The position numbers and the translations under genes are program-made. Shown here piece after piece: positions 1 to 64,000 of a stretch of DNA of 64,000 nucleotides (positions within the stretch are counted from its first letter, which is position 1; every line of letters begins with the position of its first letter). The notes under the pieces are model-generated. The model worked only from the letters and a program-made list of their open reading frames with translations, had not been told where the DNA came from and ran no database searches. The stretch lies in the IMG/VR virus record IMGVR_UViG_3300022866_000322, positions 157,343 to 221,342 of that record; one strand, given 5' to 3'.

Positions 1-1004
1 TTTGCTACTGGTGTCAATCCATCAATACACATGTGCTTAGGATCGTGTAACATGTTAAAGTAATGATCATTGAACGTTTGTGTGTTTACCCACTCGCATA
101 GTTCTTCTAAGTAATAAACATTTTGTGCGTTAATGGTCATGCACACTTGTGTGGTAATTTTTCTTATGTTGCGATCACGCAGTTTATGAAAACGTCTTAT
201 GTTGTCTTCTACTTCGTTCCACTTAGCACCGTAGCGTTCGTATTCAAAACGCTTGCCTACGTTGTCGATACTGAATGCAATATCCACACGTTTAAAGTGA
301 CTCCATAACTCATACGCATCTGGCCATTGTGTACCGTTTGTGTTGTAGTGTATGTCAATGTCTTTGGCGTAGCCTTGATCTACTGCATACTGTAGCAATT
401 CAAAGTGTTCTTTGATCATAAATGGCTCACCGCCAGTGAATTCTAGATACTTGATGTTGGGTAGTAGTTCACGTAGGTTGTCCCAGAAGGCTTGTGTCTT
501 TCTTGGCCATTGTCCTTGTTGCAAGAACTTGTATGCCAAGTGGCTCTTTTTGTTCTTCAATTCGGGTATATAATCTATTTCTTCTTGTGCCCATTTACTA
601 CTGCTCCAACTTCCGCATATACGACACTTTAGGTTACAAATGTTCCCCAGCTTTAAATCCACAAACCATAATTGGTCTGGTTTGTCGTTAGCATAGTCTA
701 CTTTGTCAACAAACTCTTTTAGTCGGATCCTACTGTGTATGCGTTTGCTTGCACGGCCTGCGGCTTCTTCTTGCCAACAGCGTGTGCAGGTCTCTGGTTT
801 CTCACCATTTCTAAATTGTTGCCGTAAGTCTTGCATGTACTTGCTGTTGTATATTGTCTGCAAATTGTCTTTGTTTAAGTCATACTTTTCGCCTGACTCA
901 TCTGTTATTTCGTCTATTGCCAAACAGCAAGGTCTTGCGGATCCAATTGGACTAGCTTCTATGCTAATCCAAGGTAGCATGCATATTGTTTTAGGAAGTT
1001 CCAT
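1..1004 (-). CDS. Radical SAM protein with N-terminal twitch-like domain (partial; runs off the window edge)
   Basis: Not in the ORF track. Manual translation from the ATG at 1004 gives MELPKTICMLPWISIEASPIGSARPCCLA...CTRCWQEE...NICNLKCRICGSWSSS...FTGGEPF, open to position 1. It overlaps the upstream gene by 14 nt. Confidence 0.9.
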   Translation of the reverse strand, partial: MELPKTICMLPWISIEASPIGSARPCCLAIDEITDESGEKYDLNKDNLQTIYNSKYMQDLRQQFRNGEKPETCTRCWQEEAAGRASKRIHSRIRLKEFVDKVDYANDKPDQLWFVDLKLGNICNLKCRICGSWSSSKWAQEEIDYIPELKNKKSHLAYKFLQQGQWPRKTQAFWDNLRELLPNIKYLEFTGGEPFMIKEHFELLQYAVDQGYAKDIDIHYNTNGTQWPDAYELWSHFKRVDIAFSIDNVGKRFEYERYGAKWNEVEDNIRRFHKLRDRNIRKITTQVCMTINAQNVYYLEELCEWVNTQTFNDHYFNMLHDPKHMCIDGLTPVA

Positions 1005-2319
1005 TTAGTTCCTTGTACTCAGGGAATGTGTCCCAGAAGTTTTCGTTTCTTATAACATCTAATTTTGCAATTTGTTGCTCAAACTCAGGCCACTGCTTGT
1101 TGTTATCTTGTCCTTGTAATAAACTCAACACACTCTCATAGCCATTAATGGCACGACGTAAACTGTCCTGCGGGTCTAACCATGCAATATGTTCTTTGTA
1201 CTTGGGCGTTATAACATTCTTTTTAAATTCCGTTGTAAATATATCTGGTCTGTACCAGTCTGGTGACTGACATATATTAATATTCCAGTCTTTTGCTTCA
1301 ATTAGCCCTAACTCTACCCACTCTTTGTGAAAGTCTGGCACGTGTAGCACGTTCATTGCACTCACGGTTGCGCTTACATAAAAGTCCACATGCGGTACTT
1401 CTTTTAACATGCGTTGTCTGTTCTCAACTGTTTGTTTCCAATCTGTGCCTTTGCGCATAAGCTCTGCTCTAGCACCACTAGCATCTAAACTGGCGCCAAC
1501 ACTAACATTCGTAAAATGTTGCCAGTAATCGAATACATGTTTGTTTTTATAACGCATTTCGCTAAAGTTTGTATTGTACTGTATTCGCACATCTGTCTTA
1601 CCGTACTCTATTAGTTTGTCTAATAGATAATAATGTTCTTTCATTATAAGTGGTTCGCCACCTGCAAAATACACCTGCTCTAAATGTGGAATATGCTGTT
1701 CCATTTGTTCCAACATACTGTCTTCGTTGCCCGCAGTATACTCTACTCGTGCCATGTCCCTACCCAGTACATCTGGCTTACGATTATACAGTTTTACATG
1801 GTCATTATACCAATTACTGCTAAAGATAGGACCACAACTTCTACAGCTAAAGTTACACAGGTTACTGAACCTAACGTCCCAGTAGCGTATTTTAAAATCA
1901 TCTACAGAACCATCTGCATTAGTCTGCTCTGCTTCTGCTATGTGATGACCGTAGTTTCTGTTTGAATCGTTGCGCATACTAAATGCACCGTGTTGTTCTT
2001 GCTCGTAACACTTGGTACATTCTTTACACTCTTTACCTGCAAGCATATTTGTACGCATTGTTTTGTAATCGTCTTGATTCCATACCTCTTCCATAGTATG
2101 CTTGCGTAAGTCACCTACAGGATGCCAATAATCACTTAGACAACAAGGATATGCTCTGCCATCTGGAAATGCATGCATGTGCATCCAGGGCAACATGCAA
2201 AACGTTTTGCTGTCCATTAACAAGTCTGTTTGTTTCTCAGTCAAGTCTTCTAGTTCTGCAAAGTACGGCTTGCGACTCATGTAGTCGTAGCCTTTGTTGT
2301 AAAATTTTTTAGAGTCCAT
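991..2319 (-). CDS. Radical SAM protein, N-terminal twitch type
   Basis: FCMLPW..PCC..CTKC N-terminal Cys domain; NLCNFSCRSC (CxxxCxxC); FAGGEPL. Confidence 0.92.
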   Translation of the reverse strand: MDSKKFYNKGYDYMSRKPYFAELEDLTEKQTDLLMDSKTFCMLPWMHMHAFPDGRAYPCCLSDYWHPVGDLRKHTMEEVWNQDDYKTMRTNMLAGKECKECTKCYEQEQHGAFSMRNDSNRNYGHHIAEAEQTNADGSVDDFKIRYWDVRFSNLCNFSCRSCGPIFSSNWYNDHVKLYNRKPDVLGRDMARVEYTAGNEDSMLEQMEQHIPHLEQVYFAGGEPLIMKEHYYLLDKLIEYGKTDVRIQYNTNFSEMRYKNKHVFDYWQHFTNVSVGASLDASGARAELMRKGTDWKQTVENRQRMLKEVPHVDFYVSATVSAMNVLHVPDFHKEWVELGLIEAKDWNINICQSPDWYRPDIFTTEFKKNVITPKYKEHIAWLDPQDSLRRAINGYESVLSLLQGQDNNKQWPEFEQQIAKLDVIRNENFWDTFPEYKELNGTS

Positions 2320-3652
2320 TGTACCAATCTGCTAGTTCTGGAAAAGTCTCTGTCAAGTTCTTTCCTCTGCGTTTGTCATACTGTTCGTGAAACTGTTTAA
2401 AGTCGTTGTGTAGTTTGGGCATGTCGAATGTGTCTGAATGTGGTGTTTCTACTACATCCAAGTAATCAATTAATCGTATGATGTGGTTAATCTCATGTTC
2501 ATGCAACAACTGCCCAATTGGTCGTGCCGTTTGATAATCCAACCATGTGCGTAAACGTTCTTTGTGTTTAATTCTAATTTCTTCAGGGAACACCAACGGA
2601 CTTTGGAAACTAGGGAAGCGTAAGATATTAAGTGTAAAACTTACAGCATGTTTACCGTGTTTTGATTTCCATCCAACTAATAAATCTAAAAAGGCAGTCA
2701 GACTTTCCAAACACAATGCATTAATTGTACACATTACATGTAACCCACGCAATTTATTTCTATGTACTTTTAGTACTTTGTTTATGTTATCACACCACAG
2801 TTCCCATTCCAGGCCGTCACGTATATACTCTGCTTGTTTATCCCAACTTTCGTTGCTAGTATATAGGTCTATAGGTTGGTCTACACTGTCGAACAATCTA
2901 TCTACATCTATATCCTTACCTAAGTTACTGTTAATCGCCAAGCGTGTTTTACTCTTGCCTTTGTTTTGTTTAAACCAGTCTATAAGTTTCCAGGTGTAGC
3001 CACTCATTAGTGGTTCGCCACCTGTAATGCGTAGTTCGTCTAGCGTTCGGTGTAGGTCTGATTCCCACCACTTGAAGAACGCCTCAACATAAGGATTTTC
3101 CTCGCCGAATTTGTACAACTGCGCACTGTCATGAGCATGGGTAAAATGATTACGCCCGTCAGAAACAAGCCCAGTATAACTTCCGTTTGATTTGATATCC
3201 TTAACCCATGTACTACTAAAAGCAGGGTTGCAATAACTGCAAGCAAATTGACAAGTCCTATCGAAACTGATTTCCAAAGTTCGTAAGTCCACGTCTCCTG
3301 TTGCATCTGATTGATATGCATCGTCTAATTCCTTTATAGTATATATTTTACTTTTATACACACGGTCAGAAATGTTATCACGTTTGATATCTTCAATCTT
3401 CCAGCAGTACTCACAACCTGGCGGACGTTCTCCTGCCTGCATCTGCGCCCTGTCTTGCTTCTTTTCGGGCGTGTTGTGTATTGCTTTGGGATTACGCTTA
3501 ACTTCTTCAATATCAACTTTGTGTGCTGGTGGATGATGACAACTGGTACTCATGCCACTACCAAGCCATATAGTAGCGTTATACCATTTTGCTCCACAAA
3601 AGCTCGCTGACTTTGTGTCTAATATTTGTTGTTTAAATTCTAAATCATTCAT
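2309..3652 (-). CDS. Radical SAM protein, N-terminal twitch type
   Basis: FCGAKW..SCHHP..CEYC; RTCQFACSYC; TGGEPL. Confidence 0.92.
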   Translation of the reverse strand: MNDLEFKQQILDTKSASFCGAKWYNATIWLGSGMSTSCHHPPAHKVDIEEVKRNPKAIHNTPEKKQDRAQMQAGERPPGCEYCWKIEDIKRDNISDRVYKSKIYTIKELDDAYQSDATGDVDLRTLEISFDRTCQFACSYCNPAFSSTWVKDIKSNGSYTGLVSDGRNHFTHAHDSAQLYKFGEENPYVEAFFKWWESDLHRTLDELRITGGEPLMSGYTWKLIDWFKQNKGKSKTRLAINSNLGKDIDVDRLFDSVDQPIDLYTSNESWDKQAEYIRDGLEWELWCDNINKVLKVHRNKLRGLHVMCTINALCLESLTAFLDLLVGWKSKHGKHAVSFTLNILRFPSFQSPLVFPEEIRIKHKERLRTWLDYQTARPIGQLLHEHEINHIIRLIDYLDVVETPHSDTFDMPKLHNDFKQFHEQYDKRRGKNLTETFPELADWYNGL

Positions 3653-4911
3653 TTTAAATTATATTTTCCAAATTCGGCAACTAGCCAAGGAAAGGTTTTC
3701 CTCCAATTTATGTTTCTTCTCAAATCAATATCATTTAAAAAGTGAAACAAACTTGTTATTTCCTTGACATTCGGTTCTTTGCTGTTGCTTTGCTTTCTTA
3801 ATCCATCTAAGTAGTCTTTACTAAGCTGTTCTTCCTCTGTGTCAACAGGCTTTAATGCCAATGCCTTTTGAAAGTCTTCTTCGAATATGTTTCCGAATAT
3901 GTCTATTCTTTGATTAGTAGGATCATTTACAGAGTTTTGATACAAGTAAATCTTTCTAACCTTAGACCATTCCCTAACTTTTTCAAGTAATATAGGATAA
4001 GTTTTTATAGTCATTGGAGTAAGTGTTGAGTTAATAACTAAGTTAATATACTTCTTAGACAATATGTACAAAAAGTTTTCTTCCCATTGTTTTAAATCTA
4101 ACGGAAATCTAACATACTCGGCTTCCGGCCCCCAATTGTCCAAACTTGCTGTAACTTGAAACCCACCTATTTTTCTTTTTGCTATTAATTTCTCTACTTT
4201 ACTTATAATTTCAACTAATCTATCTTTCTTAACACTAAGATTGGTAAAAATTTGTAGTGTAAGTTTCGGACTGGGGTATTGATCAAATATATCCAAACAT
4301 TCTATAAATTCTTTTTGAAATAAAGGTTCTCCACCTAAAAAGTTAAACTGGCTTAAATTATGCCCTTCGTTCTTTAACCAATCGTATACCTTTTGCTTGT
4401 TGGCATCGAAGCTATTTGCATTCTTAAAAATTACGCCATGTCTCGAATAACTCCACTTTTGACTTGTGTATTGCCCGACATGCTTGAAGTTTTCTTCTGC
4501 CCACATAGAGCTGAAAAGTTCTGAACAGTATAGACATTTTTGATTACACAAGTTGCTGAAATAAACTTCCAACACTGTAGGTGTCACACTGGTTGCTATC
4601 GGATTGTCCTTGAGTTCAGGGGGAGTTGGGACGCCGGGCATTGCCAGATTTGTTGTTCTATCGCTCTCGCCTCCTGCTTGTTCTATGTCTCTGCAGTATT
4701 CGCATCCTTGGCCAGGCCACTTGCCTTCTAGCATCATTTCCCTTGATTTAACTTTCTCTTCTGTATTATGAAAATCAAATGTATCTAAATCAAATTCATG
4801 TCGGTTGCAACGATGACAACTTGCTGTTTCGCCTAAACTGAGATATATGGTGCTCCATCCCCATTTCAGACGGCAAGCAGTTTCTGTTTTTATAGGAAAT
4901 ATTTTATTCAT
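3649..4911 (-). CDS. Radical SAM protein, N-terminal twitch type
   Basis: ACRLKW..SCHRC..CEYC; NLCNQKCLYC; LGGEPL. Confidence 0.9.
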   Translation of the reverse strand: MNKIFPIKTETACRLKWGWSTIYLSLGETASCHRCNRHEFDLDTFDFHNTEEKVKSREMMLEGKWPGQGCEYCRDIEQAGGESDRTTNLAMPGVPTPPELKDNPIATSVTPTVLEVYFSNLCNQKCLYCSELFSSMWAEENFKHVGQYTSQKWSYSRHGVIFKNANSFDANKQKVYDWLKNEGHNLSQFNFLGGEPLFQKEFIECLDIFDQYPSPKLTLQIFTNLSVKKDRLVEIISKVEKLIAKRKIGGFQVTASLDNWGPEAEYVRFPLDLKQWEENFLYILSKKYINLVINSTLTPMTIKTYPILLEKVREWSKVRKIYLYQNSVNDPTNQRIDIFGNIFEEDFQKALALKPVDTEEEQLSKDYLDGLRKQSNSKEPNVKEITSLFHFLNDIDLRRNINWRKTFPWLVAEFGKYNLK

Positions 4912-6289
4912 TGTGTGCGTGGTACCTGCATTCTTCCCAAAACTCTTTCATTTGTGGGAACGTTGCTAAAAAGTTAGTCTTACTACGTTTGTCTTGCTCG
5001 TTAAAAAATCTATAAAAGTCTGCACGTTGCATTATAACATACTCTGGTGTTAATTTGCTACCTTCGCGCATCCAATCTAGAACTCTGTGCATACGTGCTA
5101 TTTCATAATCTTTAAATCCAACATACATGTTTTCTTCTGTTTCGCGATGTAATTCCATCCACTCTATAATGCCCGCTAACCTGTCTGCATACACAGGCGG
5201 GAGTATCTGCAAACTTTGCCAAGTTGGCTGGCGCAGTATGGGAGTGTCAAACCAAACACGTTGGTATGTATGACTCTGAGTTGCTCGTAAACGCAATATT
5301 TCTTGCAATAGATCCTGTAAACCTAATATGTTTAGATTATTCATTGTTATAATAAACGTTAAACTATTTCGGTACGGAATCTGAGTAAGGAAACTGTCAC
5401 ACCGCTTTATAATCTTCTGATAGTCTGCACCGTATCTGATATAATGTGCATGTTCTGCTATGCCAGTATCAATACTAACATACTGCATAAAGTGTTCTAT
5501 GTTGCTGTTACATAGTTTTTCTACATAATTTAAGTATTGGATCCACAACTTTTCATCTACACTAAAGTTACTGGTAACATCTATGTGCAGATCAGGCTTG
5601 GGAAACGCCAACACATAATCAAACACTTTGAATGTGTTACGATCCATAAGTGGTTCGCCGCCAGTCATCCTAAAGTGTTTTAGTTTAGGATACAGTTCGG
5701 GCCACCATTTCCAAAATGCTTCCACATACGGATTCTCTTCGCGAGCAGGGATAGGTCTACGTCTGCCTGCAAAGTGTTCCGGGGCATTGTGTGGTTTGCT
5801 GGTTGGGTATGCGCCAAATCTTTTTATTTCGTCAGCCCAAGTACTGCTAAACTGAGGGCTACAGTAACTACACTTAAGATTACAAGCGTTGTTAAAATTG
5901 ACTTCCACATAACTCGGTATTTCATCTTCATCGCCAGTGCTCTCCATTATACGGTCAAAGTGTTCTGCGGCCCAAGGCTCGCCTGAGCGATAATGTCTAT
6001 CACTAAGGTTACCCATGTCTTCTTGTGTCCAACAATAACTACATTCGTTTGGACGTTCCTGCTTGATCATTATTTTGCGTTGTTCTTTTTTGTGCTTGGT
6101 ATTGTGCAGTGCGCTAGGATTATCTTTTAGTTCAGCGGCATCTATTTGGTGCAGTGGCGGATGATAACAACTGTTGTTCAACCCTGTAGGCAAGTGCAGA
6201 CTTACCTGTTGCCATTTGGCAAGGCACATTCCGTTTCCAAGTTTGTCACGCATCTGTTCTGCGCTATTCATAAAAACTGATTTAGCCAT
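4904..6289 (-). CDS. Radical SAM protein, N-terminal twitch type
   Basis: MCLAKW..SCYHP..CSYC; NACNLKCSYC; TGGEPL. Confidence 0.92.
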   Translation of the reverse strand: MAKSVFMNSAEQMRDKLGNGMCLAKWQQVSLHLPTGLNNSCYHPPLHQIDAAELKDNPSALHNTKHKKEQRKIMIKQERPNECSYCWTQEDMGNLSDRHYRSGEPWAAEHFDRIMESTGDEDEIPSYVEVNFNNACNLKCSYCSPQFSSTWADEIKRFGAYPTSKPHNAPEHFAGRRRPIPAREENPYVEAFWKWWPELYPKLKHFRMTGGEPLMDRNTFKVFDYVLAFPKPDLHIDVTSNFSVDEKLWIQYLNYVEKLCNSNIEHFMQYVSIDTGIAEHAHYIRYGADYQKIIKRCDSFLTQIPYRNSLTFIITMNNLNILGLQDLLQEILRLRATQSHTYQRVWFDTPILRQPTWQSLQILPPVYADRLAGIIEWMELHRETEENMYVGFKDYEIARMHRVLDWMREGSKLTPEYVIMQRADFYRFFNEQDKRSKTNFLATFPQMKEFWEECRYHAHNE

Positions 6290-7245
6290 TACCAGCCTTC
6301 CTGTTTCCTAATAACACTTATCTCTGTGGTCATTACCTCAGCATTGCGTAGTGTAGCACCATAATGATGTTTGAAAAACTTGCTCTGTTGTGCATCTAGT
6401 GTAACAATAGGTAAACCTAGCCGTTTTGTGAGTGCTGTTTCTAAATTTGCGTTATGCTCCATTGGGTCGTTGTCTTTAACTGACTCCCATAACTTTTCTA
6501 ATTCAGCAAAGTCTTGTACACGCTTGTAAGGCCAGTCTTCTAACATGGTCATGTAAGTACCAAGTCGTGCGCCATACATTGCCCACACACCATTCTCAAC
6601 ATCCATGCCTACACTTTGCCAAATACACAAATGATCATAGTTGCGATTGTTTACTTTCTTTTCAAACTCTACCAGTGTTGGCTTTGCACCACGATCCAAA
6701 CACATCTTTACACCTTCTCTAAATCCTGCTCGCCATGCTTGCTTGGGTGTGCCGTTTGGGTATGTTGTACTGTAGCAGTTGTGCATTGCTATGTACTTGG
6801 GATCAAAACAAAACTCCACTGCTGTGTCGTCACTGCCATCACTGGCTTCGTGTGTTTGCATGTTGTTAACAAATGTACGTGACCAAACACTTAGTCCGCC
6901 GTTGCCGTAACGTAGTCCATTGATCGTGTTCTTAGCTTTCCAACGGAATGCGCCACCTTCGAACGCAGGTTCTATTTCCAACTGTAGGTTAAAGAAGTCA
7001 GGATCAGGTAAGTTATCACCATCGATCAGCACAAACCATTCTGTGTTGCTCAGAGCGGCTGCGGCTTTGTGTGCGGCATCTGACCCTTCTACTCCGTCAA
7101 CACGATCCGCCCAAGGTACCATGTTCTGTATTTGTATCCAGAACTCTTCCTTCTTTGGTTCGTCATAACTTAGATAGATGCAATCCAAGTCTGCTATGTC
7201 AATAATCTGTGTATCCATAATATTCTGTGTTGTTGTGGGTTTCAT
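6289..7245 (-). CDS. Glycosyltransferase-like protein (GT-A fold)
   Basis: N-terminal CIYLSYDE strand, AHKAAA helix and FVLIDGDN (DxD) motif, a typical GT-A nucleotide-sugar-binding pattern. The real start may be slightly downstream (MDTQII). Confidence 0.65.
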   Translation of the reverse strand: MKPTTTQNIMDTQIIDIADLDCIYLSYDEPKKEEFWIQIQNMVPWADRVDGVEGSDAAHKAAAALSNTEWFVLIDGDNLPDPDFFNLQLEIEPAFEGGAFRWKAKNTINGLRYGNGGLSVWSRTFVNNMQTHEASDGSDDTAVEFCFDPKYIAMHNCYSTTYPNGTPKQAWRAGFREGVKMCLDRGAKPTLVEFEKKVNNRNYDHLCIWQSVGMDVENGVWAMYGARLGTYMTMLEDWPYKRVQDFAELEKLWESVKDNDPMEHNANLETALTKRLGLPIVTLDAQQSKFFKHHYGATLRNAEVMTTEISVIRKQEGW

Positions 7246-7567
7246 CTTGCTCTAACAATAAGCCTGCGTGGTTCTTTACTACTTGAAAATCACCTTCACC
7301 GTGTACCAATTGTCTTTTATATCCTGGGTTGAACACTTTTACTTTTAGTTCACCATCTTTTACTCGTGCGTACTTGTGCATGTTTTCGTATTCGTCTTGT
7401 TCGACAACAATATAATCACCTTCAAGGTGCGGCTCAGTCATTGACTGGCCTACAATCTCTCCATTGAGATCATGGTATACTCTGTACTCCTTTACTATTT
7501 CTTTAGGAGTACCAACCAGTGCATTAACTTCTGCTAAAAACTTTTCAAGCTCGTTCATACTGTTCAA
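7199..7567 (-). CDS. Hypothetical protein within the glycosyltransferase cluster
   Basis: 122-aa ORF coupled to neighbours on both sides; no recognisable motif. Confidence 0.7.
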   Translation of the reverse strand: MNSMNELEKFLAEVNALVGTPKEIVKEYRVYHDLNGEIVGQSMTEPHLEGDYIVVEQDEYENMHKYARVKDGELKVKVFNPGYKRQLVHGEGDFQVVKNHAGLLLEQDETHNNTEYYGYTDY

Positions 7568-8402
7568 TAAGTTCTGCTGTGCACCATTCTTTTACATGAT
7601 AGTGTACAGGGTTAAGTTGATTAATGTTGTTGATCCTGATTACTGGTGGGTCTGTTTCACACATAACTGTGTCTGTCCATTTACTTGACCCTGCCCATCC
7701 TTGTATGTGTGGTTTCATATGAACAAAGTTGAAGTAATCTAAACTGGGCATTGTGCAATTTTCAACGCCATACATCTTAGCGGCAAGTGCGTATATAACA
7801 TCAGTGCTAGGACGTTCTTCCCTGCAGTTTATCAACACGTTATCTCTAATATGATTATAGTGTTTATACAAAGTGCGAGCAAGTTGGAAAAATTCAGTTG
7901 CCTCACGTGTAAATCTAAAATACATCATACCATTATAGATGTTTGGCAAGTCGTTGTCAACCCAGAACTTTCTGTATCCAGTGTCAACAACCACTTGATC
8001 CTGAAGATTCCTGCAATGCGTTGCAAGCACAACAGGTTTCAGTCTAAGTGCGTCCCACCAGTGATCCACATTGCGTGTGAACAACAAATCCGCTTCTACC
8101 TTAATTGTTTCTTTAAAAGGTGAACATGAAAATAGGTCTGGTTCACGTTCCATAGGCCAGTCAGTCGCATTTACAGTTCTAACATAATCAAACACCAGGC
8201 TCTGCTTGTCTGTAATCAACTCTTGTGTAGTTGGGTCCACTGCTACACAATATCGTGCATCGGGCATTACTAACTTTATACTAAGTGCTTGCAAGTATGC
8301 CATTTTCAAATAGTCTGCACCAATTGCCAGGGTCATGAACCCTTGCTGTTCTTTGTGATCAAACATCAAGTATTTCCTCAACAAACTCTTCAAACGCATC
8401 AC
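7545..8402 (-). CDS. Glycosyltransferase-like protein (GT-A, GT8-like)
   Basis: YLKMAYLQALSIK N-terminal helix; SPFKETIKVEADLLF (ExD variant); YNGMMYF; TDVIYALA; late HMK and HYH motifs. Confidence 0.65.
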   Translation of the reverse strand: MMRLKSLLRKYLMFDHKEQQGFMTLAIGADYLKMAYLQALSIKLVMPDARYCVAVDPTTQELITDKQSLVFDYVRTVNATDWPMEREPDLFSCSPFKETIKVEADLLFTRNVDHWWDALRLKPVVLATHCRNLQDQVVVDTGYRKFWVDNDLPNIYNGMMYFRFTREATEFFQLARTLYKHYNHIRDNVLINCREERPSTDVIYALAAKMYGVENCTMPSLDYFNFVHMKPHIQGWAGSSKWTDTVMCETDPPVIRINNINQLNPVHYHVKEWCTAELIEQYERA

Positions 8403-9204
8403 TGACTAAAAAGTTCTTGTCCATAATATGTACATTGTGCTTTGGTATGGTGATTGCTAAATCTTTGAGTCGCACAATAATCTTGTCTTTTAAATTTGTG
8501 TCCATGCGCACAACTTCTTGCACCACAGTAAACATCTTCCACGGAATAATGTTCTTAGACGTGGAACAATATCCATTTAGTATTGTGTTAGCCATAGCAA
8601 ACGAATAATCATTGCGATAACTTGTACCGTCTACCATAAACAGGTTTCTGTAATAAGCCCAGTTGCGCTGTATACGTCCTATTAGATTAAAGAACAGCTC
8701 ACTGCGTGGGCATTTTCTAAACATTACCACAGTAGCCCACAAGTAAGGCAAACTTACTTGCCCCATACGTGCTGGCATGGTTTCTGCACTACTGTTGCTG
8801 TGTTCCATAACACGATAATCATAGTCCAGTTCCATTAACTTTAATAAACCGTCGTCTAACACCAAGTAGTCTGTGTCTATCAGCAGTGTGTTATCGTATG
8901 GACTATGTTCGTATGCAGTATAACGACCGTGATTCTTCCACTGCTTTACTTCTTTAGATATATGGTCGTTTCTAAAGTTGTTGCCTGTGTAGTTGACACG
9001 CACAACATTGTCATAATTATGCTTGGGCTGTGACTCTGTGTCAGTTACTAGCGTGATAGGCAAGTTGAGATGTTGTTCTACTAACCGTGCAGAAAGGTCT
9101 GCGATACGAACATAGTCAACATCAACAGTGTTATGAGCAAAAAATACTACACCTTTAGACTCTGCGGAGTCGTCTGAGTTCATTATATTGTTGATGCCAG
9201 TCAT
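8359..9204 (-). CDS. Glycosyltransferase-like protein (GT-A, GT8-like)
   Basis: SPYDNTLLIDTDYLV (DxD); WATVVMF; RNDYSFAMA; late HIMDK. Paralogous to 7545-8402. Confidence 0.7.
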   Translation of the reverse strand: MTGINNIMNSDDSAESKGVVFFAHNTVDVDYVRIADLSARLVEQHLNLPITLVTDTESQPKHNYDNVVRVNYTGNNFRNDHISKEVKQWKNHGRYTAYEHSPYDNTLLIDTDYLVLDDGLLKLMELDYDYRVMEHSNSSAETMPARMGQVSLPYLWATVVMFRKCPRSELFFNLIGRIQRNWAYYRNLFMVDGTSYRNDYSFAMANTILNGYCSTSKNIIPWKMFTVVQEVVRMDTNLKDKIIVRLKDLAITIPKHNVHIMDKNFLVSDAFEEFVEEILDV

Positions 9205-9469
9205 TCATTACCGCTTGATATCGTTGTTGAGCTAATTCTAAGAATTCTGTTCTGTCTACTTTGATTGGATTCTCATATGTGTCTTCTAAATACAGTTCGT
9301 CACTGTTCCACGTTGCCACGAATGATATCAGGTCAGGCGTGATCTTAAACAACCCATTACCGTATGTCATGTGCAACTCTGTTTGAATGTGTTCTCTTAG
9401 TGTGCGTCTGTTGGCTTGATAGTCCGTGGCCTGCTTGATTTCTGCAACTATGTTGTCTAATTCTGTCAT
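9155..9469 (-). CDS. Small protein resembling DUF4376 tail-fibre-associated proteins
   Basis: YGNGLFKIT...LEDTYENPIKVDRTEF pattern recalled from DUF4376-type proteins; located next to fibre genes. Confidence 0.45.
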   Translation of the reverse strand: MTELDNIVAEIKQATDYQANRRTLREHIQTELHMTYGNGLFKITPDLISFVATWNSDELYLEDTYENPIKVDRTEFLELAQQRYQAVMNDWHQQYNELRRLRRV

Positions 9470-9479
9470 GGTATTATAT

Positions 9480-9519
9480 AAAAAGAATGGATAAGCATAT
9501 TATACTGCCTATCCATTCT
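9480..9519 (-). terminator. Intrinsic terminator of the tail-fibre operon
   Basis: Minus strand AGAATGGATAGGCA-GTATAATA-TGCTTATCCATTCT followed by a short T run, just after the stop at 9541. Confidence 0.7.
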
Positions 9520-9527
9520 GTTGTCAA
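9499..9527 (-). promoter_or_regulatory. Perfect-consensus sigma70 promoter driving the GT/radical SAM cassette
   Basis: The minus strand reads TTGACA (9527-9522), a 17-bp spacer, then TATAAT (9504-9499), about 30 nt upstream of the ATG at 9469. Confidence 0.9.
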
Positions 9528-9540
9528 CTACAATTAACTA

Positions 9541-10470
9541 TTAACCAATAGTTACTGAGCCCCAGACAGCAGACAAACCTGATGCTGTCTCTGGTGCTGT
9601 TACGTTTACTTTACTAACAAACTGTACATCAATGTTGTCATTGAAACTGCCGCCAGCGCCAGTAGCCGCGGCCTCAAGTGTTATTGTCCAAGTAATAATT
9701 GTGCCTACGTCACCATTTGCGCCTTGTGTACCATTTGACTTAACAGCAACTTGACAGAAGTCTGATGTGTATGGAGTGTATGCCGCACCTGACTCGTCGA
9801 CTCTTGAAATTACTTGGTTACTGGTTGTTAAATCATAATAACCAATGGTTAGATTGTTTGTGGTCTCAGTTTCGCCTGTGCCTGTACGTCCGTTGTTAGT
9901 GGTTGCTCTAAAATCTGCAACACCCCCAACTGCTGTTACCATTGATAGTGCTTGTGCGCCACGTCCTGTACCACCTGTGTTCGCACCTGCCGTTAAATCT
10001 AAATTAAGTTCGCCGCCTGCGTTAAAAAAGTAACGTGCTTGGTCTGCACTAGCAAATGTTGCTGTGCGGGTAAATGTAAATGTTGCGATACCGTCAGCAT
10101 CAACTGGATTGTGTGTTGTACCTGAATCTGTTGTGGTTGAGCCTTGTGCGTTAAAAACCAAACGATTCGTGTATGCTAGGTCAACGCCGTCATCAACACC
10201 AAGTTGGTATGCAACAATGTCACCTGTCACAACCGCAACAACACCTGTGCCTACACCAGTCTGATGTGTACGCACAATGTTCAGTTTGTTGATTACACTA
10301 GCCCACTCAGTGGCGCTGACTGTGTCACCGGCACTTTTAGTGGTTATTGCTGTTTGTCCGTAGCCTGCATCGCCGGTTCCAACAGACCAAGTTGTGTTAA
10401 GTTTGTTTCCCCCATTAATGAGAGTGTTATAATCGGCTGCTGATATGATCCCACCGGATTCGTATGCCAT
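9541..10470 (-). CDS. Virion structural protein (tail/baseplate associated)
   Basis: G/T/A-rich 309-aa protein at the end of the late fibre operon. Confidence 0.7.
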   Translation of the reverse strand: MAYESGGIISAADYNTLINGGNKLNTTWSVGTGDAGYGQTAITTKSAGDTVSATEWASVINKLNIVRTHQTGVGTGVVAVVTGDIVAYQLGVDDGVDLAYTNRLVFNAQGSTTTDSGTTHNPVDADGIATFTFTRTATFASADQARYFFNAGGELNLDLTAGANTGGTGRGAQALSMVTAVGGVADFRATTNNGRTGTGETETTNNLTIGYYDLTTSNQVISRVDESGAAYTPYTSDFCQVAVKSNGTQGANGDVGTIITWTITLEAAATGAGGSFNDNIDVQFVSKVNVTAPETASGLSAVWGSVTIG

Positions 10471-10490
10471 GTTCTACTTCCTTATGCTAT

Positions 10491-12146
10491 TTAACTATTT
10501 AGTTTCACAATGGCCTCAACTACTCCTGCGCCATCATCTAATTTATTTTCTAATGATCTTCCGATCACATTAAATGCAGTAACTTCACTCTTTGTTCCTG
10601 CACGAGCTAATCCGTTTCCTGCGGCAACTAATCGTTGCCCTTTCTTGATTGGGCCAATTACTCGAACTGGTACACGCCCGTTTACTGCAACTGGTGGATG
10701 TGTTGCATCACCACCAGCCCCACTGTTCATTAAGTATGCTGCCTTTGTACTAATAACGCCAAATACATCTTCACTTAATGCATCTGACGCCGCTGTAATT
10801 TCTTCTACACCACCTAGTGCAACAACTGTGCCTGCTGGGTATGCTGAATCACTAGCAAAACGCTCTGCCAAGTCAGCATATTGTGCTTGTAGCGAAACAC
10901 CAAAAATAGTATTAAATCGCATACCGTTACTTCCCAGGTTAACAGTATTACCCACAGTTGGGAATACTGAATTGGCAATGTAAATGTCTGTTACGTTAGC
11001 TCTTGTAGTGGCTACATTAGCACTAAACAGGTTGCCTGTAAAGCTGGTTTGGCTAATTACATTACTCCAACGGTTAGTTATGTTACCTAAAGTATATGTA
11101 ACATTTGCGGACGGGTTTACATTTGCTGTAAATGTAGTTGTTCCAACACCACCACCTAATCTTGTGTCAACATAATTCTTGGTTGCTATACTAAATCCAC
11201 TGCTTGCGGCTGTTGGATTTGCATAAACTTCTGCAAGTCCTGATGTTGCATTACCTTTAAAGAAGTTAGTATCAACACTTCCTTTGTTTAAACTGAATAT
11301 TACATCTTTGTTGTTTGTAAGTCCTTTGACATGCAATTGATCAGATGTAATTAAAATTTGTCCGTCGCTTCCTGCGCCAACTGTTAGGCCGGAATCGTTT
11401 GTTAATGATACTGCACCATTAATTGTTTGTGCTCCAACACCACCGTTTAGTATAATGTTATCAACACTAGTAGCTGAACTATCGCCTGTTCTAAATATAC
11501 CCAAAGTCGAGCTTGCGTTGCCTTGGAATGCATTGTTTGCAATTGCTGTTGATAAGTTCAATCCAGGCTTAATAGTTGCAAAACCTGCAACTGCTGTTGT
11601 AAAGTCTGATTCCTTACTCCAAATAGCAACTAGTGTGTTATCGACATAAATTTTTACAACAACATAAGTTGCACTAGGGCTTACTGCAACAATAGTATCT
11701 GGTATAGCACCCGAGTTACCTGTTGAGCTTGTTGCCGCTGGACCTACTGTAGTAAAGCTGGTTCCGTTATAAACTTTTAGTTGAAGAGTACTAGTATCCC
11801 ACCACTGTTCGCCAACTACCGGACTATTTGGTGCGCTTGCACCGCTAGACATTGTTGCTAGTGGTTTAAATGCTTGACTTGCGGCACCTTTTGTGGTTGC
11901 TGTGTTAATTTGCATTAACTTAGTTCCGGTGTCCCACCATAGTTGTCCTGGCAATGGGCCAGTCGGTGCAGATCCGTTAGCAAAGTTTTCTACTATACGT
12001 ACAACATTCTGATTTAAGAACGTGCCATATCCTGGGTAGTTTTTACCAACAAGTGTTAAACTGGTAGTTGTAGTGTCGATAGTTCCATCGGCTAAGCCTC
12101 CTGATATCAGCTCTGTACCGTTGGTTTGTGTAATATTGTATGCCAT
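10491..12146 (-). CDS. Tail fibre protein with C-terminal peptidase G2/intramolecular-chaperone-like domain
   Basis: N-terminus SLTLVGKNYPGYG..NQN..ENFA..P.GP.PGQLWWD, shared with 13656-14777. C-terminus QYADLAERF..GTVV..GG..E..V.GVIS..AAYLMN..PVAVNGRVPVRV.G...KGQRLV. Confidence 0.8.
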   Translation of the reverse strand: MAYNITQTNGTELISGGLADGTIDTTTTSLTLVGKNYPGYGTFLNQNVVRIVENFANGSAPTGPLPGQLWWDTGTKLMQINTATTKGAASQAFKPLATMSSGASAPNSPVVGEQWWDTSTLQLKVYNGTSFTTVGPAATSSTGNSGAIPDTIVAVSPSATYVVVKIYVDNTLVAIWSKESDFTTAVAGFATIKPGLNLSTAIANNAFQGNASSTLGIFRTGDSSATSVDNIILNGGVGAQTINGAVSLTNDSGLTVGAGSDGQILITSDQLHVKGLTNNKDVIFSLNKGSVDTNFFKGNATSGLAEVYANPTAASSGFSIATKNYVDTRLGGGVGTTTFTANVNPSANVTYTLGNITNRWSNVISQTSFTGNLFSANVATTRANVTDIYIANSVFPTVGNTVNLGSNGMRFNTIFGVSLQAQYADLAERFASDSAYPAGTVVALGGVEEITAASDALSEDVFGVISTKAAYLMNSGAGGDATHPPVAVNGRVPVRVIGPIKKGQRLVAAGNGLARAGTKSEVTAFNVIGRSLENKLDDGAGVVEAIVKLNS

Positions 12147-12168
12147 TTTAAGTTTTCCTCAACTTTAT

Positions 12169-12176
12169 TATTTATG
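12169..12176 (-). promoter_or_regulatory. T4-type late promoter (CATAAATA)
   Basis: Matches the NATAAATA motif found upstream of many structural genes here; the T4 late consensus is TATAAATA. Confidence 0.7.
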
Positions 12177-12195
12177 CGTATTTAAAACTGTGGTG

Positions 12196-13659
12196 CTAAG
12201 AACTGTACGCTCTCACAACAGTGCCATATTCACCGCTTACTGCTGCCAATGCGCCTTGCGTTTGGCCAGCATCTTCTACTTTTCTCCATGTGCCGTCAAC
12301 CTTTACTTGCACGTCGTTAATACTTTTCCATGCACCACTTACTTTAACAAAGGCGTCTGTGACCTGTTTCCAATTTCCACTTACTCTAGTAGAGAACAAG
12401 CCTACTGGTGCTATTTCTAAAACTATCAATCCATTTTGTCCGTTGCCGCCCCCGCGAGCACCTCCGCCTGCAAATCCTGATTTGTAATACAATGTACCAA
12501 CACCGGTTGATGCACTGTTGGCTGGTAAGTTGCCTCCTGTTTTACCAGGGTTGGCTGGCACATCCGGAATACTGCCAGTGGGAATAGGGCCCTCGCGACT
12601 GGGACGAGAGAAGGTAAGTGTGTTACCGCTACCGCCTGTGCCACCAGGGTATCCACCACCACCTGCGCCACCACCGCCACCATCGGGAACACCTTTATCT
12701 TGGCCGTTCATTCCCCTATAGTCTGATGGTGTTGCACCTATAACATTGTTACCAATTGATGCATTAGGGTCGGTTGCTGGAAACAACCCTGCGCCGCCAC
12801 CTCCACCACCACCTCCGGCTATTAATATAGGAGTATTGTTGAGAAGCACAACCGAGGCTCCCCCACCGCCACCTCCGGTTCCTGATGCTCCATTAAAGCC
12901 TGACCTTCCACCTGTGCCACCGTTGAGTGATAGTGTAGAATTACTGCTTATGTTTGTTCTAGCATCGCCGGCGGCGCCGCCAGGACTCTGACCTCTCGGC
13001 TGATTGCCAGGACCGCCTTTACCGCCTTCGCCAACTACTACTTCTAGTGTATCACCTGATGTTGTCGTAAAGGTTAATGTATTGTACAGTCCCGGTGACC
13101 CAACACCACCGCTAACAGAAGCATCATTGCCGCCGCCTCCACCGGCACCACCCCATATGTGGGCTGTAATAGTTGCCGCATACGGAAGGACGGCCTGATA
13201 TCTTCCACTGGGAATCGCCGTAACAGTTAAGTTATCTTTAAGGTTAAAATTGTTTCCGCCTACAGGTGCTGTCACTGTTGCGGCAAGTCCGGCCGCTCCA
13301 CTGGTATTAGTTACTTGCCAACTAAGCAAATACTGTGTGCCTGCAACAAATGTTACTGTGTCTGAAGATGTACTTTGTGGATTGCTACCTGCTAGAACTT
13401 GTTCACCAGTAAAAGTCCCGCCAGTGATTGCCCACGAAAAACTGTCATCGCATGATGCTTGTAATGTGTGTGTCCCGGATGTATTTGGTATGTAGTATCT
13501 TGAAATTGTATATGTTACTGTCGTGTTACTATAGTCACGCCATACTGCATTGTTGTTTAAAAATGTGGGCCAAGAAGCATCACTTCGTAATACCAGATTA
13601 GTACGGCCTTGGGGGGAAGGATCAACTACAAATTCTTTAACAGTTAACCTAGTACTCAT
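12196..13659 (-). CDS. Glycine-rich adhesin/receptor-binding protein, possible PA14-like N-terminal domain
   Basis: HIWGGAGGGGG, GGGGGAS and AGGGGGGGGAG glycine-rich domain; THTLQASCDD PA14-like motif; C-terminal RVSGNWKQV..VKVSGAWKSI..VKVDGTWRKV repeats. Confidence 0.7.
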   Translation of the reverse strand: MSTRLTVKEFVVDPSPQGRTNLVLRSDASWPTFLNNNAVWRDYSNTTVTYTISRYYIPNTSGTHTLQASCDDSFSWAITGGTFTGEQVLAGSNPQSTSSDTVTFVAGTQYLLSWQVTNTSGAAGLAATVTAPVGGNNFNLKDNLTVTAIPSGRYQAVLPYAATITAHIWGGAGGGGGNDASVSGGVGSPGLYNTLTFTTTSGDTLEVVVGEGGKGGPGNQPRGQSPGGAAGDARTNISSNSTLSLNGGTGGRSGFNGASGTGGGGGGASVVLLNNTPILIAGGGGGGGGAGLFPATDPNASIGNNVIGATPSDYRGMNGQDKGVPDGGGGGAGGGGYPGGTGGSGNTLTFSRPSREGPIPTGSIPDVPANPGKTGGNLPANSASTGVGTLYYKSGFAGGGARGGGNGQNGLIVLEIAPVGLFSTRVSGNWKQVTDAFVKVSGAWKSINDVQVKVDGTWRKVEDAGQTQGALAAVSGEYGTVVRAYSS

Positions 13660-14777
13660 GGGGTATACTTAAACCAAATGTCTCCGTCGGCACCATCACT
13701 AACGGTTGGATCTGCTGTGCTTACAAACTTTCTACTACCGTCCCAAAATACACCACGTGTCATTACATATTGTGTTGTGGCAACCTGTGTGGTATTGGCA
13801 CCAAATGTTGCTGTTGGTGCAACAGGAGTTCCTGTGAATGTTGGACCTGCTGTGTCTGCTTTTAGGTTAACATTTGCACTAAGTGCGGCAGTTTGTGCTA
13901 GGTTAACGCTGTCAAGTCTTCCGCTCAGTGTACTGATGCTAGTATTTGCACCAGTGACGTTGTTGTTGATTGTTGTAATACTGGTGTTTGCATAAGTTTG
14001 GAATGCACCAACATTGGCATTTATACCAGGTACAGTTGTCCCTACTACTGTACCTAAGTTTGCACTTGTAGTTTGTGCTCTTGTGTTGGAAAATGCTTGG
14101 TACGAACCTATATTGGCCTGCGTAGTGTCTATTTCAACATTAGCCGCTGTTACGTTTGCTCTTAGTGCTGACTCTGCGTCAGTTCTAACTGCAAGATTGG
14201 CATTTATGGTTGCTACATTAGCAGTCATTGCTACACCAGCATCATACCTGTTTTGCGCATCCACGCTGTCTACATATATCTTAGTAGTAACACCCATGTT
14301 GCTCGTAGCATTAGCAGATACTGTTGCTAGTCCTGTGTTGCCTTGGATGTTTAAAACATTAGTGCTTGTGCCCGCAACATTAGCAAATACTGCAATATTG
14401 CCATTATTGTTTGTATTTGTTACGTTTACAAGTCCGGCAACTTCTTTTATTTCTACGTTGCCACCACCACCAACAGTTAAGTTGCCGGCTATGTCTACAT
14501 TACCTGAAATGTTTGAGCCTACTTTAAACCAGGTCGTACCATTATAACTGTTTAGGTTGTTGGTACTAGTGTCGAACCACAGTTGTCCTGTAATAGGATT
14601 AGGTGGACTGGTACTTAATGCAAAGTTTTCCAGTATGTGTACAAAATTTTCGTTAGTAGCATCACCGTAGTTTTGAACTAGACGTCCAAAAAGCGTAATA
14701 CTAGTACTGGTGGTATCCTTAGTACCATCAAGTACTACTATTGTTGTTCCATCTGTTTTATTTACATTATATGCCAT
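13656..14777 (-). CDS. Tail fibre protein (trimeric coiled-coil shaft)
   Basis: Same N-terminal fibre module as 10491-12146; AN(V/I/L/T) periodic helical shaft; GTPVAPTA..NTTQVATTQYV fibre motif; C-terminal GADGDIWFKY. Confidence 0.8.
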   Translation of the reverse strand: MAYNVNKTDGTTIVVLDGTKDTTSTSITLFGRLVQNYGDATNENFVHILENFALSTSPPNPITGQLWFDTSTNNLNSYNGTTWFKVGSNISGNVDIAGNLTVGGGGNVEIKEVAGLVNVTNTNNNGNIAVFANVAGTSTNVLNIQGNTGLATVSANATSNMGVTTKIYVDSVDAQNRYDAGVAMTANVATINANLAVRTDAESALRANVTAANVEIDTTQANIGSYQAFSNTRAQTTSANLGTVVGTTVPGINANVGAFQTYANTSITTINNNVTGANTSISTLSGRLDSVNLAQTAALSANVNLKADTAGPTFTGTPVAPTATFGANTTQVATTQYVMTRGVFWDGSRKFVSTADPTVSDGADGDIWFKYTP

Positions 14778-14783
14778 TGTTTA

Positions 14784-15446
14784 TTACCCCTGACTTGTCA
14801 AGTTGGTCAGTGTTTGTATTCTAACTGTGTAGTCAATCTGTATCAATCTGTTGAGTGACTTTTGCACAGGGTGGAATACTACATGTGTTAACAACTTGCC
14901 TGTTGTTGCTAATCCACTTGTACCATCTGTGCTTCTTGCTTTAAGTCCAAGCTCGTCGAATGTGTATGTGTCGTCAAGGGTAGTTGAATTGTCAAATGCG
15001 CTTTGTCCTGTTGGTTCGCCATAATCAAGCAAGCAACTTACTACTATGTCTGTAAATACCTTGCCTGGTGTGTGTCTAATTTCCATCTTGTTGCGTGTAG
15101 GATCAGTGTTAAGTGTACTGGTGTTGTCTACAATCTTAGCAAAAGTTGGGTTGTACAAATTACTGTTGCTGGTATTGGTATTGCTTGGCAAATAGTTGAT
15201 GACCCCTGTTGGATCAACACTAGTACCTCCGTTACCAAAATGCATTTCGTAAATGTAACCTTGTTGTTTATTTGCAAGGTTGTATGCGATTGCTTCACTG
15301 ATGTTTTCATAGTGAATAGCATTTCGCTTGTTAATAAAGATTTCCCCAGACTCTGGGTCAAAAATCTTAATGTGTCCTTGAACGTGTAAACCACCGTGCT
15401 CGTCTGGTTTTGGTTCAAGTTCTGAATTTTCAGGTAAGGTTTGCAT
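14784..15446 (-). CDS. Tail-collar/baseplate fibre-attachment protein (DUF3751-like)
   Basis: FGNGG, FDELGL and LLTHVVFHPVQKSLNR motifs. Start moved to the ATG at 15446 (GGAAG RBS, late promoter upstream) from the track's 15491. Confidence 0.55.
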   Translation of the reverse strand: MQTLPENSELEPKPDEHGGLHVQGHIKIFDPESGEIFINKRNAIHYENISEAIAYNLANKQQGYIYEMHFGNGGTSVDPTGVINYLPSNTNTSNSNLYNPTFAKIVDNTSTLNTDPTRNKMEIRHTPGKVFTDIVVSCLLDYGEPTGQSAFDNSTTLDDTYTFDELGLKARSTDGTSGLATTGKLLTHVVFHPVQKSLNRLIQIDYTVRIQTLTNLTSQG

Positions 15447-15469
15447 ATTATTTTCTTCCGTGTCTAGAG

Positions 15470-15477
15470 TATTTATC
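15470..15477 (-). promoter_or_regulatory. Late promoter (GATAAATA)
   Basis: NATAAATA motif about 25 nt upstream of the ATG at 15446. Confidence 0.65.
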
Positions 15478-15487
15478 TGGGGTTTAA

Positions 15488-18400
15488 TCATGGAGTATAA
15501 CTCCTCTCTGCTTTGATGTATTCAGCCCACTCAGTGGTACTAGAATCCAGTGTATCACCAGTTCCGTATGCCTTCCATAAGTAGTCCTGTTTAATTGTTT
15601 TGCCTGTTACACTAACATTACCAGTACTAAGTACTTCACCTAGTATGTTAAGTGCGGAAACATTAGCTGTTGTTGTAGTGCCATTGATACTAACATTAGC
15701 ATTAGCAATTCTTAGGTTGCCATCAACAAAGTCTACAGCAACCACATTGGCGTTTGCTACAGTTTCAAGTATTCTAACATTTGCTGTAGGACCAGTCTGC
15801 GTTATGTAATCACCAATGTTAGCACTGATTGTGTTGTTTAACGACACACGCCATGTAACATTTGCGGCTACTTTCTTTTCACCCGTTAGTGAGTTGGTTG
15901 TTGCTAGTGCTATGTTTGGTAACTGCTGTGCCAATGAGCTATCAACTACACGAGCATTGGCATAGTGTACGTTTGCACCAGTGCCGTCAACTCCTCTGCG
16001 CAACTGTGAAATTGTGTTGGCAAATACCTGCTTAACGTTTGATGTGTTGATGTATGCGTTAGCATTAGCAAACACATTTCCTAATACTAGGAAAACATTA
16101 CTGCTGTATGTAATCAAACTATCTGTTGCAAACTCAGTGTTGGCTGTCCAAACATCAGCACTGAGCATTTTAGCATCATCATACTTCTGGTAGTAGTAAA
16201 TCAATTCACCGTTGATGAATACCTCACCTGGTGAACCACCGACTCCAGTGCCTGGATCTGGTAGCAAGGCAGCGTTGTCAACAAATATGTTAACATCGTC
16301 AAGAGCCAAGTTAGCAGTAAGTGTTGTTGTACTGTTTGCACTTATTCGGTAGTAACTTCTGTCACGGTCCATTGGTTCAAACACTCTAAAGCCATAACTT
16401 GCAGTGTTTGACGCTGTATTAGTAAACACACGCATTTCAAGTGTGTCATACATTCTACCCGGAACTAGTTCTTCTGGTGCATGACTATTGTAAGCATCTA
16501 AGTAGAAACCACCAGCAATGTTAATGTCCTCTGGTCTAGTTCCTAGTGCGGTGTCTGTGTAAAAACTTGCAATGTTGCTGTCAAGTAAGTCGTCAATGTA
16601 CAAGTTACTGATCTTAACATTAGCAGTACCGGAACCTAACACATCCATAACATTAGCAGTAGTTGCAACACCATTTACGCGAACAACATTAGCATCAAGT
16701 TCTAAGAAACCTTGCTTTTCTTGGATAACTGCAATTTCTTTTACACTAGTATAGTTGTTCAACACTCTTGCGTTTGCAGTTGAATTAGTCTGAGTAATGT
16801 AGTCGCCTTCGTTTGCACTTATACTTTCACCTAACGACAACGTCACAATACTTTCGATCGGTTGCCCACTTAGCATCATTTCATCACGTGACACGCTTAC
16901 TACTCTGAACGTTGCATTGTTCTCAAAATTGAAGGTTTCGTACATGCCCTCAATTTTAATAGGATCATTTAGATTAAAGCCACGGTCAACGAAGTCTACC
17001 TGTTGTGTGTTTGCACTAGTAATCTTATGACCTGTGTAGTTGAATCCAATTACATTGCTCGTTAAGGTAAAGCTGTTAGATGTAAACGTCTCTCCACTTA
17101 TTTTATTACCAGGATAACTTGTACCAAACATCAATTGATTGATGTCTTTGCCTGGTCTTCCAAAACTTGGAACATAGTAACTGGTTATTCTATCTGCGGC
17201 ACTAAGCAATACATTACCGCTATCAATTTCTGTAAAGCGTGTAAAGTCAAACACTGTCTGCGAACTTACATTTGCGTTTGTAGCCAAGTATGCTGTGTTG
17301 TTGTAGAATATAATGTTGCCACTTGTGATATACAAGTTGCCGTCTATTTGTGTAATTCCGTTGCTGTTGAAATCATACTGTTGTACAAAGTTGCCTACGT
17401 CATCTGCTACAAACAAGCGTGTACCGTCGTGTCTCATGTACAAGCCAGTTGGATTAGTTGCATTCAAGTCTGCTGAATTATTAAGTGTAGCAGTTGAGAT
17501 ATCCCATGCCGTTGAAAGTGTATAACTCCATATCTTGTTATACTGCTGTCCAGTTACAAACAGTTCTTTACCATCTTCTCTGAAGCGCATACCTGTTGGA
17601 ATATTTTCTTCGCTAGCCACGCTCTTGCTTCGTGTGCTGTATGTTGCACTGCTTGCTAACCACGGAATGCTAAGTTCATATTCAAACACTGTGTCATTTG
17701 CTGTGCCTAACACGTACATTCTTGTGCCGTCTGTACTGAATTCAACACTAGTTGCACTTGTTTCTTGGCTGTTAATGCTTACAACACTGATGTTAGCGGC
17801 TGTATTAACAAACCAAGGAGTAGCAAGTCTGTACTCGTAAACGCTGTTACTTGTATCCCCAACAGTGTACATGCGAGATCCGTCTTCTCTAAAGAACAAA
17901 CCTTGCACACTGGTGTCTTGAACATTAACATTAGCTACAGCAACGTTGCTTGCCGTTGTAACTTCCCATGGTGTACCTAGTGTGTACTCATACACACTGT
18001 TTGATGTGTCGCCTGCGATATACATTTTAGTACCGTCAGGTTTGAAAAATACATCTGTAATAGTAGTATCTTGTGGAGCAACATTTGCATTGCCGTCAAG
18101 TTCTATTCTGTTCAAGTCATAGCTGTTTGCAAAGTTGCCATTTACTACAACAGTATCTTCGTATGCAACATTCGCGGTCCATTGTGCTACATTACTGGTG
18201 TAGGTTATTCTATCAAATTTAATTGTGCTGTCTATGCTTCTAACAGTGTTGTATCCACCTTGGCTATCAAACTCACTGTTTAACATTGCATACGCTGTTG
18301 CACCCTCACCTGTGCCGTTAATTACCACGTTTGGTGTAGTAGTGTATCCTGATCCTGCCTTTGTAACAGTAATACTAGTTACAGTTCCATCAGCGGCACT

Positions 18401-21400
18401 AATTGTTGCAGTTGCATTGGCTCCTGATCCGCCACCTCCTGTTATTTCGACGTTTGGTGCAATGGTGTAATTTTGTCCTATATTGCCTACAATAATTTCA
18501 CCAACTTTAAGTTTATAGTTGTCTGCATATGGCTGGTACAAGTCAGTTGTAAAATATGTACTGTCAGATGTAACCTGGATGTTTGGTGAGCGGAATGTAT
18601 TTTCTTCTGCATACCAACGTGCCGGGATGTCAAAGTCTGTCCAACTACCAGTTGCAGTATCAGTCTTTGTGTAAACTGGAGTAAACTCTTTAAGTTGTGT
18701 TCTGTATGGCTTTACTTCATCTATATACTGTTTATAAAAATCTTGATTATCTTTGCTGTAGGTTGGCAATTGCTCGAGTGATCTAAGATTATGTAATACA
18801 TCAATAAAGCTGGTTTTAAATATCCAGTCTGGATTTTTCTGTTCTTCAAACACATAATTTATTATTGTAAAGAATAGCTTATTAAAATCTGTAGCCAAAC
18901 TGTTAATAAAAATTTGGGTGTACAAACTATCAAAAATATTTCCTATTTCGCTGCCTGCTTGCTTATCGAATGCTACTGCGTCAAACACAGCAGTATCAAA
19001 GCCCAAAGTTATTGTGGTGTCGTACAATAAGCTACTTAAAGTTACTGTGGCATTTTCTGCCGCAATCAAAGAAAGCTGTCCTGTGGTTTCGTATCTATAT
19101 GTGGACCAGTTTCCTGCACCATCATCTAGTATTTTTATGTAGTCGTTGTTTGCCAATACTAATTTTTGAATATCACCATACGTATTAACAGTATGCGCTA
19201 TTGCATTACCTGCAATGTAAGTACTGTCATACCATTCCGAAGGTGTCCACCACAGGTCTGTCTTGTAACTCTGGCTACGTATTAAATCAAACTCTCTTGA
19301 CGTGCCGTTGAACTCAAGCAATGACCATCTGTTTTCGTAACGACTATCTTGCGGAATTAAAATTGTATACCCATCAGCAAAACCTGTAGTGTCGAGATAT
19401 TCTACATCTGTATATGATGCTACTTGTGCATCATAACTAGCAGGGAACGGTTGTTGTACATACAAACTTGTTGCTGTAGTTGTTAGCAATACTGGGTGCA
19501 GTGCTAGTAGCCTGTTGGCTTCATTTACAAAAACTTCCAAGGCAGCTGATCTATCCAAGAACAGTCCTTGTCTAGGTCTAGAAAGTATCCCTAGCCTGTC
19601 TTGTGGTTTAAGTGTAATGTCGGGCACCAATCTACCTGTGCTGTCTTCACCACGTAAACTATCTCGCAGTTTGTCTATTACACGTTGAGGGATGGCACTT
19701 GTAGTAGTGCCTTGCTGAACTAATCCAAATTCGTTGTGTATTAATTGATCGTTATTCTCAACAGTCGTGGTGTCCAAATGCAAAATAACATCACTGCCTG
19801 TGGTCTTGTCATTTATGTTGTACAAGTTTACACTACTAGGCGAAGTTAATCCTAGGTAAGGAATATTTTGATCCTTTGGACTTCTTATATATTGTTCTAA
19901 TAGAGTAGTGCTGATCCGACGGTTTGCAGTTACTGGATCGACACTAGTCTTTCCACTTACCCAATAATAATACTTGCTTACGATTATGCCAGTGCCAGGA
20001 TCAACAAAAGTTGATTGTGTGTAAGCAGAGTCATCTGCATTCTTAGGCACACCATCTCCGCCATTACCTACATATTGACTAGGTAAAACATCGCTTTCTA
20101 CCCATTCGTAAATTGTTACTGTACTTCCCGGGAACAAACTACCCCAATTAATACTTCTGTACAATAGTGTACTCTGCTCGTAATCAATAAAGTTAGCTAC
20201 ACTAGTGTCCCACCATGTCTTACCAATTTGTTGGGTAGTCCAGTAAAATGAATCATTTGATATGCCGGTGCTTGCTGTTGTTGTATTATAAGAAGCTGGG
20301 TCAAATTCCTCAATGTAATCTAGTTCCTGTTCAACAGCACCTAGTAACTTGCCTTTGACAGGATCTAATATATCTAAATAATTTATTATTGTTTCTGATG
20401 TCTTATTATAAATGAACGCTGAATTAATTGCATCAATTGCTACCCTTGGTTCTTTGTACCTAAGCAATTCCCATCCAGGTTTACTACCTTCGTTGTAGTA
20501 TGTGTATACACTTCCACCGCCTACTGTAATGTCTGAATCATTAGTAACACCAATTACCATGATATCATTTACAATATCAATATCAGCACCATAATCATCA
20601 CCTGTCTCGACGCCAGGTGCAGTTAGTTTTTGGCTGAATGCAAATATTGATGGATTGTCTTCTGACTCGTAAGGGTTAGCTATGAGATCATATAGGTAAA
20701 CTGCACCTGAATCTTTAACTATCTTAACAAACGTAGTAGATAAACTATCAAATATTGTAACTGTGTCAGCTATATCAAAAGTCGTAGGGGTTGTAGTATC
20801 TGCGCCTTCGCTAGATATTGCCAACTTACCAACGCTTTGGCTAATGCCTATCGCAGTACCAAACTTTTCTCCAATTTGATTAGGATGGGTTACAACTTGC
20901 GTATGCTTGTAGATCTCTATTCCGAGATCAGTTAATCCGGTACCTGTGCTTGCAGAGGTAATGTTAAGTTTTTCTGTAGCAACTTGTACATTGCTTGTAA
21001 TTTGTAGCCTCCAATGGCTTTCTGTTTCTCCCGACGTTACGTTACTAATAAACACCAATGCATTACTTGCTGTTACTCCCGGAATACCTGTTCCATTAAT
21101 GTCATTGGCTACGTCTGTTATAGTAGTTCCGGTAAATTCTACTGGCCTATCGTTAATTACAATACTGTCACCTGAAGTAACAGTGGCGTTGCTCACTGTG
21201 CCTGTTACGTTACCGTAAACTCTTCCTGTGTTTACCAGTCTATAGACTGCTCCCGAACTATATTGATTTGCAAAGTAGGAAGGAGCACTTCCGTATAGAT
21301 TACAGCCAGTACCGCATAACTGAATATCAGTTCCGAATCTTTGTCCGTTGATTCCTGTCAAACTAGGAGAGATAATCTGATCTTGGACGAAGTTATTGGT

Positions 21401-24400
21401 TTCAACTGTTAGCGTAAGCCCTGCTGTTTGGACATCGGGAAACTGTACAGTACTTGGTGCGATTATATAATAATCAAGATCTTGGGTCAGTTCTACACCA
21501 TTCAATAATACTCTGTAGCTGTTAGCAAAAGCGTCCGGGGCTGTGAATGATGCCGATGTACCGTCTGTAGTAAACTCTGTAATTGTTCTATGGTACGCAT
21601 ACAATAGTCCGTCGTTGCCCTGTGTCCCTACAACTGCTGTGTCACTTCCAACAGTAAGTACGCTACCGTCTGAATTAGTAGCAAGACTTGATCCAAAGTT
21701 TGTACTAGCGTTTCCAGTTATTGTTGTAAGATTTGTGTAGAAGCTACCACGGGTGAATACCTGTATAACGTCGTTAGTTGCTGGTGGTGTTACAAATGTT
21801 ATCGTTTCGCCGCTAACACTGTATTCGATGGTTGGTACATACTCTACTGCACGTAGTTGTGAGTACACAAAAACTTCGGTTGGATCGCTTGTGAGTATGG
21901 ATACGTTACTGAATGTGCCTGTAGCTACAGACTGCGTGTCCGATACAATGTTGGCTGCAACGTTGGCTCCATTGATTGCAATAAGATCTGTGTCAGTGAA
22001 TGCCGCAACGTTTCCTGTAATAATAACAACATTAGTGTTAGTCAAAACTCTGGTGCTATCAAACACAACTGTACCACTTGCTGATGATGTTGTACCTGGA
22101 CTTTGATACGTTATGGTATCGTTTACTGCAACACTAACATTAGCATCTAGTACTAGGTTATATCGTTCGACTGGCAGCAGAACTGGATCAACTGCTGTTC
22201 TCAGGTTCAATTGATAACAGAAAACTTTATTTGCACCACTAGCACCAATATACAAATAGTTTGCATCTCTACTAATTGCCAAACTAGATCCAAACAAATC
22301 ACTTGCGCTACCTGCGGCATCAGTTAATATTTGTTGTATGATACCGTCTTTAAAGATGTAAACATAGCCTTTTCCGCTCGAACTGTCTGGTGCGCTGACT
22401 GCAACATATCCTTGTGCATTTACAACTTTGTATCCGAAGCTGTCTAGTCCTGTACTGTTTGCACTTAAAGCAAAACTTGCTGTCCAAGAATTAGTAACGG
22501 ATCTGGTAAATGCATTAACTCTACCCTCGCCTGACCCTGGCGAACCTACATACATCAACTGAGCAAGATTAGGTTCTATACTAACTGTTCTACCAAAGTT
22601 ATCATTGCCGGATAGTTTACTAGGATCTAGCTCCGCTTTGCTGTTATATACCCACGGGCTTGTTTTATTGTATACACCCCAATTTCCATCGTTGTCTAAA
22701 TTTTCTACCCATACCTTATCATTTTCTAACCACCCACTTACTGGCATCACTGATTGTATGTCAACAGGATTGCTTATCTTGGCGCTGGACAATCTATACA
22801 ACAATCCCGACCCACTGATTACTGCTTCTTCCTGCAATGCTTCTAAGTTTCTTGTTATTGTAATACTAAACCTAGTAGTGTCTATGATGTTGCCTACTTT
22901 ATACGCCCCGTCAAATCTATCATCAAAGTTTTTAATAACAACTACATCATCAACTGCTAGTCCGTGATTTTCATTAAACACAACTTCTGCAGAACCGTCA
23001 TCTCGGCTTCGCAGTATAAACACCAAACCGTCTATATAAGTTGCTCTGAATACATTCCAGCTACCGTTAAAGTCTTTAGCTACCCAAATCTTGTACCCTG
23101 TTCCTATTTTATCAATTGATGCAGATAATGAATCATAGTTATTTAAATTAAACAGTGTAGTGTCTACGTCTGCTAGGTTTACAAAGCCTGCCACTGGCAA
23201 CGGACGTAGTAACGGAAACTGTGTTCTGTCTTCAGTCACAAATACATTTGCGTTGTAAGTGCCAGATATCTTAAAGATATCGTTTTCTATAATTGCAACT
23301 GTTCCTTCTTGGGCGGCGTTGTTGTTATCTGTAAACTGTATAAGTGTAGGATTTTTAGTAATTGCAGTGTCGCTCAACGGTGTTTCAATGAACGCATTTG
23401 TATCCAATGATCCGTATTCGCCTACACGCATAGCCCAGTTTTCATACCAGTCAATATCTGAATCTAAGTTGCCAAATATTCCACCTTCTAAAGCATTAAT
23501 AGAGTTAGGTGTGCCTTTTTGTGTAATTAATCCTTGGTAATACTTTGACTGGGTAGTAACGTCTATACCTAAGTCAGTAAAGTACTGTCTTTCTCTGAAC
23601 CCAGTGATACCGTCACTGAATAATTGTATTTCTTCGTTAGCAGGTTGATTGTCTATATCGTAGAAACTAACACCAAGTTGTGCGTTTGATGCAAGATTTC
23701 TCAACATTCCGCTTTGTAATTCTGCCTTGTCAAACTGCTTCCATTTCGTAGTTTGGAAATTAGGATCGGCGGTTATGTTTTCTAACGCTGTATAGTATCT
23801 ATTTTTATGCTGGACAATAGATCCTTTAAGGTAATCAGTTCCGCCGCCCCACGCATCGATGCTATCACTGCTGAACATGAATCCTGGCAGTTCTAAACTT
23901 CCGTTCCAAGAATCAGTTTTGTATCCAACAAACTTTAATCTATATTGTCTATTACCTAATTCCGGAACGTAGATAACATCATTGAATTCAGTAACGTTAT
24001 CTAATATCAACAAGTGTTCTGTTTGTACTAAGTTTAGTTCAGCAAAACCCACTGACTTTTGTGCGTTGGATTGGAATGTAAACAAGTTATCTTCTCTATA
24101 AACCGAAAATTCGTTTTTATTAATTGGTTTAAAGTTTAGGTCAAGTACTCTACTGCCAAACGGTGCATTTTTTATCTCGTCTACAATTGCTGTTTGTTCG
24201 AATACCTTTAAAGTATCGCTCACAGGACTTAACACAAGAATATTATTAACACGCCATCCTTGTGTTGTCCAATGTAAGAATTCCTTAACACTTAGTATAA
24301 AATCTTTTTGTTGCTTGAGAGAGTCGTCATTGTCTACAAAAAGAAATCCTTGACTCTGTAGGAATCGCTGATAGCCTACTAAAAAATCAGTAACTTGTTG

Positions 24401-27400
24401 ACTGGAATTAAATTCAAAACCATAAGGTATTGTAATTTTTTGTTTTTTAAAGTCTCTAAAGATTACAGCACTGGCATCACCGTCAGTAACTTGATATGCG
24501 TTATTGTTAGGCTCGCTAGGTATAATAGTAAAGAATGGGCTGGTTATATCATACCCGCTTACTGTATACCCATTGGCTGTTCTTTGTACAATGACAGCAC
24601 TATATGTAATCTTCCTAATAGGGCTACCTTTGTATATCTTTAATGCATAGTTGTCATCGGGAATAACAACACTGTTGTTTATACTACTCGGACTGCTCTG
24701 CTCTGCCAGTAGTTCAATGAATTTTTTATCGGTATATCCTGCCACTTTGTTTAACAATTGAACATTTAGTTTTGCTAAATTTTCTTGTATTACTGTAGGC
24801 GCTGAACCTGCACCTAAGTTGGTTATGTAATCTGTTATCCAGTTTAAGTACCCAGCAGTGCGTTGTGTTACACCGTTTGCATCTACGTACCCGTTAACAT
24901 GAAGTGAGGTAGGGGTAAGGTGCTGACTTGTGTCAGTGATTTCAAATTGTCCAGTAAAACTATTTCTTTTGTATCTATGTACGTCTGCTTGTAGTCCGTA
25001 AAATCTAGCAGGTTTTGTTAGTGCCAACGCTAACATTAACGCATATGGATATTCACTACTGCGTCTCCATGCAAGTTCAACAGGACCTATATCTCCAACT
25101 GCATAACTTATATTAGCTCGACTACCATCAAAATCAGTGACGAGCATTTGCTCAGGACTACGTAAGTTACCGTTATCGTCTACTGGTATAAATTCACTTA
25201 GGTTTGGTCTTTGGTAACGTAGATCAATACCTTGTCTATCGCCACTGTGTATGTAGCCTATACTTAAATCACTCCATAGGGTGCTATTTCCGCCTGTGTA
25301 CGGAGAAACTCCATATCTGGTTTCCCAGTAGTCTGGCTTTTTGCTAAAGCCTAGCATTTCCCATGGATGCGTATGTGGTCTATCAGTGTCGTAGAAGTAT
25401 CTGTAAATGCTTCTCCAGGTTCCTGGTAAAGTTTCACCATTGACTATATCTCTAAATGCTTTGTAGTTCCAAGTGAACGGATCGCTTGCACTAAAATAAC
25501 TGTTTGTAGAAAAGTCAACTCTATTTGTGCCTACCCAGGCCAAAAATCCTTGGCTTAAAACTTGTGTAAATTCTGCTCTAGTATAGTCAGTGTCTCTGAA
25601 TTTGCCGGGCACGTAGTCAATGATGTTAAAAGTATCAGTATCATATTCAACCTTGACGTTGTTATAAATTCTACGCTCTAGTTCTAATAACAGATCATCT
25701 CTAAAGTCATTAAAGGCGGGAGTAATACTACCATCATGTCCTTGAATTACATTTGCTGGTGTACGCAGTGTATTGTCTAAATACTTCTCAGGAATGAACT
25801 TAGGATACATTCCCATCTTTGTAGGAGTTTCTGGGATGAAACTTCCGTCTGTATCACTGTACTCTACAATATCTATCTTGTCTTCAAATAACAATCTAAA
25901 ATTACTTGTGAAAGTTATTGCGGCACGATCTGTATTGAAGGTATAATCTCTGCCTTTTACTACTAAGGTCTTTGTTGTAACATCATCTACAGTTCTAGTC
26001 ACATAAACTAAAACAGATTTGTTACTCGGAATAGTGTCGTTGAATATACTTGTGATTTCGTATGCAGTGATCTCTGGGTCAAGAACAGTGTAAGTAGGAA
26101 TCAATGATCTATTGTCATCTCCATGTGGTATCATGTCACTACGGAACCACGGGAAACTACTGTTCTTAACGCTGTGCATTTGCAGAAGCACTGCATCAAA
26201 ACTAGTCTGCACGTTGTTTAAATCTAACTCAATCTTTCCTGCAACTTCTAAGAAATTCTTCCTGAATTTTGAGTATTCTCTATTGGCTAATTTAATGGCG
26301 TTAATCGAATCCATCGTTGGGTGATTTAAAAACAGTCCTGCATACACTGCAGGGGCACTATGCTGAAGTATACTTCCTGATGTGTTTTTATACACAATGT
26401 CTCTCAGGTTACTACTTCCAGGTACAGTACCCACAACACGTAAACTGTTATTTTTCAGCTCTATTAGATGATTCCTCATTTGCCCTAGTGTAACTGTAGA
26501 CAGATTTTTATTCAAAGTATTGATGTCTAAGTTAATAGGAACTTCGTAGTGTGCGTTAGCAGTGACCGGTATATCTTTATTAAAGATAGCAACAAACACT
26601 GCATCGTTTTTTGTAATCAGATCTGGATTAACCAATACTGCAAATTTATCTACTACTTTTGTAGTTGCAAAGTTACCCACGCTTACAATCTTGTTGTTGA
26701 CGTAAACTTTGATATGCGGGAAATTAGTACTAACGTCAGGCAAATTATCAATTGGGAATAAATTAGTTACGCCGTCGTATACAAAATCATAAATTTTAAA
26801 TTGTTTACTAAAATTGGTTGCAATTTCCCATACGTTGTCTCTGGCACATGTTGTAGTTGACACGTTCTTCTGTAAATAACCAGCATTCACTTTTTGTGGA
26901 GTTACAACATTGTTGGTCCCTGCCAGGTAAGTGAATGTTTGAGAATCAAAAGTGTTTTCAAATTCAATATCACCTTGATTCGTAAAGTTTTTGTAACTGA
27001 GAGGGAAACCCAATACTGTATCGTTACTGCCAGTTCCTCGCTTATAAGAAAATATCTTAGATCCAGTGAACGTTGTTCCAGTGAATGTACTTGCGTCGGA
27101 ATAACTTATGCCTTTACTGTCAACTACGTCAAATAACGGTTCTTGGTTATTTGCAGTTTTCTCTTGCGCTATAGTCCAACTGAAGCCATTGAAGTACCAT
27201 TGTTTACCACCATTGGTTCCTGACAGGACCAGCACAGTATTGTTGTCTACAACTGTTGCATCATCTGCTTCAACTAAGTATGCCTTGTAAACATCACTCG
27301 GGTCGTCTATTGCTTTTTCAATAGTAAAATTGTAAATTTTGTTTCTTACGTTGTCATCTAAGTCACTTGCAAATATAACTCTATCGCCGGTTGTAAGAGT

Positions 27401-29647
27401 GAGTGTCCCTATAGTAAAAACTGTTGTGTCGACCGATACCACACCTTGCACTTGTTGAAATGCTCTGGTAATAGTAGTGTCTAAAATGTCGACAGGTAAC
27501 TTAGCAACTGCTCCGCTATTATATAATTGGTAATCTGCGTCAAATTCAATAATTGGTCTGCTGGCACGTTGTGCTTGATCTAATAATACTTCTTGATCAA
27601 GATACCCTGCTGTCTTTTCTATAACATCTATGTGTACCCATCTATTGCCACGGCTCCATGCATTTCTGTCCAGGCTAGATCTGTTTACTGTGATGTAATC
27701 TTGGTACTCTGGTTGTAAATATACTTCAAAACTTGCGCCTGAGCCCGACCCGCCTGTTACCGAAACAGGATTAGTAGGTAATACTGTGTAGTTTCCTCGT
27801 TGTTTAATCTTAAATGTCTTTATTGATCCAGACTCCGGGGCTGTTACTGTAATTATAGGATTAGCCTCGTATCCACTGCCGCCACTTGCTAGTGTAACTG
27901 CTGTAACAACACCATTTGTCAATGTTGCTGTGGCACTAGCCAAACTTCCAAATGCACTTGATGGATTTGCAAAAGTTAACGTTGGCGTTGCTAAGTAACC
28001 GCTACCGCCATCTACAATAGTTACCGCCGTGACTGCCCCTGAAGAAGGATCTATAGTTGCTGACAATACCGCGGTATCTTTAGTTATGCTATCAACTACT
28101 GCTATTGCCGCAGTAGTAAAAGTTCCGCCTTGGATAGTGACTCTATCATTGACTTGATAGTTTAGTCCTCCAGCTGTAACAAAACTATCGTTTAGAGTTT
28201 CCACACTGATTAGCTCGTCTTCAGGCACTAGTCTGATTCCTGTGCCTACACCTTCGATATAATAGTTTTTGTTTCGATAACTTGCTGTAACTGTACTGTC
28301 AAAACTAATTTTTAAACCATTTGTAAATACCACACCGTTAGGACTTGTGTAATTTATTTCGCCTACTATGTCCCTATCAGGATCTATAGTGTCAACTACA
28401 GCATCAACAATGTTTATGATGCCACTGGCACCTGAATCAGCTTGATTTTGGTAATATAAATTTGTTAATGGGGCAGTAATGTATGGTACAAGTTCATAAA
28501 CAGAGTTTCTAACAAACCACTGTTTACTTGCGTATGTAGCGCCACCTTTAATTCTTACTTTATTGTTTTCAGGCACAGCAATTTTACGTACCAAGAAAAT
28601 TCTATCATTGCCGGCAGCGTCAGGCTGTATTGACACAGTGTAAACAGAAGTCCTTTCGGATAACGGAATTTGTACACTCTGATCCAAGTATACGACACCT
28701 TCCTCAGTTCTAGCAACATCAATCCAGAAACTATCATCAATGTAATTTCTATTAACGAATACAACTGTAGCACCATCTAAATATGCAACAGGACCATCAA
28801 TGCCGCCGTATGTGTCAATTAACTCCTGTGGCTTGGCTCCTTGCACTTGATTAAATGCCAAATCAGTAGCATAACTTACTGCTTCTACTGTAGGGAGATC
28901 TAAAAAGCTATCTTGCGCTGTTGCGCCAGGTACCGTGAAAGTTACAGTGCCCGAGTCAGTTCCATTATTCGAAACTCCCAGTACTCCCCTAGTTTCAACG
29001 TTACTCAGATCAGGATCTATACCGTCCTTGCCTGGCTTGCCTTGTATCCAGAAGTTGTTTCCTGGGTTATTAATTACAAACTCGTATACTCCGCCACGTG
29101 CTAGTGCAATACTTGGGTTAGGCACGTTGTCACTGCCAGTAAATTCAAAAGCGTTGTTTACAGGATTATATGTTACAGTAAACGTCTGGGGTGTGCTTAT
29201 GCCACTGGATGTAATTTGTACTGGGTTAGGTCCTGAACTTAACCAATAGTACTGGCTGAAGTTTACAAATTTATCAAAACTTAACTTAGGATCATACGTA
29301 TAAAACTCATTGTCGAACAATCTGTTGTGATTGTTTGTTAGGCCGCCTTCGTATCCAATTTTATTAACAATGTCTACATAAGTTGTTGCATAGTCTACTT
29401 TGTTAGTTATTTGATCTTTAATTATCACGCCAGGTTCTAGCTGATAGTCTGCTCTCGATGCAGTTGGTTCAGATACATAGCTATCAGTTGCTTTATAAGA
29501 AGGTGCTAGTTTTCTACCAATGTAACCATTGACTTGTTTAAGTTGTGGTTCATTAACTAGCTGATCAACTGTAGCGTTTAAAAACTTTTTATTAGTATCA
29601 GTTTGAAAAACGTCAGGTAAAAACTGGTGAGTTTTGAATGCTGCCAT
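15488..29647 (-). CDS. Giant multidomain baseplate wedge / adhesin protein (4719 aa)
   Basis: Uninterrupted 14.1-kb ORF directly downstream of gp6. It has FG-GAP-like repeats (DNFGRTVSI, DLFGSSLAIS, NFGSSLAT, RFGTDIQL, EKFGTAIGI, DDYGADIDI), a YncE-like beta-propeller (FFKPDGTKMY, FFREDGSRMY, FSTDGTRMY, FREDGKELF, MRHDGTRLF) and GSGY beta-repeats. Confidence 0.85.
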   Translation of the reverse strand: MAAFKTHQFLPDVFQTDTNKKFLNATVDQLVNEPQLKQVNGYIGRKLAPSYKATDSYVSEPTASRADYQLEPGVIIKDQITNKVDYATTYVDIVNKIGYEGGLTNNHNRLFDNEFYTYDPKLSFDKFVNFSQYYWLSSGPNPVQITSSGISTPQTFTVTYNPVNNAFEFTGSDNVPNPSIALARGGVYEFVINNPGNNFWIQGKPGKDGIDPDLSNVETRGVLGVSNNGTDSGTVTFTVPGATAQDSFLDLPTVEAVSYATDLAFNQVQGAKPQELIDTYGGIDGPVAYLDGATVVFVNRNYIDDSFWIDVARTEEGVVYLDQSVQIPLSERTSVYTVSIQPDAAGNDRIFLVRKIAVPENNKVRIKGGATYASKQWFVRNSVYELVPYITAPLTNLYYQNQADSGASGIINIVDAVVDTIDPDRDIVGEINYTSPNGVVFTNGLKISFDSTVTASYRNKNYYIEGVGTGIRLVPEDELISVETLNDSFVTAGGLNYQVNDRVTIQGGTFTTAAIAVVDSITKDTAVLSATIDPSSGAVTAVTIVDGGSGYLATPTLTFANPSSAFGSLASATATLTNGVVTAVTLASGGSGYEANPIITVTAPESGSIKTFKIKQRGNYTVLPTNPVSVTGGSGSGASFEVYLQPEYQDYITVNRSSLDRNAWSRGNRWVHIDVIEKTAGYLDQEVLLDQAQRASRPIIEFDADYQLYNSGAVAKLPVDILDTTITRAFQQVQGVVSVDTTVFTIGTLTLTTGDRVIFASDLDDNVRNKIYNFTIEKAIDDPSDVYKAYLVEADDATVVDNNTVLVLSGTNGGKQWYFNGFSWTIAQEKTANNQEPLFDVVDSKGISYSDASTFTGTTFTGSKIFSYKRGTGSNDTVLGFPLSYKNFTNQGDIEFENTFDSQTFTYLAGTNNVVTPQKVNAGYLQKNVSTTTCARDNVWEIATNFSKQFKIYDFVYDGVTNLFPIDNLPDVSTNFPHIKVYVNNKIVSVGNFATTKVVDKFAVLVNPDLITKNDAVFVAIFNKDIPVTANAHYEVPINLDINTLNKNLSTVTLGQMRNHLIELKNNSLRVVGTVPGSSNLRDIVYKNTSGSILQHSAPAVYAGLFLNHPTMDSINAIKLANREYSKFRKNFLEVAGKIELDLNNVQTSFDAVLLQMHSVKNSSFPWFRSDMIPHGDDNRSLIPTYTVLDPEITAYEITSIFNDTIPSNKSVLVYVTRTVDDVTTKTLVVKGRDYTFNTDRAAITFTSNFRLLFEDKIDIVEYSDTDGSFIPETPTKMGMYPKFIPEKYLDNTLRTPANVIQGHDGSITPAFNDFRDDLLLELERRIYNNVKVEYDTDTFNIIDYVPGKFRDTDYTRAEFTQVLSQGFLAWVGTNRVDFSTNSYFSASDPFTWNYKAFRDIVNGETLPGTWRSIYRYFYDTDRPHTHPWEMLGFSKKPDYWETRYGVSPYTGGNSTLWSDLSIGYIHSGDRQGIDLRYQRPNLSEFIPVDDNGNLRSPEQMLVTDFDGSRANISYAVGDIGPVELAWRRSSEYPYALMLALALTKPARFYGLQADVHRYKRNSFTGQFEITDTSQHLTPTSLHVNGYVDANGVTQRTAGYLNWITDYITNLGAGSAPTVIQENLAKLNVQLLNKVAGYTDKKFIELLAEQSSPSSINNSVVIPDDNYALKIYKGSPIRKITYSAVIVQRTANGYTVSGYDITSPFFTIIPSEPNNNAYQVTDGDASAVIFRDFKKQKITIPYGFEFNSSQQVTDFLVGYQRFLQSQGFLFVDNDDSLKQQKDFILSVKEFLHWTTQGWRVNNILVLSPVSDTLKVFEQTAIVDEIKNAPFGSRVLDLNFKPINKNEFSVYREDNLFTFQSNAQKSVGFAELNLVQTEHLLILDNVTEFNDVIYVPELGNRQYRLKFVGYKTDSWNGSLELPGFMFSSDSIDAWGGGTDYLKGSIVQHKNRYYTALENITADPNFQTTKWKQFDKAELQSGMLRNLASNAQLGVSFYDIDNQPANEEIQLFSDGITGFRERQYFTDLGIDVTTQSKYYQGLITQKGTPNSINALEGGIFGNLDSDIDWYENWAMRVGEYGSLDTNAFIETPLSDTAITKNPTLIQFTDNNNAAQEGTVAIIENDIFKISGTYNANVFVTEDRTQFPLLRPLPVAGFVNLADVDTTLFNLNNYDSLSASIDKIGTGYKIWVAKDFNGSWNVFRATYIDGLVFILRSRDDGSAEVVFNENHGLAVDDVVVIKNFDDRFDGAYKVGNIIDTTRFSITITRNLEALQEEAVISGSGLLYRLSSAKISNPVDIQSVMPVSGWLENDKVWVENLDNDGNWGVYNKTSPWVYNSKAELDPSKLSGNDNFGRTVSIEPNLAQLMYVGSPGSGEGRVNAFTRSVTNSWTASFALSANSTGLDSFGYKVVNAQGYVAVSAPDSSSGKGYVYIFKDGIIQQILTDAAGSASDLFGSSLAISRDANYLYIGASGANKVFCYQLNLRTAVDPVLLPVERYNLVLDANVSVAVNDTITYQSPGTTSSASGTVVFDSTRVLTNTNVVIITGNVAAFTDTDLIAINGANVAANIVSDTQSVATGTFSNVSILTSDPTEVFVYSQLRAVEYVPTIEYSVSGETITFVTPPATNDVIQVFTRGSFYTNLTTITGNASTNFGSSLATNSDGSVLTVGSDTAVVGTQGNDGLLYAYHRTITEFTTDGTSASFTAPDAFANSYRVLLNGVELTQDLDYYIIAPSTVQFPDVQTAGLTLTVETNNFVQDQIISPSLTGINGQRFGTDIQLCGTGCNLYGSAPSYFANQYSSGAVYRLVNTGRVYGNVTGTVSNATVTSGDSIVINDRPVEFTGTTITDVANDINGTGIPGVTASNALVFISNVTSGETESHWRLQITSNVQVATEKLNITSASTGTGLTDLGIEIYKHTQVVTHPNQIGEKFGTAIGISQSVGKLAISSEGADTTTPTTFDIADTVTIFDSLSTTFVKIVKDSGAVYLYDLIANPYESEDNPSIFAFSQKLTAPGVETGDDYGADIDIVNDIMVIGVTNDSDITVGGGSVYTYYNEGSKPGWELLRYKEPRVAIDAINSAFIYNKTSETIINYLDILDPVKGKLLGAVEQELDYIEEFDPASYNTTTASTGISNDSFYWTTQQIGKTWWDTSVANFIDYEQSTLLYRSINWGSLFPGSTVTIYEWVESDVLPSQYVGNGGDGVPKNADDSAYTQSTFVDPGTGIIVSKYYYWVSGKTSVDPVTANRRISTTLLEQYIRSPKDQNIPYLGLTSPSSVNLYNINDKTTGSDVILHLDTTTVENNDQLIHNEFGLVQQGTTTSAIPQRVIDKLRDSLRGEDSTGRLVPDITLKPQDRLGILSRPRQGLFLDRSAALEVFVNEANRLLALHPVLLTTTATSLYVQQPFPASYDAQVASYTDVEYLDTTGFADGYTILIPQDSRYENRWSLLEFNGTSREFDLIRSQSYKTDLWWTPSEWYDSTYIAGNAIAHTVNTYGDIQKLVLANNDYIKILDDGAGNWSTYRYETTGQLSLIAAENATVTLSSLLYDTTITLGFDTAVFDAVAFDKQAGSEIGNIFDSLYTQIFINSLATDFNKLFFTIINYVFEEQKNPDWIFKTSFIDVLHNLRSLEQLPTYSKDNQDFYKQYIDEVKPYRTQLKEFTPVYTKTDTATGSWTDFDIPARWYAEENTFRSPNIQVTSDSTYFTTDLYQPYADNYKLKVGEIIVGNIGQNYTIAPNVEITGGGGSGANATATISAADGTVTSITVTKAGSGYTTTPNVVINGTGEGATAYAMLNSEFDSQGGYNTVRSIDSTIKFDRITYTSNVAQWTANVAYEDTVVVNGNFANSYDLNRIELDGNANVAPQDTTITDVFFKPDGTKMYIAGDTSNSVYEYTLGTPWEVTTASNVAVANVNVQDTSVQGLFFREDGSRMYTVGDTSNSVYEYRLATPWFVNTAANISVVSINSQETSATSVEFSTDGTRMYVLGTANDTVFEYELSIPWLASSATYSTRSKSVASEENIPTGMRFREDGKELFVTGQQYNKIWSYTLSTAWDISTATLNNSADLNATNPTGLYMRHDGTRLFVADDVGNFVQQYDFNSNGITQIDGNLYITSGNIIFYNNTAYLATNANVSSQTVFDFTRFTEIDSGNVLLSAADRITSYYVPSFGRPGKDINQLMFGTSYPGNKISGETFTSNSFTLTSNVIGFNYTGHKITSANTQQVDFVDRGFNLNDPIKIEGMYETFNFENNATFRVVSVSRDEMMLSGQPIESIVTLSLGESISANEGDYITQTNSTANARVLNNYTSVKEIAVIQEKQGFLELDANVVRVNGVATTANVMDVLGSGTANVKISNLYIDDLLDSNIASFYTDTALGTRPEDINIAGGFYLDAYNSHAPEELVPGRMYDTLEMRVFTNTASNTASYGFRVFEPMDRDRSYYRISANSTTTLTANLALDDVNIFVDNAALLPDPGTGVGGSPGEVFINGELIYYYQKYDDAKMLSADVWTANTEFATDSLITYSSNVFLVLGNVFANANAYINTSNVKQVFANTISQLRRGVDGTGANVHYANARVVDSSLAQQLPNIALATTNSLTGEKKVAANVTWRVSLNNTISANIGDYITQTGPTANVRILETVANANVVAVDFVDGNLRIANANVSINGTTTTANVSALNILGEVLSTGNVSVTGKTIKQDYLWKAYGTGDTLDSSTTEWAEYIKAERSYTP

Positions 29648-29658
29648 TGCTTATCTTC

Positions 29659-32600
29659 CTATACCCTATTAAGTTGTCCTGCTGTAATAGCAGAAATAAT
29701 TTGTACATCATTAACTGTTGCCGCACTTATAAGAATCTCGTTTGGCTCTGTGTTAATCTGATATAAGTTACCAAAACTGTTTGACCCCGTATTAGGTACA
29801 ATTATGATACTACTCACTGTTGGTGTTAATTCACTATGCAAATATGCACTTAGTTCACTCATGTAAAATGATTCTCCGAAGTCCCAGTTGTTGATATCAA
29901 AGTAAGTGTTGATAGATTCAATTATTAAACTCTTTACTTCGTTATCACTTACGTTGGAACTAGGATTCTTAACCACTTTAAATGTTGCTCGCAACTCTGT
30001 CTCTGCTTTGCTACCAAACAAAGGTTTGAACGTTGCCGCGTTGTATATTAAACTGTCACTTACAGTTTTAAGATTTTCGATAGTGCTGTATGCTGTTTGT
30101 AAGTCTTCACTGGTTGGTGCAACCGGCTCTGGCAATGTTGCTGTTGTATCTGTAATGTATGCAGTGTAGTCGTCACCATATGCCTTGGTTAATATATACA
30201 GATCTATTAGGTTGTTTGGACTAGGATCTATTCTATTATTGTTTGGACTATTATGCTTGTATTGAAATGATACCTGCTCTCTACCAATTCTGGCAATGTA
30301 ATTTGTAAGTAACGTTATTGCAGTGCCGCTGGATCGGAAAAACTTATTGTCAGTGTACGCATAAAAGATTGTATCAATTGCGTACAAAGATATGTTGTTT
30401 AGAACGTCGCTTTCAGTTGCATAACTAGAAACTATGTCTGTCTTTGCAACAGGATCGTATTGCAGGAAGTTTACGGTATCTTGCGACTCTACAAAATATA
30501 TATACTTGTTCTGTGGATTAACTGTAGGGGCAACAAACGTAACAAACAAGTCAGGATCGTCAGGTACACCATCTAAATTTTCATCTGGGAACGTAACTAA
30601 TATTTTCCTATTATCAACAGTGCCATCTTCGGCGATAACACGATTGTCGATAGCCCATGATTGAGGATAGAAAATACTATCCGAACTGTCAGGCTTTGTG
30701 TTGGTCCTTAGTATCTTAATCTCATCTATTAATGTTGTAGCAGTCCTTGAGTCGTATACCTTTGCGTTTGGGTCGAAATAAAATCGTGTTTCTCTGACGC
30801 TTTCGAAGAAATATTTTGTTCCCCTGCTGGTCACATTGTATTCTTGATTGTCGTAGCTTAATCTCAAGAACCAACTGTTATCTAAATTTGTTCCTGTAGT
30901 GCTACCTGCATTGGTAAGACTAAAATTCCCAGTACCAATGTTGGCTTCGCTGACAATTTTCCACTCCATTTCACTTATATCATATCGCAATGCGAATGTT
31001 TTGAAACTTAAGATATTATCAATAATTGTAGTTATAAGTGTTGCTGGCCATGAGTTTTCAAATACTGGTATAACCTCACCTACTATTGCTGTACTAGGAA
31101 CAACCACACTCATTATAGCGTTGCCAACTCCAGGAGTTGGATAACTTATCACGCTTGCCCATATACTTGTACGTTGGAACTCAGTTGTAGGAGTGCCAGT
31201 TATAAGTTGATTTTGTGCATTAAAGTACTTGCCCGACGGAGCATTAAACTTTATAAGAGCTCCTTGGGTTAAGAATATATAATTATCAGAACTAAATGTT
31301 CCTGTACTACGTCCACTACTTGTAGAAACTTGTGTAAACGTTGCTGTTGGTGTTTGTCGTGTGGCAGTTCTGTAGTACAACTGTTTTACATCAGTCTGCG
31401 AAATAATATCTTGTATGGTAGTTTGTACCAGATTACTTACTTCACTCCTACTTGTAAACTGGAATGTTGACGCTACAGTAGAAACATCTTCTTTGTAGAT
31501 TTCTCCGTCTTCAGAAAAAATGTTTGTACTAGAATACTTGCCTGTTGCATCAATTACATCTAAGTATCTGCTTATGCCTGAACTACTTCTATTAACTGCT
31601 TTTGCTTTTAATATAGTACTGAAAGTGGTATACGGCAAGACATTGTAATCTTCCCCCGATACCATGCGATTCTGTGTGTAATATTGTTGTGGTGCTTTTG
31701 TTCTAATCTCGTCAAGAGACTCACGACTACTTGCATTTGTTACTGTATACTGTAAGCTGGCGCGAACTGATAAAGTTTCAGTACGTCCTGTTTTGCTACG
31801 ATACGGAATATTAATTGTAATAGAACTCATTTCCTCAGGTGTAATCTTATATGTCTGATTATTTGACAATCTGTAGTACAGTCTAAAATTACCGTCGGGA
31901 ATGTTTGTAAACGACCCGTCACCAAACACTAAATCAATTTGATCATTTGCCCGAGTACCGACACTGTATAAATTTCTTTCTGACGTATTATTATAGATTA
32001 CATTAATACCATTCACAGCCGGGACTTTAGTCCATTCTGTATCAATGGTTCCGTTGGAGTCTAATCCATACAGCCATACGTCGCTGTTATTAATGTTATT
32101 AAAATTAACATTTACTATACGGTTAGGTAAACTCTCACTGACGTTAAAATTTAAATTAAGCAGTTCACCTTGCTTAAAGTAGAAGAAATATCCAGTATTA
32201 TTTGATGCATTACCTTGATTGTCGTTTCTGTATAAAAAATTAAACAGGCCGTTGGGCTGTGGATCTTTTTCGTATACATATTCATACTCTGCTGTGGATG
32301 CGCTTACTACTTCGAATCTTGTTGTGACTCCGGATATGCTGGTGTTAAAAGAATTGACCGGAATAATGTTGTTTAACATTTTTACAGTATACTCATCAGT
32401 TTTGATACCATTGAGTGTTTTTGTTGCTCCGGGTTTACCTATGGATTGTGTAGTAAGCAAAGAAGCATTAAGCACGGCCGTAAATTGTTCTAGCCAGTTT
32501 TCGTTAGTACTGTCATTCCAGTTGATAATCGTGTTTGCAAGATTGTTACCTTCGCTGTCAAAGACGCTTTCGCTAGTAGAAACACTTTGAAACTTAATAA

Positions 32601-32949
32601 AGCCAGTGGCAGGTATATTGCGCTTGGGGTTGTAACTGATTAGTTTAGCCAGTTTGAGAATACTGTCTCTGCGCTCTGCTGTGTCTAAGAAGTTTTCTCT
32701 AGCATTCAAATCAGTTCTGAATGCTAAACTTTGCCCTAAGAATGCAATTAAATCAATTAGTGCAATGTATTCACTTGATTCAGTAAAGTCATTGAAGTCT
32801 TCAGGATAGTAAGTACGCAAGTACTCGATCATGCTCTTACGTATCGTTTCAAAATCAAAACTTTGAAAGTTTGCGTCTTTAAATGTTTGATAAATTTTAG
32901 TCCAATCCTGTTGAACTAATAAACTTGTTTGTCTTGTAGTAGTGGCCAT
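29659..32949 (-). CDS. gp6: Baseplate wedge protein, T4 gp6-like
   Basis: DFETIRKSMIEYL..DF..SSEYIALIDLIA..DLNARENFLDTAERRDSILKLAKLISYNPKR; ES.DEIR..AP..Y..QNRMVSGEDY. Confidence 0.9.
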   Translation of the reverse strand: MATTTRQTSLLVQQDWTKIYQTFKDANFQSFDFETIRKSMIEYLRTYYPEDFNDFTESSEYIALIDLIAFLGQSLAFRTDLNARENFLDTAERRDSILKLAKLISYNPKRNIPATGFIKFQSVSTSESVFDSEGNNLANTIINWNDSTNENWLEQFTAVLNASLLTTQSIGKPGATKTLNGIKTDEYTVKMLNNIIPVNSFNTSISGVTTRFEVVSASTAEYEYVYEKDPQPNGLFNFLYRNDNQGNASNNTGYFFYFKQGELLNLNFNVSESLPNRIVNVNFNNINNSDVWLYGLDSNGTIDTEWTKVPAVNGINVIYNNTSERNLYSVGTRANDQIDLVFGDGSFTNIPDGNFRLYYRLSNNQTYKITPEEMSSITINIPYRSKTGRTETLSVRASLQYTVTNASSRESLDEIRTKAPQQYYTQNRMVSGEDYNVLPYTTFSTILKAKAVNRSSSGISRYLDVIDATGKYSSTNIFSEDGEIYKEDVSTVASTFQFTSRSEVSNLVQTTIQDIISQTDVKQLYYRTATRQTPTATFTQVSTSSGRSTGTFSSDNYIFLTQGALIKFNAPSGKYFNAQNQLITGTPTTEFQRTSIWASVISYPTPGVGNAIMSVVVPSTAIVGEVIPVFENSWPATLITTIIDNILSFKTFALRYDISEMEWKIVSEANIGTGNFSLTNAGSTTGTNLDNSWFLRLSYDNQEYNVTSRGTKYFFESVRETRFYFDPNAKVYDSRTATTLIDEIKILRTNTKPDSSDSIFYPQSWAIDNRVIAEDGTVDNRKILVTFPDENLDGVPDDPDLFVTFVAPTVNPQNKYIYFVESQDTVNFLQYDPVAKTDIVSSYATESDVLNNISLYAIDTIFYAYTDNKFFRSSGTAITLLTNYIARIGREQVSFQYKHNSPNNNRIDPSPNNLIDLYILTKAYGDDYTAYITDTTATLPEPVAPTSEDLQTAYSTIENLKTVSDSLIYNAATFKPLFGSKAETELRATFKVVKNPSSNVSDNEVKSLIIESINTYFDINNWDFGESFYMSELSAYLHSELTPTVSSIIIVPNTGSNSFGNLYQINTEPNEILISAATVNDVQIISAITAGQLNRV

Positions 32950-32975
32950 ATTGTCATTAATACCTGTGTATTCAG

Positions 32976-32983
32976 TATTTATG
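32976..32983 (-). promoter_or_regulatory. Late promoter (CATAAATA)
   Basis: NATAAATA upstream of gp6. Confidence 0.7.
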
Positions 32984-33003
32984 GCGTTTAAAATATGCTA
33001 TTA

Positions 33004-33381
33004 TTATACTACTGCTACTTCCTGACTGTTTGAATTAAACTCTAACTTTAGGCTGGAGGAAAAGTTTCCGGGTAGGAATGTTAGTTCAATATCTACGTTG
33101 AGACCTTGTTCAAATTCGTTAATAATTACCCTATCCGCACGTAATCTTGGGTCGTATTTAACAATGCGAGTAATATCGTCAATTAGCACTGATTTTAGAT
33201 CCGCTGTCATAGGTTCGTAAAGGAGTCCCCAAATTATTGTACCAAAATTTGGATTCATTAACTTTTGCCCTTTGTTTATGTTGAAGTGATTAATTAAGTC
33301 CTGCCTGACCAATTCAAAGTCATTAAGATGGAACTTTTTAACTCTACCAACAGTACTGAAACCTCTATATCGTATAGCCAT
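33004..33381 (-). CDS. gp25: Baseplate wedge subunit, gp25-like
   Basis: LVRQDLINHFNINKGQKLMNPNFGTIIWGLLYEP...YDPRL, the GPW/gp25 signature. Confidence 0.88.
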   Translation of the reverse strand: MAIRYRGFSTVGRVKKFHLNDFELVRQDLINHFNINKGQKLMNPNFGTIIWGLLYEPMTADLKSVLIDDITRIVKYDPRLRADRVIINEFEQGLNVDIELTFLPGNFSSSLKLEFNSNSQEVAVV

Positions 33382-33398
33382 ATGTATATTTACTCCGT

Positions 33399-34910
33399 TT
33401 AACTGTCGGAAAGAACAACTCCGACGCCTAATGTATTAAAAGCATATCTGCCAGCATTAAAAAACAATGACCCAGGTCTATCTTGGCTGTCTACTACCAA
33501 ATCTGCATTTTGTTTCCATTCTTTAACCTTGGAAGATATTACTGTTGTGTATACACTAGATATTCTTGAATCAAGAATACCAATATTTGCTCCTGCTGAA
33601 TTTATAGCCCTGAGCTTTGCTAGTCCTTCTACGTTTGCAAACAACGCACTTTGTACAACTTGTGTTGTTCTTATTGCAACGTTAGTCAAATCTTCAACAG
33701 TGGAGTATAGTTTTCTTTCGCTTAGTGGAGTTGCGGAAGTTAGCGTAAACTTACTTGCTATGTCTGCTATGCCACTGTCAACATATTGCTGGTATGCTGT
33801 ATCTGCACTGCCCAAATAACTTAACGTGTTTGCCAAGTTGATAGCAAGATTTGATGTGCGAGCAATAACATAACTCAAGTCTGTGTTTCGTAACCTTGAC
33901 ACTGTTCCTGTCGCAATGTTACTGGTAATTGCTTTTCCTAATCTGAATGTACTGTTGTTTACAGTGTCTGTCATGGTGTGTATTTCGTATATACCATTAT
34001 AAGTTCCAGCACCCGACACCTGCACAGGTAATCCTTGCACAAACAGTGTTCTTAATCCTGTTGGAGATACGTCACTTAACGAATCGTTTGCACTGCCGAT
34101 ACTGCTAACAGGGTATTGTGCTGAACTGGTGACAGTTCCTGTGTCAACTGTAACAACAATGTTTGCGTTGCCTTGGTGTGGATCACTGTAGTCAAATTCA
34201 AACAAGTTTATTACATTGCCGACTGTTTTAACCCCGTTAAGCGAAGTGAGTAGTACGTCGGCTAGATTAGATTTACCTAGATTTGTATCCACTGTTACAG
34301 TTCTTCCTGAACCAAAACTGTGCGTAGCAGGGAAGGTGTTTATGAATGCAACATTACTCACTCGAGAAACATTAGCAGTAATATATACTTCGTCAGGCAC
34401 AGTAAAACTGGTGCGATAGGTGGATATATGATCCTGGAACTGGTATGCCACAGCAAGAATACCACAAATAATATCACCAGTGTCCCCGACTGTGATAACT
34501 CTTGCGTCTATGCATGCTTTGTATTGTTCAGTTAGATACCGTTCCATTATGCTATCTTGCACTGCTTGATTACTTAGGAAAGTTGCGATCGAGTCAATGC
34601 CATCTTTGCCTGACCATACTTCGCCATTTTCTATCAGATAACCATAATTAATTAGGGTCTTTATATGTACAGCGTATCTACCAAATCTTGGACCTAGGCT
34701 GTAGGCTAAGTTATTACCTGTTTCCATATAAGCAATTTGTGTCATCAATCCTTTAATACTATTCCGGCGTAGACCAGGAATACCAGGACTTATACTATCT
34801 ATCGAAACACCAAGTGCCGCACTGGGCAAGTTTAATATGCTCCTCGGAGCCAATTGGTTTGTCCTTGGTGCTTGCTTGGCTACAATAATGCCTTGATTTG
34901 GAATAGCCAT
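33399..34910 (-). CDS. Baseplate-associated protein, possibly a lysozyme-like domain with a large insertion
   Basis: IAYMETG..Y..GRY..FL.NQAVQD..GILAVAYQF resembles a lysozyme-like fold. It is followed by ~300 aa of S/T-rich sequence and a C-terminal KEWK..D..FFNAGRYA. Confidence 0.5.
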   Translation of the reverse strand: MAIPNQGIIVAKQAPRTNQLAPRSILNLPSAALGVSIDSISPGIPGLRRNSIKGLMTQIAYMETGNNLAYSLGPRFGRYAVHIKTLINYGYLIENGEVWSGKDGIDSIATFLSNQAVQDSIMERYLTEQYKACIDARVITVGDTGDIICGILAVAYQFQDHISTYRTSFTVPDEVYITANVSRVSNVAFINTFPATHSFGSGRTVTVDTNLGKSNLADVLLTSLNGVKTVGNVINLFEFDYSDPHQGNANIVVTVDTGTVTSSAQYPVSSIGSANDSLSDVSPTGLRTLFVQGLPVQVSGAGTYNGIYEIHTMTDTVNNSTFRLGKAITSNIATGTVSRLRNTDLSYVIARTSNLAINLANTLSYLGSADTAYQQYVDSGIADIASKFTLTSATPLSERKLYSTVEDLTNVAIRTTQVVQSALFANVEGLAKLRAINSAGANIGILDSRISSVYTTVISSKVKEWKQNADLVVDSQDRPGSLFFNAGRYAFNTLGVGVVLSDS

Positions 34911-36394
34911 TATATATCCTGTTGTTTCTTACTAGGTATCAGTGTTCCGTTATTCCTTTGCAGTTCACCTGTCTCTCTAGACCACGGTTCGTGCGTAGGG
35001 GTAAACGTTGCTATGCTATCAAGTGTACTGGCTGTATCAATTACCCAGCGTTTAGTAGTTGGGTCAAACTTTACATCATTTTGTTTGTATTGTTCCAATG
35101 GTGCTACACGGTTAGGAACATCAACAGACTTACCTGACGTGTTCAAATGTACTTGTGTACCAGTTAACCATAGTTCTCCTTGGCCAACTTGCCACCCACT
35201 GGTTGTGCCTGACTTAATTTTCAATTGTCCACCTACTCTTAAGTCGTATCTACCAGCGTCCATCAAATGCTCGTTAGCAACACGTTCACGCTTTTGTTGT
35301 GCTTGTACTTCTATGTTCTTTTCTGCAAAACAATTTATACTGTCTCCTGCTTGTATGTTAACATTTGCGTCTGCATGCAGGTTAATATCCAACTCACTAC
35401 GTACACTTAGTGTTTTAGCACTGTACACATTTACTGCACCGTTAGGAGTTAGTTCAACATACGCTGTTCCGTCTTTGTTGGTTATATAGATGATGTTTTC
35501 TGTGTCATGCATCAATATGGTATGGCCGCCAGCAGTACGTAATCTTACTAGATCGTTGTCACCGTAAATATCACCGTCATCCATAACCAGTGTATGACCA
35601 CCCGAACGTCCCTGCGGATTGTTAATTTGTGTGCGGTTATCTGGATTGCTTAACAGCTCGTTAACTGCTTCCTTTGACTCGGCGGTTTTTGTAACGTCAG
35701 GATATGGTCTTCCTGGTGTGCTTAAACCAAATACCCTGCTGGGTGATTCTCTCTGGCTGCTACTTGTAATTGTTCCTCTGACAGGATCTGTTTCTAAGCC
35801 TTGCTGTAATACCACTTCGGCTTGTATCTGATGGGCTACTCTTTTTAAATTCAACAGGTTGCCATCTTGATTTCTTTTATCATTGTTTAAGTTTACTTCA
35901 CTGGCAGGCAAGTAAACGTCTCCGTCCGTTAATCCCCTGCCTTCAAGACCGCTGCCTTTGAATATTGTTTTATCATTTTTTAGTCTACTGATGCCCGGTA
36001 ACATGTGTCTTGAATCAGCGTTGGGAACACACGCAAACCAGTATCCTCTACTGATGTCGCCTGCTACAAATGTAACCAATACTTGATTATCTATGTCTGG
36101 AGGGACAGCCCAGAATCCATAAGTTTGCTGTTCGTATGAAAAGAATTTGTCGTCCGATGTTGTGCCTCTGGTTGATCCTCCGAATGGGCTTGCGTAAGTT
36201 ACTGTAATGCCTACGTCTGACCCTTCAAAATGGCCTGACAGGTCTGGAATGTAAACTTCAAGTCTGCCTAGTCTCGCAGGGTCTACATTATTTTTAACAA
36301 TTCCTATATAAGGCCCAGAGTCTACAACAATACCCGAAGTACTGACTCTATCGTAGAGTGGATTAATACGTTTTCTATTTGTTGAATTTGCCAT
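34910..36394 (-). CDS. gp5: Baseplate hub / central spike protein, gp5/VgrG-like
   Basis: OB-fold start GIVKNNVDPARLGRLEVYIP..PPDIDNQVLVTFVAGD; GHTLVMDD..RLRTAGGHTILMHDT; beta-helix repeats. Confidence 0.8.
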   Translation of the reverse strand: MANSTNRKRINPLYDRVSTSGIVVDSGPYIGIVKNNVDPARLGRLEVYIPDLSGHFEGSDVGITVTYASPFGGSTRGTTSDDKFFSYEQQTYGFWAVPPDIDNQVLVTFVAGDISRGYWFACVPNADSRHMLPGISRLKNDKTIFKGSGLEGRGLTDGDVYLPASEVNLNNDKRNQDGNLLNLKRVAHQIQAEVVLQQGLETDPVRGTITSSSQRESPSRVFGLSTPGRPYPDVTKTAESKEAVNELLSNPDNRTQINNPQGRSGGHTLVMDDGDIYGDNDLVRLRTAGGHTILMHDTENIIYITNKDGTAYVELTPNGAVNVYSAKTLSVRSELDINLHADANVNIQAGDSINCFAEKNIEVQAQQKRERVANEHLMDAGRYDLRVGGQLKIKSGTTSGWQVGQGELWLTGTQVHLNTSGKSVDVPNRVAPLEQYKQNDVKFDPTTKRWVIDTASTLDSIATFTPTHEPWSRETGELQRNNGTLIPSKKQQDI

Positions 36395-39132
36395 TATGCT
36401 ATTCCTGCAGGATTACTAAAAGGTGGATTTTGTTGTATTTCTACAGTTGTGTTGTTTATGTTGGCCTTAGATGATTGGGTCTGCTGTTGTGCGGATTCCG
36501 GAACACCTTCTCCGTTAACTATAGGAAACACACCTGGGTCGGGACTGTTCCTTGCTTCTACTAATGCGGTGATATCGTTACCGGCTATGCCAAAGACATT
36601 GTTAACTTGTTGTACTTCAGGTTCGGGTGCAGACACAAAGTTTAGGTCGTCTTGTATACCCAGGACGTTGTTAATTTCTTGCACTTCGGGTAGAGAGTTG
36701 TCTGCGTCTGACTCGGGACTAAAATCAGTAAGTGTATTAGGCATTTTAATAATGTGTATAGTTTGTTCAAACTGTCCTTGCGAAAGTGTGCTTTCTACTG
36801 TTAGGACTTTGAATACTCCACTAAATGTAGAATCTAGTTTATAACCTGACGACAGTGTGTCAGCAGTATTGGGATTCATTATCCCAACATTATCATCTAT
36901 ATCTGTTGCACTTTTTACTAGGAGTTGCACATAAACTTGATTGGTATCAAAAACTATTTGTCCACTATTGTTTATGGGCAACTCTGGGGTTATGCCTTGT
37001 TTAAATTCATCGTACCCTCCGCGGGACGGATTATAGTACATGTCATCCTGTTTAATAAATGCCGGGTCACCAATTATTTTCATTTGAATACTAAGCATGT
37101 CTCCAGCAGACCTGCTGTAAATGCTACTTGCAATATCAGTAACTGTAATGCTTTTAAAGTCGTCGGTTCTATTTACTTGCCCTGATCCTGGGGCGTTTGC
37201 TCCCACAGGAATGAGCGAACTTGGTAGATCTCTAGGGGATTTATCAGTTGATATATACGGAAATTTATTTTCTTTTGATTTTATATCTGTCTCGTTACGT
37301 TTGGACAAACTAGATCCTGCTCTGTTCTTGAAGAATTGAGTTTTTGCGGTATAGAATGCAGTGTCGAACGTTATGTCAAGATCAATAATATCGGTATTTT
37401 TTCCTGTGTATCTATAATTGTATGTACGAACAACATTGTCTTTTGCTATCTTTGTTTTAGCAAAGTCGGGATGATTTGTATTTGCAGTAATATAGGGCAC
37501 GATATTATATGTAACTTCCATTGCATAGTCCTGCGCATCTCCGTTATCATATTCATTTAACTTAACCTCTGGTATAATCTTATACCAGTTTAGGAATTTA
37601 AATTCATCAAGACTTTCGTCTGCACCTGCACGCCCGTTAAACTCTTTTACTTGATCTGTTATGTAGTTACTCTTTTGCATTACCATGTCAATAACGCTAT
37701 TGATATTTGTTCCTTGCTGTATAGGGAAAGTTTGCTCTGTTCTGGCTTTTGGTATTTTTCCGTCACCAAATGACGCTTGCGCTTGAAGACCAGGAATTAC
37801 ACTCGCCGCCATAGGTACTGTTTTAAGTTCTGCTGTTAAAGGATTAACTATCTTGCTGTCAGCAAATAACGGATCGACGTTAAATTTAACAGTTAATCTG
37901 GGGAATTTAAAATTTGTATCAGGGCCACTGGTGCTTCTATACCATTCGTTAATACTGGCCGGGAAACTAGAAGTTGTGTCGCCTTCTTCTGAATTACCAA
38001 AGAACTCCCCAACAGTTCCTGCTCTGACTGTAAGCATTTTAGGGATAGATGCTGTTGTCTGTTGAAACGGAGAGTGATTATATGCTATGGCATTAATCTT
38101 GTACTCGGTATTTCCTTCACCCGGTGCAATTTTCATATTTAGAAACTTTATGGGAATACGTTTGGTGTCAATAATAAAATTGTTACCGTCTGGATCACTT
38201 GCATTTCCAAGAAAGTCAATTTGCAACATGTAAGGTTGCGCCAAGTAGTTTCCATCACCTGTTGTAATATTCGCACTTATTAACCTGTCCAGGAAAGTCA
38301 TGCCATACGGTTCTATGATGTCAAAGTCAAACGTAAGTGTATTACTTGCACGTGAGCTGGCATTCAATCCAACCACCGTAAACATTTTAAAATTATCAAT
38401 GCCAAAGTTAACTTTGAAATCAGGATGTCTATTGTTTAGTTCTCCGCCTCCACTTTGTACCAACAAGTTTTTAGGTACAAAACTACCTGGATTCTCAGTC
38501 AAGTCGTTATAATCATCCCTGGTTAAAAGGTATAGGCTAATTCTATATGTGCTACTTGCATAGTCATGCAGGACATTTGTGCGTTTCAGATCATCTTGGG
38601 ATACTGCCGCTTGTTGTGAAAGTTCATTCTGCTTTGTGTTGGCATCACTGGTTTTGTCTGATTGTGAACCCAATTGTAGTTCACCTTCTCCAACTAGTCT
38701 ACCGTCAAACCCATCGTCCTCATTGCTTACTACAGCAGGACGCTCTTGACCAAATGCAACTGCTTCTCCGTCTGGATTAAATACCGCTCCTGCGGCTTTG
38801 TTTTCTTCTTCGTCAGTTAACGGTTCTGGCTCGGACGTAAATGCTTGTACTCCTTCGCCTTTGAATGCAGGAGCTTCTGTGTTTTCTACTTGAGATTCAG
38901 CAGTTTGTCCCTTGGCGCTGTTTTGATCGCCTTGTTGATTTTTTAACGCATTAAGTTCTGCGCTGAGAGCTTCTGCTTCCCTGTTTAAATCTCTAAGGAT
39001 TCTCACATCAAAGAAAGGGTCAGCTCCAATTTTATTTTTGCCTTCAATCTGAAGTTCTAGGCTCTCTCTTCTTCCATCGATTCGATTGAGTCGTTGCTCT
39101 ATCTCATCAATTCTGTTTGGTATGAATGCCAC
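36394..39132 (-). CDS. Baseplate hub protein (gp27-like) with N- and C-terminal extensions
   Basis: NVLHDYASSTY..FDIIEPYG..PYMLQIDF..IIGDPAFI..FSGVFKVLTVESTLSQGQFEQTI; position between gp53-like and gp5-like genes; GTG start. Confidence 0.55.
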   Translation of the reverse strand: MAFIPNRIDEIEQRLNRIDGRRESLELQIEGKNKIGADPFFDVRILRDLNREAEALSAELNALKNQQGDQNSAKGQTAESQVENTEAPAFKGEGVQAFTSEPEPLTDEEENKAAGAVFNPDGEAVAFGQERPAVVSNEDDGFDGRLVGEGELQLGSQSDKTSDANTKQNELSQQAAVSQDDLKRTNVLHDYASSTYRISLYLLTRDDYNDLTENPGSFVPKNLLVQSGGGELNNRHPDFKVNFGIDNFKMFTVVGLNASSRASNTLTFDFDIIEPYGMTFLDRLISANITTGDGNYLAQPYMLQIDFLGNASDPDGNNFIIDTKRIPIKFLNMKIAPGEGNTEYKINAIAYNHSPFQQTTASIPKMLTVRAGTVGEFFGNSEEGDTTSSFPASINEWYRSTSGPDTNFKFPRLTVKFNVDPLFADSKIVNPLTAELKTVPMAASVIPGLQAQASFGDGKIPKARTEQTFPIQQGTNINSVIDMVMQKSNYITDQVKEFNGRAGADESLDEFKFLNWYKIIPEVKLNEYDNGDAQDYAMEVTYNIVPYITANTNHPDFAKTKIAKDNVVRTYNYRYTGKNTDIIDLDITFDTAFYTAKTQFFKNRAGSSLSKRNETDIKSKENKFPYISTDKSPRDLPSSLIPVGANAPGSGQVNRTDDFKSITVTDIASSIYSRSAGDMLSIQMKIIGDPAFIKQDDMYYNPSRGGYDEFKQGITPELPINNSGQIVFDTNQVYVQLLVKSATDIDDNVGIMNPNTADTLSSGYKLDSTFSGVFKVLTVESTLSQGQFEQTIHIIKMPNTLTDFSPESDADNSLPEVQEINNVLGIQDDLNFVSAPEPEVQQVNNVFGIAGNDITALVEARNSPDPGVFPIVNGEGVPESAQQQTQSSKANINNTTVEIQQNPPFSNPAGIA

Positions 39133-39135
39133 CTA

Positions 39136-39441
39136 TTAGACTCCCAAATCTGATTGGAGAGTTGTTTTCTTGGGGATATATATTTGTGCGCCTGGTCTGA
39201 AATCACGCAAAGGATCTTTAAGTACGTTAGGGTTGCGTTGTGCAAATACCCACCATAGTCTACTGTCGCCATACAAGTCGAACGCTAATATGTCCGGACG
39301 TAAATCGTAAACCTTGTCTATTTCATACAACACATCATCTGCTCTCTTGGTTATTGGTCTATTAACCATAACGTCAAGGTAATTGCCAGACACATTAGTG
39401 CTGGCATACGGACTCGATGTTGAATACTTTACGTTTGCCAT
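39136..39441 (-). CDS. gp53: Baseplate wedge gp53-like / LysM-fold protein
   Basis: RPDILAFDLYGDSRLWWVFAQRN..DPLRDFRPG..IYIP. Confidence 0.8.
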   Translation of the reverse strand: MANVKYSTSSPYASTNVSGNYLDVMVNRPITKRADDVLYEIDKVYDLRPDILAFDLYGDSRLWWVFAQRNPNVLKDPLRDFRPGAQIYIPKKTTLQSDLGV

Positions 39442-40382
39442 TAAATGAATCCTTTATCTAGCTGTTGGCCGGCTGCAAATTGTTCAAAGGAGAATTCCAA
39501 TTGTCGCTTACGGCTGTATACTGGTTGTAGAGAAATCATTATGTTACTCAATGTAGGAATACGTTGTCCGTTACTCGCTGATATATAGTCTACGCCAGGT
39601 GGCATTGTATGTGAAAAATTAGTAATCAAGCACGGAACATGTGGCAAATAGTGTTTACCGTATCCATCCAAGTATACTATCGGTGGCGGTGATCCTTGGA
39701 ATTCTCCTGAATTACCAAAAAACATTTTTGTTGCTGATCTAAAAAAGTGTAGTGTTGCTAACACATAGTCTGCATCAACAGATGTTTGTGCGGAGAATTC
39801 TCCTGCAATAGAAATAGCTTGCACTTCACTGCTTTGATAAAAGTAATTTGTGTAGTTACTGTGTGTTAGATTAGTGGAGTTGTATTTTGCTGTCTGCTGT
39901 ATTGTCAGAGTAGGAGCATAAGGAAATATTACCCCGTCAGTATTCAGCAACGGAAACATAATATCTCCGCCAGCTCTGTATAGTATGTTTGCGTTCGGGG
40001 AAACGCTGACTCTCACACGCCAATCACCATTGTTTCCGCTATTTGCGTCAGGCACCTGACTTCCGCCATCGGCAAAAGTAACCACGCCATCAATACCAAC
40101 TTCTCGCGTTTCAGCGCCTGGTGGTAAGAGGCCCGACACTAGTTTGCCATCAAATTTCTGGCCGCCCCCGGGGGCTAATTTTGCTCCAGCTAGTCTGGTC
40201 TGTTGCGGGTTAGGGTTTGGTGGAATAGCGGCTGTCCTATTATTTGATTTACCGTTTAGAAACGCAAAATCAGCGTCGCTGATTCCGCCGCGAGGTCCGT
40301 TAGGACTCTGATTAGTTTTTCTATTAGTAGTACCGAACCCTGTACCAGGATTGGAAAATATTCCAGATTTAACGACTGCCAT
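39441..40382 (-). CDS. Tail tube initiator, gp48/gp54-like
   Basis: IFPYAPT..HSNY..FYQSSEV..ISIAGEF..PPPIVYLDGYG..VPCLITNFSHTMP tube-fold pattern. Confidence 0.65.
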   Translation of the reverse strand: MAVVKSGIFSNPGTGFGTTNRKTNQSPNGPRGGISDADFAFLNGKSNNRTAAIPPNPNPQQTRLAGAKLAPGGGQKFDGKLVSGLLPPGAETREVGIDGVVTFADGGSQVPDANSGNNGDWRVRVSVSPNANILYRAGGDIMFPLLNTDGVIFPYAPTLTIQQTAKYNSTNLTHSNYTNYFYQSSEVQAISIAGEFSAQTSVDADYVLATLHFFRSATKMFFGNSGEFQGSPPPIVYLDGYGKHYLPHVPCLITNFSHTMPPGVDYISASNGQRIPTLSNIMISLQPVYSRKRQLEFSFEQFAAGQQLDKGFI

Positions 40383-40397
40383 TTTTTTAGATTCCTC

Positions 40398-40426
40398 TTG
40401 CTCTTTAGATATTTATCTGTTAAATT
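40398..40426 (+). promoter_or_regulatory. sigma70 promoter for the late sigma factor gene
   Basis: TTGCTC, 17-bp spacer, then TAAATT with an extended -10 TG at 40418-40419. Confidence 0.6.
40410..40417 (-). promoter_or_regulatory. Late promoter (GATAAATA) of the baseplate operon
   Basis: NATAAATA about 28 nt upstream of the ATG at 40382. Confidence 0.7.
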
Positions 40427-40453
40427 ATATGCTTATATAAAGGAATGCATTCC

Positions 40454-41314
40454 ATGAGAAAACAAAACTATCTCAACAACAGAGATATACTGAAAGAGAT
40501 ACACAAAAGCAAGAAAACATACTGCAAATCCACAACATCAGAAAACGGTGACTTTGATATTATTCTCCCTGGTGTTGAGCGAATCAACAAAACAAACATA
40601 GCAGAAGGGCGCAAACTACGTGCTGAACGTTTAGGCAGGGCCGCTTTTGATGCCGCACAACTAGAGTCAACAGTAAAACTTAAATTAGACGAGTTTAAGG
40701 TAAACACTCGTGATGTGCCTGCTACAGACGTTGTGTTTAGAATTATGACTTTCGAACACATACCACTTGACCCAAATGGTGGCAAGAGGAAAAAGAAAGA
40801 GATAAAAAAATTATTCATTGACAATGATGATCATGTTGATCAAGAGAACGAAATACCAGATGATATCCCTGTAGCGAAAAAACATGTTAGATGTAACTTC
40901 CCACCTTTCTTCCACTACAGAATTACCCAAGAAGGTGAGCCATACCTAGTATGTAAGAGTCATTGGATTGGTGATTTAGAAACGGGCGAGTTTTCAAAAG
41001 ATCATGGCACTATGACAAACAAGCTAGCTCACATGTTTATTAAGTTATGCGAACGCTATGCTACTCGGTCAAACTGGCGTGGTTACACATACAACGACGA
41101 AATGCGTAGCACTGCACTTGTGCAGTTAAGCCAAATTGGATTGCAATTTGATGAGTCAAAAAGTCAAAACCCGTTTGCATACTACACTGCCGCGATTACA
41201 AATAGTTTTACTAGAGTGTTAAATATGGAAAAGCGTAACCAAAATTTGCGTGATGATATATTGGAGATGAATAATCTAACTCCTAGCCATACCAGACAGA
41301 ACTCAGGCAAATAA
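40454..41314 (+). CDS. gp55: Late transcription sigma factor, gp55-like
   Basis: NYLNNRDIL..LAHMFIKLCERYATRSNWRGYTYNDEM..FDESKSQNPFAYYTAAITNSFTRVLNMEK. Start placed at the ATG at 40454 (AAGGA 9 nt upstream). Confidence 0.9.
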   Translation: MRKQNYLNNRDILKEIHKSKKTYCKSTTSENGDFDIILPGVERINKTNIAEGRKLRAERLGRAAFDAAQLESTVKLKLDEFKVNTRDVPATDVVFRIMTFEHIPLDPNGGKRKKKEIKKLFIDNDDHVDQENEIPDDIPVAKKHVRCNFPPFFHYRITQEGEPYLVCKSHWIGDLETGEFSKDHGTMTNKLAHMFIKLCERYATRSNWRGYTYNDEMRSTALVQLSQIGLQFDESKSQNPFAYYTAAITNSFTRVLNMEKRNQNLRDDILEMNNLTPSHTRQNSGK

Positions 41315-41324
41315 GCCAAAGACT

Positions 41325-41353
41325 TTGGCATATACAACTTTATGTGTTATAAT
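41325..41353 (+). promoter_or_regulatory. sigma70 promoter for gp47/gp46
   Basis: TTGGCA (41325-41330), 17-bp spacer, TATAAT (41348-41353). Confidence 0.8.
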
Positions 41354-41359
41354 TATTAG

Positions 41360-42379
41360 ATGACTAATCTATTTAAAAAAGCCGCTGTATGCACAGATAT
41401 CCACTTCGGATTAAAAAGCAATAGCACTCAACACAACGAGGACTGTTTAAACTTTATCAAGTGGTTTACTGCAAAGGCTAAACAAGAAGGTTGTGAAACT
41501 TGTATTTTTACAGGTGACTGGCATAATAATCGTGCCAGTATCAACATTGTTACTCTTAACTACAGTTTACGTGCACTAGAGCATCTAAACAACAATTTTG
41601 ATCATGTGTTCTTTATCCCAGGCAACCACGACTTGTACTACAGAGACAAGCGTGATGTGCAGAGTGTAGAGTGGGCTAGACACTTGTCCAATGTGCATAT
41701 CATGAACGATTGGCAACAAGAAGGCGATGTTATCTTTGCACCATGGATGGTAGGCGAAGACTACAAACGTGTGCCCAAGTATTCAGGCAAGTACATGTTT
41801 GGGCACTTTGAGTTGCCCAACTTCTTTATGAATGCTATGGTGCAGATGCCAGATCATGGTGAAATCAAAGCAGAAGCATTTGGCGGTATTGAGACTGTGT
41901 TCACTGGGCACTTTCACAAACGCCAAGTGCAACGCAACATACACTACATTGGCAACTGTTTCCCACACAACTATGCTGACGCCGCAGATGATCAACGTGG
42001 CATGATGGTGTTAGAGTGGGGAGAGGATCCAGAATACTTTAGTTGGGACGAACAGCCACGTTATCGTGTATACCAACTAAGTGATTTATTGCAGAACACA
42101 GAAGCGAGGCTACAGCCAGGCATGCATGTACGTGTTGATTTGGATGTGGATATCAGTTACGAAGAAGCTACCTTTATCAAAGAAACGTTTGTAAACACAT
42201 ACAAACTAAGAGAGATTACTCTTATACCACAAAAGCACATAGGCGACGATATCTCATTTGACACACAGGGTAATATTAAATTCGAAAGTGTAGATACTAT
42301 TGTTACTGATCAACTAACAAATATCAATAGTGAACAGTATAGTCCGAACATGCTGTTAGACATCTATAGAAATTTATGA
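41360..42379 (+). CDS. gp47: Recombination endonuclease, Mre11/SbcD-like
   Basis: Metallophosphoesterase motifs TDIHFG, GDWHNNR, GNHDLY, GHFE and GHFHKRQ. Confidence 0.93.
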   Translation: MTNLFKKAAVCTDIHFGLKSNSTQHNEDCLNFIKWFTAKAKQEGCETCIFTGDWHNNRASINIVTLNYSLRALEHLNNNFDHVFFIPGNHDLYYRDKRDVQSVEWARHLSNVHIMNDWQQEGDVIFAPWMVGEDYKRVPKYSGKYMFGHFELPNFFMNAMVQMPDHGEIKAEAFGGIETVFTGHFHKRQVQRNIHYIGNCFPHNYADAADDQRGMMVLEWGEDPEYFSWDEQPRYRVYQLSDLLQNTEARLQPGMHVRVDLDVDISYEEATFIKETFVNTYKLREITLIPQKHIGDDISFDTQGNIKFESVDTIVTDQLTNINSEQYSPNMLLDIYRNL

Positions 42380-42810
42380 GTTGGCGCACTATACAATTAG
42401 GCGATAGCAACTGTGACCAAGACCAAATTATCTTAGACTTATACAAGGATACTGCTGTAAATTACATAGGGAACGACCCTGATTTTGCTAGGAAATTAAC
42501 TTTAGATACCGACAGTGAACATGCTGTGGCAGTGTTTAATCAGCCCGGATTGTTGTCGGATTTTATTGATTTTGTACAGCAGTTAGCTGAATACAAAACA
42601 TTTTATTTGGGCATTAATCGCTATTTTATATTAGGCAATGATACTACAATAACATACGACACTGCTAGTAACACAGACAGTAAAAACCTCTTTTTTACAG
42701 TACAGCAGGTGTTAAATTGCAATATAGTGCAGTCAGGAACGTATGACAACGATCAAGGACGCTACTTTAATTTTGTGCAACCGTTGACTTGGATGTATGC
42801 AACAAACTAA
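42376..42810 (+). CDS. Hypothetical protein inserted between gp47 and gp46
   Basis: 144-aa ORF with ATGA coupling to gp47. Confidence 0.75.
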   Translation: MSWRTIQLGDSNCDQDQIILDLYKDTAVNYIGNDPDFARKLTLDTDSEHAVAVFNQPGLLSDFIDFVQQLAEYKTFYLGINRYFILGNDTTITYDTASNTDSKNLFFTVQQVLNCNIVQSGTYDNDQGRYFNFVQPLTWMYATN

Positions 42811-43345
42811 GATCACAGCAGAGAATCGTGACGATTTTTACAGGACTGTGTATCCTACTATCAGCATGGCCAAACATGAACTTATAGATTTAGATAAGTT
42901 ACCTGGCAAAAAGGTGCTGTTTGATAGCGCAGGATGGCACTACGAACAACTGTTTACAAATCAAAAGATTATCAAACTAGAACACTTAGACTCTTGTAGT
43001 TCTTACAAACTAGAGAGACAACAGTTTGATTACATTTATACAGACGCTAAGATTCCTGCACTAATGCTAAATGAAGGAACCCTGGTATACGACAATGGCA
43101 CTTATTTAAAATACAAAACTGCACAACAAATAAAGCAGTCAGTAGCGTACCTAAGTGAACGAATACAACCATCAGTTATTGTGTTACGCATGGTAACTAC
43201 AACTTTGAATGATTCACGCTTCGAAAACAGGATACAAAGTTTTCTAAACATTATCCCAGACAACTTCTACTTTACCAAGTTTGTCTATAATATAGACAAC
43301 GTGTACATGGAAATGAAAATTAAAAAGACCTATGATCTCAATTGA
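42797..43345 (+). CDS. Hypothetical protein inserted between gp47 and gp46
   Basis: 182-aa ORF overlapping both neighbours by 14 nt. Confidence 0.75.
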   Translation: MQQTKITAENRDDFYRTVYPTISMAKHELIDLDKLPGKKVLFDSAGWHYEQLFTNQKIIKLEHLDSCSSYKLERQQFDYIYTDAKIPALMLNEGTLVYDNGTYLKYKTAQQIKQSVAYLSERIQPSVIVLRMVTTTLNDSRFENRIQSFLNIIPDNFYFTKFVYNIDNVYMEMKIKKTYDLN

Positions 43346-44195
43346 TTTTGTTCCAGGCTCACACGGGCACTTTTTAGAGTATGTGTGTAACAAATACATC
43401 ATGGGGCAAAGCATAGACTTTAATCCTTTCAACAGCATAGGTGCAAGTCATGCCAAGTTTGATAACGAAAACTATAATAAAAACAAGCACTTCCGTGCAT
43501 TACATTATTCTATAGAGAACATAGATAGATCTGATAGTGTATTACGTATTACAGTCGATCACGATGATTTGTTGATGTTAACCGCAGTAACATTTTTACG
43601 TGCAGGCGATTCTAACATTAACTTAAACGATCTACAGCACAACACATACAACACACTGGCAAACAGCAAATACTTTTCATGGTTAGTGGATTCACTAAAC
43701 AAATCGTATCCCAACTTGAAAATGTCAGCAGACAACCCCAACTGCCCAAGACACATACTTAGGGAGTTTTTTAAATTTGGATTTACGCATCCAGAACAAA
43801 ATGGTTTGATTTTAGAGTACAACAAACTATCTTACCCGTCTGACATAAAATGTTTTGACTTTTCATACAAAAGTTTTTATAATAAACAGTTGTTTTACAA
43901 AAACCTTGACAAAATTGCTGATTGGGTTGGCAGGACCTGCAGTTTAGATATTAACGACACTATCTGGGATACGTTTTACAGTAAACAGATTTTTAGAAAT
44001 TACAAGTCGCATTGCAACAAAATAATTAATTGTATTGCAAACAAAGAAAGCCTAGCTATTCCTAATTTAGATTTATTGCAAGAAAGTTATATCAACGGTG
44101 TACTGGAAAAACAGTATAACATTGAGATGCCTTTTAATCAGGAAAAATATTTCACAAACACCACTGAGATAATCAAGCACTTATGTTTAAAGTAA
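43332..44195 (+). CDS. Hypothetical protein, possible sulfotransferase-like P-loop fold
   Basis: N-terminal IDFVPGSHGHFLEY loop and a late SYKSFY..F..LDKIADWVG segment resemble the sulfotransferase 5'-PSB and YEDL..I..FLG motifs. Confidence 0.4.
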   Translation: MISIDFVPGSHGHFLEYVCNKYIMGQSIDFNPFNSIGASHAKFDNENYNKNKHFRALHYSIENIDRSDSVLRITVDHDDLLMLTAVTFLRAGDSNINLNDLQHNTYNTLANSKYFSWLVDSLNKSYPNLKMSADNPNCPRHILREFFKFGFTHPEQNGLILEYNKLSYPSDIKCFDFSYKSFYNKQLFYKNLDKIADWVGRTCSLDINDTIWDTFYSKQIFRNYKSHCNKIINCIANKESLAIPNLDLLQESYINGVLEKQYNIEMPFNQEKYFTNTTEIIKHLCLK

Positions 44196-45952
44196 ATAAT
44201 CTAACAGTAAAAAACTTCATGAGCGTGGGCAATGCTACCCAGGCTGTTAATTTTGGTCGCAAGGATTTAACTCTTGTGTTGGGTCAAAATTTGGACTTAG
44301 GTGGTGACGATACTGGCGCACGTAATGGTACAGGCAAGACAACTATAATTAATGCGCTAAGTTATGCGCTGTACGGTGAAGCACTAACAAAGATTCGCAA
44401 AGATAACTTGATAAACAAAACCAATGGTAAAAACATGTTGGTTACTATTGAGTTTGAGAACAGCGGTGTTGGTTATAAGATAGAGCGCGGGCGCAAGCCT
44501 AACACTGTGGCATTTTACGTAGGCGGGCAAAAACAAGAAATTACAGATGAGTCACAGGGTGATTCAAGAGAGACACAAGCAGAGATAGAACGCATGTTAA
44601 ATATGAGCCACGACATGTTTAAACATATTGTGGCACTAAACACATACACAGAGCCGTTTTTGAGTTTACGTGCAAATGATCAACGTACAATTATTGAGCA
44701 GTTACTAGGCATTACTATGCTCAGCGAAAAAGCAGATGTGCTCAAGGAACAAAACAAGCAAACCAAGGGCGATATTACAGAAGAAGAGTATCGTATCAAA
44801 GCAGTACAGGACGCTAATGAGCGTGTGCAAGGGCAGATCGAAGCTACAAAACGCAGACAAACCTTGTGGCAAAACAAAAAACAAGAAGAAGTTGATAAGT
44901 TGGCAGGGGCACTAGAAAACTTAGACGGTATAGATATCGAAGCAGAGTTAAATGCACACGACGCATTAGATAAGCACAGTGTAATATCTAAAGAAGTAAG
45001 CGAAGTAAATCGCTGGAAAGTGTCAGGTAACCAGGAATGCACACGTTTAGAGAAGCACATCACAAGTTTAACTTCGGAAGTAGCAAAGTTAGAAAAGCAT
45101 GAGTGCTATGCATGTGGTCAAGAAATACATGATGAAAAACACTTAGAAGTACTAGAGAAGAAGAAGGCAACACTAGAAGAAACGGAACAGCAACTCAATG
45201 AAAGTAAAGAAAAAGTACAAGCTCAAGTTGATCAACTCGAGAAACTGGGAGATCCAGGGCCAATACCCAATGTGTTCTACGACTCAAAAGAAGACGCGAT
45301 CAATCACAAAAACACAATCGAAAACTTAACTAACCAGCTTGAAACAAAATTAGCAGAATCTGATCCGTATGAAGAACAGATTACTGAAATGGAAACACAG
45401 GCGGTACAAGAAGTTGATTACGACAAGATAAACTCACTTACTAACATAAAAGAACATCAAGACTTTTTATTGAAACTATTAACAAACAAGGATAGTTTTA
45501 TACGTAAACGCATTATAGATCAAAATTTGAGTTATCTAAACACAAGACTAATACAGTACTTGGATAGGATTGGACTTCCGCATACTGTACAGTTTAATAA
45601 CGATCTTACAGTAAGTATTGAAGAACTAGGTAGAGAACTAGACTTTGACAACTTGAGCAGGGGTGAACGCAACAGACTGATACTTAGTATGAGTTGGGCG
45701 TTCCGTGACGTGTGGGAAAGTTTGTATCAACAGATTAATTTGATGTTTATTGACGAAGTGATTGACACTGGCATGGATGCTAGTGGTGTTGAAAACAGTT
45801 TAGCAATACTTAAAAAGATGGCACGTGAAGGTAACCGTAGTGTTTGGCTAGTATCACACAAGGATGAACTAGCAGGGCGTGTTAACAATGTATTAAGTGT
45901 AGTGAAAGAAAATGGGTTCACTACATATAACAACGATGTAGAAATATCTTAA
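44183..45952 (+). CDS. gp46: Recombination ATPase, Rad50/SbcC-like
   Basis: Walker A GARNGTGKTT; coiled coil with CYACG zinc hook; LSRGE signature; LMFIDEVID Walker B; VSHK. Confidence 0.95.
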   Translation: MFKVNNLTVKNFMSVGNATQAVNFGRKDLTLVLGQNLDLGGDDTGARNGTGKTTIINALSYALYGEALTKIRKDNLINKTNGKNMLVTIEFENSGVGYKIERGRKPNTVAFYVGGQKQEITDESQGDSRETQAEIERMLNMSHDMFKHIVALNTYTEPFLSLRANDQRTIIEQLLGITMLSEKADVLKEQNKQTKGDITEEEYRIKAVQDANERVQGQIEATKRRQTLWQNKKQEEVDKLAGALENLDGIDIEAELNAHDALDKHSVISKEVSEVNRWKVSGNQECTRLEKHITSLTSEVAKLEKHECYACGQEIHDEKHLEVLEKKKATLEETEQQLNESKEKVQAQVDQLEKLGDPGPIPNVFYDSKEDAINHKNTIENLTNQLETKLAESDPYEEQITEMETQAVQEVDYDKINSLTNIKEHQDFLLKLLTNKDSFIRKRIIDQNLSYLNTRLIQYLDRIGLPHTVQFNNDLTVSIEELGRELDFDNLSRGERNRLILSMSWAFRDVWESLYQQINLMFIDEVIDTGMDASGVENSLAILKKMAREGNRSVWLVSHKDELAGRVNNVLSVVKENGFTTYNNDVEIS

Positions 45953-45980
45953 GATCAATTGGTCTTGATAATTATATGTA

Positions 45981-46403
45981 ATGTCATGGTTATTTGAATC
46001 TAAAGAAATAGAAGTACTACCAGAAGATTGTGTTGGATTCGTTTATTTGATAACGAATTTAACAAATAACCGTAAATACATCGGGAAGAAGCTTGCACGG
46101 TTTAAAACCACCAAGCCCCCACTTAAAGGCAGGAAGAACAAACGCCGTGGAACAAAAGAAAGTAACTGGCGTGAATATTATGGCTCAAACGACGAACTCA
46201 ACAAAGACATAGAACAACTAGGCACAGAAAACTTTCAAAGAGAAATACTCTACTATTGTAAAAGCAAGGCAGAATGCAGTTATATCGAGGCACGAGAACA
46301 ATTCAGACACAAAGTCTTAGAAACACCACAATACTATAACGGACATATACAAGTCCGTGTCCATGGCTCCCACATTATAAACAAATTAAGTAGTAACAGC
46401 TAA
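45981..46403 (+). CDS. Small GIY-YIG-family nuclease-like protein
   Basis: GFVYLITNLTNNRKYIGKK (GIY-YIG), YYGSND, FQREIL, E..EQF..YYN. Catalytic domain only. Confidence 0.8.
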   Translation: MSWLFESKEIEVLPEDCVGFVYLITNLTNNRKYIGKKLARFKTTKPPLKGRKNKRRGTKESNWREYYGSNDELNKDIEQLGTENFQREILYYCKSKAECSYIEAREQFRHKVLETPQYYNGHIQVRVHGSHIINKLSSNS

Positions 46404-46826
46404 CACAGGCTAATCTCGTGTGTACCAAACCTGACAGTAACGTGTGCAGGGACGTAAGACTTGCCGCTACAGCAAGCACTCAATCACTACCCATATGGAT
46501 GAAGACTCTCAATGCTAGAGTTTGATTGTTTGAACAGGATTCAATAAAGCTAAAAAGACGTAGTAGCGATACTACACGTTTATGTAATATGTTAGCGTAT
46601 GTTATATAAATCGCCGTTGTTATAAAGACGGAGCTCGAGGTACCGGACAACCGCCTCTGTAATGCTCTAATGCTAAGTGACTGTTATACTCAGATGAAGC
46701 AGTTTACTTTTTTGCCCGCCCTGGGCAAAGAGTGACCATGTGATCTAGATGAAACGTCTAAAAACATATCATTAAAAAACAAGTTGATGAGTGATAACGA
46801 AATCAACAGACTAACGAAGTTAGTCT
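46404..46826 (+). ncRNA. Candidate structured non-coding RNA or origin-like element (unassigned)
   Basis: ~420 nt with no ORF in a gene-dense genome. It contains many stems, several with G-U pairs (details in findings). Confidence 0.55.
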
Positions 46827-47044
46827 TAAAAGAATGGCATTCCTGACTTTTTAGTTGTTTCTAGATTATCTTTGATTAGTTTGGACATAAGTGATCTATC
46901 TTCTTGTGACAAAGACATACCTTCATCATAGGAAAGACTACCCCGCATATACCAACACAATTTAAGGATTTCTTCTTTTAAGGCTTTTGACTGTTTATCT
47001 AATGTGTCAAAGTAATCAAGCATGTCTGATTCAGACATGGCCAA
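46826..47044 (-). CDS. Baseplate hub assembly protein, gp51-like
   Basis: EEILKLCWYMRGSLSYDEGMSL..EDR; sits after the gp26-like gene. Confidence 0.6.
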   Translation of the reverse strand: MAMSESDMLDYFDTLDKQSKALKEEILKLCWYMRGSLSYDEGMSLSQEDRSLMSKLIKDNLETTKKSGMPFF

Positions 47045-47049
47045 AAGCC

Positions 47050-47883
47050 TTAGCCGAAAAAATTACTGAACTCAAAACTCATTGAAGCTTCGTACTGCTT
47101 CTCGCATTCAGGGCAACCAACATCAAACGGTTTAATTTTGTTTTGCGTTGCCAAGTGTTCTACATGGGTCTTGATTGTTTCGTAAACTTTCCTATCACAG
47201 TTGTTTAAGAAGTCCAGTATGTGCTTTTTGTTGGTAACATTAGTTTCGTCGATCGTGATACTCTCAATGCTATCTACTATAACACTTACATTCAGATCCG
47301 TTACTTGTGGTAGTAACTCATTGAATCTTTTGGTTTTTTCTTCGTCACTTAGGTCACTTGCCATGATTGTTTGCAGTAAACTCTGTGTCTTGAAGTTTGC
47401 TAGGTTACTGTTGTTAACAGTTTCGAATAGTTGAGGTTTAAATTGTATGATTAGATCGTCTGACGCTATGCTGTCAAACACAGGTTCTGTCATGGTATCC
47501 ATTAACACTCGCAAGTCTATAGCGTGTTCGTTAGTTTCGTTGCAATGCTTGCATTGTGATGTGATAGTAAGTTCATCACCGTAACTGGCTATTCTTAATG
47601 CTACAAGAATAGCGTCAAGGTCACATGCAGGAATCTTCCATGCATTTTTAATGTTGGGTAAACAGCTGGTAATTACATTAACAGTGCCTTCTCCGTTAAG
47701 CAGTGCGTCCGGAGTTTTGATTGTGATCTCATCCTTGACTGTCATCGGGTATACTGGAATCTGTCCTGACTCAGGAAGATCTATAGATCCTGCAGGCCAA
47801 TGCTTGCCTTTGCTAGGGAGTTCTAAATAAATTGCAGGTTGTCTAAAGTGTTTTGCTAACGGGTTATTTGGTTCATTTACCAT
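47050..47883 (-). CDS. gp26: Baseplate hub subunit, gp26-like
   Basis: NPLAKHFRQP.IYLELPSKG..VYPMTVKDE..TPDALLNG..DLDAILVALRIASYG..CKHC..CPEC. Start placed at the ATG at 47883 (AGGA RBS). Confidence 0.8.
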   Translation of the reverse strand: MVNEPNNPLAKHFRQPAIYLELPSKGKHWPAGSIDLPESGQIPVYPMTVKDEITIKTPDALLNGEGTVNVITSCLPNIKNAWKIPACDLDAILVALRIASYGDELTITSQCKHCNETNEHAIDLRVLMDTMTEPVFDSIASDDLIIQFKPQLFETVNNSNLANFKTQSLLQTIMASDLSDEEKTKRFNELLPQVTDLNVSVIVDSIESITIDETNVTNKKHILDFLNNCDRKVYETIKTHVEHLATQNKIKPFDVGCPECEKQYEASMSFEFSNFFG

Positions 47884-47895
47884 GGTTTTGAATCC

Positions 47896-47903
47896 TATAA
47901 ATA
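47896..47903 (+). promoter_or_regulatory. Late promoter (TATAAATA) for the tape measure gene
   Basis: Exact T4 late consensus. Confidence 0.8.
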
Positions 47904-47920
47904 GTATTACTAGATACAAT

Positions 47921-47928
47921 TATTTATA
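47921..47928 (-). promoter_or_regulatory. Late promoter (TATAAATA) for gp26/gp51-like genes
   Basis: Exact T4 late consensus on the minus strand. Confidence 0.8.
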
Positions 47929-47939
47929 AGTGAAAACAT

Positions 47940-50147
47940 ATGGCTGTTAATATTAATATTCCTGGAATCGGCACTGTCAGTGCTTCTGATGCGGCTACTG
48001 AATCAACGTTACGAGCACTTTTAGCCGCCACACAAGGCGCTAACACGATTATACGGTCCAACGAGTCTACTATAGCGTACCAACAGGCACTCCAAGAACG
48101 ATCAGCGCAAGCAACTAATGCGCATATGACCTCGATTGGATCTAATACAAGGCGAGCAGGAACAGATATTAGCAGATTTGCAGATGACGTATCAAGTGGT
48201 CTTGCTGGCGTAAATGAACGGACTTACAGATTTCGCCAGTATCTAATAGATCTAAGTCATGCGGCAGCCGCACTTACTGATCGATTTGTCTCAAATTATG
48301 AAAGTTTGGCTACTGACCCGGTAGGCAGTTCAGTTAAAACAGTTAATACTTTAATTGATTTGTTTGCGGGCGCACTAAGCGGCCTATTGGGTTCTTTCAC
48401 CAGCTTTGGTAGTAAACTACTATCGATAGAAAAAGGCTTCAGCATTACTAAATTTTTATCTGGAGCTATTGATGGCATAGCTTCGGCCGCCAAGTATGTA
48501 AATGAGTTTCTTGGCAAACAATTACAAATTACGTTAGACAGTTTCCGAGAATTTAATCGTATGGGGACTACGTTTGCTGATGGTATGAGTACCATCAGAG
48601 CCGCAACCGGCAGTGCTGGAATATTACTGCAACAGTTTACACTAGGTATTAGATCGTCGATTGACAGTGTTAGAAATCTAGGTATAGGTACAGAATCAGC
48701 GACTATGTCAGTTGCAAGAGTTATGGAGCAGTTGGCAAAATCAACGCATGATATTGTAGTAAGACAACTTGATGATCAAGGAAACCTCGTAGCAGTTACG
48801 CAAACACAAAGTACATATAGAGAATCTCTTAGAAGATTGGGATACGAAATTGAAGATCAGATAGCATTGTCAGCAGACTTCTTGGCTATCCAACGTGCGT
48901 CAATGACTTCGGAGCAATTTAGGGAGTATACACGCAGGGGTATAGACCAAACAGTTGCCAAAGATACATTAGACTATGCAAAAAATCTAAGACTTATAGC
49001 CAATCTTACTGGAGTAAATGCGTCAGAATTAGCCAAAGAAGCAAGAGACAAACAGCTGTCTGCGGTAGCTTTAGCTAATCTTGATGGGGAACAAAGGAAG
49101 ATATTTGGCGGAGTGTCAACGGCATTAACACAAATGCCTGAAGTTCAAAACGCAATAGAACAGTTAATTGCTAGCCAAGGCGGCAATTACATTGACCCTG
49201 CTTTAATACAACTAACTAATACTATTCCGGAATTTGATCGAGCCATACGTAGAATTTACAGTAATATTGTTGACGGGTCAATGACTGCCGAGGAGGCAGC
49301 CCTGGCCACAGCAACAGACATGGGTGATATAGGTGAAATCGTTAAGCAAAATCAGGGCGCTTTCCGAGAAATAATTACTGCCGGTGCGTTTGGCGCAGGC
49401 GGCTCGATTGTAAGAGACACCATTAGTCTCCTTAATAGTATTAATAATTTTACAATAGATGGAAAAGCTGTAGAAGCTACTAGACTTGCTATAGAGGTAG
49501 CGTCTAACGCACCAGATAAACTTACTCAAAGTTTGAATAAGTCCGCCGAGACTATGTTAGAGATTGGCGCCGGAATTGAAAGGCTCACTACAGGCAATGT
49601 ATTAACAACATACTCTAGCTTTTTAGAAAGAGTTAACAACGGAGTAAGAGTCTTTGTTGAAGGAATTGCAAATTTGCCTACGAGTACATTGAACGCAATC
49701 CTGTCAGGGAAGGGTATTGTTGACACTGTTATTGACTCTTTCGGAGGGAAAAATAATACAACTACAGATAATCCTTACCGATACAATCCCGTCGACCCTG
49801 ATAGAAATAACCTTAGAGGTGGCCAAGGTACCGGTGAGTTTCCGTCTCAAGGAGCTGAATTATCCGGTGGCAGTAATGTTGCAATTGCTGGGCTAAATGG
49901 CGGTGATGTACTTGCTGTTATGAAACAACAAGTAGCGGAAACTAAAAATGTAACGGCTCAAGTAATTGCTGCCGCGCCAGGATCAAACGCAGACAAAGAA
50001 AGTTTAGCAGAACTTAAAGAAGTTAAAGGACTCTTGGGGCAACTAATACAAGCAGTAGACAACAACACTAGTGTTGCCCAAACTACTGCTCGCGCAAATC
50101 AAAACCAAGCAGATTCATCGTTTAGATATAATGCCTTCGGCCAGTGA
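47940..50147 (+). CDS. Tail tape measure protein (putative)
   Basis: Long A/L/S-rich helical protein; DYAKNLRLIANLTGVNASEL pattern; divergent from the hub genes. Confidence 0.65.
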   Translation: MAVNINIPGIGTVSASDAATESTLRALLAATQGANTIIRSNESTIAYQQALQERSAQATNAHMTSIGSNTRRAGTDISRFADDVSSGLAGVNERTYRFRQYLIDLSHAAAALTDRFVSNYESLATDPVGSSVKTVNTLIDLFAGALSGLLGSFTSFGSKLLSIEKGFSITKFLSGAIDGIASAAKYVNEFLGKQLQITLDSFREFNRMGTTFADGMSTIRAATGSAGILLQQFTLGIRSSIDSVRNLGIGTESATMSVARVMEQLAKSTHDIVVRQLDDQGNLVAVTQTQSTYRESLRRLGYEIEDQIALSADFLAIQRASMTSEQFREYTRRGIDQTVAKDTLDYAKNLRLIANLTGVNASELAKEARDKQLSAVALANLDGEQRKIFGGVSTALTQMPEVQNAIEQLIASQGGNYIDPALIQLTNTIPEFDRAIRRIYSNIVDGSMTAEEAALATATDMGDIGEIVKQNQGAFREIITAGAFGAGGSIVRDTISLLNSINNFTIDGKAVEATRLAIEVASNAPDKLTQSLNKSAETMLEIGAGIERLTTGNVLTTYSSFLERVNNGVRVFVEGIANLPTSTLNAILSGKGIVDTVIDSFGGKNNTTTDNPYRYNPVDPDRNNLRGGQGTGEFPSQGAELSGGSNVAIAGLNGGDVLAVMKQQVAETKNVTAQVIAAAPGSNADKESLAELKEVKGLLGQLIQAVDNNTSVAQTTARANQNQADSSFRYNAFGQ

Positions 50148-50150
50148 TGC

Positions 50151-50158
50151 GATAAATA
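50151..50158 (+). promoter_or_regulatory. Late promoter (GATAAATA) for portal
   Basis: NATAAATA about 24 nt upstream of the ATG at 50182. Confidence 0.7.
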
Positions 50159-50181
50159 TAACACAACTTCGGAATCACTAA

Positions 50182-51930
50182 ATGACCTGGCGAAAATATT
50201 TTAAAAGTAGCAACATACCTAGCAACGTAAGTCCTATAGGCAGTGGCCGTAGCAGTGGTGCAAACCCTGACTATCGCAACTTTGAGAGCAACTTGCCTGA
50301 CGTATACATTGGTCACCCAAATCGTACTGAACGTTATAATCAGTACGAGCAGATGGACATGGATTCAGAGATCAATGCCGCACTGGATATCCTTGCCGAG
50401 TTTATGACACAAACTAACGAATCAAACGGCACAAATTTTGACATACACTTTAAAGATAGTCCTACAGACAACGAAGTAAACATAATCAAAGAACAGTTAC
50501 AACAGTGGGTATCACTTAATGAATTAAACAAACGCACGTTTAAGATCATACGAAATACTATCAAGTATGGAGATCAAGTATTTGTGCGTGACCCAGAGAA
50601 CTTCAAGTTATTTTGGGTAGAAATGAGTAAAGTTACAAAGGTTATTGTTAACGAAGCAGACGGTAAAAAACCTGAACAGTACCTAATTAAAGATATTAAT
50701 CCTAACTTTCAAAATCTCACAGTTACATCAGTAGCCGCAACAGACACTTACATTAATCATCCACAAATTGGCGGAGGTGGTGGCGGTGCTTACACACAGC
50801 CAAACACTCCATATTCAGGTGGTAGCAGATTTAGCCATGCGCAAAATGAAACTGCTATTGATGCACAACACGTAATACACATGAGTTTGACAGAGGGATT
50901 GGACGCTTTTTGGCCATTCGGAAACAGTGTATTAGAAAACGTTTTTAAAGTTTACAAGCAAAAAGAACTGCTTGAAGACGCTATTATTATATACAGAATA
51001 CAGCGAGCACCAGAGCGTAGAGTATTCAAAATTGACGTAGGTAACATGCCATCTCACATGGCAATGGCTTATGTAGAACGTATTAAAAACGAAATACACC
51101 AGCGTCGTATCCCGTCACAAACTGGTGGCGGCGCTAACATGATGGATGCTACGTATAATCCATTAGCAATGATGGAAGATTACTTCTTCCCCGTAACAGC
51201 AGATCAACGTGGATCAAGCGTTGATGTTTTCCCTGGAGGACAGAACCTAGGCGAAATTACAGACTTGCGTTTCTTTACAAACAAACTGTTCCGTGGACTG
51301 CGTATTCCTAGTAGTTATTTGCCAACAGGGTTGGAAGACGGAACACAAAGTTTTAATGATGGGCGTGTTGGCACAGCACTAATACAAGAATGGCGCTTTA
51401 ATCAATATTGTAAGCGTCTGCAAAATATGATTGTTGACAAACTAGATCAAGAGTTTAAAACATTCATGCGATGGCGTGGTATTAATATTGATAGTCAACT
51501 GTTTGATCTTAAGTTAGCAGAGCCACAAAACTTTGCACAGTATCGCCAAGCAGATGTTGACTCAGCTCGTATTGCAACATTCGCACAGTTAGAAGCATTT
51601 CCTTACATGAGCAAACGTTTCTTGATGAAGCGTTATTTAGGTATGACAGAACAAGAGATGACCGAAAACGAAGAAATGTGGTCACAAGAACAGGGCGACA
51701 TAGAAACAGCACCAGCAGACGATGCATCATTGCGTAACGTTGGTATAAGTCCAGGTACTATTGCAGGTGACTTAGAAAATGTAGAAACTGCTAGTGAAGT
51801 TCCACCCGGAGCTGAAAGTCAAGCTGGTGGTGCACCAACAGGTGTTCCGGATACAGTAGGCCCAGGTTCGGCGCAAGGTCCTGGACCAGGAGCCGCAGGA
51901 GCTCAACCGTCAGCTCAAACTGCAGGATAG
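50182..51930 (+). CDS. gp20: Portal vertex protein
   Basis: YKQKELLEDAIIIYRIQRAPERRVFKIDVGNMP..EDYFFP..LPGGQNLG-like VFPGGQNLGEITDL..KLFRGLRIPSSYL. Confidence 0.95.
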   Translation: MTWRKYFKSSNIPSNVSPIGSGRSSGANPDYRNFESNLPDVYIGHPNRTERYNQYEQMDMDSEINAALDILAEFMTQTNESNGTNFDIHFKDSPTDNEVNIIKEQLQQWVSLNELNKRTFKIIRNTIKYGDQVFVRDPENFKLFWVEMSKVTKVIVNEADGKKPEQYLIKDINPNFQNLTVTSVAATDTYINHPQIGGGGGGAYTQPNTPYSGGSRFSHAQNETAIDAQHVIHMSLTEGLDAFWPFGNSVLENVFKVYKQKELLEDAIIIYRIQRAPERRVFKIDVGNMPSHMAMAYVERIKNEIHQRRIPSQTGGGANMMDATYNPLAMMEDYFFPVTADQRGSSVDVFPGGQNLGEITDLRFFTNKLFRGLRIPSSYLPTGLEDGTQSFNDGRVGTALIQEWRFNQYCKRLQNMIVDKLDQEFKTFMRWRGINIDSQLFDLKLAEPQNFAQYRQADVDSARIATFAQLEAFPYMSKRFLMKRYLGMTEQEMTENEEMWSQEQGDIETAPADDASLRNVGISPGTIAGDLENVETASEVPPGAESQAGGAPTGVPDTVGPGSAQGPGPGAAGAQPSAQTAG

Positions 51931-51938
51931 TATAAATA
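51931..51938 (+). promoter_or_regulatory. Late promoter (TATAAATA)
   Basis: Exact consensus right after the portal stop codon. Confidence 0.75.
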
Positions 51939-51943
51939 ATAAT

Positions 51944-52174
51944 ATGTTTTTAGCTGAACTATACCAAAAGACCGAAAAAGGTTACTATTCGCCAGGCGAT
52001 GACAACTCTACTATGCATTTGAGTGACATGCGCAAAGGTTCACGCCTTTCCCTCAGCGATCTAAATAGACTACGCATGAGTAACGATGTGCGTAAAATTG
52101 AACACGAAAAGAAACTGACTCGTGTGTCAACACAGTACAAACCACCTGTAGAAGCTGGTGGTATCGGCTTATAG
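51944..52174 (+). CDS. Small conserved-looking head-module protein
   Basis: 76-aa ORF between portal and prohead core; RLSLSDLNRLR motif. Confidence 0.65.
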   Translation: MFLAELYQKTEKGYYSPGDDNSTMHLSDMRKGSRLSLSDLNRLRMSNDVRKIEHEKKLTRVSTQYKPPVEAGGIGL

Positions 52175-52265
52175 CCCACAAATCACTTCAAAAAACACCT
52201 ATTTAACTAGTAATATACCTATATTTGTTAAATACTCAACAGCCATATTAAATTAAGGAGTCACT

Positions 52266-53189
52266 ATGAACAAATATGAACAGCTTATAGAATATATCAT
52301 CAACGAAGATGAAGACAAAGCCAAGGCTTTATTTCATGATATCGTTGTTGAAAAATCACGAGACATTTATGAGACTTTGATGGACGAAGAAACCGTTGAT
52401 GAAACAATTGGTGGAAACGAAGTCGAAGACTTGGTAGACGAAATACAAGCCGACGAAACCGACGGCATTCCTGAAGGCGACATGGACATGGACGCTGAAG
52501 AGGAAATGATGAGCGGTGACGACGAAGTCGACGCTGAAGAAGGCGGTGAAGAAGATCTTGAAGATAAAGTTATGGATCTTGAAAAAGAGTTAGACGAGCT
52601 CAAAGCAGAATTTGATGCATTGATGGCAGATGAGATGGACGAGCCAGCACATAGCGATATGGAAATGGACATGGACATGGACATGGGCGCTAGTGATTCC
52701 GAAGCTGACGAGTTAGAAATGTATGAAGGCGATAAGAAATACAAGAAAATGGAAGAAGACGAAGTCGACGAAGCACATTGCACGCCTGCACACAGAAAAA
52801 AGAAAATGGAAGAAGACGAAGAAGTAGTTGAGGATGCAGAGGAAGTTGCAGAATCAACAAAGCCAAAAGCAAAATACTCTAAGTCAGCAGTTGATCTTAT
52901 GCGTGAGTACGTTGAAAAAGTTGCAATGCCAGCAGGCGAAGATAACAAAGCAGTATCACCAGTTGCAGGATCAAATGACATGGGTGGTACGGCAGTTGAC
53001 TTTGACGCAGGCGGAGACAGTAACCCAGACGGAACAAGCGCACCTAAGGAAGGTAAAGTAGATAAAATGCCACATGCTGGTAACTACCAAAACGTTCCAG
53101 GCGCCAAAGCAAATCTTAGCAAAGCAACAGGTGCTAAAAATACCGAAGAGGCAGGCGTTAACACCAAGGCTGTCGAAGGTGACAAGTAA
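52266..53189 (+). CDS. Acidic prohead core / scaffold-like protein
   Basis: Very D/E-rich, AAGGAG RBS, located between portal and protease like T4 gp67/gp68. Confidence 0.6.
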   Translation: MNKYEQLIEYIINEDEDKAKALFHDIVVEKSRDIYETLMDEETVDETIGGNEVEDLVDEIQADETDGIPEGDMDMDAEEEMMSGDDEVDAEEGGEEDLEDKVMDLEKELDELKAEFDALMADEMDEPAHSDMEMDMDMDMGASDSEADELEMYEGDKKYKKMEEDEVDEAHCTPAHRKKKMEEDEEVVEDAEEVAESTKPKAKYSKSAVDLMREYVEKVAMPAGEDNKAVSPVAGSNDMGGTAVDFDAGGDSNPDGTSAPKEGKVDKMPHAGNYQNVPGAKANLSKATGAKNTEEAGVNTKAVEGDK

Positions 53190-53203
53190 ACTAGGACAAT
53201 AAT

Positions 53204-53845
53204 ATGGCTTTGTACCTAAAAGAGAATCTTACTTTTGACCGGGCCAAGATTGAGGTCATCTCAGAAGACAGCAATACTGGTCAAGGTAAGAATCTTTATA
53301 TGAAAGGGATATTCATTGAGGGAGGCGTCAAAAACGCTAACGAACGTGTTTATCCGCTTCACGAAATTGAAAAAGCCGTTTCGAGTATTAATGAACAAAT
53401 CAAAGAAGGACACAGCGTCCTAGGCGAAGTAGATCACCCAGATGATTTAAAAATTAACTTGGATCGTGTATCACATATGATTGAAAGTATGTGGATGGAC
53501 GGACCATGCGGCCACGGTAAACTTAAAATCCTTCCAACACCAATGGGAAAACTAGTTGAATCTATGATTACTAGCGGTGTTAAGTTGGGTGTTAGTTCAC
53601 GTGGTAGCGGCGAAGTTAATGAGAGTTCGGGACACGTTAACAATTTTGAAATTATTACTGTTGACGTTGTCGCACAACCAAGTGCTCCACATGCTTATCC
53701 AACCCCAATTTATGAGGGGTTAATGAACATGCGTGGTGGACACAACATATTTGAAGTAGCGAAAGAAGCTACTCAAGATCAAAGAGTACAAAAGTACCTG
53801 AAAGAAGGCGTTTTACGCTTAATCAAGGACCTTAAGTTAAAATAG
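53204..53845 (+). CDS. gp21: Prohead protease
   Basis: KGIFIEGGVKNANERVYP..LGEVDHP..RVSHMI..KLKILPTPMG..GVSSRGSG..DVVAQPSAPHAYP. Confidence 0.95.
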   Translation: MALYLKENLTFDRAKIEVISEDSNTGQGKNLYMKGIFIEGGVKNANERVYPLHEIEKAVSSINEQIKEGHSVLGEVDHPDDLKINLDRVSHMIESMWMDGPCGHGKLKILPTPMGKLVESMITSGVKLGVSSRGSGEVNESSGHVNNFEIITVDVVAQPSAPHAYPTPIYEGLMNMRGGHNIFEVAKEATQDQRVQKYLKEGVLRLIKDLKLK

Positions 53846-53854
53846 GAGAACTAG

Positions 53855-54961
53855 ATGTTAGATGCTATCAAGCCATTGATAGATAGCGGTATCATTAACG
53901 AAGATACGCAAGAAGCAATCACTGAAGCATGGGAAGCAAAACTTTCCGAAGCTAAAGAAATTGCCCGTGCAGAACTTCGTGAAGAATTCGCACACCGCTA
54001 TCAACATGACAAACAAGTAATGGTTGAAGCTCTAGACAAAATGGTAACTGAAAGTCTCCAGTCAGAACTTGAAGAATTTGCTTCAGAAAAGCAAGCACTT
54101 GCTGAAGATCGTGTGAAGTTTAAAACACACATGAACGAAAGCAGTACTAAATTTAATGATTTCATGGTAACAAAATTAGCAGAAGAAATCAAAGAACTTA
54201 GAACAGATCGCAAGCAGTACGAGAATAGTGTATCTAAACTCGAACAGTTTGTTATCAAGCAACTTGCAGAAGAGATTCAAGAGTTTGAGCAAGACAAGCA
54301 GGCAGTAGTAGAAACAAAAGTCCGCTTGATTGCTGGAGCAAAAGACAAATTAGCAGAATTACAGCAGAACTTCGTATCACGTAGTTCGGCACTTGTTAAA
54401 GAGTCAGTTGCTAAAAACCTAGAGTCAGAAATGACTCAACTCAAAGAAGACATCCATCAAGCACGTGAAAACATGTTTGGTCGTCAAATCTTTGAAGCCT
54501 TTGCTTCAGAATTCGCTGTTACTCACTTAAATGAGAACAAAGAAATCCAGAAGTTGCAGGCTGTTGTTGTTGCTAAAGAGGAAGCTCTCGCAGAAGCTAA
54601 ATCACAAGCAGAAGAAAAAGCAACAATTGCTGAGTCGAAAGATAAAGAAATTAAAATGATTAAGGAATCGGCGGAACGCAAGGATACACTTGCTGACCTG
54701 TTGAAACCACTTAATAAAGAGAAAGCCGCAGTGATGAGCGAACTTCTCGAAAGTGTGCAGACTGCTAAGTTGCAGAAATCATACGACAAGTATCTACCGG
54801 CAGTTTTAAACGCAAACGGCAGGACAGTTAACGAAGCGAAAGCAGTGTTAACAGAAAGCCGTGTTGAAGTTACTGGTGATAAATCTGCTAAACAAACCAA
54901 CGCAAGAACACAAGACGACAATAATAATGTTGTTGAGATCAAGCGTTTAGCAGGGCTTTAA
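53855..54961 (+). CDS. gp22: Prohead scaffolding protein
   Basis: E/K/A-rich coiled coil between protease and capsid genes. Confidence 0.8.
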   Translation: MLDAIKPLIDSGIINEDTQEAITEAWEAKLSEAKEIARAELREEFAHRYQHDKQVMVEALDKMVTESLQSELEEFASEKQALAEDRVKFKTHMNESSTKFNDFMVTKLAEEIKELRTDRKQYENSVSKLEQFVIKQLAEEIQEFEQDKQAVVETKVRLIAGAKDKLAELQQNFVSRSSALVKESVAKNLESEMTQLKEDIHQARENMFGRQIFEAFASEFAVTHLNENKEIQKLQAVVVAKEEALAEAKSQAEEKATIAESKDKEIKMIKESAERKDTLADLLKPLNKEKAAVMSELLESVQTAKLQKSYDKYLPAVLNANGRTVNEAKAVLTESRVEVTGDKSAKQTNARTQDDNNNVVEIKRLAGL

Positions 54962-54988
54962 TAACCCTAAAAGGAAAAAGGAAAAGAA

Positions 54989-56173
54989 ATGACACAAGCA
55001 CTATTAGAAAGCCGTTGGGGCGAAACAAAAGATGCCCTGTTAGAAGGACTAAATGGCTCCAAGCGTACTACAATGGGAGTTATTCTTGAAAACACCCGCA
55101 AGAGTTTGCAAGAGACCGCTACTGCTGGCTCAACAGCCGCTGGTAACGTTGCTACATTGAACCGTGTAATTTTACCAGTCATTAGACGAGTAATGCCAAC
55201 CGTTATTGCTAACGAAATTGTTGGTGTACAGCCTATGACAGGTCCAGTTGCACAGATTCACACACTACGTGTACGTTATGCTGATAACGCTACATCAACA
55301 GCAGGTGCGCCATTTGATACAAGCGTTACTGCTGGTGACGAAGCACTATCACCATTTAAGATTGCTACAGTATATTCAGGTAGTACTGCTACCGGTCGTG
55401 CTGACAGCACAAGTACACTTGAAGGTACACCAGGTAACAAGATCAACGTCCAGATCTTAAAGCAAGTTGTTGAAGCTAAGACACGTAAGCTATCAGCACG
55501 TTGGACATTCGAAGCCGCTCAAGATGCGCAAGCAATGCACGGCTTAGATATTGAAGCAGAAGTTATGGCAGCTCTTGCACAAGAGATTACAGTTGAAATT
55601 GATCAAGAAGTTCTTGGTTCACTTCGTAGTCTTGCTGGTACTGAGTTCACATATAACCAGGCAGCAGTATCTGGTACAGCTACTTACGTTGGTGATGAGC
55701 ATGCCGCATTGGCAGTTCTTATCAACAGAACAGCTAACTTGATTGCATCACGCACACGTCGTGGCGCAGGTAACTGGGCAGTTGTTTCACCAGCCGCTTT
55801 AACAGTTCTCCAAAGCGCAACAACAAGTGCTTTTGCACGTACAACTGAAGGCACATTTGAAGCACCTACAAACACCAAGTTTGTTGGTACATTGAATGGC
55901 GCAATGAAAGTTTATGTAGACAGCTATGCTGGCGATGCACAGGCAGTTCTAGTTGGTTACAAAGGTTCAAGCGAAGCAGATGCAGCCGCATTCTATTGCC
56001 CATATGTTCCATTAATGAGCAGTGGTGTTGTGTTGGATCCATCAACACTTGAGCCAGTAGTTGGCTTTATGACCCGCTACGGGTACGTAGAGCTCACCAA
56101 TACAGCATCATCGTTTGGTAATGCAGCCGACTATCTCGGGGAAATCGCAGTTTCTAACTTGTCTTTCCAGTAA
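54989..56173 (+). CDS. gp23: Major capsid protein
   Basis: RRVMPTVIANEIVGVQPMTGP..KTRKLSARWTFEAAQDAQAMHGLDIEAE..EITVEIDQE..FYCPYVPL..GFMTRYG. Confidence 0.97.
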   Translation: MTQALLESRWGETKDALLEGLNGSKRTTMGVILENTRKSLQETATAGSTAAGNVATLNRVILPVIRRVMPTVIANEIVGVQPMTGPVAQIHTLRVRYADNATSTAGAPFDTSVTAGDEALSPFKIATVYSGSTATGRADSTSTLEGTPGNKINVQILKQVVEAKTRKLSARWTFEAAQDAQAMHGLDIEAEVMAALAQEITVEIDQEVLGSLRSLAGTEFTYNQAAVSGTATYVGDEHAALAVLINRTANLIASRTRRGAGNWAVVSPAALTVLQSATTSAFARTTEGTFEAPTNTKFVGTLNGAMKVYVDSYAGDAQAVLVGYKGSSEADAAAFYCPYVPLMSSGVVLDPSTLEPVVGFMTRYGYVELTNTASSFGNAADYLGEIAVSNLSFQ

Positions 56174-56192
56174 TAGTAACAAGCAAAAACAG

Positions 56193-56218
56193 AAAAGGGG
56201 TCGCAAGACCCTTTTTTT
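56193..56218 (+). terminator. Intrinsic terminator after the capsid gene
   Basis: AAAAGGGGTC-GCAA-GACCC followed by TTTTTTT. Confidence 0.9.
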
Positions 56219-56275
56219 GTGACTTAAAACTCTATTTGATTCAACACCTTTTCTGTCAATATAAAACAAAATAAC

Positions 56276-56306
56276 TTGACTTAATATGACGGTTAGTGTA
56301 TAAATA
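56276..56306 (+). promoter_or_regulatory. Composite promoter: sigma70 TTGACT-17-TATAAA whose -10 box is also the late promoter TATAAATA
   Basis: TTGACT at 56276-56281 and TATAAATA at 56299-56306; the predicted +1 lies just before the first aptamer. Confidence 0.8.
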
Positions 56307-56311
56307 TATAT

Positions 56312-56363
56312 ACGTTCAGCTGAGAGGCCGGAAGTAGACTTCATTATTAGTCGAAGGAACGCA
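56312..56363 (+). ncRNA. Glutamine-I riboswitch aptamer (glnA RNA motif), copy 1
   Basis: P1 CGTTC/GAACG; P2 GCT-GAGA-GGC; CGGAAGTA E-loop strand; P3 GACT-TCATTATT-AGTC; GAAG. This fits the glnA motif layout as I recall it. Confidence 0.85.
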
Positions 56364-56368
56364 TTATC

Positions 56369-56420
56369 ATCGTTCATCTCGAAAGAGACGGAAGTAGGTA
56401 ATGGTTACCGAAGGAACGCA
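56369..56420 (+). ncRNA. Glutamine-I riboswitch aptamer (glnA RNA motif), copy 2
   Basis: P1 CGTTC/GAACG; P2 TCTC-GAAA-GAGA; CGGAAGTA; P3 GGTAA-TGG-TTACC; GAAG. Compensatory stem changes relative to copy 1. Confidence 0.9.
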
Positions 56421-56447
56421 CCTAACTTTAAAAAGGAGGGTGTTAAA

Positions 56448-56555
56448 ATGACAATGTGGACTCAATATTGTAGACTACATGCACTTGATGACTATCGCAA
56501 GTTATGCATGTTGAAACTTTTGTTGTTGCGTACATTACACAACACATACAAGTGA
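56448..56555 (+). CDS. 35-aa small protein under riboswitch control (MTMWTQYCRLHALDDYRKLCMLKLLLLRTLHNTYK)
   Basis: Strong SD AAGGAGG 8 nt upstream; bracketed by the aptamers and a terminator; below the ORF-track size cutoff. Confidence 0.75.
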   Translation: MTMWTQYCRLHALDDYRKLCMLKLLLLRTLHNTYK

Positions 56556-56561
56556 ACTTCG

Positions 56562-56585
56562 AGGGGTGTAACTGCCCCTTTTTTT
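56562..56585 (+). terminator. Intrinsic terminator after the small ORF
   Basis: AGGGGTG-TAAC-TGCCCCT followed by a T run. Confidence 0.8.
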
Positions 56586-56622
56586 ATAACTGCTATTACA
56601 TATTATTTAAGGAGGATCTTGG

Positions 56623-56907
56623 ATGAATACAGCTACAGAAGTAAAGTGCGAAACGCTCAATATCCGCATAGAACCCAAAGTTCGAGATCTAATTGATCGT
56701 GCGGCGAAGTCACGCGGCAAAAATCTCACGGACTTCATACTGGAGTCTGCTCGTCTCGCTGCAGAAGACACTCTGCTCGACCAGGTGATCATGGCGACCA
56801 GCCCAGACGCCTTTGCGCAGTTTCAGGCTCGCTTGGATATGCTACCTAAGCCTAATGACCGTTTACGCAAAACTATGCTCACGCCTGCTCCCTGGGAGCG
56901 TGAATGA
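56623..56907 (+). CDS. tacA: TacA/DUF1778 ribbon-helix-helix antitoxin (orphan)
   Basis: ETLNIRIEP..RDLIDRAAKSRGKNLTDFILESARLAAED.L..F.ARLD..P.PN.RLRKTM.TPAPWE closely follows the TacA pattern; AAGGAGG RBS; about 53% GC by hand count. Confidence 0.88.
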   Translation: MNTATEVKCETLNIRIEPKVRDLIDRAAKSRGKNLTDFILESARLAAEDTLLDQVIMATSPDAFAQFQARLDMLPKPNDRLRKTMLTPAPWERE

Positions 56908-56927
56908 AGTTGGCTGCTTTTTTATGA
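56904..56927 (+). pseudogene. Possible 5' remnant of the cognate GNAT toxin (ATG AAG TTG GCT.. then stop)
   Basis: ATGA start/stop overlap with the antitoxin, as in tacAT operons. The frame enters the AT-rich repeat and stops after 7 codons. Confidence 0.5.
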
Positions 56928-56936
56928 CTACTATTA

Positions 56937-56944
56937 CATAAATA
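56937..56944 (+). promoter_or_regulatory. Late promoter (CATAAATA)
   Basis: NATAAATA upstream of the gene at 57031; overlaps the right-hand direct repeat. Confidence 0.7.
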
Positions 56945-57030
56945 CTACTGTTCATATAAATCTTTATATGTTCTTATGCGGAACCAAACCGCGTAGGCCT
57001 AGAACGCCACTTAATTTAAGGAGAAACAAA

Positions 57031-57651
57031 ATGGGAAGACCTATAGCAAAAAAGTTTATTGGCGATGGCGTTGGCAAGATTGCAATTACAGCAGTTAAGT
57101 TTGCAAGCGGCAGCGAAGTTCTTAGCGGTGCAGATATTCAAAGACAAAGAACAGCTAAAAGTTTCGTTGTATCTGACGGAGCTAAAACAGAAACATGTAC
57201 ACTGGTTAACAAGTCAATTGGTGCCTTGGGTGCTAGTGAATTTACCATCAACGTTACCGACAACGATGGCGACCAACAGCAAGTTACCAAGATGACCAAC
57301 AGAAAAGTTTACACTGAAGGTACTACTTGGAAACAGTGGACAAAAGATGCCGACGGCTCAGCATCGGGTGCAGTTCAAAAAACAATCACAGGTGCAACAG
57401 CGGCCAACCCAGTTGTTATTACATCTGCCGGTCACGGACTTGCAAATGGAACTAAAATTTCAATCCGTAAAGTAGTTGGTATGGTTGAGCTTAACACTGA
57501 AACCGGCTATACAGTGGCAAGTACTGCAACTAACACTTTTGCATTATCTGGAGTTGACGGTAGTGGATTTACTACTTACACATCAGGTGGTGATGTAACT
57601 GTTGCGGCAGCAGGTGCAGACGATGTGATAATAGATACACAACAGTCTTAA
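57031..57651 (+). CDS. Virion protein with a C-terminal beta domain (E1_FCCH-like, common in phage tail proteins)
   Basis: ITGATAANPVVITSAGHGL.NG..I.I..V.GM.ELN..YTV..NTFAL. Start moved to the ATG at 57031 (AAGGAG RBS). Confidence 0.65.
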   Translation: MGRPIAKKFIGDGVGKIAITAVKFASGSEVLSGADIQRQRTAKSFVVSDGAKTETCTLVNKSIGALGASEFTINVTDNDGDQQQVTKMTNRKVYTEGTTWKQWTKDADGSASGAVQKTITGATAANPVVITSAGHGLANGTKISIRKVVGMVELNTETGYTVASTATNTFALSGVDGSGFTTYTSGGDVTVAAAGADDVIIDTQQS

Positions 57652-57694
57652 TATCAAAAGAAACATAAAGTAAAGTTTTATGTGTTAACTGATT

Positions 57695-57718
57695 AACCCG
57701 CTTCGGCGGGTTTTTCTT
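57695..57718 (+). terminator. Intrinsic terminator
   Basis: AACCCGC-TTCG-GCGGGTT followed by TTTCTTT. Confidence 0.9.
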
Positions 57719-57740
57719 TATCCACCAACATTTCAATCTG

Positions 57741-57748
57741 CATAAATA
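57741..57748 (+). promoter_or_regulatory. Late promoter (CATAAATA)
   Basis: NATAAATA about 22 nt upstream of the ATG at 57770. Confidence 0.7.
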
Positions 57749-57769
57749 TAATGAATAAGGACTTTGATA

Positions 57770-58369
57770 ATGGCCGTAGTCAACAATTTAAACACAGATT
57801 TCTTAATAACCACAAAAGTAAATCCTTCTGCGAATATCACATTGCAGAGTTCCACTGTTTATATAGATGGTGACTTGCAGGTTGGCGGAAACAGCACGGC
57901 TATTTCTAAAGTAGATTTGGAAGTTACTGATAATCTGATTACATTGAATAAGGGTGAATCAGGTGCAGGAATTACATTAGGTAGTGCCGGGATCGAAGTT
58001 GACAGAGGTAGTTCTAGTACAGTTGCCCTTCGATTTAACGAAACTGTCGACAAGTGGCAGATTACAAACGACGGCGCAACCTATGCAAATATACATACCT
58101 TGGCTGCTGACGAAAATCCAACATTGGGTTCTAACTTAGACGTTGCCGCATTTACTATTTCAAGCGAATCAACTGACTATGTTAAGTTTGATAGTAATTT
58201 AGCAGTTAGATATACAAGTGTAGTCCCTGTCGCAGTTGCAGATCATAGTGTAATTTATACACAAACACCAAGTAACGGACAAAGTGGAGTTTACATAACA
58301 AGTACAAGCGATGCTGATAGACAGGTCAGCACAGTAAGAAATTCAGTAGTATATTCATTAGTATTGTAA
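57770..58369 (+). CDS. Virion structural / fibre-like protein
   Basis: VTDNLITLNKGE..AGIEVDRG..LRFNETVDKWQ and LAADENPTLGSNLDV fibre motifs. Confidence 0.7.
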   Translation: MAVVNNLNTDFLITTKVNPSANITLQSSTVYIDGDLQVGGNSTAISKVDLEVTDNLITLNKGESGAGITLGSAGIEVDRGSSSTVALRFNETVDKWQITNDGATYANIHTLAADENPTLGSNLDVAAFTISSESTDYVKFDSNLAVRYTSVVPVAVADHSVIYTQTPSNGQSGVYITSTSDADRQVSTVRNSVVYSLVL

Positions 58370-58381
58370 GGATAAACAAGA

Positions 58382-58699
58382 ATGGCGATTCATAGCAATT
58401 TATTAGGGAGTGGGGTAGCAGGTAATATTACTGTATCAGATGCTACCAATGGTGATGCAGTTACCACAATGTATTTTTGTAATACACATACCGTCCCAGT
58501 TACATTTAACCTACATGTGTGCCCAGCAGGTTTTTCAGCAAATGGCAATAACGTAGTGTATTCGGATAAAGTTATTGCGCCAGGCGATACTTATGTAGTT
58601 GATTGGGAAAAACTTGTATTGGGCTTTCACGACACATTGCAAGCAAATGCAAATATAGCAAGTAAAATTGTAGCAACAGTAAGCACAATAGGATTATAA
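58382..58699 (+). CDS. Small virion structural protein
   Basis: AVTTMYFCN beta-sandwich-like; in the late operon. Confidence 0.65.
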   Translation: MAIHSNLLGSGVAGNITVSDATNGDAVTTMYFCNTHTVPVTFNLHVCPAGFSANGNNVVYSDKVIAPGDTYVVDWEKLVLGFHDTLQANANIASKIVATVSTIGL

Positions 58700-58703
58700 C
58701 GCT

Positions 58704-59141
58704 ATGGGACGTTATGTTAAAAAAATTGAAGTAATGGGTGGAAGTAGCGCCCTTGCATTGCAAATTCCAACCAGTTCAAACAGTATTGGACCTGAAGTAC
58801 TTGAAAATGGTTTGCTTAGATGGAACACAGACAACAGGCGTGTTGAGTTCTGGTACGAGAATGCATGGCAAACCATTGCCAAAGTAGGCACTGTGCAAAT
58901 TGCCACAGACGAATTCACAGGCGACGCAGTGGGCACAACATTTACCATGGGCCAAGCAGAATCAGATGCAAACGCAGTTATTGTACAAATTGGAGGAGTA
59001 TATCAACAACCAAATGTTAACTACACAATGAACGGTAGTACCACAATTACGTTTACCAGCGCACCACCTGCTCCGGGAGTGAACCCAAATAAAATAGTTG
59101 TTGTGCATAATATAAACAGCACTGACTCTGTTTATGAGTAG
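58704..59141 (+). CDS. Virion structural protein
   Basis: GLLRWNTDNRRVEFW and FTGDAVGTTFTM..VQIGGVYQQPNVNYT..ITFTSAP fibre/baseplate repeat. Confidence 0.7.
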   Translation: MGRYVKKIEVMGGSSALALQIPTSSNSIGPEVLENGLLRWNTDNRRVEFWYENAWQTIAKVGTVQIATDEFTGDAVGTTFTMGQAESDANAVIVQIGGVYQQPNVNYTMNGSTTITFTSAPPAPGVNPNKIVVVHNINSTDSVYE

Positions 59142-59151
59142 GAAACGTTAA

Positions 59152-62100
59152 ATGGCAATTGGGAAAATTTCCGGTGCAATGCTTTATGCAAACCTTGACC
59201 GCCAAGGTATAGATTTAGCATTTGAATCAAACTTACTTTACTTAGATGTAAGCAATCACAGAGTTGGCATAGTCAACTCCTCCCCTGCCTATGCATTAGA
59301 CAGCAGTGGCAATGTAAAAATAGCAAATATAATAGTAGAAGGAAGCACCCTTAGTTCTAACACTGGCGTTGTGTCTTTTGGAAGCAATGCCAATGTTAGC
59401 ATCACAGGTGGAATAGATGGCCAATTTTTAACTACAGATGGTAGTGGAAATTTAAGTTGGAGTGCACCGATTGATACTGCCGCAAATCTAGCACTAGGCA
59501 CAGTTGGCGATGGATCGCTTTGGCCCACAGGCATGGTAAGCAGTTGGACAGGAACAACACTGCTTGGCGATGCTGTTGACGATGTAAACGAGTGCATGTT
59601 CAACATAATGAATTCAACAGCAGTTGCTAATGTAGCATTTACTGCTGATACAACATCAGGTGGTGCTGGTACAGCAGTTACATTAACCATTGCCTCACTA
59701 GGTAATCCTAATAGGTACGACATTAATTGGGGCGACGGCACAACTGATAGTAATCAAACAGATTCAACCCCGACACACACATACAGCACAAACAGTGGAT
59801 CACCATTTACTGTGAATGTAAGAGCATACAATAATGGTGGTATTGGTACGTGTAGTGAAATGTATTACGAACGTGATGATTATATCATAATTTACACAGC
59901 TGATCCTGTTGTAACTTTTGCGGCTTACACAGCAAGTTCAGGCGGGAGTCCAATTACGCAGTGGGACGATGGCGACACAGTTTACTTTGAAAATACCACA
60001 ACCAATACAAGTGGTGCTACAGTCCAGTATACTTGGACTTGGGGTGATGGAAGCAGTAATAATGTAATATCCAGCGACGCATCTGCAGGCGGGGTAGGCG
60101 GCAGCAGACTAGCACATACATTTAGTGCAAGTACAGAGCAAGAACAAACAAGAACAGTATCTCTTACACTGGATAGTCATACAACAGCAACCCCAGCAGT
60201 GATACCAACCAATGATTCTAGTGCGTTTAAAATTTATGACGATCATACACCATCAGTTACACTGAGTACCATAACTGGTATTAATCAAGAAGCTACAACT
60301 GGATTGCCTGTTACATTCACTAATGCAACAGAAATCACAATTGGTAATTATGCAACTTACGGTATACAATATCAATACCAGTTTGGTGACGGTAATACAC
60401 ATGTAGTCAACACAGGCACAACCAACGCAGGTGACACAGGTACAACCATTGCACACACTTATGTGCTGTCCGGTAGCGAACAAGCAAATGGTACAGCAAG
60501 AGACTTTACTGGAAACTTGAGAGTACTCAGTGCCCACAGTAATTCACCGTTTATCAGCAGTGCCTTTACTGTACACGTTGAACCAGATGTACGTGCTACT
60601 GTAAGTGGCACAGCAGTAACAACAAGTGATAGATCAGGCGATAATCAATACGATTTGTATGCCTTTACTGATTATAACGGAAACAATCGTGCGTTAGTTA
60701 GGGTAACTAATACATCACAAAATGCTGATAATTATTTGTACGACTGGGGAGATTCTGTAGATGACTCTGTGACTGAAGACGGCTCTTCGGCTGGTAGTAT
60801 AGCCGCAACGATTGACCATAGTTATATAAGTGCAAGCACAGGAAACTATAATTTATCATTTACAGCAAACGGCACACCTGATATTACTGCACAAACAGAT
60901 ACAGACACAGGCATTACGCTTTCACTAAATGCCGTACCGTCAGCACCAGCTAGTTTGAGTGCTAAAAGCATAACACTTAGCGATAGTGCGCAAGGAACAA
61001 GTCCAAAGTTAGCACACGGTTTTACTGACAACAGTGCAACAAACCCTCTGAGCGCAGGTGCAAGCCTAAACACCACCACAGCAAGACGATATACCAGCGG
61101 TACAATTGACACCAGCACAGTAGATAACGCATATAACGGTGTTAGTGGCAACTTGGTTGCTGTAGTAAATGGCATAAGCAAAGGCAATAAAGTATTCAGT
61201 ACTACAACAGGGGAGAACGGAACGTTCACAAGCCTTGTTGTTAGCGGACAACTTGATGCACACGATAGCATTAGCGCAAGCACGTACCCAACAGGATTCT
61301 ACCAAACATTTGACGCTAAAATTACACAGGCACTTTCAAGTTATAGTGTAGGTGTTAATGATGAAAGATTAGAACACAGCTCTACTGGCAATACAAACTA
61401 TGTTAGTGTTGTATACGATGATGTTACAAGTGTACCAAGCATTATTTCAAGCGGTGCACTAGCTGAAGGCACTGGCGGCACTAAACGCTATATATCTGGT
61501 ATTCCTTATTACAATTCAGGATCACCAACAGTTTCGCTGAGTGGAGTGCAAATCAGCAACTTAACAGGTCAAGCATATACAGATCAATCAAACATTGTTG
61601 AAATAGATAATGCTACCAATCAAGAAGGCACAAGTTCTGCAGGTACAACAAATACAGATTACACTTACAGCAACATTGATGGATCAGTAACCATGTTGTC
61701 AGGTGGCATACCTAAAATAGATATAGGTGTTAGCAGTGCATACACCATTGGAGCACTTACTGTTCCAGTTACAGCCAGTTCAGTAAGAACAATAGACAGA
61801 GTCCAAGTACGTGCTAGAAACTGTAATGGTGTAGGTAGTTACAGTGAGAACACAACCAACGTACAAGTACACAAGTCAGCACAAAGTGGTATCAGTGAAA
61901 TTGCTATTGCAGTATCGGATAGTCTGGGAGCAGGATTTGACGATGATGGTGTGCGTATATTCGATTTTAGTGCCGCTACAACAGACAATCCAAGTTATAC
62001 AGGGTCAACAAACTTTTACACAAATAGTCTTTACACAGAAGCAAGTGACCCGGGTGTTGAAGGCACAAAAGAAGCAACTATTAGATTGGGTGTTTTGAAG

Positions 62101-62556
62101 TATGATGTTACAGATTATAGTTCAGGATATCTTCCAGTAGGCCCAGACAGAAGCAGTGACACAGGCACACAATACTTTACATTTGCATTTAGACGTACCA
62201 CAATGGCAAACTTTGACATTAACATAACAAGTGCAAGCATTGCAGGGTTATGGATAGCGGCACCAGGTACTGGTATCGATGACGCTTCAGGATTGAACGG
62301 TTGGGTTGATGCTAGTATAACATATGGTGGTTCAGGCGTTCCTGGATCGGACACTGGCAACGGTGGTAACGGTAGTAACGGATGTGCATTTACTTCAGGT
62401 GATAGGATTGCCAGTAGTACATCACTTAGTGGTGGTTACACAATGACACTGGGAAGTGAAAACGGAACAAATGCAACAGGCAATGTTGTGTTGGTAAGAA
62501 TAGCATTAACAAGTGGACAGAGTGTATCAGCACTTAGCGTAGGAGTGGCAAGCTAA
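59152..62556 (+). CDS. Large virion protein with PKD/Ig-like repeats
   Basis: Repeated Y.(W/F)GDG..HTY motifs (INWGDG, TWGDG, QFGDG, DWGDS); T/S/G-rich. Confidence 0.8.
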   Translation: MAIGKISGAMLYANLDRQGIDLAFESNLLYLDVSNHRVGIVNSSPAYALDSSGNVKIANIIVEGSTLSSNTGVVSFGSNANVSITGGIDGQFLTTDGSGNLSWSAPIDTAANLALGTVGDGSLWPTGMVSSWTGTTLLGDAVDDVNECMFNIMNSTAVANVAFTADTTSGGAGTAVTLTIASLGNPNRYDINWGDGTTDSNQTDSTPTHTYSTNSGSPFTVNVRAYNNGGIGTCSEMYYERDDYIIIYTADPVVTFAAYTASSGGSPITQWDDGDTVYFENTTTNTSGATVQYTWTWGDGSSNNVISSDASAGGVGGSRLAHTFSASTEQEQTRTVSLTLDSHTTATPAVIPTNDSSAFKIYDDHTPSVTLSTITGINQEATTGLPVTFTNATEITIGNYATYGIQYQYQFGDGNTHVVNTGTTNAGDTGTTIAHTYVLSGSEQANGTARDFTGNLRVLSAHSNSPFISSAFTVHVEPDVRATVSGTAVTTSDRSGDNQYDLYAFTDYNGNNRALVRVTNTSQNADNYLYDWGDSVDDSVTEDGSSAGSIAATIDHSYISASTGNYNLSFTANGTPDITAQTDTDTGITLSLNAVPSAPASLSAKSITLSDSAQGTSPKLAHGFTDNSATNPLSAGASLNTTTARRYTSGTIDTSTVDNAYNGVSGNLVAVVNGISKGNKVFSTTTGENGTFTSLVVSGQLDAHDSISASTYPTGFYQTFDAKITQALSSYSVGVNDERLEHSSTGNTNYVSVVYDDVTSVPSIISSGALAEGTGGTKRYISGIPYYNSGSPTVSLSGVQISNLTGQAYTDQSNIVEIDNATNQEGTSSAGTTNTDYTYSNIDGSVTMLSGGIPKIDIGVSSAYTIGALTVPVTASSVRTIDRVQVRARNCNGVGSYSENTTNVQVHKSAQSGISEIAIAVSDSLGAGFDDDGVRIFDFSAATTDNPSYTGSTNFYTNSLYTEASDPGVEGTKEATIRLGVLKYDVTDYSSGYLPVGPDRSSDTGTQYFTFAFRRTTMANFDINITSASIAGLWIAAPGTGIDDASGLNGWVDASITYGGSGVPGSDTGNGGNGSNGCAFTSGDRIASSTSLSGGYTMTLGSENGTNATGNVVLVRIALTSGQSVSALSVGVAS

Positions 62557-64000
62557 TGGCTATATCAGATACACAAAAAGTTGACTACTTGTGGAAGAAA
62601 CTAGGTTACTCAGCAACTAAAACAGACACCAACGCTAACAAAAAAGCACCAAACGAAGCAATAGCAAGTCCGCTATTGATGCGTGCCGATACAATATGGT
62701 CACAGAGTTCGACTATACCAGCAACACTTCCAGGTAGCAGTGCATCACCTGTAACAGTTTACCCAACTAGCAATCCAATTGAAACTACACTAGACGGAAC
62801 TTCTACAGCAAACAGAACATGGAAAACAGGAACAACAGACTGGATCAGTCCTGAGTTTGGCTCAACTTACCAAGTAAAAGTTTATATTCATACGTCAAGT
62901 GATGCCGCAGGAGCAAGCGGCGGCGATCAAGTATTCGCAACTGGTTCCGGAAACAACGACGAATGGTTCTTTGATTACCAGTCTGGTGTATTGCACTTTA
63001 TTGGTGACAACTTACCTAATGGAATAAGTTTTACAGGCAAGAGTGTTTATATCAGCGGCGGCCGATACACAGGCACGTTTGGTACAGGGACAATCGCAGA
63101 AGCAACCATCACTGGCGGCAATGTTACAGCAAATATCAGTGGTAACATTTTAGGAACGTTTGGTCGTTTTACTAGCAATGTTACCGCTCCTTGGTTTGTT
63201 GGAAACATTGATTCAGATATTGGTACGTTTGATACCAGTTTGTACGCCGAACAGCTCACAGTAAGCAGTAATAGTTCATTTAATGATAGTAGTGCTACTA
63301 TACAGTACTTAACTATTAACGGTGAAACAATTACCAGTACAAACGAGCATGTGGTTATAAGTCCAAATATATCCGGCGCCAACAATGTAGTAAAAATTGG
63401 CGGAGTAACTGCACTGGATGTACCAACAGGAAACACAGCACAGCGACCAGCAATAGCAGATGCAGGTTATATTAGATTTAACACATCTACCTCAACGTTA
63501 GAATGGTATACAGGATCCACATGGGCGTCAGGTTCTAGCGGAATTACACAACAGACAATTAATCCAGATGGTAGCGCAAGTACATTTACATTAGACCAAG
63601 AGTCTACAGCAGATGGTGTTTTGGTTAGCATCAACGGTACTAGCCAAAACCCAGATACAGCGTATAGCGTCAGCGGTACAGACATAACATTTACAGAAGT
63701 TCCACTGTCATCTGACATTATTGATGTACGTTTCCTAGCTGTAGCAGTTGCAAGCTCAGGTCTCAACAGTTTAATTCAAGATACCAGTCCACAGTTGGGC
63801 GGCAACTTAGAAGTCAACAGCAAGTTTATTACCAGTGCAAGTAATGGCAATATACCAATCAAAGCAGACGGAACAGGCGAGGTTACGCTACAAGGTAACG
63901 TGATTAGCCTAACAGGAAACTTAGAAGTCAGTGCCACATCTGGCACACCTAGCGATACCACAGACCCAGCAGCCTGGCTCAAAGTTTACGTCGGCGGAAC
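62556..64000 (+). CDS. Virion structural / fibre protein (partial; runs off the window edge)
   Basis: Not in the ORF track. The ATG at 62556 gives MAISDTQKVDYLWKKLGY..EWFFDYQSGVL..PTGNTAQRP..GYIRFNT..LEWY; no stop seen in the stretches I translated. Confidence 0.85.
   Translation, partial: MAISDTQKVDYLWKKLGYSATKTDTNANKKAPNEAIASPLLMRADTIWSQSSTIPATLPGSSASPVTVYPTSNPIETTLDGTSTANRTWKTGTTDWISPEFGSTYQVKVYIHTSSDAAGASGGDQVFATGSGNNDEWFFDYQSGVLHFIGDNLPNGISFTGKSVYISGGRYTGTFGTGTIAEATITGGNVTANISGNILGTFGRFTSNVTAPWFVGNIDSDIGTFDTSLYAEQLTVSSNSSFNDSSATIQYLTINGETITSTNEHVVISPNISGANNVVKIGGVTALDVPTGNTAQRPAIADAGYIRFNTSTSTLEWYTGSTWASGSSGITQQTINPDGSASTFTLDQESTADGVLVSINGTSQNPDTAYSVSGTDITFTEVPLSSDIIDVRFLAVAVASSGLNSLIQDTSPQLGGNLEVNSKFITSASNGNIPIKADGTGEVTLQGNVISLTGNLEVSATSGTPSDTTDPAAWLKVYVGG

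What the first reader, a model, noticed from the sequence alone, without database searches (positions are those of the whole stretch)
1..9469. Independent operon of at least five N-twitch radical SAM enzymes plus three glycosyltransferases
Seen: at least ten translationally coupled genes behind one perfect sigma70 promoter: a DUF4376-like gene, three GT-A-like genes, one unknown and five radical SAM paralogues, continuing off the window. Each rSAM has its auxiliary Cys domain N-terminal to CxxxCxxC. Established: this inverted layout corresponds to the functionally uncharacterised N-terminal-twitch rSAM family (N_Twi_rSAM), and twitch rSAMs such as BtrN oxidise sugar substrates. Inference: a phage glycan build-and-tailor pathway, with GTs adding sugars and several rSAMs oxidising, epimerising or cross-linking them. 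The target could be virion proteins, phage DNA or the host surface.
Basis: partly seen in the sequence, partly recalled or inferred. Interest (0 to 1): 0.78.

Follow-up and report, generated by a model that had tools for sequence, protein, structure and literature searches.

The report
Phage glycosyltransferase and radical-SAM tailoring operon
A jumbo phage from a salt lake carries a conserved operon of three sugar-adding enzymes and seven uncharacterised radical enzymes next to its tail-fibre genes, and bacterial relatives of two of its parts sit together in peptide-modifying gene clusters, so it most likely decorates a protein with chemically tailored sugars of an undescribed kind.

Summary
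Ten overlapping minus-strand genes (9469 to 1) follow a perfect TTGACA-17-TATAAT promoter. Five are N_Twi_rSAM members (218-410 bits, cutoff 170).

The source contig continues the operon to about 21 genes. These add two more rSAMs (seven in all), two SGNH-like proteins and a NodU-type carbamoyltransferase.

- g8 has a confident GT8 (glycogenin/LgtC) fold and g9 is its paralogue.
- g6 is a virus-dominated GT-A-like family with an invariant DGD.
- The "DUF4376-like" label for g10 is not supported.

Gene order fibre-g10-g9-g8-(g7)-g6-rSAM array is kept in about 70 viral contigs. It is also kept in cultured Ralstonia phage RsoM2USA. All three GT genes were present in 29 of 33 loci fetched by rSAM. 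An rSAM followed g6 in 21 of 21 loci fetched by g6.

New lead: in bacteria the g6 domain is fused to GT1 enzymes. These fusions sit in clusters with double-glycine-leader peptides and C39 exporters. Two such clusters also carry N-terminal-twitch rSAMs.

No operon protein has a membrane segment, and thymidylate synthase is canonical.

Best reading: a soluble, protein-directed glycosylation and radical-tailoring pathway, probably acting on tail fibres. The rSAM chemistry and the acceptor are inferred, not shown.

The parts
9499..9527 (-). Sigma-70-type promoter TTGACA-17-TATAAT in front of g10
   Evidence: Perfect 12/12 match. There are 2 in the window against 0.04 expected. Conserved at 10/12 or better in 32 of 48 related loci.
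9484..9519 (-). 14-bp hairpin followed by a T-run. It is the likely terminator of the upstream tail-fibre gene and holds the -10 element in its loop.
   Evidence: Terminator scan and sequence read. Function is inferred.
9155..9469 (-). g10, 104 aa, unknown function. It always lies between the fibre gene and g9.
   Evidence: No Pfam, NCBIfam or PDB match. Conserved at 30-63% identity. Present in RsoM2USA as gene 354.
8359..9204 (-). g9, 281 aa, GT8-like glycosyltransferase and paralogue of g8. D110-x-D112 is invariant.
   Evidence: hhalign against g8 gives probability 98.8%, E 4e-17. Invariant columns.
7545..8402 (-). g8, 285 aa, retaining-type GT-A glycosyltransferase of GT8/GT24 architecture. 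Its E103-x-D105 lies at the DxD position.
   Evidence: Model pLDDT 91.7. Foldseek hits to glycogenin, LgtC, UGGT and LARGE1 at E 3e-9, with 166 hits at E<=1e-3. Profile hit to glycogenin at E 9e-5, with ExD aligned on DxD. Viral GT8-like hits.
7932..7960 (-). Second perfect promoter-like site, inside g8. Probably a by-product of the codons for the conserved FDDNxLPDVYNG motif.
   Evidence: It is perfect only in this phage and scores 7-11 of 12 in orthologues.
7199..7567 (-). g7, 122 aa, unknown function, variably present. It has a conserved C-terminal E-Y-Y.
   Evidence: No family hits.
6289..7245 (-). g6, 318 aa. N-terminal GT-A-like domain with invariant D75-G-D77 and a helical C-terminal domain. 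It is the best conserved gene of the module and always lies next to rA.
   Evidence: Alignment A1 at 62-78% identity. Model pLDDT 78. Matches are all GT-A or NDP-sugar transferases: Z up to 7.9, and AFDB GT2-like at E 8e-4. Atlas neighbour cluster named 'Glycosyltransferase 2-like'. Bacterial relatives are fused to GT1 enzymes.
4904..6289 (-). rA, 461 aa, N_Twi_rSAM
   Evidence: NF033640 at 306 bits. Cys 22, 41, 83, 86, then C136xxxCxxC.
3649..4911 (-). rB, 420 aa, N_Twi_rSAM. This paralogue is variably present.
   Evidence: NF033640 at 218 bits. Present in few relatives.
2309..3652 (-). rC, 447 aa, N_Twi_rSAM
   Evidence: NF033640 at 295 bits. 51% identical orthologue in RsoM2USA.
991..2319 (-). 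rD, 442 aa, N_Twi_rSAM. This is the paralogue closest to the bacterial members.
   Evidence: NF033640 at 410 bits. Tree. Bacterial homologues.
1..1004 (-). rE, N_Twi_rSAM. The first 334 of its 401 codons lie in the window and the gene runs off the window end.
   Evidence: Full length in L029 at 357 bits.
9541..12146 (-). Two tail-fibre-like genes (309 and 551 aa) directly upstream. They are the proposed acceptors.
   Evidence: Ser/Thr/Gly/Ala/Asn-rich. Weak Peptidase_G2 intramolecular-chaperone hit in the 551-aa protein. A fibre homologue precedes the module in relatives and in RsoM2USA. The acceptor role is inferred.

Best explanation
The region is the first half of an operon of about 18 kb and about 21 genes in an uncultivated jumbo myovirus. 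The operon encodes a soluble, cytoplasmic pathway that glycosylates a ribosomally made acceptor and then tailors the product by radical chemistry.

Proposed steps:
1. g6 puts the first sugar on the acceptor. It is a virus-dominated GT-A family whose bacterial relatives are the C-terminal half of GT1 fusion enzymes in leader-peptide clusters.
2. The two glycogenin-like GT8 enzymes, g8 and g9, extend it.
3. Seven anciently diverged N-terminal-twitch radical SAM paralogues each carry out a distinct hydrogen-abstraction step. This could be oxidation, epimerisation, deoxygenation or cross-linking, on the sugars or on nearby residues. Their fully Cys-ligated auxiliary cluster, as in BtrN, would serve as the electron relay.
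4. SGNH-like enzymes and a NodU/TobZ-type carbamoyltransferase add or trim O-acyl and O-carbamoyl groups.
5. A nearby 4,6-dehydratase-like SDR and a DegT aminotransferase could supply a 4-amino-4,6-dideoxy sugar.

The most likely acceptor is the phage's own tail-fibre protein set, encoded immediately upstream.

Shown: gene content, folds, family membership, conserved synteny, and the bacterial co-occurrence. Inferred: the order of steps, the chemistry of each rSAM, and the identity of the acceptor.
For: -
- The BtrN twitch domain aligns to the phage rSAM N-terminus with all four ligand Cys conserved.
- Synteny is conserved across about 70 viral contigs while g8 and g9 have diverged to 30-55% identity. 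All three GT genes were found in 29 of 33 rSAM-fetched loci, and an rSAM array in 21 of 21 g6-fetched loci. Arrays hold 5-8 rSAMs.
- The minimal module fibre-g10-g9-g8-x-g6-rA is intact in cultured Ralstonia phage RsoM2USA. That phage also has a second locus, SGNH-rC-SGNH-SGNH-carbamoyltransferase.
- Each paralogue family forms its own well-supported clade, so the paralogues are old and individually maintained.
- About 15 representative clusters at 50% identity are GT1-plus-g6-domain fusions. In the bacterial loci examined, these lie beside double-glycine-leader peptides and Peptidase_C39 ABC exporters. Two such loci, L258 and L261, also carry N-terminal-twitch rSAMs that match the rD profile over its full length at 283-316 bits.
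- No operon protein has a transmembrane segment.
- A sugar aminotransferase and a dehydratase-like SDR lie nearby.
- Relatives at about 90% identity occur in metatranscriptome assemblies.
Against: - No member of N_Twi_rSAM or of the g6 family has been characterised. No paper on them was found.
- No leader-type precursor peptide exists in any phage locus. The best hit was E 2.2 among 35,008 stop-to-stop segments. No C39 protease or exporter is present, so the bacterial analogy is only partial.
- Most bacterial N_Twi_rSAM genes are single genes in mixed contexts: ketosynthases, GT2, GT-C and unrelated genes.
- g6's GT-A assignment is of moderate strength (PDB Z<8, Foldseek PDB E 4e-3), and neither g6, g8 nor g9 hits any Pfam GT model.
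- A sigma-70-type promoter may mean early expression rather than expression with the late structural genes.
- Adjacency to fibre genes could reflect shared genome architecture by descent.
- RNA-library presence does not prove transcription.
Confidence: 0.5

Rival explanations
1. The operon makes and tailors nucleotide sugars or a free oligosaccharide or pseudo-oligosaccharide, that is, a small molecule. The rSAMs would act like BtrN, NeoN, AprD4 or DesII on sugar or aminocyclitol substrates. The product would be used on the host envelope or released.
For: - BtrN is the closest solved relative of the twitch domain.
- A TobZ/NodU-family carbamoyltransferase, a DegT aminotransferase and a dehydratase-like SDR are present.
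- Some bacterial N_Twi_rSAM genes lie next to GT2 or GT-C genes, or next to ketosynthases.
Against: - No sugar-phosphate cyclase, flippase, polymerase, initiating phosphoglycosyl transferase or any membrane protein is present.
- g6-domain relatives sit in peptide clusters.
- The kinase and nucleotidyltransferase pair is a generic, widespread phage module. At least 600 viral stretches matched, and most of the loci read in full lacked the GT genes and the rSAM array.
Confidence: 0.17
2. It is a phage-borne RiPP pathway. A small phage protein such as g10 or g7 would be the substrate. It would be glycosylated and radical-modified into a bioactive peptide, for example an anti-competitor, anti-defence or host-manipulating factor.
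For: - Bacterial clusters combine the g6 domain, N-terminal-twitch rSAMs, leader peptides and C39 exporters.
- g10 is strictly linked to the module, and g7 has a conserved C-terminal E-Y-Y.
Against: - No leader-like sequence is found in phage loci.
- g10 and g7 are conserved evenly along their length, like folded proteins. They contain no Cys and show no leader/core split.
- There is no protease or exporter, and g7 is often absent.
Confidence: 0.13
3. The operon hypermodifies phage DNA, with glycosylated and/or carbamoylated bases further altered by rSAM enzymes, to evade host restriction.
For: - Phage DNA glycosylation and rSAM steps in thymidine hypermodification are established precedents (own knowledge).
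- The sigma-70-type promoter is compatible with early expression.
- All the enzymes are soluble.
- A dCMP deaminase and ThyA/DHFR lie next to the operon.
Against: - ThyA passes the thymidylate synthase equivalog cutoffs (374 bits against 327) and is paired with DHFR, so dTMP synthesis is canonical.
- No hydroxymethylase, 5-hmdU DNA kinase-type or DpdA-type gene was seen in the 84 kb examined.
- GT8 enzymes are not known DNA glycosyltransferases.
- g6 relatives are peptide-associated.
- The module is linked to fibre genes, not to replication genes.
Confidence: 0.08
4. The three GTs and the rSAM array are functionally unrelated neighbours that travel together only through shared descent in one phage lineage.
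For: - All cluster-bearing contigs are related phages, so synteny is not independent evidence.
- In RsoM2USA part of the array (rC, SGNH, carbamoyltransferase) lies about 90 kb away from the GT genes.
Against: - Order is kept while the proteins diverge to 30-40% identity.
- The g6-rA adjacency survives the split in RsoM2USA.
- The g6 domain and N-terminal-twitch rSAMs co-occur independently in bacterial chromosomes.
Confidence: 0.07

Closest known systems
BtrN (butirosin 2-deoxy-scyllo-inosamine dehydrogenase), the founding twitch-domain radical SAM enzyme
   Same: It has a CX3CX2C radical SAM core plus a twitch domain. The four Cys ligands of BtrN's twitch domain (spacing C-x18-C-x43-C-x2-C) align with invariant Cys of the phage enzymes. 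The fully ligated auxiliary cluster points to an electron-relay role.
   Different: In the phage enzymes the twitch domain is N-terminal, not C-terminal. They are about 150 aa longer, with an uncharacterised C-terminal region. The sequence match is confined to the twitch domain (E 1.4e-6). The substrate is unknown.
NCBIfam NF033640 N_Twi_rSAM (twitch domain-containing radical SAM protein)
   Same: rA, rB, rC, rD, rE and rG all score above the curated cutoff over the full model.
   Different: The family has no characterised member. Bacterial members are mostly single genes. Here 5-8 diverged paralogues stand in tandem. rF falls below the cutoff (92 bits).
GT8 glycosyltransferases (glycogenin, LgtC) and the viral GT8-like enzymes of giant viruses
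   Same: g8 has the GT-A fold and its metal-binding acidic motif aligns with that of glycogenin. Viral GT8-like structures also match.
   Different: There is no hit to any Pfam GT model. g8 has ExD instead of DxD. Identity to glycogenin is about 15%. Donor and acceptor are unknown.
Virus-encoded virion glycosylation: mycobacteriophage capsid and tail glycosylation, Mimivirus fibril glycans with 4-amino-4,6-dideoxy sugars, chlorovirus capsid glycans (own knowledge)
   Same: The GT genes are virus-encoded and lie beside structural genes. The virus has its own dehydratase and aminotransferase pair for an amino-deoxy sugar.
   Different: None of those systems is known to contain radical SAM enzymes, let alone an array of seven. 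Virion glycosylation has not been demonstrated here.
Glycocin-type RiPP clusters (SunS/GccA peptide glycosyltransferases with double-glycine leaders and C39 exporters)
   Same: Bacterial relatives of g6 lie with leader peptides, C39 ABC exporters and HlyD-like proteins. SunS appears among weak structural matches of g6.
   Different: The bacterial enzymes are GT1-plus-g6-domain fusions, not GT2 SunS-type enzymes, and some clusters add N-terminal-twitch rSAMs. The phage operon has no leader peptide, protease or exporter.

Membership tests
N_Twi_rSAM (NF033640) | Full-length HMM score above the curated cutoff of 170 bits | tested here: met
   rA 306, rB 218, rC 295, rD 410, rE 357 (full length) and rG 299.5 bits. 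rF scores only 92 bits and is not a member by this test.
N_Twi_rSAM (NF033640) | Radical SAM CX3CX2C motif and GGE SAM-binding motif | tested here: met
   Present in all seven paralogues.
N_Twi_rSAM (NF033640) | Twitch (single auxiliary 4Fe-4S) domain placed N-terminal to the radical SAM core | tested here: met
   Profile positions 9-81 align with the BtrN twitch domain at E 1.4e-6, with all four ligand Cys matched. The Pfam SPASM hit is N-terminal in rD and rE.
N_Twi_rSAM (NF033640) | Reductive SAM cleavage and cluster content | not testable with these tools
   Needs anaerobic biochemistry and EPR or Moessbauer spectroscopy.
GT8 glycosyltransferases (for g8 and g9) | GT-A fold of GT8/GT24 type | tested here: met
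   g8 model pLDDT 91.7. Glycogenin, LgtC, UGGT and LARGE1 match at E down to 3e-9 with probability 1. g9 is linked by hhalign at probability 98.8%.
GT8 glycosyltransferases (for g8 and g9) | DxD metal and nucleotide-sugar binding motif | tested here: inconclusive
   g9 has an invariant DxD. g8 has an invariant ExD that aligns on the glycogenin DxD.
GT8 glycosyltransferases (for g8 and g9) | Match to the Pfam/CAZy sequence model | tested here: not met
   No Pfam or NCBIfam family at E<=0.01. Only a profile-to-PDB hit at E 9e-5.
GT-A / GT2-like glycosyltransferases (for g6) | Nucleotide-diphospho-sugar transferase fold with DxD after the fourth strand | tested here: inconclusive
   D75-G-D77 is invariant. 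All named structural matches are GT-A or NDP-sugar transferases, but they are moderate: PDB Z<=7.9, Foldseek PDB E 4e-3, AFDB GT2-like E 8e-4 with TM 0.44. No Pfam hit.
DUF4376 (for g10) | Match to PF14301-type model | tested here: not met
   No hit in g10 or in any of 24 orthologues at E<=1.
RiPP biosynthetic cluster | Leader-bearing precursor peptide gene | tested here: not met
   A leader HMM built from 11 bacterial precursors finds nothing in the phage loci (best E 2.2).
RiPP biosynthetic cluster | Leader protease or exporter (C39 ABC) | tested here: not met
   No such Pfam domain and no transmembrane segment in the operon.
RiPP biosynthetic cluster | Maturase homologues found in bona fide RiPP clusters | tested here: met
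   The g6 domain and N-terminal-twitch rSAMs lie in bacterial clusters with precursors and C39 exporters.
Phage DNA hypermodification system | Pyrimidine hydroxymethylase or base-exchange enzyme feeding the modification | tested here: not met
   ThyA meets the thymidylate synthase equivalog cutoffs and lies next to DHFR. Only 84 kb of the 221 kb contig was read.
Virus-encoded virion glycosylation | Glycan present on virion proteins | not testable with these tools
   Needs virion glycoproteomics. RsoM2USA is a cultured candidate.

The most novel reading that the evidence does not exclude
A widespread lineage of jumbo phages matures its tail fibres, or another phage protein, with a pathway inherited from or shared with a bacterial glycopeptide RiPP system. 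Sugars would be attached by a new peptide or protein glycosyltransferase family (g6) and by glycogenin-like enzymes. They would then be rewritten by up to eight dedicated N-terminal-twitch radical SAM enzymes. That would be a virion post-translational modification, and a radical glycan or glycopeptide chemistry, with no described counterpart.
Probability: 0.3. Interest if true: 0.9.

Novelty: new variant of a known kind. Interest (0 to 1): 0.72.

Why it matters
- N_Twi_rSAM is a sizeable radical SAM family with no known reaction. The rD search alone scored more than 6,400 related proteins. Here the family appears as five to eight conserved paralogues locked to glycosyltransferases, which gives a concrete and testable context.
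- A cultured phage, RsoM2USA, carries a two-rSAM minimal version.
- Bacterial clusters supply candidate peptide substrates.
- If the acceptor is the tail fibre, this would be a new layer of phage receptor-binding biology: shielding, stability or host range.
- It would also be a source of new radical carbohydrate or peptide chemistry.

Tried and rejected
- **Nucleotide search in cultured phages.** Megablast of the region against 50,697 phage records found nothing.
- **PADLOC.** Not run.
- **PHROGs.** Gave only generic "radical SAM" labels, plus one unknown family for g8.
- **Profile searches against PDB.** The g6, g9 and g10 profiles gave nothing significant.
- **Atlas search of u392.** Uninformative.
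- **Bacterial neighbourhoods of N_Twi_rSAM.** In 69 loci there was no common neighbour. The idea that bacterial context alone would give the function was dropped.
- **kin154 and NT149 as sugar-activating enzymes.** Rejected as specific evidence. The pair is a generic phage module found in at least 600 viral stretches, often with a carbamoyltransferase but without the rest of the operon.
- **Internal perfect promoter in g8.** Probably a coding by-product.
- **T4-type late motif TATAAATA.** It occurs four times in the window. My own estimate, not a tool result, is about eight chance occurrences, so no timing inference was drawn.
- **Metatranscriptome contigs.** They show relatives at about 90% identity, but they cannot prove transcription or map a start site.
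- **Correction.** An early note said eight rSAMs. The correct count is seven.

Full report
**What is in the sequence.** Between window positions 9469 and 1, ten minus-strand ORFs follow one another, and every junction overlaps by 1-50 nt for the longest ORFs. They are:
- g10 (104 aa), g9 (281 aa), g8 (285 aa), g7 (122 aa) and g6 (318 aa);
- the radical SAM genes rA (461 aa), rB (420 aa), rC (447 aa), rD (442 aa) and rE (cut by the window end).

A perfect TTGACA-17-TATAAT lies at 9527->9499, 29 nt before g10. Only two perfect matches exist in 64 kb, where 0.04 are expected. The -10 element sits in the loop of a 14-bp hairpin followed by a T-run. That hairpin looks like the terminator of the upstream fibre gene. 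A site with at least 10 of 12 matches is found upstream of g10 in 32 of 48 distinct related loci. The second perfect site lies inside g8. It coincides with the codons of a conserved peptide motif and is perfect only in this phage, so I treat it as a probable coding by-product.

**The radical SAM genes.** All five in-window proteins exceed the curated cutoff of NCBIfam NF033640 (N_Twi_rSAM, 170 bits), at 218-410 bits. They are only 21-31% identical to one another. Each has four N-terminal Cys, a CX3CX2C motif and a GGE motif. A profile of the family matches the C-terminal twitch domain of BtrN at E 1.4e-6. The alignment puts the four auxiliary-cluster Cys of BtrN on the invariant phage Cys. I found no paper that characterises the family.

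**Beyond the window.** The window is the last 64 kb of a 221-kb IMG/VR contig. Locus L029 shows that the operon continues with:
- the rest of rE (401 aa);
- rF, which is divergent at 92 bits and below the cutoff;
- rG, at 299.5 bits;
- a 392-aa unknown protein;
- a 270-aa SGNH-like protein and a DUF6071/SGNH protein;
- a NodU/TobZ-type carbamoyltransferase and a 218-aa unknown protein;
- a P-loop kinase and a cytidylyltransferase-like protein.

There are thus seven rSAMs, six of them above the family cutoff. The kinase and nucleotidyltransferase pair is a generic phage module. It was found in at least 600 viral stretches, often with a carbamoyltransferase and without the rest of the operon, so I do not count it as specific evidence. 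Just past the operon lie a dCMP deaminase, a second g6-like protein without DxD, a DegT-family sugar aminotransferase, a 4,6-dehydratase-like SDR, a thymidylate synthase that passes the equivalog cutoffs, and DHFR.

**The GT-like genes.**
- g8: the model is confident (pLDDT 91.7). It matches glycogenin, LgtC, UGGT and LARGE1, with 166 PDB chains at E<=1e-3 and a best E of 3e-9. A sequence profile hits glycogenin at E 9e-5, and g8's invariant ExD aligns on glycogenin's DxD.
- g9: a paralogue of g8 (hhalign probability 98.8%) with an invariant DxD.
- g6: a separate family. It is the best conserved gene of the module, at 62-78% identity. It has an invariant DGD, an N-terminal alpha/beta domain and a helical C-terminal domain. 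All its named structural matches are GT-A or NDP-sugar transferases, but only at moderate strength.
- None of the three hits a Pfam GT model.
- g10 shows no DUF4376 signal in any of 24 orthologues.

**What kind of phage.** The major capsid protein is 64-70% identical to those of jumbo myoviruses such as PA5oct, Serratia BF and Sinorhizobium Phosso. The window also carries portal, baseplate and fibre genes. The DNA occurs in at least 14 salt-lake metagenome runs.

**Do GT and rSAM genes travel together?** Yes.
- Of 33 loci fetched through rD that show at least 6 kb upstream of the first rSAM, 29 carry g6, g8 and g9. The four exceptions are distant loci with one to three rSAMs.
- All 21 loci fetched through g6 with at least 5 kb downstream carry rSAMs right after g6.
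- Complete arrays hold 5-8 rSAMs.
- The order fibre-g10-g9-g8-(g7)-g6-rA-rC-rD-rE-rG-u392-SGNH-carbamoyltransferase is kept while g8 and g9 diverge to 30-55% identity.
- In a tree, each paralogue family forms its own clade, so the array is old. The grouping of bacterial members with rD is partly due to how they were fetched.
- The only cultured carrier found is Ralstonia phage RsoM2USA. It keeps fibre-g10-g9-g8-x-g6-rA at 217-223 kb, and SGNH-rC-SGNH-SGNH-carbamoyltransferase at 123-129 kb. All these genes are annotated as hypothetical and are not discussed in its paper.

**The bacterial lead.** Most bacterial N_Twi_rSAM genes are single genes in mixed contexts, and no neighbour is shared across them. 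A profile search with g6 found 1,424 protein clusters at E<=1e-3. About 15 of the 150 best representative clusters (50% identity) are 715-810-aa proteins with a GT1 (GT-B) domain in front of the g6 domain. Eight such loci were read:
- Five distinct clusters carry a Peptidase_C39 ABC exporter (the near-identical L262 and L263 count as one).
- Most carry short ORFs with double-glycine leaders, a consensus of LL-G ... L-S/T-x-E-E-L ... G-G, usually followed by Y-G.
- Six carry a conserved protein of about 230 aa.
- Two, L258 and the chromosomal L261, also carry rSAMs with the N-terminal four-Cys twitch pattern. These match my rD profile over its full length at 283-316 bits.

This is an independent, non-phage co-occurrence of the g6 domain with N-terminal-twitch rSAMs, in what are plainly peptide-modifying clusters. 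It shifts the likely acceptor from "a glycan somewhere" to a ribosomally made peptide or protein. It also leaves open whether the rSAMs attack sugars or residues.

**Limits of that analogy.** The phage loci contain no leader-type peptide (best E 2.2 in 35,008 segments), no protease and no exporter. No operon protein has a transmembrane segment. g10 and g7 look like folded proteins, not like leader/core peptides. The phage system therefore probably recognises a full-length protein. The fibre genes directly upstream are the obvious candidates, because that linkage is kept even in RsoM2USA. This step is inference.

**Rivals.** The rival readings are a small-molecule or nucleotide-sugar pathway, a true phage RiPP, DNA hypermodification, and mere co-inheritance. 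Each is scored in its own section.
- DNA modification is weakened by the canonical ThyA/DHFR pair and by the peptide association of g6.
- Host-surface polysaccharide synthesis is weakened by the absence of any membrane component.

**Verdict.** The glycan build-and-tailor reading is partly supported, and is sharpened towards protein-directed glycosylation with radical tailoring. The system is a new variant of virus-encoded glycosylation and of rSAM-assisted peptide maturation. It is built on two uncharacterised families and is testable in a cultured phage.

Noticed in passing
L258:1-13376, L261:1200-11250, L256:9390-15809, L260:4876-11984, L264:377-5724: Bacterial clusters that look like an undescribed glycosylated RiPP family. 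They hold one to five precursor ORFs with double-glycine leaders and cores that usually begin Y-G. They also hold one or two GT1-plus-g6-domain fusion enzymes, a conserved ~230-aa protein (weak GT64 hit), a HlyD-like protein and a C39 ABC exporter. Two of them carry N-terminal-twitch rSAMs.
   Followed up: partly
window 15488-29647 (-): A single ORF of 4,719 aa between the baseplate and fibre genes, with FG-GAP and beta-propeller hits. It is presumably a giant structural or adhesin protein.
   Followed up: partly
window 9484-9527 (-): Promoter and terminator are superimposed. The -10 hexamer lies in the loop of a 14-bp hairpin followed by a T-run, so one element could both end the fibre transcript and start the operon transcript.
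   Followed up: partly
L029:19821-20891 and L176-L255: A P-loop kinase plus cytidylyltransferase-like pair at 70-80% identity occurs in at least 600 viral stretches, often next to a carbamoyltransferase. Its function is unknown. NAD salvage or sugar activation are possibilities.
   Followed up: partly
L176:12120-13994 (+): A 625-aa protein whose C-terminal 250 aa is a g6-like domain without the DxD. Its N-terminal part carries three copies of a F-x-F/Y-S-W-H-P-D-like motif.
   Followed up: no
L176:13972-16057 (-): A DegT/PseC-like sugar aminotransferase and a 4,6-dehydratase-like SDR lie beside ThyA and DHFR. The pair is conserved at 56-57% identity in contig L205. It would make an NDP-4-amino-4,6-dideoxyhexose.
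   Followed up: partly
L097, L099, L100, L102-L104, L159, L161: Contigs carrying the full phage module are filed in GTDB under MAGs of Legionellales, Verrucomicrobia, Betaproteobacteria, Rickettsiales and Haliscomenobacter. These are probably mis-binned phage contigs. A 2.5-kb Polynucleobacter MAG contig (L096) is 72% identical in rD.
   Followed up: no
window 10491-12146 (-): The 551-aa fibre protein has a weak C-terminal hit to the Peptidase_G2 intramolecular-chaperone autocleavage domain (E 3e-5, just below the Pfam cutoff).
   Followed up: no
window 47896, 47928, 51931, 56299: T4-type late-promoter-like TATAAATA motifs, three of them 9-44 nt before head-module genes. The count is not above chance.
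   Followed up: partly
window 4600-9600: Contigs about 90% identical to g10-rA occur in marine and salt-marsh metatranscriptome assemblies. Two 151-nt contigs in a seawater RNA run match g10 exactly. DNA carry-over cannot be excluded.
   Followed up: partly

What the first reader, a model, noticed from the sequence alone, without database searches (positions are those of the whole stretch)
46404..46826. ~420-nt ORF-free, densely structured element directly downstream of a stand-alone GIY-YIG gene
Seen: the largest non-coding gap in the window, packed with stems. These include CCTG/CAGG, CTTGC/GCAAG, a three-way junction closed by CAATCA/TGATTG (containing CC-ATAT-GG and GACTCT/AGAGTT), GTAGTA-GCGA-TACTAC and a long G-U-rich TTATGTAATATG/TATGTTATATAA stem. 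There are also CCGT/ACGG, a GAGC/GCTC-closed GAGG..CCTC domain and TTTGCCC/GGGCAAA. The G-U pairs suit a plus-strand RNA. I cannot match it to tRNA, tmRNA, RNase P, SRP, group I/II introns or known ribozymes. Inference: an uncharacterised large phage ncRNA, possibly a partner of the adjacent minimal GIY-YIG nuclease, which lacks its own DNA-binding domain. That would be analogous to nuclease-plus-RNA pairs such as IscB/omegaRNA. A replication origin is an alternative.
Basis: partly seen in the sequence, partly recalled or inferred. Interest (0 to 1): 0.78.

Follow-up and report, generated by a model that had tools for sequence, protein, structure and literature searches.

The report
Large phage RNA extending Polynucleobacter-1 motif
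The gap holds a real, roughly 430-base folded RNA of uncultured giant aquatic phages whose first third is the already catalogued Polynucleobacter-1 motif, whose larger and more widely conserved remainder is undescribed, and which does not appear to be a guide for the neighbouring GIY-YIG nuclease.

Summary

It is not wholly new. Bases 46398-46531 match Rfam RF01718 (Polynucleobacter-1) at 93.7 bits. The 2010 paper that described that motif already noted that it lies downstream of this gene family.

What is new:
- The element is about three times longer than the Rfam model.
- The unannotated 3' part (46532-46826) is the more widely conserved core. It has one covariation-backed pseudoknot, a second plausible one, a GNRA loop and a tandem G.A motif.
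- Two 7-9-nt words (46692-98 and 46747-53) flank an invariant hairpin. They are identical within every genome (126 unique RNAs, 12 variants, at least 29 joint changes) but differ between genomes.

The nuclease-partner idea is not supported:
- In some relatives the RNA follows a PD-(D/E)XK nuclease, a tRNA or inserted ORFs.
- GIY homologues exist without the RNA.
- No GIY-RNA co-evolution is seen.

The function is unknown. My best reading is a stable trans-acting RNA that presents the same word twice to one partner.

The parts
45981..46403 (+). Upstream gene for a 140-aa stand-alone GIY-YIG nuclease of the SegE-like family. It is context for the RNA, not shown to be part of it.
   Evidence: Pfam PF19835 E 1e-36. 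phrog_447, labelled 'NAD synthetase', plus homing-endonuclease phrogs. AlphaFold model with pLDDT 87; best PDB fold is the I-TevI catalytic domain. Invariant residues include Y22, Y33, R87, E103 and N120.
46398..46531 (+). 5' domain, equal to Rfam RF01718 Polynucleobacter-1. Helices: P1 46403-07/46419-23, P2 46431-34/46447-50, P3 46460-64/46472-76, P4 46481-86/46523-28 closing a junction with 46491-92/46497-98, and P5 46504-09/46517-22.
   Evidence: cmscan 93.7 bits, E 1e-20, full model 1-141. My own CM R1 hits 44 of 82 sources, all on the plus strand. Covariation. The 5' tail 46399-401, which overlaps the GIY stop codon, may pair with the P1 loop 46408-10 (46399/46410 GC:52 AU:21).
46549..46575 (+). 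Conserved single strand GCUAAAAAGAC, then hairpin P6 (46560-65/46570-75) with a GNRA tetraloop (GCGA).
   Evidence: Alignment A3. 5 of 6 pairs are compensatory. Top mutual-information pair 46561/46574.
46578..46611 (+). Long hairpin P7 (46578-84/46605-11 and 46586-91/46598-603). Its loop 46593-98 forms pseudoknot PK1.
   Evidence: 12 of 13 pairs are compensatory and many are G-U.
46593..46675 (+). Pseudoknot PK1: the P7 loop UAGCGU (46593-98) pairs with AUGCUA (46670-75).
   Evidence: 6 of 6 pairs are compensatory and 98.5% are canonical. Examples: 46596/46672 CG:60 UA:18; 46597/46671 GC:51 AU:25.
46612..46667 (+). Most conserved core. Invariant GCCGUUGU (46613-20). Helix P10 (46631-34/46664-67) closes hairpin P9 (46637-41/46653-57), which has the invariant loop ACCGGACAACC. 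Probable pseudoknot PK2 is 46616-20 with 46647-51.
   Evidence: Alignment A3. P10 has 4 of 4 compensatory pairs. PK2 is 99.7% canonical but nearly invariant (46620/46647 UA:71 AU:5 GC:1). This part is also found in loci without an RF01718 hit.
46677..46700 (+). Module M2: GUGAC, about 11 nt, then the word AGAUGAA (46692-98).
   Evidence: The word is identical to that of M3 in every homologue.
46710..46730 (+). Near-invariant hairpin P11 (UUUUGCCC / GGGCAAAG) between the two words.
   Evidence: It is replaced by other strong hairpins in divergent subfamilies.
46732..46755 (+). Module M3: GUGAC, about 11 nt, then the word AGAUGAA (46747-53), 55 nt after the M2 word.
   Evidence: 46692/46747 GG:45 AA:33. 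46696/46751 GG:56 AA:22. 46698/46753 UU:39 AA:34 GG:5. At least 29 joint changes on the tree.
46756..46782 (+). Linker that varies in length and sequence.
   Evidence: Alignment A3.
46783..46807 (+). Hairpin P12: a 6-bp stem, tandem sheared G.A (G46789 A46790 / G46799 A46800), 2 bp, and a GNNA tetraloop.
   Evidence: 5 of 6 and 2 of 2 pairs are compensatory. 46792/46797 CG:67 UA:9.
46809..46825 (+). Terminal hairpin P13, with C(GNA)G or C(GNNA)G loops when read on the plus strand. It abuts the stop codon of the convergent gene and is the likely 3' end or weak terminator.
   Evidence: 4 of 7 pairs are compensatory. Scored as a terminator-like hairpin on the minus strand. Only 2-4 U follow it on the plus strand.
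46826..47044 (-). Convergent 72-aa ORF, followed by a T4-type baseplate gene at 47050-47919. This is the syntenic right boundary.
   Evidence: tblastn synteny in most loci. Pfam PF12322 for the 289-aa protein.

Best explanation
SHOWN:
- Window 46398-46826 encodes one plus-strand, multi-domain, pseudoknotted RNA of about 430 nt.
- Its 5' third is the Rfam motif Polynucleobacter-1. Its 3' two-thirds are an undescribed and more widely conserved core.
- It is a fixed feature of a clade of uncultured aquatic myoviruses whose contigs reach 347 kb.
- It sits at the convergent junction between the recombination-nuclease genes (SbcD-like, gp46-like, then a small nuclease) and the baseplate genes.
- It starts at the stop codon of the upstream same-strand ORF, whichever ORF that is.

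INFERRED:
- It is made as the 3' end of that operon's transcript. It is bounded by the terminal hairpin and persists as a folded RNA that acts in trans, probably as a ribonucleoprotein.
- Its working part is the 3' core. There, two identical single-stranded 7-9-nt words are held on either side of an invariant hairpin.
- The words are free to change between phages but never differ within one. I therefore take them to engage the same partner twice, or one partner successively, rather than to be fixed structural residues.
- It is not a guide or cofactor specific to the GIY-YIG nuclease. That protein more likely acts on DNA by itself, because a PD-(D/E)XK resolvase-like nuclease occupies its slot in some relatives.
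For: - Identity: RF01718 at 93.7 bits.
- Extension: the 295-nt tail is 70-94% identical in all RF01718-positive loci. Full-length profile hits occur in 95 loci (78 unique), and 3'-half-only hits in a further 56.
- Structure: RNAalifold gives 48 of 81 pairs compensatory. The manual model gives 64 of 95, with 93% canonical against 37% when slid.
- Strand: G-U 648 against A-C 101.
- Pseudoknot PK1: 6 of 6 pairs compensatory.
- Synteny.
- Duplicated words: 126 unique RNAs with 12 variants, always equal. 9 of 9 supported and 16 of 16 total independent contrasts change together.
- Independence from GIY.
- Transcription: metatranscriptome contigs span the GIY 3' half plus the whole RNA contiguously.
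Against: - No direct evidence that a discrete stable RNA accumulates. Depth in the metatranscriptome contigs is flat across the genes and the RNA, and DNA carry-over is not excluded.
- No partner has been identified. No third copy or complement of the word lies within 3-8 kb, and no other column covaries with the words.
- The terminal hairpin has only a weak U tract.
- GIY is still the upstream neighbour in the great majority of loci, so a functional link cannot be ruled out by synteny alone.
Confidence: 0.5

Rival explanations
1. The RNA is the specific partner or guide of the adjacent GIY-YIG nuclease, as omegaRNA is for IscB or TnpB. It would supply the target recognition that the 140-aa protein lacks.
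For: - The RNA is adjacent and on the same strand in most loci, and it begins at the GIY stop codon.
- The protein has no extra domain.
- The RNA has variable linkers and variable duplicated words that could in principle be guides.
Against: - The RNA core is kept with a PD-(D/E)XK nuclease in place of GIY.
- It occurs after a tRNA with no nuclease on the contig.
- It is separated from GIY by 0.8-2 kb of other ORFs in more than 10 loci.
- GIY homologues in Syn9, Melnitz and P-SSM2 sit elsewhere without the RNA.
- GIY columns carry less information about the word states (maximum 0.24-0.49) than gp46-like or baseplate controls do (0.41-0.85).
- The locus is syntenic, with no element ends.
- The best solved fold match of the predicted model is only the I-TevI catalytic domain, with no added domain that could suggest RNA binding.
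Confidence: 0.07
2. It is a purely cis-acting 3' untranslated region. It would act as a terminator, an insulator between convergent transcription units, or an exonuclease-resistant cap that stabilises the upstream operon mRNA.
For: - It always abuts the stop codon of the upstream ORF and the stop codon of the convergent ORF.
- It ends in a hairpin.
- RNA contigs join the GIY 3' half and the RNA.
Against: - About 430 nt with pseudoknots, invariant loops and duplicated co-evolving words is far more than termination or stabilisation needs.
- The U tract is weak.
- The RNA keeps its architecture when other genes are inserted on either side and next to a tRNA in L163.
Confidence: 0.15
3. It marks a replication origin or another DNA-level site. 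The transcript would act as a structured primer or R-loop RNA, and the duplicated words would be iteron-like protein-binding sites.
For: - It lies next to recombination and replication genes at a strand-switch point.
- Repeats that are identical within a genome but differ between genomes are typical of iterons (established knowledge).
Against: - The strong plus-strand G-U asymmetry and the compensatory pairs show selection on a single strand, not on duplex DNA.
- There are only two copies of a 7-9-nt word, 51-62 nt apart.
- No AT-rich unwinding element or further repeats were seen.
Confidence: 0.1
4. It is a catalytic or templating RNA. It could be a ribozyme, or a template on which a polymerase jumps between the two identical words. 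Jumping would give rolling-circle copying of the roughly 55-nt unit, as recalled for the DRT2 non-coding RNA, the HBV DR1/DR2 repeats and the take-off and landing sites of T4 gene 60.
For: - Identity of the two words with free sequence is what donor and acceptor sites of a template switch require.
- An invariant hairpin lies between them.
- The ornate, pseudoknotted fold is typical of ribozymes.
Against: - No reverse transcriptase or comparable gene was seen among the ORFs scanned in the window.
- The unit length varies from 51 to 62 nt, and concatemers are not open reading frames (reasoned from the sequence).
- No backward joints appear in the contigs laid, although contigs could not show them.
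- There is no Rfam ribozyme hit.
Confidence: 0.1
5. The region is degenerate or unrecognised coding sequence, such as small ORFs or a decayed gene.
For: Mechanical ORFs of 34-56 aa exist on both strands.
Against: - The substitution pattern is pairwise compensatory, not codon-periodic.
- Indels are not multiples of three.
- Stop codons are conserved in all frames (for example UGA in GUGAC).
Confidence: 0.01

Closest known systems
Rfam RF01718, Polynucleobacter-1 RNA motif (Weinberg et al. 2010, PMC2864571)
   Same: Window 46398-46531 is a full-length member, with the same helices. It has the same gene context: downstream of the GOS11034 / PSSM2_218 family, which is this GIY-YIG family. It comes from the same aquatic metagenomic habitat. 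The function is unknown in both cases.
   Different: The Rfam model covers only 134 of about 430 nt. The 3' two-thirds (pseudoknot PK1, the invariant GGUACCGGACAACCGCC hairpin, the duplicated words and two 3' hairpins) are not in the model, yet they are more widely conserved than the Rfam part. The 2010 authors found no instance in a sequenced phage. Here the carriers are phage contigs of up to 347 kb.
Large ornate RNAs of unknown function from phages and metagenomes (GOLLD, ROOL, HEARO, from the same 2010 survey and later work). This comparison is recalled, not tested.
   Same: Several hundred nucleotides, many helices and pseudoknots, phage or prophage association, sometimes next to tRNA genes (as in L163), and no known function at discovery.
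   Different: No sequence or covariance-model similarity: no other Rfam hit at E up to 10. It is smaller than GOLLD or ROOL. The duplicated, co-evolving words are not a described feature of those RNAs.
omegaRNA of IscB / TnpB
   Same: A structured RNA of a few hundred nucleotides encoded next to and co-oriented with a small nuclease gene. It starts at the 3' end of the ORF.
   Different: The nuclease here is GIY-YIG, not RuvC or HNH. There is no transposon, there are no element ends, and no terminal guide abuts a boundary. The RNA persists with a different nuclease or with none. No co-evolution is seen.
Free-standing GIY-YIG homing endonucleases of T4-like phages (SegA-E) and the I-TevI catalytic domain
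   Same: The protein matches the SegE GIY-YIG Pfam domain, and its model is closest to the I-TevI catalytic domain.
   Different: At 140 aa it has no C-terminal DNA-binding domain. It is conserved at a fixed syntenic position rather than sporadically. A PD-(D/E)XK resolvase-like nuclease replaces it in some relatives, which suggests a housekeeping DNA-processing role.
Direct repeats required for template switching or hopping (DRT2 non-coding RNA, HBV DR1/DR2, T4 gene 60 take-off and landing codons). These are recalled, not tested.
   Same: Two short identical words about 50-60 nt apart with a hairpin between them. Identity is required but the sequence is free.
   Different: No associated polymerase or ORF is known here, and no product has been detected.

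Membership tests
Rfam RF01718 Polynucleobacter-1 | Covariance-model score at or above the gathering score of 37 bits over the whole model | tested here: met
   93.7 bits, E 1e-20, model positions 1-141.
Rfam RF01718 Polynucleobacter-1 | Model helices maintained by compensatory changes in relatives | tested here: met
   13 of 33 pairs are compensatory in 8 sequences. P1, P3, P4 and P5 are 95-100% canonical, with 4-5 covarying pairs each in 78 sequences.
Rfam RF01718 Polynucleobacter-1 | Lies downstream of the GOS11034 / PSSM2_218 gene family | tested here: met
   Text of the 2010 supplement. PSSM2_218 against the window GIY protein: 41% identity, E 3e-25.
Nuclease guide RNA (omegaRNA-like) | Obligate co-occurrence of the RNA with its nuclease gene | tested here: not met
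   The RNA occurs with PD-(D/E)XK instead of GIY. It occurs with a tRNA and no nuclease on the contig. GIY occurs without the RNA.
Nuclease guide RNA (omegaRNA-like) | Located inside a mobile element, with a guide at the element boundary | tested here: not met
   The gp46-like / nuclease / RNA / baseplate order is conserved across about 200 loci. No variable terminal segment abuts a boundary.
Nuclease guide RNA (omegaRNA-like) | RNA-dependent target cleavage | not testable with these tools
   Needs biochemistry.
Free-standing GIY-YIG homing endonuclease (Seg-like) | GIY-YIG catalytic domain with conserved Tyr, Tyr, Arg, Glu and Asn | tested here: met
   PF19835 E 1e-36. Invariant Y22, Y33, R87, E103 and N120 in 26 homologues. 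The top fold match is I-TevI, though weak (E 0.1, probability 0.84).
Free-standing GIY-YIG homing endonuclease (Seg-like) | Sporadic, mobile distribution and a C-terminal DNA-binding domain | tested here: not met
   The syntenic position is fixed. The protein has 140 aa, and the Pfam domain covers residues 3-123.
Group I intron | Match to the intron model and flanking exons of an interrupted gene | tested here: not met
   No Intron_gpI hit at E up to 10. The upstream gp46-like and GIY ORFs are complete, and the downstream gene is convergent.
Intrinsic terminator | GC-rich hairpin followed by a U tract | tested here: inconclusive
   Hairpin P13 is conserved, but only 2-4 U follow it on the plus strand. 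The scan flags it on the minus strand.
Iteron-type replication origin | Several tandem protein-binding repeats plus an AT-rich unwinding element, with selection on duplex DNA | tested here: not met
   Only two copies of the word. The strand-specific G-U excess argues for a single-stranded functional form. Origin activity itself was not tested.
Box C/D-like K-turn modules | GA.AG tandem between a UGAUGA-like and a CUGA-like box, bound by an L7Ae-type protein | not testable with these tools
   There is only a sequence resemblance (GUGA and rGAUGA in each module). The 'box' varies in divergent subfamilies.

The most novel reading that the evidence does not exclude
The 3' core is a new kind of RNA device. 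It holds two identical, freely evolving 7-9-nt words on either side of an invariant hairpin. The words could be donor and acceptor sites for programmed template jumping, giving rolling-circle copying of a roughly 55-nt unit. They could instead be twin recognition elements for one nucleic-acid or dimeric protein partner. Either way it would be a jumbo-phage RNA mechanism with no described counterpart.
Probability: 0.12. Interest if true: 0.9.

Novelty: new variant of a known kind. Interest (0 to 1): 0.6.

Why it matters
A 16-year-old orphan motif turns out to be the variable front end of a much larger RNA that is kept by a whole clade of uncultured giant phages. That redefines the family's boundaries and supplies its hosts, its strand, a pseudoknotted structure model and a clear negative on the most attractive hypothesis, an RNA-guided GIY-YIG nuclease.

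The strict within-genome identity of two short words that vary between genomes is a sharp, testable constraint. It points to a specific mode of action, either the same partner bound twice or template switching. That makes an RNA of unknown function experimentally approachable.

Tried and rejected
- Known RNA classes: tRNA and tmRNA gave none in the window. Other Rfam families in the tail gave only noise; the best was cow-rumen-2 at 21 bits, E 0.34.
- Phage isolates: no DNA match to the RNA in 50,697 records. Melnitz, Syn9 and P-SSM2 carry the GIY homologue in other contexts; no RNA family was found at the Melnitz copy, and the Syn9 and P-SSM2 copies are followed directly by other annotated genes. 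The PA5oct junction has neither GIY nor the RNA.
- The genome-contig scan used too loose a pattern. It gave 120 mostly random hits and one real one, L163. That scan was wasted.
- Pairing between the M2 and M3 loops is rejected: matched 3.26 against mismatched 3.35.
- A third copy or complement of the word near the locus is rejected: own word 0.85/0.52 against other words 0.87/0.47. No extra modules occur elsewhere in the window.
- Co-evolution of the words with GIY or the 72-aa ORF gave no signal above the control proteins.
- Coding, translational bypass and slippery-site readings are rejected because of conserved stops and indels that are not multiples of three.
- The hammerhead reading of UUGAUGAG..CGAAA is rejected. 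The flanks covary as a plain stem, and the 'core' is not conserved.
- Metatranscriptome coverage was flat and uninformative about a discrete species.
- The PDB sequence search for GIY gave nothing.
- I did not use the count of structure pairs, because it would have required typing a very long structure string. Equivalent counts were computed in a script.

Full report
**1. Observation**

The GIY-YIG ORF ends at 46403, and the next gene is a convergent 72-aa ORF ending at 46826. No ORF of 60 aa or more lies between them. The gap is the second-longest such stretch in the window, not the longest: 62557-63046 is 490 nt.

The plus strand folds better than its shuffles (MFE -109.4 kcal/mol, z -2.49, 1 of 100 shuffles as good). 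The minus strand is weaker (z -1.67).

The decisive evidence is comparative and is given in sections 3 and 4.

**2. A known family covers the first third**

A scan of the window against Rfam 15 places RF01718, the Polynucleobacter-1 RNA, at 46398-46531 on the plus strand. The score is 93.7 bits against a gathering score of 37, with E 1e-20 and the whole model aligned. Nothing else in 45900-47100 rises above noise.

The only paper in the library that names the motif is Weinberg et al. 2010 (PMC2864571). Its supplement makes four points:
- Most examples lie downstream of genes of family GOS11034, with possible homology to PSSM2_218 of cyanophage P-SSM2.
- No example was found in a sequenced phage.
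- The function is left open.

PSSM2_218, annotated 'NAD synthetase', is 41% identical to the window's GIY protein (E 3e-25). The protein itself matches Pfam PF19835 (SegE GIY-YIG domain) at E 1e-36.

**3. The element is three times larger than the Rfam model**

I fetched 80 IMG/VR loci that encode GIY homologues. A covariance model built from eight Rfam-positive sequences hit 44 of 82 sources. Every hit was on the plus strand and lay after the GIY gene, directly in most loci and after an inserted small ORF in a few.

The remaining 295 nt of the window's gap (46532-46826) are 70-94% identical in essentially all of those loci.

A profile of the full-length alignment (A3, 33 sequences) finds:
- end-to-end matches in about 40 of the first loci;
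- after a pattern scan of IMG/VR, 95 full-length loci in all, 78 of them unique;
- a further 56 loci that match only the 3' half, roughly window 46610-46826.

The unannotated 3' part is therefore the more widely conserved core, and the Rfam part is a replaceable front domain.

Still more divergent elements of about 400 nt occupy the same slot in other GIY loci: the L007/8/9/30/34/53 type, the L031/75/14 type and the L010/11/25 type. Some share the 3' end of the profile.

**4. Structure and strand**

RNAalifold on A3 predicts 81 pairs, 48 of them with double compensatory changes.

On 78 unique full-length sequences I scored a manual model of 95 pairs:
- 93.2% of cells are canonical, against 36-38% when the 3' partner is slid by 1 or 2 columns.
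- 64 pairs show compensatory double changes.
- G-U pairs outnumber A-C combinations 648 to 101; the two are about equal in the slid controls.

An RNA read from the minus strand would show the opposite G-U/A-C bias. The functional strand is therefore the plus strand, and the selected object is single-stranded.

Mutual information with APC correction and a helix search added these features:
- Pseudoknot PK1 joins the loop of the long hairpin (46593-98) to 46670-75. All six pairs covary.
- A likely second pseudoknot, PK2, joins the invariant GCCGUUGU (46616-20) to the invariant loop ACAAC (46647-51). It rests on one covarying pair.
- A possible 2-3-bp pairing joins the 5' tail, which contains the GIY stop codon, to the first hairpin loop.
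- Further motifs are a GNRA loop on 46560-75, and a hairpin at 46783-807 with tandem sheared G.A pairs and a GNNA loop.
- The terminal hairpin 46809-25 has loops that read C(GNA)G only on the plus strand.

CCGT/ACGG is not.

**5. Who carries it, and where**

The gene order is conserved across about 200 loci: SbcD-like (Metallophos), small ORFs, gp46-like (SbcC-type), a small nuclease, the RNA, then a convergent 72-aa ORF and a T4-type baseplate gene.

Carrier contigs reach 262-347 kb, so these are jumbo phages. The gp46-like protein is closest, at 50%, to the PA5oct-group jumbo phages. Those phages have neither GIY nor the RNA at that junction.

The window's DNA is held by salt-lake metagenome runs, and close relatives occur in marine and salt-marsh metatranscriptomes. 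The RNA contigs laid on the window cover the GIY 3' half and the whole RNA without a break, for example 46158-46854. Their depth is the same as over the neighbouring genes. This is compatible with co-transcription, but it shows no enrichment and does not exclude DNA carry-over.

**6. Is it the nuclease's partner?**

Evidence against:
- (a) In L237, L249 and L312 the gene between gp46-like and the RNA is a PD-(D/E)XK endonuclease (PF24608, E 1e-25; phrog 'RusA-like Holliday junction resolvase'), not GIY. The RNA core is kept.
- (b) In L163, a 4.4-kb contig binned with a Methylococcaceae genome, the RNA (RF01718 at 62 bits, plus the tail) follows a tRNA gene. No nuclease gene is on the contig.
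- (c) In more than ten loci, 0.8-2 kb of other ORFs separate GIY from the RNA. In others, extra genes lie between the RNA and the baseplate genes.
- (d) GIY homologues in Melnitz, Syn9 and P-SSM2 sit in other neighbourhoods (next to nrdB in Melnitz and Syn9). No RNA family was found at the Melnitz copy, and the Syn9 and P-SSM2 copies are followed directly by other annotated genes.
- (e) The variable RNA positions carry less information about GIY residues (maximum normalised MI 0.24-0.49) than about the control proteins gp46-like and baseplate (0.41-0.85).
- (f) Nothing marks a mobile element.

The protein looks like an intact catalytic domain. Y22, Y33, R87, E103 and N120 are invariant. The model has pLDDT 87, and its best solved fold is the I-TevI catalytic domain.

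Replacement by a resolvase-type nuclease suggests a DNA-processing role within the recombination module. The premise that a GIY-YIG protein lacking a DNA-binding domain needs an RNA is not compelling. From memory, T4 endonuclease II is a stand-alone GIY-YIG enzyme of similar size.

**7. The unexplained feature**

Two modules lie 55 nt apart, each made of GUGAC, about 11 nt and a heptamer: 46677-700 and 46732-55. They flank the near-invariant hairpin 46710-30.

The heptamers are identical to each other in all 78 full-length sequences, although eight variants occur. Over all subfamilies, 126 unique RNAs carry 12 variants, always the same word twice, at 51-62-nt spacing.

The most divergent elements use quite different words: UGCGAAUAG twice in L008 and GUAAGAUA twice in L009. 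L007 is the one exception, where the two copies differ at a single base.

On a tree built without these columns, the heptamer changes at least 29 times, and both copies change together each time. Independent contrasts agree 9 of 9 on supported branches (p 0.004) and 16 of 16 overall.

I checked and excluded several explanations:
- No other column covaries with these positions.
- The module loops do not pair with each other.
- No third copy or complement lies nearby.
- The region is not coding.

An identity constraint with free sequence is what one expects in three situations:
- two sites that engage the same partner;
- donor and acceptor sites of a template switch;
- a two-fold symmetric non-Watson-Crick duplex read by a dimer.

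I could not discriminate between these.

**8. Verdict**

It is wrong on novelty of the 5' third, and the nuclease-partner idea is unsupported.

Function remains unknown. My best reading, at about 0.5, is a stable folded RNA made from the 3' end of the nuclease operon that acts in trans through its 3' core. The rivals are a cis-acting UTR (0.15), origin or primer RNA (0.1), a template or ribozyme (0.1) and a GIY guide (0.07).

I class it as a new variant of a known kind, with interest 0.6.

Noticed in passing
window 56311-56365, 56369-56422 and 56953-57033: Two tandem glutamine (glnA) riboswitch aptamers (46.7 and 61.1 bits) and a freshwater-2 RNA (63.7 bits). They lie just after the gp23-like major capsid gene (54989-56173) and before the ORF at 56968-57651.
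   Followed up: no
window 62557-63046: A 490-nt stretch without any ORF of 60 aa or more, longer than the finding's gap. It has no Rfam hit at E up to 1, and its fold is no better than shuffles (z +0.62). It is not obviously a structured RNA.
   Followed up: partly
L249:265-771, L237:2614-3126, L312 (reverse-complemented) 4612-5118: In three relatives a PD-(D/E)XK endonuclease (PF24608; phrog 'RusA-like Holliday junction resolvase') occupies the slot of the GIY-YIG gene, between gp46-like and the RNA. This is a non-homologous nuclease replacement.
   Followed up: yes
L007:3415-3849, L008:3189-3582, L009:3418-3802, L031:3430-4000, L075:3679-4118, L010:3409-3930: GIY loci without an RF01718 hit carry other conserved non-coding elements of about 400 nt in the same position. 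There are at least three subfamilies. Some share the 3' end of the RNA profile, and most also contain a word duplicated around a strong hairpin.
   Followed up: partly
L163:38-108 and 378-770 (CANGLL010000166.1, Methylococcaceae MAG): The RNA sits about 270 nt downstream of a tRNA gene on a 4.4-kb contig binned with a bacterial genome. Short direct repeats lie between the tRNA and the RNA, and a small ribbon-helix-helix-like ORF lies downstream. It could be a mis-binned phage or plasmid fragment, or an integrated element.
   Followed up: partly
L324:26712-27149 (P-SSM2 PSSM2_218), L321:2953-3420 (Syn9 gp202): Homologues of this GIY-YIG protein are widely annotated 'NAD synthetase' in cyanophage records and in phrog_447. 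This looks like a propagated misannotation of a GIY-YIG nuclease domain.
   Followed up: partly
window 46487-46501: Inside the Rfam domain, positions 46490 and 46500 vary as C/U against U/C (UC:46, CU:32). They lie beside a covarying pair, 46487/46501 (CG:67, GC:11). This suggests a pyrimidine-pyrimidine pair in an internal loop that the Rfam structure does not include.
   Followed up: no
window 15488-29647 (minus strand): A single 4719-aa ORF, presumably a giant structural protein, consistent with a jumbo-phage origin.
   Followed up: no

What the first reader, a model, noticed from the sequence alone, without database searches (positions are those of the whole stretch)
56276..56585. Phage-encoded nitrogen sensor: tandem glutamine riboswitches controlling an unannotated 35-aa peptide
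Seen: a self-contained unit of promoter, two aptamers with identical core (CGTTC..CGGAAGTAG..CGAAGGAACGCA) but different compensatory P2/P3 stems, a strong SD, a 35-codon ORF and a terminator. Established: glnA-motif glutamine-I riboswitches occur, often in tandem, in cyanobacteria and marine proteobacteria upstream of nitrogen genes; in cyanobacteria one activates the glutamine-synthetase inactivating factor IF17. Inference: the phage reads host glutamine (N status) and makes a small basic/Leu-rich helical peptide in response. The peptide might target glutamine synthetase, PII or an ammonium transporter, or tune lysis/latency to nitrogen supply. I recognise no family for the peptide and cannot say whether this module has been described.
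Basis: partly seen in the sequence, partly recalled or inferred. Interest (0 to 1): 0.88.

Follow-up and report, generated by a model that had tools for sequence, protein, structure and literature searches.

The report
Phage glutamine riboswitch gating a microprotein
A jumbo phage carries a self-contained cassette in which two glutamine-sensing RNA switches control translation of a conserved, unannotated 35-residue helical peptide; the same cassette turns out to be common in aquatic phages, and neither the databases nor the papers I could search name the peptide family.

Summary
Rfam RF01739 (glutamine riboswitch) matches twice in tandem, at 56311-56365 (46.7 bits) and 56369-56422 (61.1 bits; gathering score 35). 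The pair is preceded by a conserved sigma-70-like promoter and followed by a strong SD, a 35-codon ORF (56448-56555) and an intrinsic terminator. The cassette lies between the major capsid gene and a tacA-like gene of a jumbo phage.

The expression platform is an SD-sequestering hairpin. It starts in the aptamer's conserved 3' GCA and shows compensatory C-G/U-A changes across 81 loci. This fits the published Gln-ON translational model for cyanobacterial gifB.

The peptide belongs to a real microprotein family ("family A"):
- About 93 distinct sequences in more than 200 viral and metagenome loci.
- 0 disrupted copies among 199 assessable loci.
- dN/dS of 0.2-0.3, an invariant Cys8 and a net charge of +3 to +8.
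- AlphaFold2 predicts a single helix (pLDDT 92).
- No Pfam, PHROG, NCBIfam or PDB match, and the domain never occurs inside a longer protein.

It is the commonest peptide behind phage Gln riboswitches. It is present but unannotated in the cultured OM43 phage Melnitz, and in about half of the loci it is followed by, or fused to, pqqA.

The peptide's target is unknown. A host nitrogen-assimilation protein (IF7/IF17-like logic) is the leading guess but is unproven. I rate this a new variant of a known kind, of moderately high interest.

The parts
56276..56304 (+). Sigma-70-like promoter: -35 TTGACT (56276-81), 17-nt spacer, TG + -10 TATAAA (56299-304). The predicted start lies about 56310-56312, right at the first aptamer.
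   Evidence: Read from the sequence. Hexamers and spacing are conserved in L030, L064 and L006 while the spacers diverge. Not listed by the scan because of its T6 rule.
56311..56365 (+). Glutamine riboswitch aptamer 1 (the proximal copy of the tandem pair)
   Evidence: RF01739, 46.7 bits against a gathering score of 35, E=4.5e-7, full model. Compensatory P2 changes in related loci.
56369..56422 (+). Glutamine riboswitch aptamer 2 (the distal copy, attached to the expression platform)
   Evidence: RF01739, 61.1 bits, E=4.9e-11, full model.
56418..56443 (+). Expression platform: an SD-sequestering hairpin. The 5' arm GCACCU (56418-23) overlaps the aptamer's conserved 3' GCA. The 3' arm is GGGUGU (56438-43). 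An inner CUU/AAG pairing is also predicted.
   Evidence: Minimum-free-energy hairpin of about -10 kcal/mol in nearly all of 94 distinct linkers. On alignment A2 (81 loci) 92% of cells are paired and 29 cells carry changes on both sides (C-G to U-A). 0 of 500 shuffles reach the observed value, and all slid registers score worse.
56433..56440 (+). Shine-Dalgarno sequence AAGGAGG(G), 8 nt upstream of the ATG
   Evidence: Sequence. Conserved across loci.
56448..56555 (+). 35-codon ORF (including stop) encoding a family A microprotein: a basic single helix with an invariant Cys8
   Evidence: ORF list. Family alignment A1. dN/dS 0.2-0.3. Intact in 199/199 assessable homologous loci. AlphaFold2 helix over residues 3-34, pLDDT 92. 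22 representative clusters, all 29-72 aa.
56561..56587 (+). Intrinsic terminator that closes the cassette
   Evidence: 8-bp stem with 4 G-C pairs, a 4-nt loop and a T-run. Equivalent terminators are present in L030, L064 and L006.
54989..56173 (+). Upstream neighbour: the major capsid protein gene, with its own terminator near 56197-56220. Context only, not part of the cassette.
   Evidence: PHROG 138 major head protein, E=6e-101. 66-69% nucleotide identity to jumbo-phage capsid genes. Pfam Gp23.
56623..56907 (+). Downstream neighbour: a TacA-like antitoxin gene with no toxin partner in this window. Context only; it is a separate insertion.
   Evidence: PF08681 TacA1, E=8e-23. The related cassettes in L030, L064 and L006 lack it. 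Sibling contig L353 has tacA plus a GNAT gene.

Best explanation
The unit is an autonomous, phage-borne glutamine-responsive expression cassette.

Host RNA polymerase starts at a sigma-70-like promoter, and the transcript begins directly with two glutamine-I (glnA-type) aptamers.

At low glutamine, the 3' tail of the distal aptamer (GCACCU, which includes the C that forms the ligand-induced long-range G-C pair) base-pairs with the 3' half of the extended Shine-Dalgarno sequence (GGGUGU). Translation is blocked.

At high glutamine, ligand binding captures that tail, the hairpin opens and ribosomes load. This makes it a translational ON switch. The tandem aptamers probably sharpen the threshold.

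The product is a 35-residue, strongly basic, single-helix microprotein with an invariant cysteine and a heptad-like hydrophobic seam. It acts in trans on a cellular (or phage) protein.

My best guess for the target is a component of host nitrogen assimilation. The peptide would then be a functional analogue of the cyanobacterial glutamine-synthetase inactivating factors, which are the known output of this riboswitch class. The phage would adjust host nitrogen and energy metabolism only when the infected cell is nitrogen-replete.

What is shown: the aptamers, the covarying anti-SD helix, coding conservation, and the helical prediction. What is inferred: the direction of switching (by analogy with gifB), action in trans, and the target.
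For: Aptamers: two full-length RF01739 matches above threshold.

Expression platform:
- A hairpin overlaps the aptamer's terminal GCA and the SD in nearly all of 94 distinct linkers.
- It is 92% paired over 81 loci, with 29 compensatory cells and 0/500 shuffles reaching the observed value.
- The same arrangement, and its melting by glutamine to allow initiation, was proposed for Synechocystis gifB, where reporters showed Gln/NH4+-dependent activation (PMC6212724).

Peptide as a functional product:
- 105 of 109 assessable phage Gln aptamers are followed within 60 nt by SD+ATG and an ORF of 28-65 aa. None is followed by a long gene.
- Family A is the largest cluster in that sample (35 of 105).
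- It is intact in 86/86 and 113/113 assessable loci.
- dN/dS is 0.2-0.3 in three subgroups.
- The N-terminal two thirds are the most conserved part, Cys8 is invariant, and all members carry a net charge of +3 to +8.
- AlphaFold2 predicts a single helix with pLDDT 92.
- It is always a stand-alone protein of 29-72 aa.

Autonomy of the cassette:
- It has its own promoter and terminator.
- The flanking genes differ between phage types: the capsid gene here, tmRNA in Melnitz-like myophages, other genes in podovirus-like contigs.

Link to nitrogen metabolism:
- About one fifth of phage cassettes in the unbiased sample encode DUF4278-like (YRG) peptides at the same position. Two of the three sequences tested fell below Pfam's cut-off.
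- DUF4278 is the domain of the GS inactivating factors (PMC6212724).
Against: - Nothing here measures glutamine binding or switching for this RNA. The ON direction rests on analogy.
- Family A shows no detectable similarity to DUF4278. It also shows none to the other riboswitch-linked peptide families (hhalign probabilities of 2% or less).
- The Melnitz paper states that its OM43 host encodes no glnA and that Methylophilaceae lack glutamine riboswitches (PMC9004378). Melnitz nevertheless carries a family A cassette. If that statement is correct, glutamine synthetase cannot be the universal target.
- In about half of family A loci, and in none of the loci with other peptide families, pqqA follows within 100 nt, overlaps, or is fused in frame. 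That points to C1/PQQ physiology, or simply to a shared host clade, rather than to nitrogen assimilation.
- The host of this jumbo phage is unknown.
Confidence: 0.55

Rival explanations
1. The peptide is made in response to glutamine but acts on the phage's own programme rather than on host nitrogen assimilation. Possible targets are transcription, translation or tmRNA function, or lysis timing. Glutamine would then serve as a general readout of host vigour.
For: - Hosts of at least one carrier (Melnitz/OM43) are reported to lack glnA (PMC9004378).
- In Melnitz-like myophages the cassette sits between ssrA and the late-transcription coactivator gene.
- In the window it sits inside the structural-gene block.
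- Small basic helices are a common form of phage-encoded inhibitors of host machines (general knowledge).
Against: - No consistent neighbour across phage types.
- No similarity to any known phage regulator, holin or antiholin.
- No transmembrane segment: mean Kyte-Doolittle hydropathy over 18-residue windows is at most 0.71, and the net charge is +4.
Confidence: 0.22
2. The family A peptide works with PqqA and PQQ-dependent C1 metabolism. It might act as a helper or regulator of PqqA processing, or simply as the upstream ORF that places pqqA under glutamine control by translational coupling. The window copy would be a stand-alone remnant of that operon.
For: - A pqqA-like ORF lies in the same locus in 59 of 108 family A loci in IMG/VR, at -31/-11/-1 nt (overlapping), +61/+84 nt, or fused in frame in most of them, but up to 1.5 kb downstream or upstream in a few. 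It reaches TIGR02107 at 44-48 bits against a cutoff of 20 and PF08042 at 40-44 bits.
- 55 of 113 metagenome loci have it within 500 nt.
- It follows none of the loci that encode other peptide families.
- The linkage appears in at least six divergent family A subgroups.
Against: - The window has no pqqA-like ORF in 64 kb and a terminator 5 nt after the stop codon.
- Melnitz has its pqqA-like ORF about 30 kb away from the cassette.
- Cultured Methylophilaceae phages carry pqqA without the cassette.
- The linkage may therefore only reflect a shared host clade and a shared insertion spot.
- Purifying selection on the peptide sequence is not explained by a pure coupling role.
Confidence: 0.1
3. The short ORF is a cis-acting leader. 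Only the act of translating it matters: a ribosome at the stop codon would mask the terminator and allow read-through into tacA and the downstream genes. The peptide itself would have no function.
For: The terminator stem begins 5 nt after the stop codon in the window and 7 nt after it in L030/L064, close enough for a terminating ribosome to interfere. In some loci pqqA overlaps the ORF end, which is typical of coupling.
Against: - dN/dS is 0.2-0.3, and Cys and the aromatic residues are invariant.
- Conservation is highest at the N-terminus, not at the C-terminus as would be expected for arrest or leader peptides.
- The distance to the terminator and the kind of terminator vary (20 nt in L006, none obvious in L095), and the downstream genes differ.
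Confidence: 0.08
4. The riboswitch is an OFF switch or is non-functional here. Glutamine would stabilise a fold that keeps the SD closed, or the aptamers would be relics and the peptide constitutively expressed.
For: The direction of switching was not measured. For the related glutamine-II class, the crystal structure suggested SD sequestration on ligand binding (my own recollection of PMC6698751; I did not read it here).
Against: - Both aptamers keep every invariant core position.
- The anti-SD helix uses the very nucleotides that the ligand-bound fold needs, so the two are mutually exclusive.
- Reporter data for type 1 and type 2 switches both showed activation (PMC6212724).
- The element is conserved across hundreds of loci.
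Confidence: 0.05

Closest known systems
Type 1 glutamine riboswitch of cyanobacterial gifB, controlling the GS inactivating factor IF17 (Klahn et al. 2018, PMC6212724)
   Same: The aptamer family is the same (RF01739). The output logic is the same: a small regulatory protein rather than an enzyme. The proposed platform is the same: the nucleotides just 3' of P1, including the linchpin C, pair with the ribosome binding site and are released by glutamine, giving an ON switch.
   Different: - It is encoded by a phage, not a cyanobacterium, and at least one host clade is reported to lack the riboswitch altogether.
- The aptamers are in tandem.
- The product is a 35-aa single helix with an invariant Cys and no DUF4278/YRG motif.
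- Its target is unknown.
Glutamine riboswitches already reported in phage genomes: cyanophages (McCown 2017, PMC5473149; S-SCSM1 PMC9602691; S-CREM1 PMC9964418), OM43 phage Melnitz and Pelagibacter phage Mosig (PMC9004378)
   Same: Same RNA family in phage genomes. Melnitz carries a true homologue of the whole cassette, with the riboswitch at L345 684-732 and a family A ORF at 755-850.
   Different: - Those reports list the aptamer only.
- In Melnitz it was read as controlling the upstream ssrA gene.
- The downstream ORF is not annotated; an antisense CDS is annotated instead.
- None describes the peptide family, the anti-SD platform, the tandem form, the jumbo-phage context or the scale (more than 200 loci).
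Downstream-peptide / glutamine-II riboswitch with short ORFs in marine picocyanobacteria (Weinberg 2010, PMC2864571)
   Same: A glutamine-sensing RNA in front of very short conserved ORFs (17-100 aa) of unknown family.
   Different: The aptamer class is different (RF01704, a pseudoknot). Those ORFs were later shown to be DUF4278/IF17-like, and they are chromosomal in cyanobacteria.
Tandem riboswitch architectures (tandem glnA RNAs noted by Weinberg 2010; tandem glycine aptamers)
   Same: Two complete aptamers for the same ligand lie a few nucleotides apart, with one expression platform after the second. More switch-like control is expected.
   Different: No evidence here for or against cooperativity. 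The apo-state fold suggests cross-pairing between the two aptamers, but no covariation supports it.
Small phage-encoded inhibitors of host proteins (general class)
   Same: Size, basic charge, a single helix, its own promoter and terminator, and a 'moron'-like placement.
   Different: No sequence or profile similarity to any member. I know of no other case in which such a peptide is gated by a metabolite-sensing RNA.

Membership tests
Glutamine riboswitch, type 1 (Rfam RF01739, glnA RNA) | Covariance-model score at or above the curated gathering score over the full model | tested here: met
   46.7 and 61.1 bits against a gathering score of 35, model positions 1-53 of 53, for both copies.
Glutamine riboswitch, type 1 (Rfam RF01739, glnA RNA) | Three-stem architecture with invariant junction sequences (CGUUC / CGGAAGUAG / CGAAGGAACGCA) and variable but paired P2 and P3 | tested here: met
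   The invariant columns of alignment A2 are exactly these cores. P2 and P3 vary with pairing kept, and RNAalifold shows P2 changes on both sides.
Glutamine riboswitch, type 1 (Rfam RF01739, glnA RNA) | Selective binding of L-glutamine with a conformational change | not testable with these tools
   Needs in-line probing, ITC or a reporter.
Glutamine riboswitch, type 1 (Rfam RF01739, glnA RNA) | An expression platform in which the nucleotides 3' of P1 pair with the ribosome binding site (the gifB model) | tested here: met
   The 56418-23 / 56438-43 helix is 92% paired over 81 loci with compensatory changes, 0/500 shuffles reach the observed value, and slid registers score worse. Model text in PMC6212724.
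GS inactivating factors IF7/IF17 (Pfam DUF4278, PF14105) | Match to the DUF4278 profile / repeated YRG motif | tested here: not met
   The window peptide gives no Pfam hit at E<=1, and none of the 57 family members hits PF14105. Other phage cassette peptides do hit it: 36.9 bits for one sequence, above the 25.3 cut-off, and 19.9 and 23.4 bits for two others, below it.
GS inactivating factors IF7/IF17 (Pfam DUF4278, PF14105) | Small, strongly basic protein whose synthesis is gated by a glutamine riboswitch | tested here: met
   35 aa, net charge +4 (family range +3 to +8), directly behind the riboswitch.
GS inactivating factors IF7/IF17 (Pfam DUF4278, PF14105) | Binds and inactivates glutamine synthetase type I | not testable with these tools
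   No complex prediction or assay is available, and the host is unknown.
PqqA (TIGR02107 / PF08042) | Profile match with the E-x-x-x-Y core | tested here: not met
   The window peptide has no NCBIfam or Pfam hit. The neighbouring or fused ORFs in other loci do match, at 44-48 bits.
Holin / membrane-active phage peptides | At least one hydrophobic transmembrane segment | tested here: not met
   No 18-residue window has a mean Kyte-Doolittle hydropathy above 0.71, and charged residues occur throughout. Only chance-level hits to a holin family, 2 of 57 members at E=0.06.
Family A riboswitch-linked microproteins (defined here, alignment A1) | 28-40 aa; M-x-x-[WYF]-x-x-[YWF]-C-[R/aromatic]-[KR] start; basic helix; directly behind a glutamine aptamer and an anti-SD linker | tested here: met
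   The window peptide is the first row of A1 and is 83% identical to L186 and 60-66% identical to L006, L030 and L064. In the BLAST clustering of the unbiased sample, which did not include the window, those relatives fall in the largest cluster.

The most novel reading that the evidence does not exclude
Aquatic phages of several morphotypes (jumbo phages, T4-like myophages and podovirus-like contigs) widely carry portable 'riboswitch-microprotein' cassettes. These would let the virus read the infected cell's glutamine pool by itself, even in hosts that have no such riboswitch. The phage would respond by making one of several unrelated host-directed microproteins.

Family A, the commonest of these, would be a new class of single-helix, cysteine-dependent effector. 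It would tie nitrogen status to host energy and C1 metabolism, as suggested by its operon link to phage pqqA.

This would overturn the published view that phages rarely use riboswitches, and it would give a first case of metabolite-gated phage effectors.
Probability: 0.4. Interest if true: 0.85.

Novelty: new variant of a known kind. Interest (0 to 1): 0.68.

Why it matters
A 2017 survey of riboswitch distribution found only two glutamine aptamers in phage genomes and concluded that phages rarely use riboswitches (PMC5473149).

Here, capped scans returned at least 120 viral contigs and at least 120 metagenome contigs with the element, almost always in front of a microprotein. The commonest of those microproteins has no name in any database. 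In the one cultured phage found to carry it (Melnitz), it was overlooked and the riboswitch was assigned to the wrong gene.

If the cassette works as inferred, it is a compact, transferable sensor-effector unit through which a virus conditions its manipulation of the host on nitrogen status. That bears on how phages cope with nutrient-limited hosts in lakes and oceans.

It is also directly testable, because a cultured host-phage pair exists (OM43 strain H5P1 and Melnitz) and the RNA is small.

The side observation is that Methylophilaceae phages carry unannotated pqqA genes, often under this riboswitch. This suggests a new auxiliary metabolic gene for methylotroph phages.

Tried and rejected
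I used DNA patterns and the full-library HMM search instead.
- The single genome-contig scan was wasted. My pattern (aptamer 3' end plus W..[YFW]C codons) was too loose for 596 Gb: 119 of 120 returned loci lack an aptamer and are chance matches. Only L296, a 26-kb contig binned in a 'proteobacterium' MAG, is real. I therefore cannot say whether the cassette exists in cellular chromosomes.
- blastn of the cassette against isolated phages found nothing at E<=1e-3. At E<=10 only Melnitz was a true hit. The Dinoroseobacter/Roseobacter N4-like and Venkman hits are chance matches with no aptamer.
- Profile-profile comparison of family A with three other riboswitch-linked peptide families found no relationship, despite superficially similar basic N-terminal helices.
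- PDB sequence search with the family profile gave only chance hits with E>0.7.
- I did not run fold search, because a single helix cannot give a meaningful fold match.
- I tested the idea that the first aptamer's tail and linker (CAUUAUC) pair with GGUAAUG in P3 of the second aptamer as a relay. It appears in the apo minimum-free-energy fold and both segments are conserved in all family A tandems. However, other tandem classes use a different register, and RNAalifold prefers a hairpin between P1-3' of aptamer 1 and P1-5' of aptamer 2. No covariation supports either, so I keep it only as speculation.
- Leader-peptide/attenuator reading: considered and ranked low (see rivals).
- Minus-strand ORFs over the same DNA, as annotated in Melnitz: open in at most 6 of 69 distinct sequences, so rejected.
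Full report
**What is there**

The window is part of a jumbo-phage genome.
- The ORFs around the finding are portal, head-maturation protease and major capsid protein (PHROG hits with E of 1e-57 to 1e-109).
- The capsid gene is 66-69% identical at the DNA level to those of 280-470 kb phages.
- An identical capsid protein occurs on contigs of 95-232 kb in many samples.

Between the capsid gene (54989-56173, with its own terminator) and a tacA-like gene (56623-56907) lies a 450-nt stretch in which the source pipelines call no gene. In that stretch Rfam's covariance model for the glutamine riboswitch (RF01739) matches twice, full length and above threshold. The matches are at 56311-56365 (46.7 bits) and 56369-56422 (61.1 bits).

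The sequence shows the other elements directly:
- A TTGACT-17-TATAAA promoter with an upstream TG (56276-56304).
- An AAGGAGG Shine-Dalgarno sequence (56433-56440).
- A 35-codon ORF (56448-56555).
- A hairpin plus T-run terminator (56561-56587).

The promoter hexamers and spacing are conserved in three related contigs while the spacer has diverged.

**How the RNA is likely to work**

I collected 94 distinct aptamer-to-start-codon linkers from viral contigs. In nearly all of them the minimum-energy fold is a hairpin. Its 5' arm begins with the aptamer's conserved 3' GCA (GCACCU in the window, 56418-23). Its 3' arm is the distal half of the extended SD (GGGUGU, 56438-43).

On an alignment of 81 loci (A2) this helix is paired in 92% of cells. 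Two of its positions switch between C-G and U-A in 9 and 20 sequences. No shuffle out of 500 reaches the observed covariation, and every slid register is worse.

The G of GCA is also the last pair of P1. The following C corresponds to the cytosine that forms the ligand-induced long-range G-C pair in the crystal structure, as summarised by Klahn et al. They proposed exactly this arrangement for Synechocystis gifB: pairing with the ribosome binding site, melted by glutamine. They also showed nitrogen-dependent activation with reporters (PMC6212724).

I therefore read the window element as a translational ON switch. The direction is inferred, not measured.

The role of the first aptamer is open. 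It has no platform of its own. Apo-state folds suggest cross-pairing with the second aptamer, which would make the response steeper, but there is no covariation to test this.

**Is the ORF real?**

- 105 of 109 assessable distal aptamers are followed within 60 nt by SD+ATG.
- The ORFs are 28-65 aa (median 40), never a long gene.
- BLAST clustering gives a handful of peptide families.

The largest family (35 of 105) is the one the window peptide belongs to. I call it family A.

Targeted scans added more. In total there are about 93 distinct peptides in more than 200 loci. Of the loci that contain the aptamer plus the W-x-x-[YFW]-C codons, 86 of 88 (viral) and 113 of 119 (metagenome) have an intact ORF. 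All eight exceptions simply run off the contig end. None is frameshifted or lacks an SD.

Nei-Gojobori estimates in three indel-free subgroups give pN/pS of 0.29-0.50 and a median pairwise dN/dS of 0.20-0.30. The other five reading frames are open in at most 6 of 69 distinct sequences.

**What the peptide looks like**

- All members start M-x-x-[W/Y/F]-x-x-[Y/W/F]-C, followed by basic residues.
- Hydrophobic positions recur at about 4, 8, 12, 16, 21/22, 25 and 30.
- Net charge is +3 to +8.
- The cysteine is invariant also in the BLAST-defined cluster, which did not use it as a criterion.
- AlphaFold2 with the family alignment predicts one uninterrupted helix over residues 3-34 (mean pLDDT 92).
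- There is no transmembrane segment.

A profile search of 1.84 billion representative proteins finds 22 clusters, all 29-72 aa, so the helix never occurs as a domain of a larger protein. Cluster members come only from metagenomes and are unnamed or called 'hypothetical protein'.

Pfam, PHROGs, NCBIfam and PDB give nothing. Profile-profile comparison with three other riboswitch-linked peptide families is negative.

**Context in other phages**

The nearest relatives of the window cassette (L006, L030, L064, L186 and others) have the same promoter, tandem aptamers and terminator. L064 also has the same position after the capsid-gene terminator. Their peptides are 60-83% identical to the window's.

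Tandem aptamers are confined to this subgroup and a few neighbours: 18 of 108 viral loci and 36 of 113 metagenome loci.

The cultured OM43 phage Melnitz has a single-aptamer version. RF01739 matches at L345 684-732 (52.8 bits). The same type of linker follows, then an unannotated 32-aa family A ORF at 755-850. The GenBank record annotates an antisense CDS there, and the paper interpreted the riboswitch as controlling the ssrA gene that lies upstream of it (PMC9004378). That paper also reports that Methylophilaceae hosts have no glutamine riboswitch and that the host lacks glnA.

**An unexpected linkage**

In 59 of 108 family A loci from IMG/VR, and in none of the loci with other peptide families, the same locus holds a 23-aa pqqA ORF. 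In most it follows within about 100 nt, overlaps the family A ORF by 1-31 nt or is fused in frame. In two subgroups it lies 1.5 kb downstream or 320 nt upstream. It is a confident PqqA match: TIGR02107 at 44-48 bits against a cutoff of 20, and PF08042 at 40-44 bits. In the metagenome loci, 55 of 113 have pqqA within 500 nt.

tblastn finds pqqA-like ORFs, mostly unannotated, in ten of the twelve matching phage records. These are all cultured Methylophilaceae phages: MEP301, MEP401, MEP402, Venkman, P19250A and the four Melnitz genomes. The weaker matches are two Acinetobacter phage records and one uncultured podovirus. In the three checked (MEP301, MEP402 and P19250A), no riboswitch lies within 500 nt of pqqA.

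This identifies methylotrophs of the OM43/LD28 group as hosts for much of family A. It also raises a possible functional tie to PQQ.

The window has no pqqA and ends its cassette with a terminator.

**What it most likely does**

The firm part is this. It is a phage-autonomous, glutamine-gated cassette whose product is a conserved helical microprotein acting as a protein, not as a mere translated leader. The evidence for that last point is purifying selection, N-terminal rather than C-terminal conservation, variable downstream genes and variable terminator spacing.

The soft part is the target. This aptamer class in cyanobacteria gates the GS inactivating factor. About a fifth of phage cassettes encode DUF4278-like (YRG) peptides at the same place; of the three sequences tested, one passes Pfam's cut-off (36.9 bits against 25.3) and two fall below it. 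On that basis I rank a host nitrogen-assimilation protein first. The reported absence of glnA in OM43 and the pqqA linkage keep this below even odds.

My estimates:
- Gln-ON translational control: about 0.8.
- Trans-acting peptide: about 0.75.
- Nitrogen-assimilation target: about 0.3.

**Comparison with what is known, and novelty**

The aptamers are ordinary members of RF01739. The platform matches the gifB model. Phage glutamine riboswitches have been listed in a few genomes (PMC5473149, PMC9602691, PMC9964418, PMC9004378).

In the library I could search, I found no description of the following:
- The peptide family.
- Its prevalence.
- The covariation support for the platform.
- The tandem jumbo-phage form.
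- The pqqA linkage.

Ames and Breaker 2011 is not held, so I could not check what it says about downstream ORFs. I therefore rate this a new variant of a known kind.

**Limits**

- My genome-contig scan was mis-designed, so presence in cellular chromosomes is unresolved.
- The host of the window phage is unknown. The Rfam families Polynucleobacter-1 and freshwater-2 in the window hint at a freshwater or estuarine proteobacterium.

Noticed in passing
L025 6627-6790, L048, L049, L079, L106, L172 4477-4629, L181 6449-6598 and about 50 further loci; also phage records MEP402 (L349 502-573), P19250A (L348 502-573), MEP301, MEP401, Venkman, Melnitz: Phage-encoded pqqA. A 23-aa ORF ([21 protein letters not shown]..) scores 44-48 bits on TIGR02107 (cutoff 20). 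In most of these loci it follows within about 100 nt of, overlaps, or is fused to the riboswitch-controlled family A ORF. It is also present, with nothing annotated under the match in five records and a 'hypothetical protein' in the four Melnitz genomes, in cultured Methylophilaceae phages. It may be an unrecognised auxiliary metabolic gene that boosts PQQ supply for methanol dehydrogenase. No paper in the searched library mentions it.
   Followed up: partly
L345 (Melnitz MZ577097) 684-850: In Melnitz the glutamine riboswitch lies 3' of ssrA and is followed by an unannotated 32-aa family A ORF on the plus strand. The record annotates an antisense 33-aa CDS (gp89) over the same DNA, and the paper assigns the riboswitch to tmRNA control. 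Both look like mis-assignments.
   Followed up: yes
window 56623-56907; compare L353 4635-5425: The TacA-like antitoxin gene (PF08681, E=8e-23) has no toxin partner in the window. A sibling contig with an identical capsid gene and cassette (L353, 232 kb) carries tacA plus an overlapping 169-aa GNAT acetyltransferase gene (tacT-like). The window sequence diverges from it a few codons into that gene. The two therefore look like population variants, one with a complete module and one with an orphan antitoxin.
   Followed up: partly
window 56953-57033: A freshwater-2 RNA (RF02980, 63.7 bits) lies directly upstream of the ORF starting at 57031, which has a weak major-tail / E1_FCCH-like hit. It is preceded by the motif ATAAATACTACTGTTCA. 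A close variant, TATAAATACTAYTGTTCAGTAG, follows the cassette in L006, L030 and L064. This may be a phage late promoter plus a leader RNA.
   Followed up: no
window 46398-46531: A Polynucleobacter-1 RNA (RF01718, 93.7 bits, E=8e-19) on the plus strand, just after the ORF that ends at 46403. It is a structured RNA of unknown function, here in a jumbo phage.
   Followed up: no
window 15488-29647 (minus strand): A single ORF of 4,719 aa, followed by one of 1,096 aa (29659-32949). This is a giant protein gene typical of some jumbo phages. I did not examine it.
   Followed up: no
L001-L120 (IMG/VR): Besides family A and the DUF4278-like peptides, phage glutamine riboswitches precede at least four more conserved microprotein families with no known function.
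- 64-65 aa with the motif NINGxGTSGY.
- 50-51 aa with SRPRxEKNILSxDPRLQKI.
- 46-53 aa ending in YITDNPFYP. Two members of this one also contain a YRG motif.
- 32 aa, MKIKNNWQLILIK...
   Followed up: partly
window 56353-56420: In the ligand-free minimum-energy fold, the tail and linker of aptamer 1 (GGAAC.CAUUAUC) pair with GGUAAUG..GUUAC of aptamer 2's P3. Both segments are conserved in all family A tandems. Separately, the P1 3' strand of aptamer 1 can pair with the P1 5' strand of aptamer 2. Either pairing could couple the two aptamers, but no covariation is available.
   Followed up: partly
P0001 (72 aa, from the representative library): One predicted protein contains two family A repeats. 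They are joined by residues that read like a translated aptamer end plus linker (..NAPNCEKEGGT..). This is probably a gene-calling or assembly artefact across duplicated cassettes.
   Followed up: no
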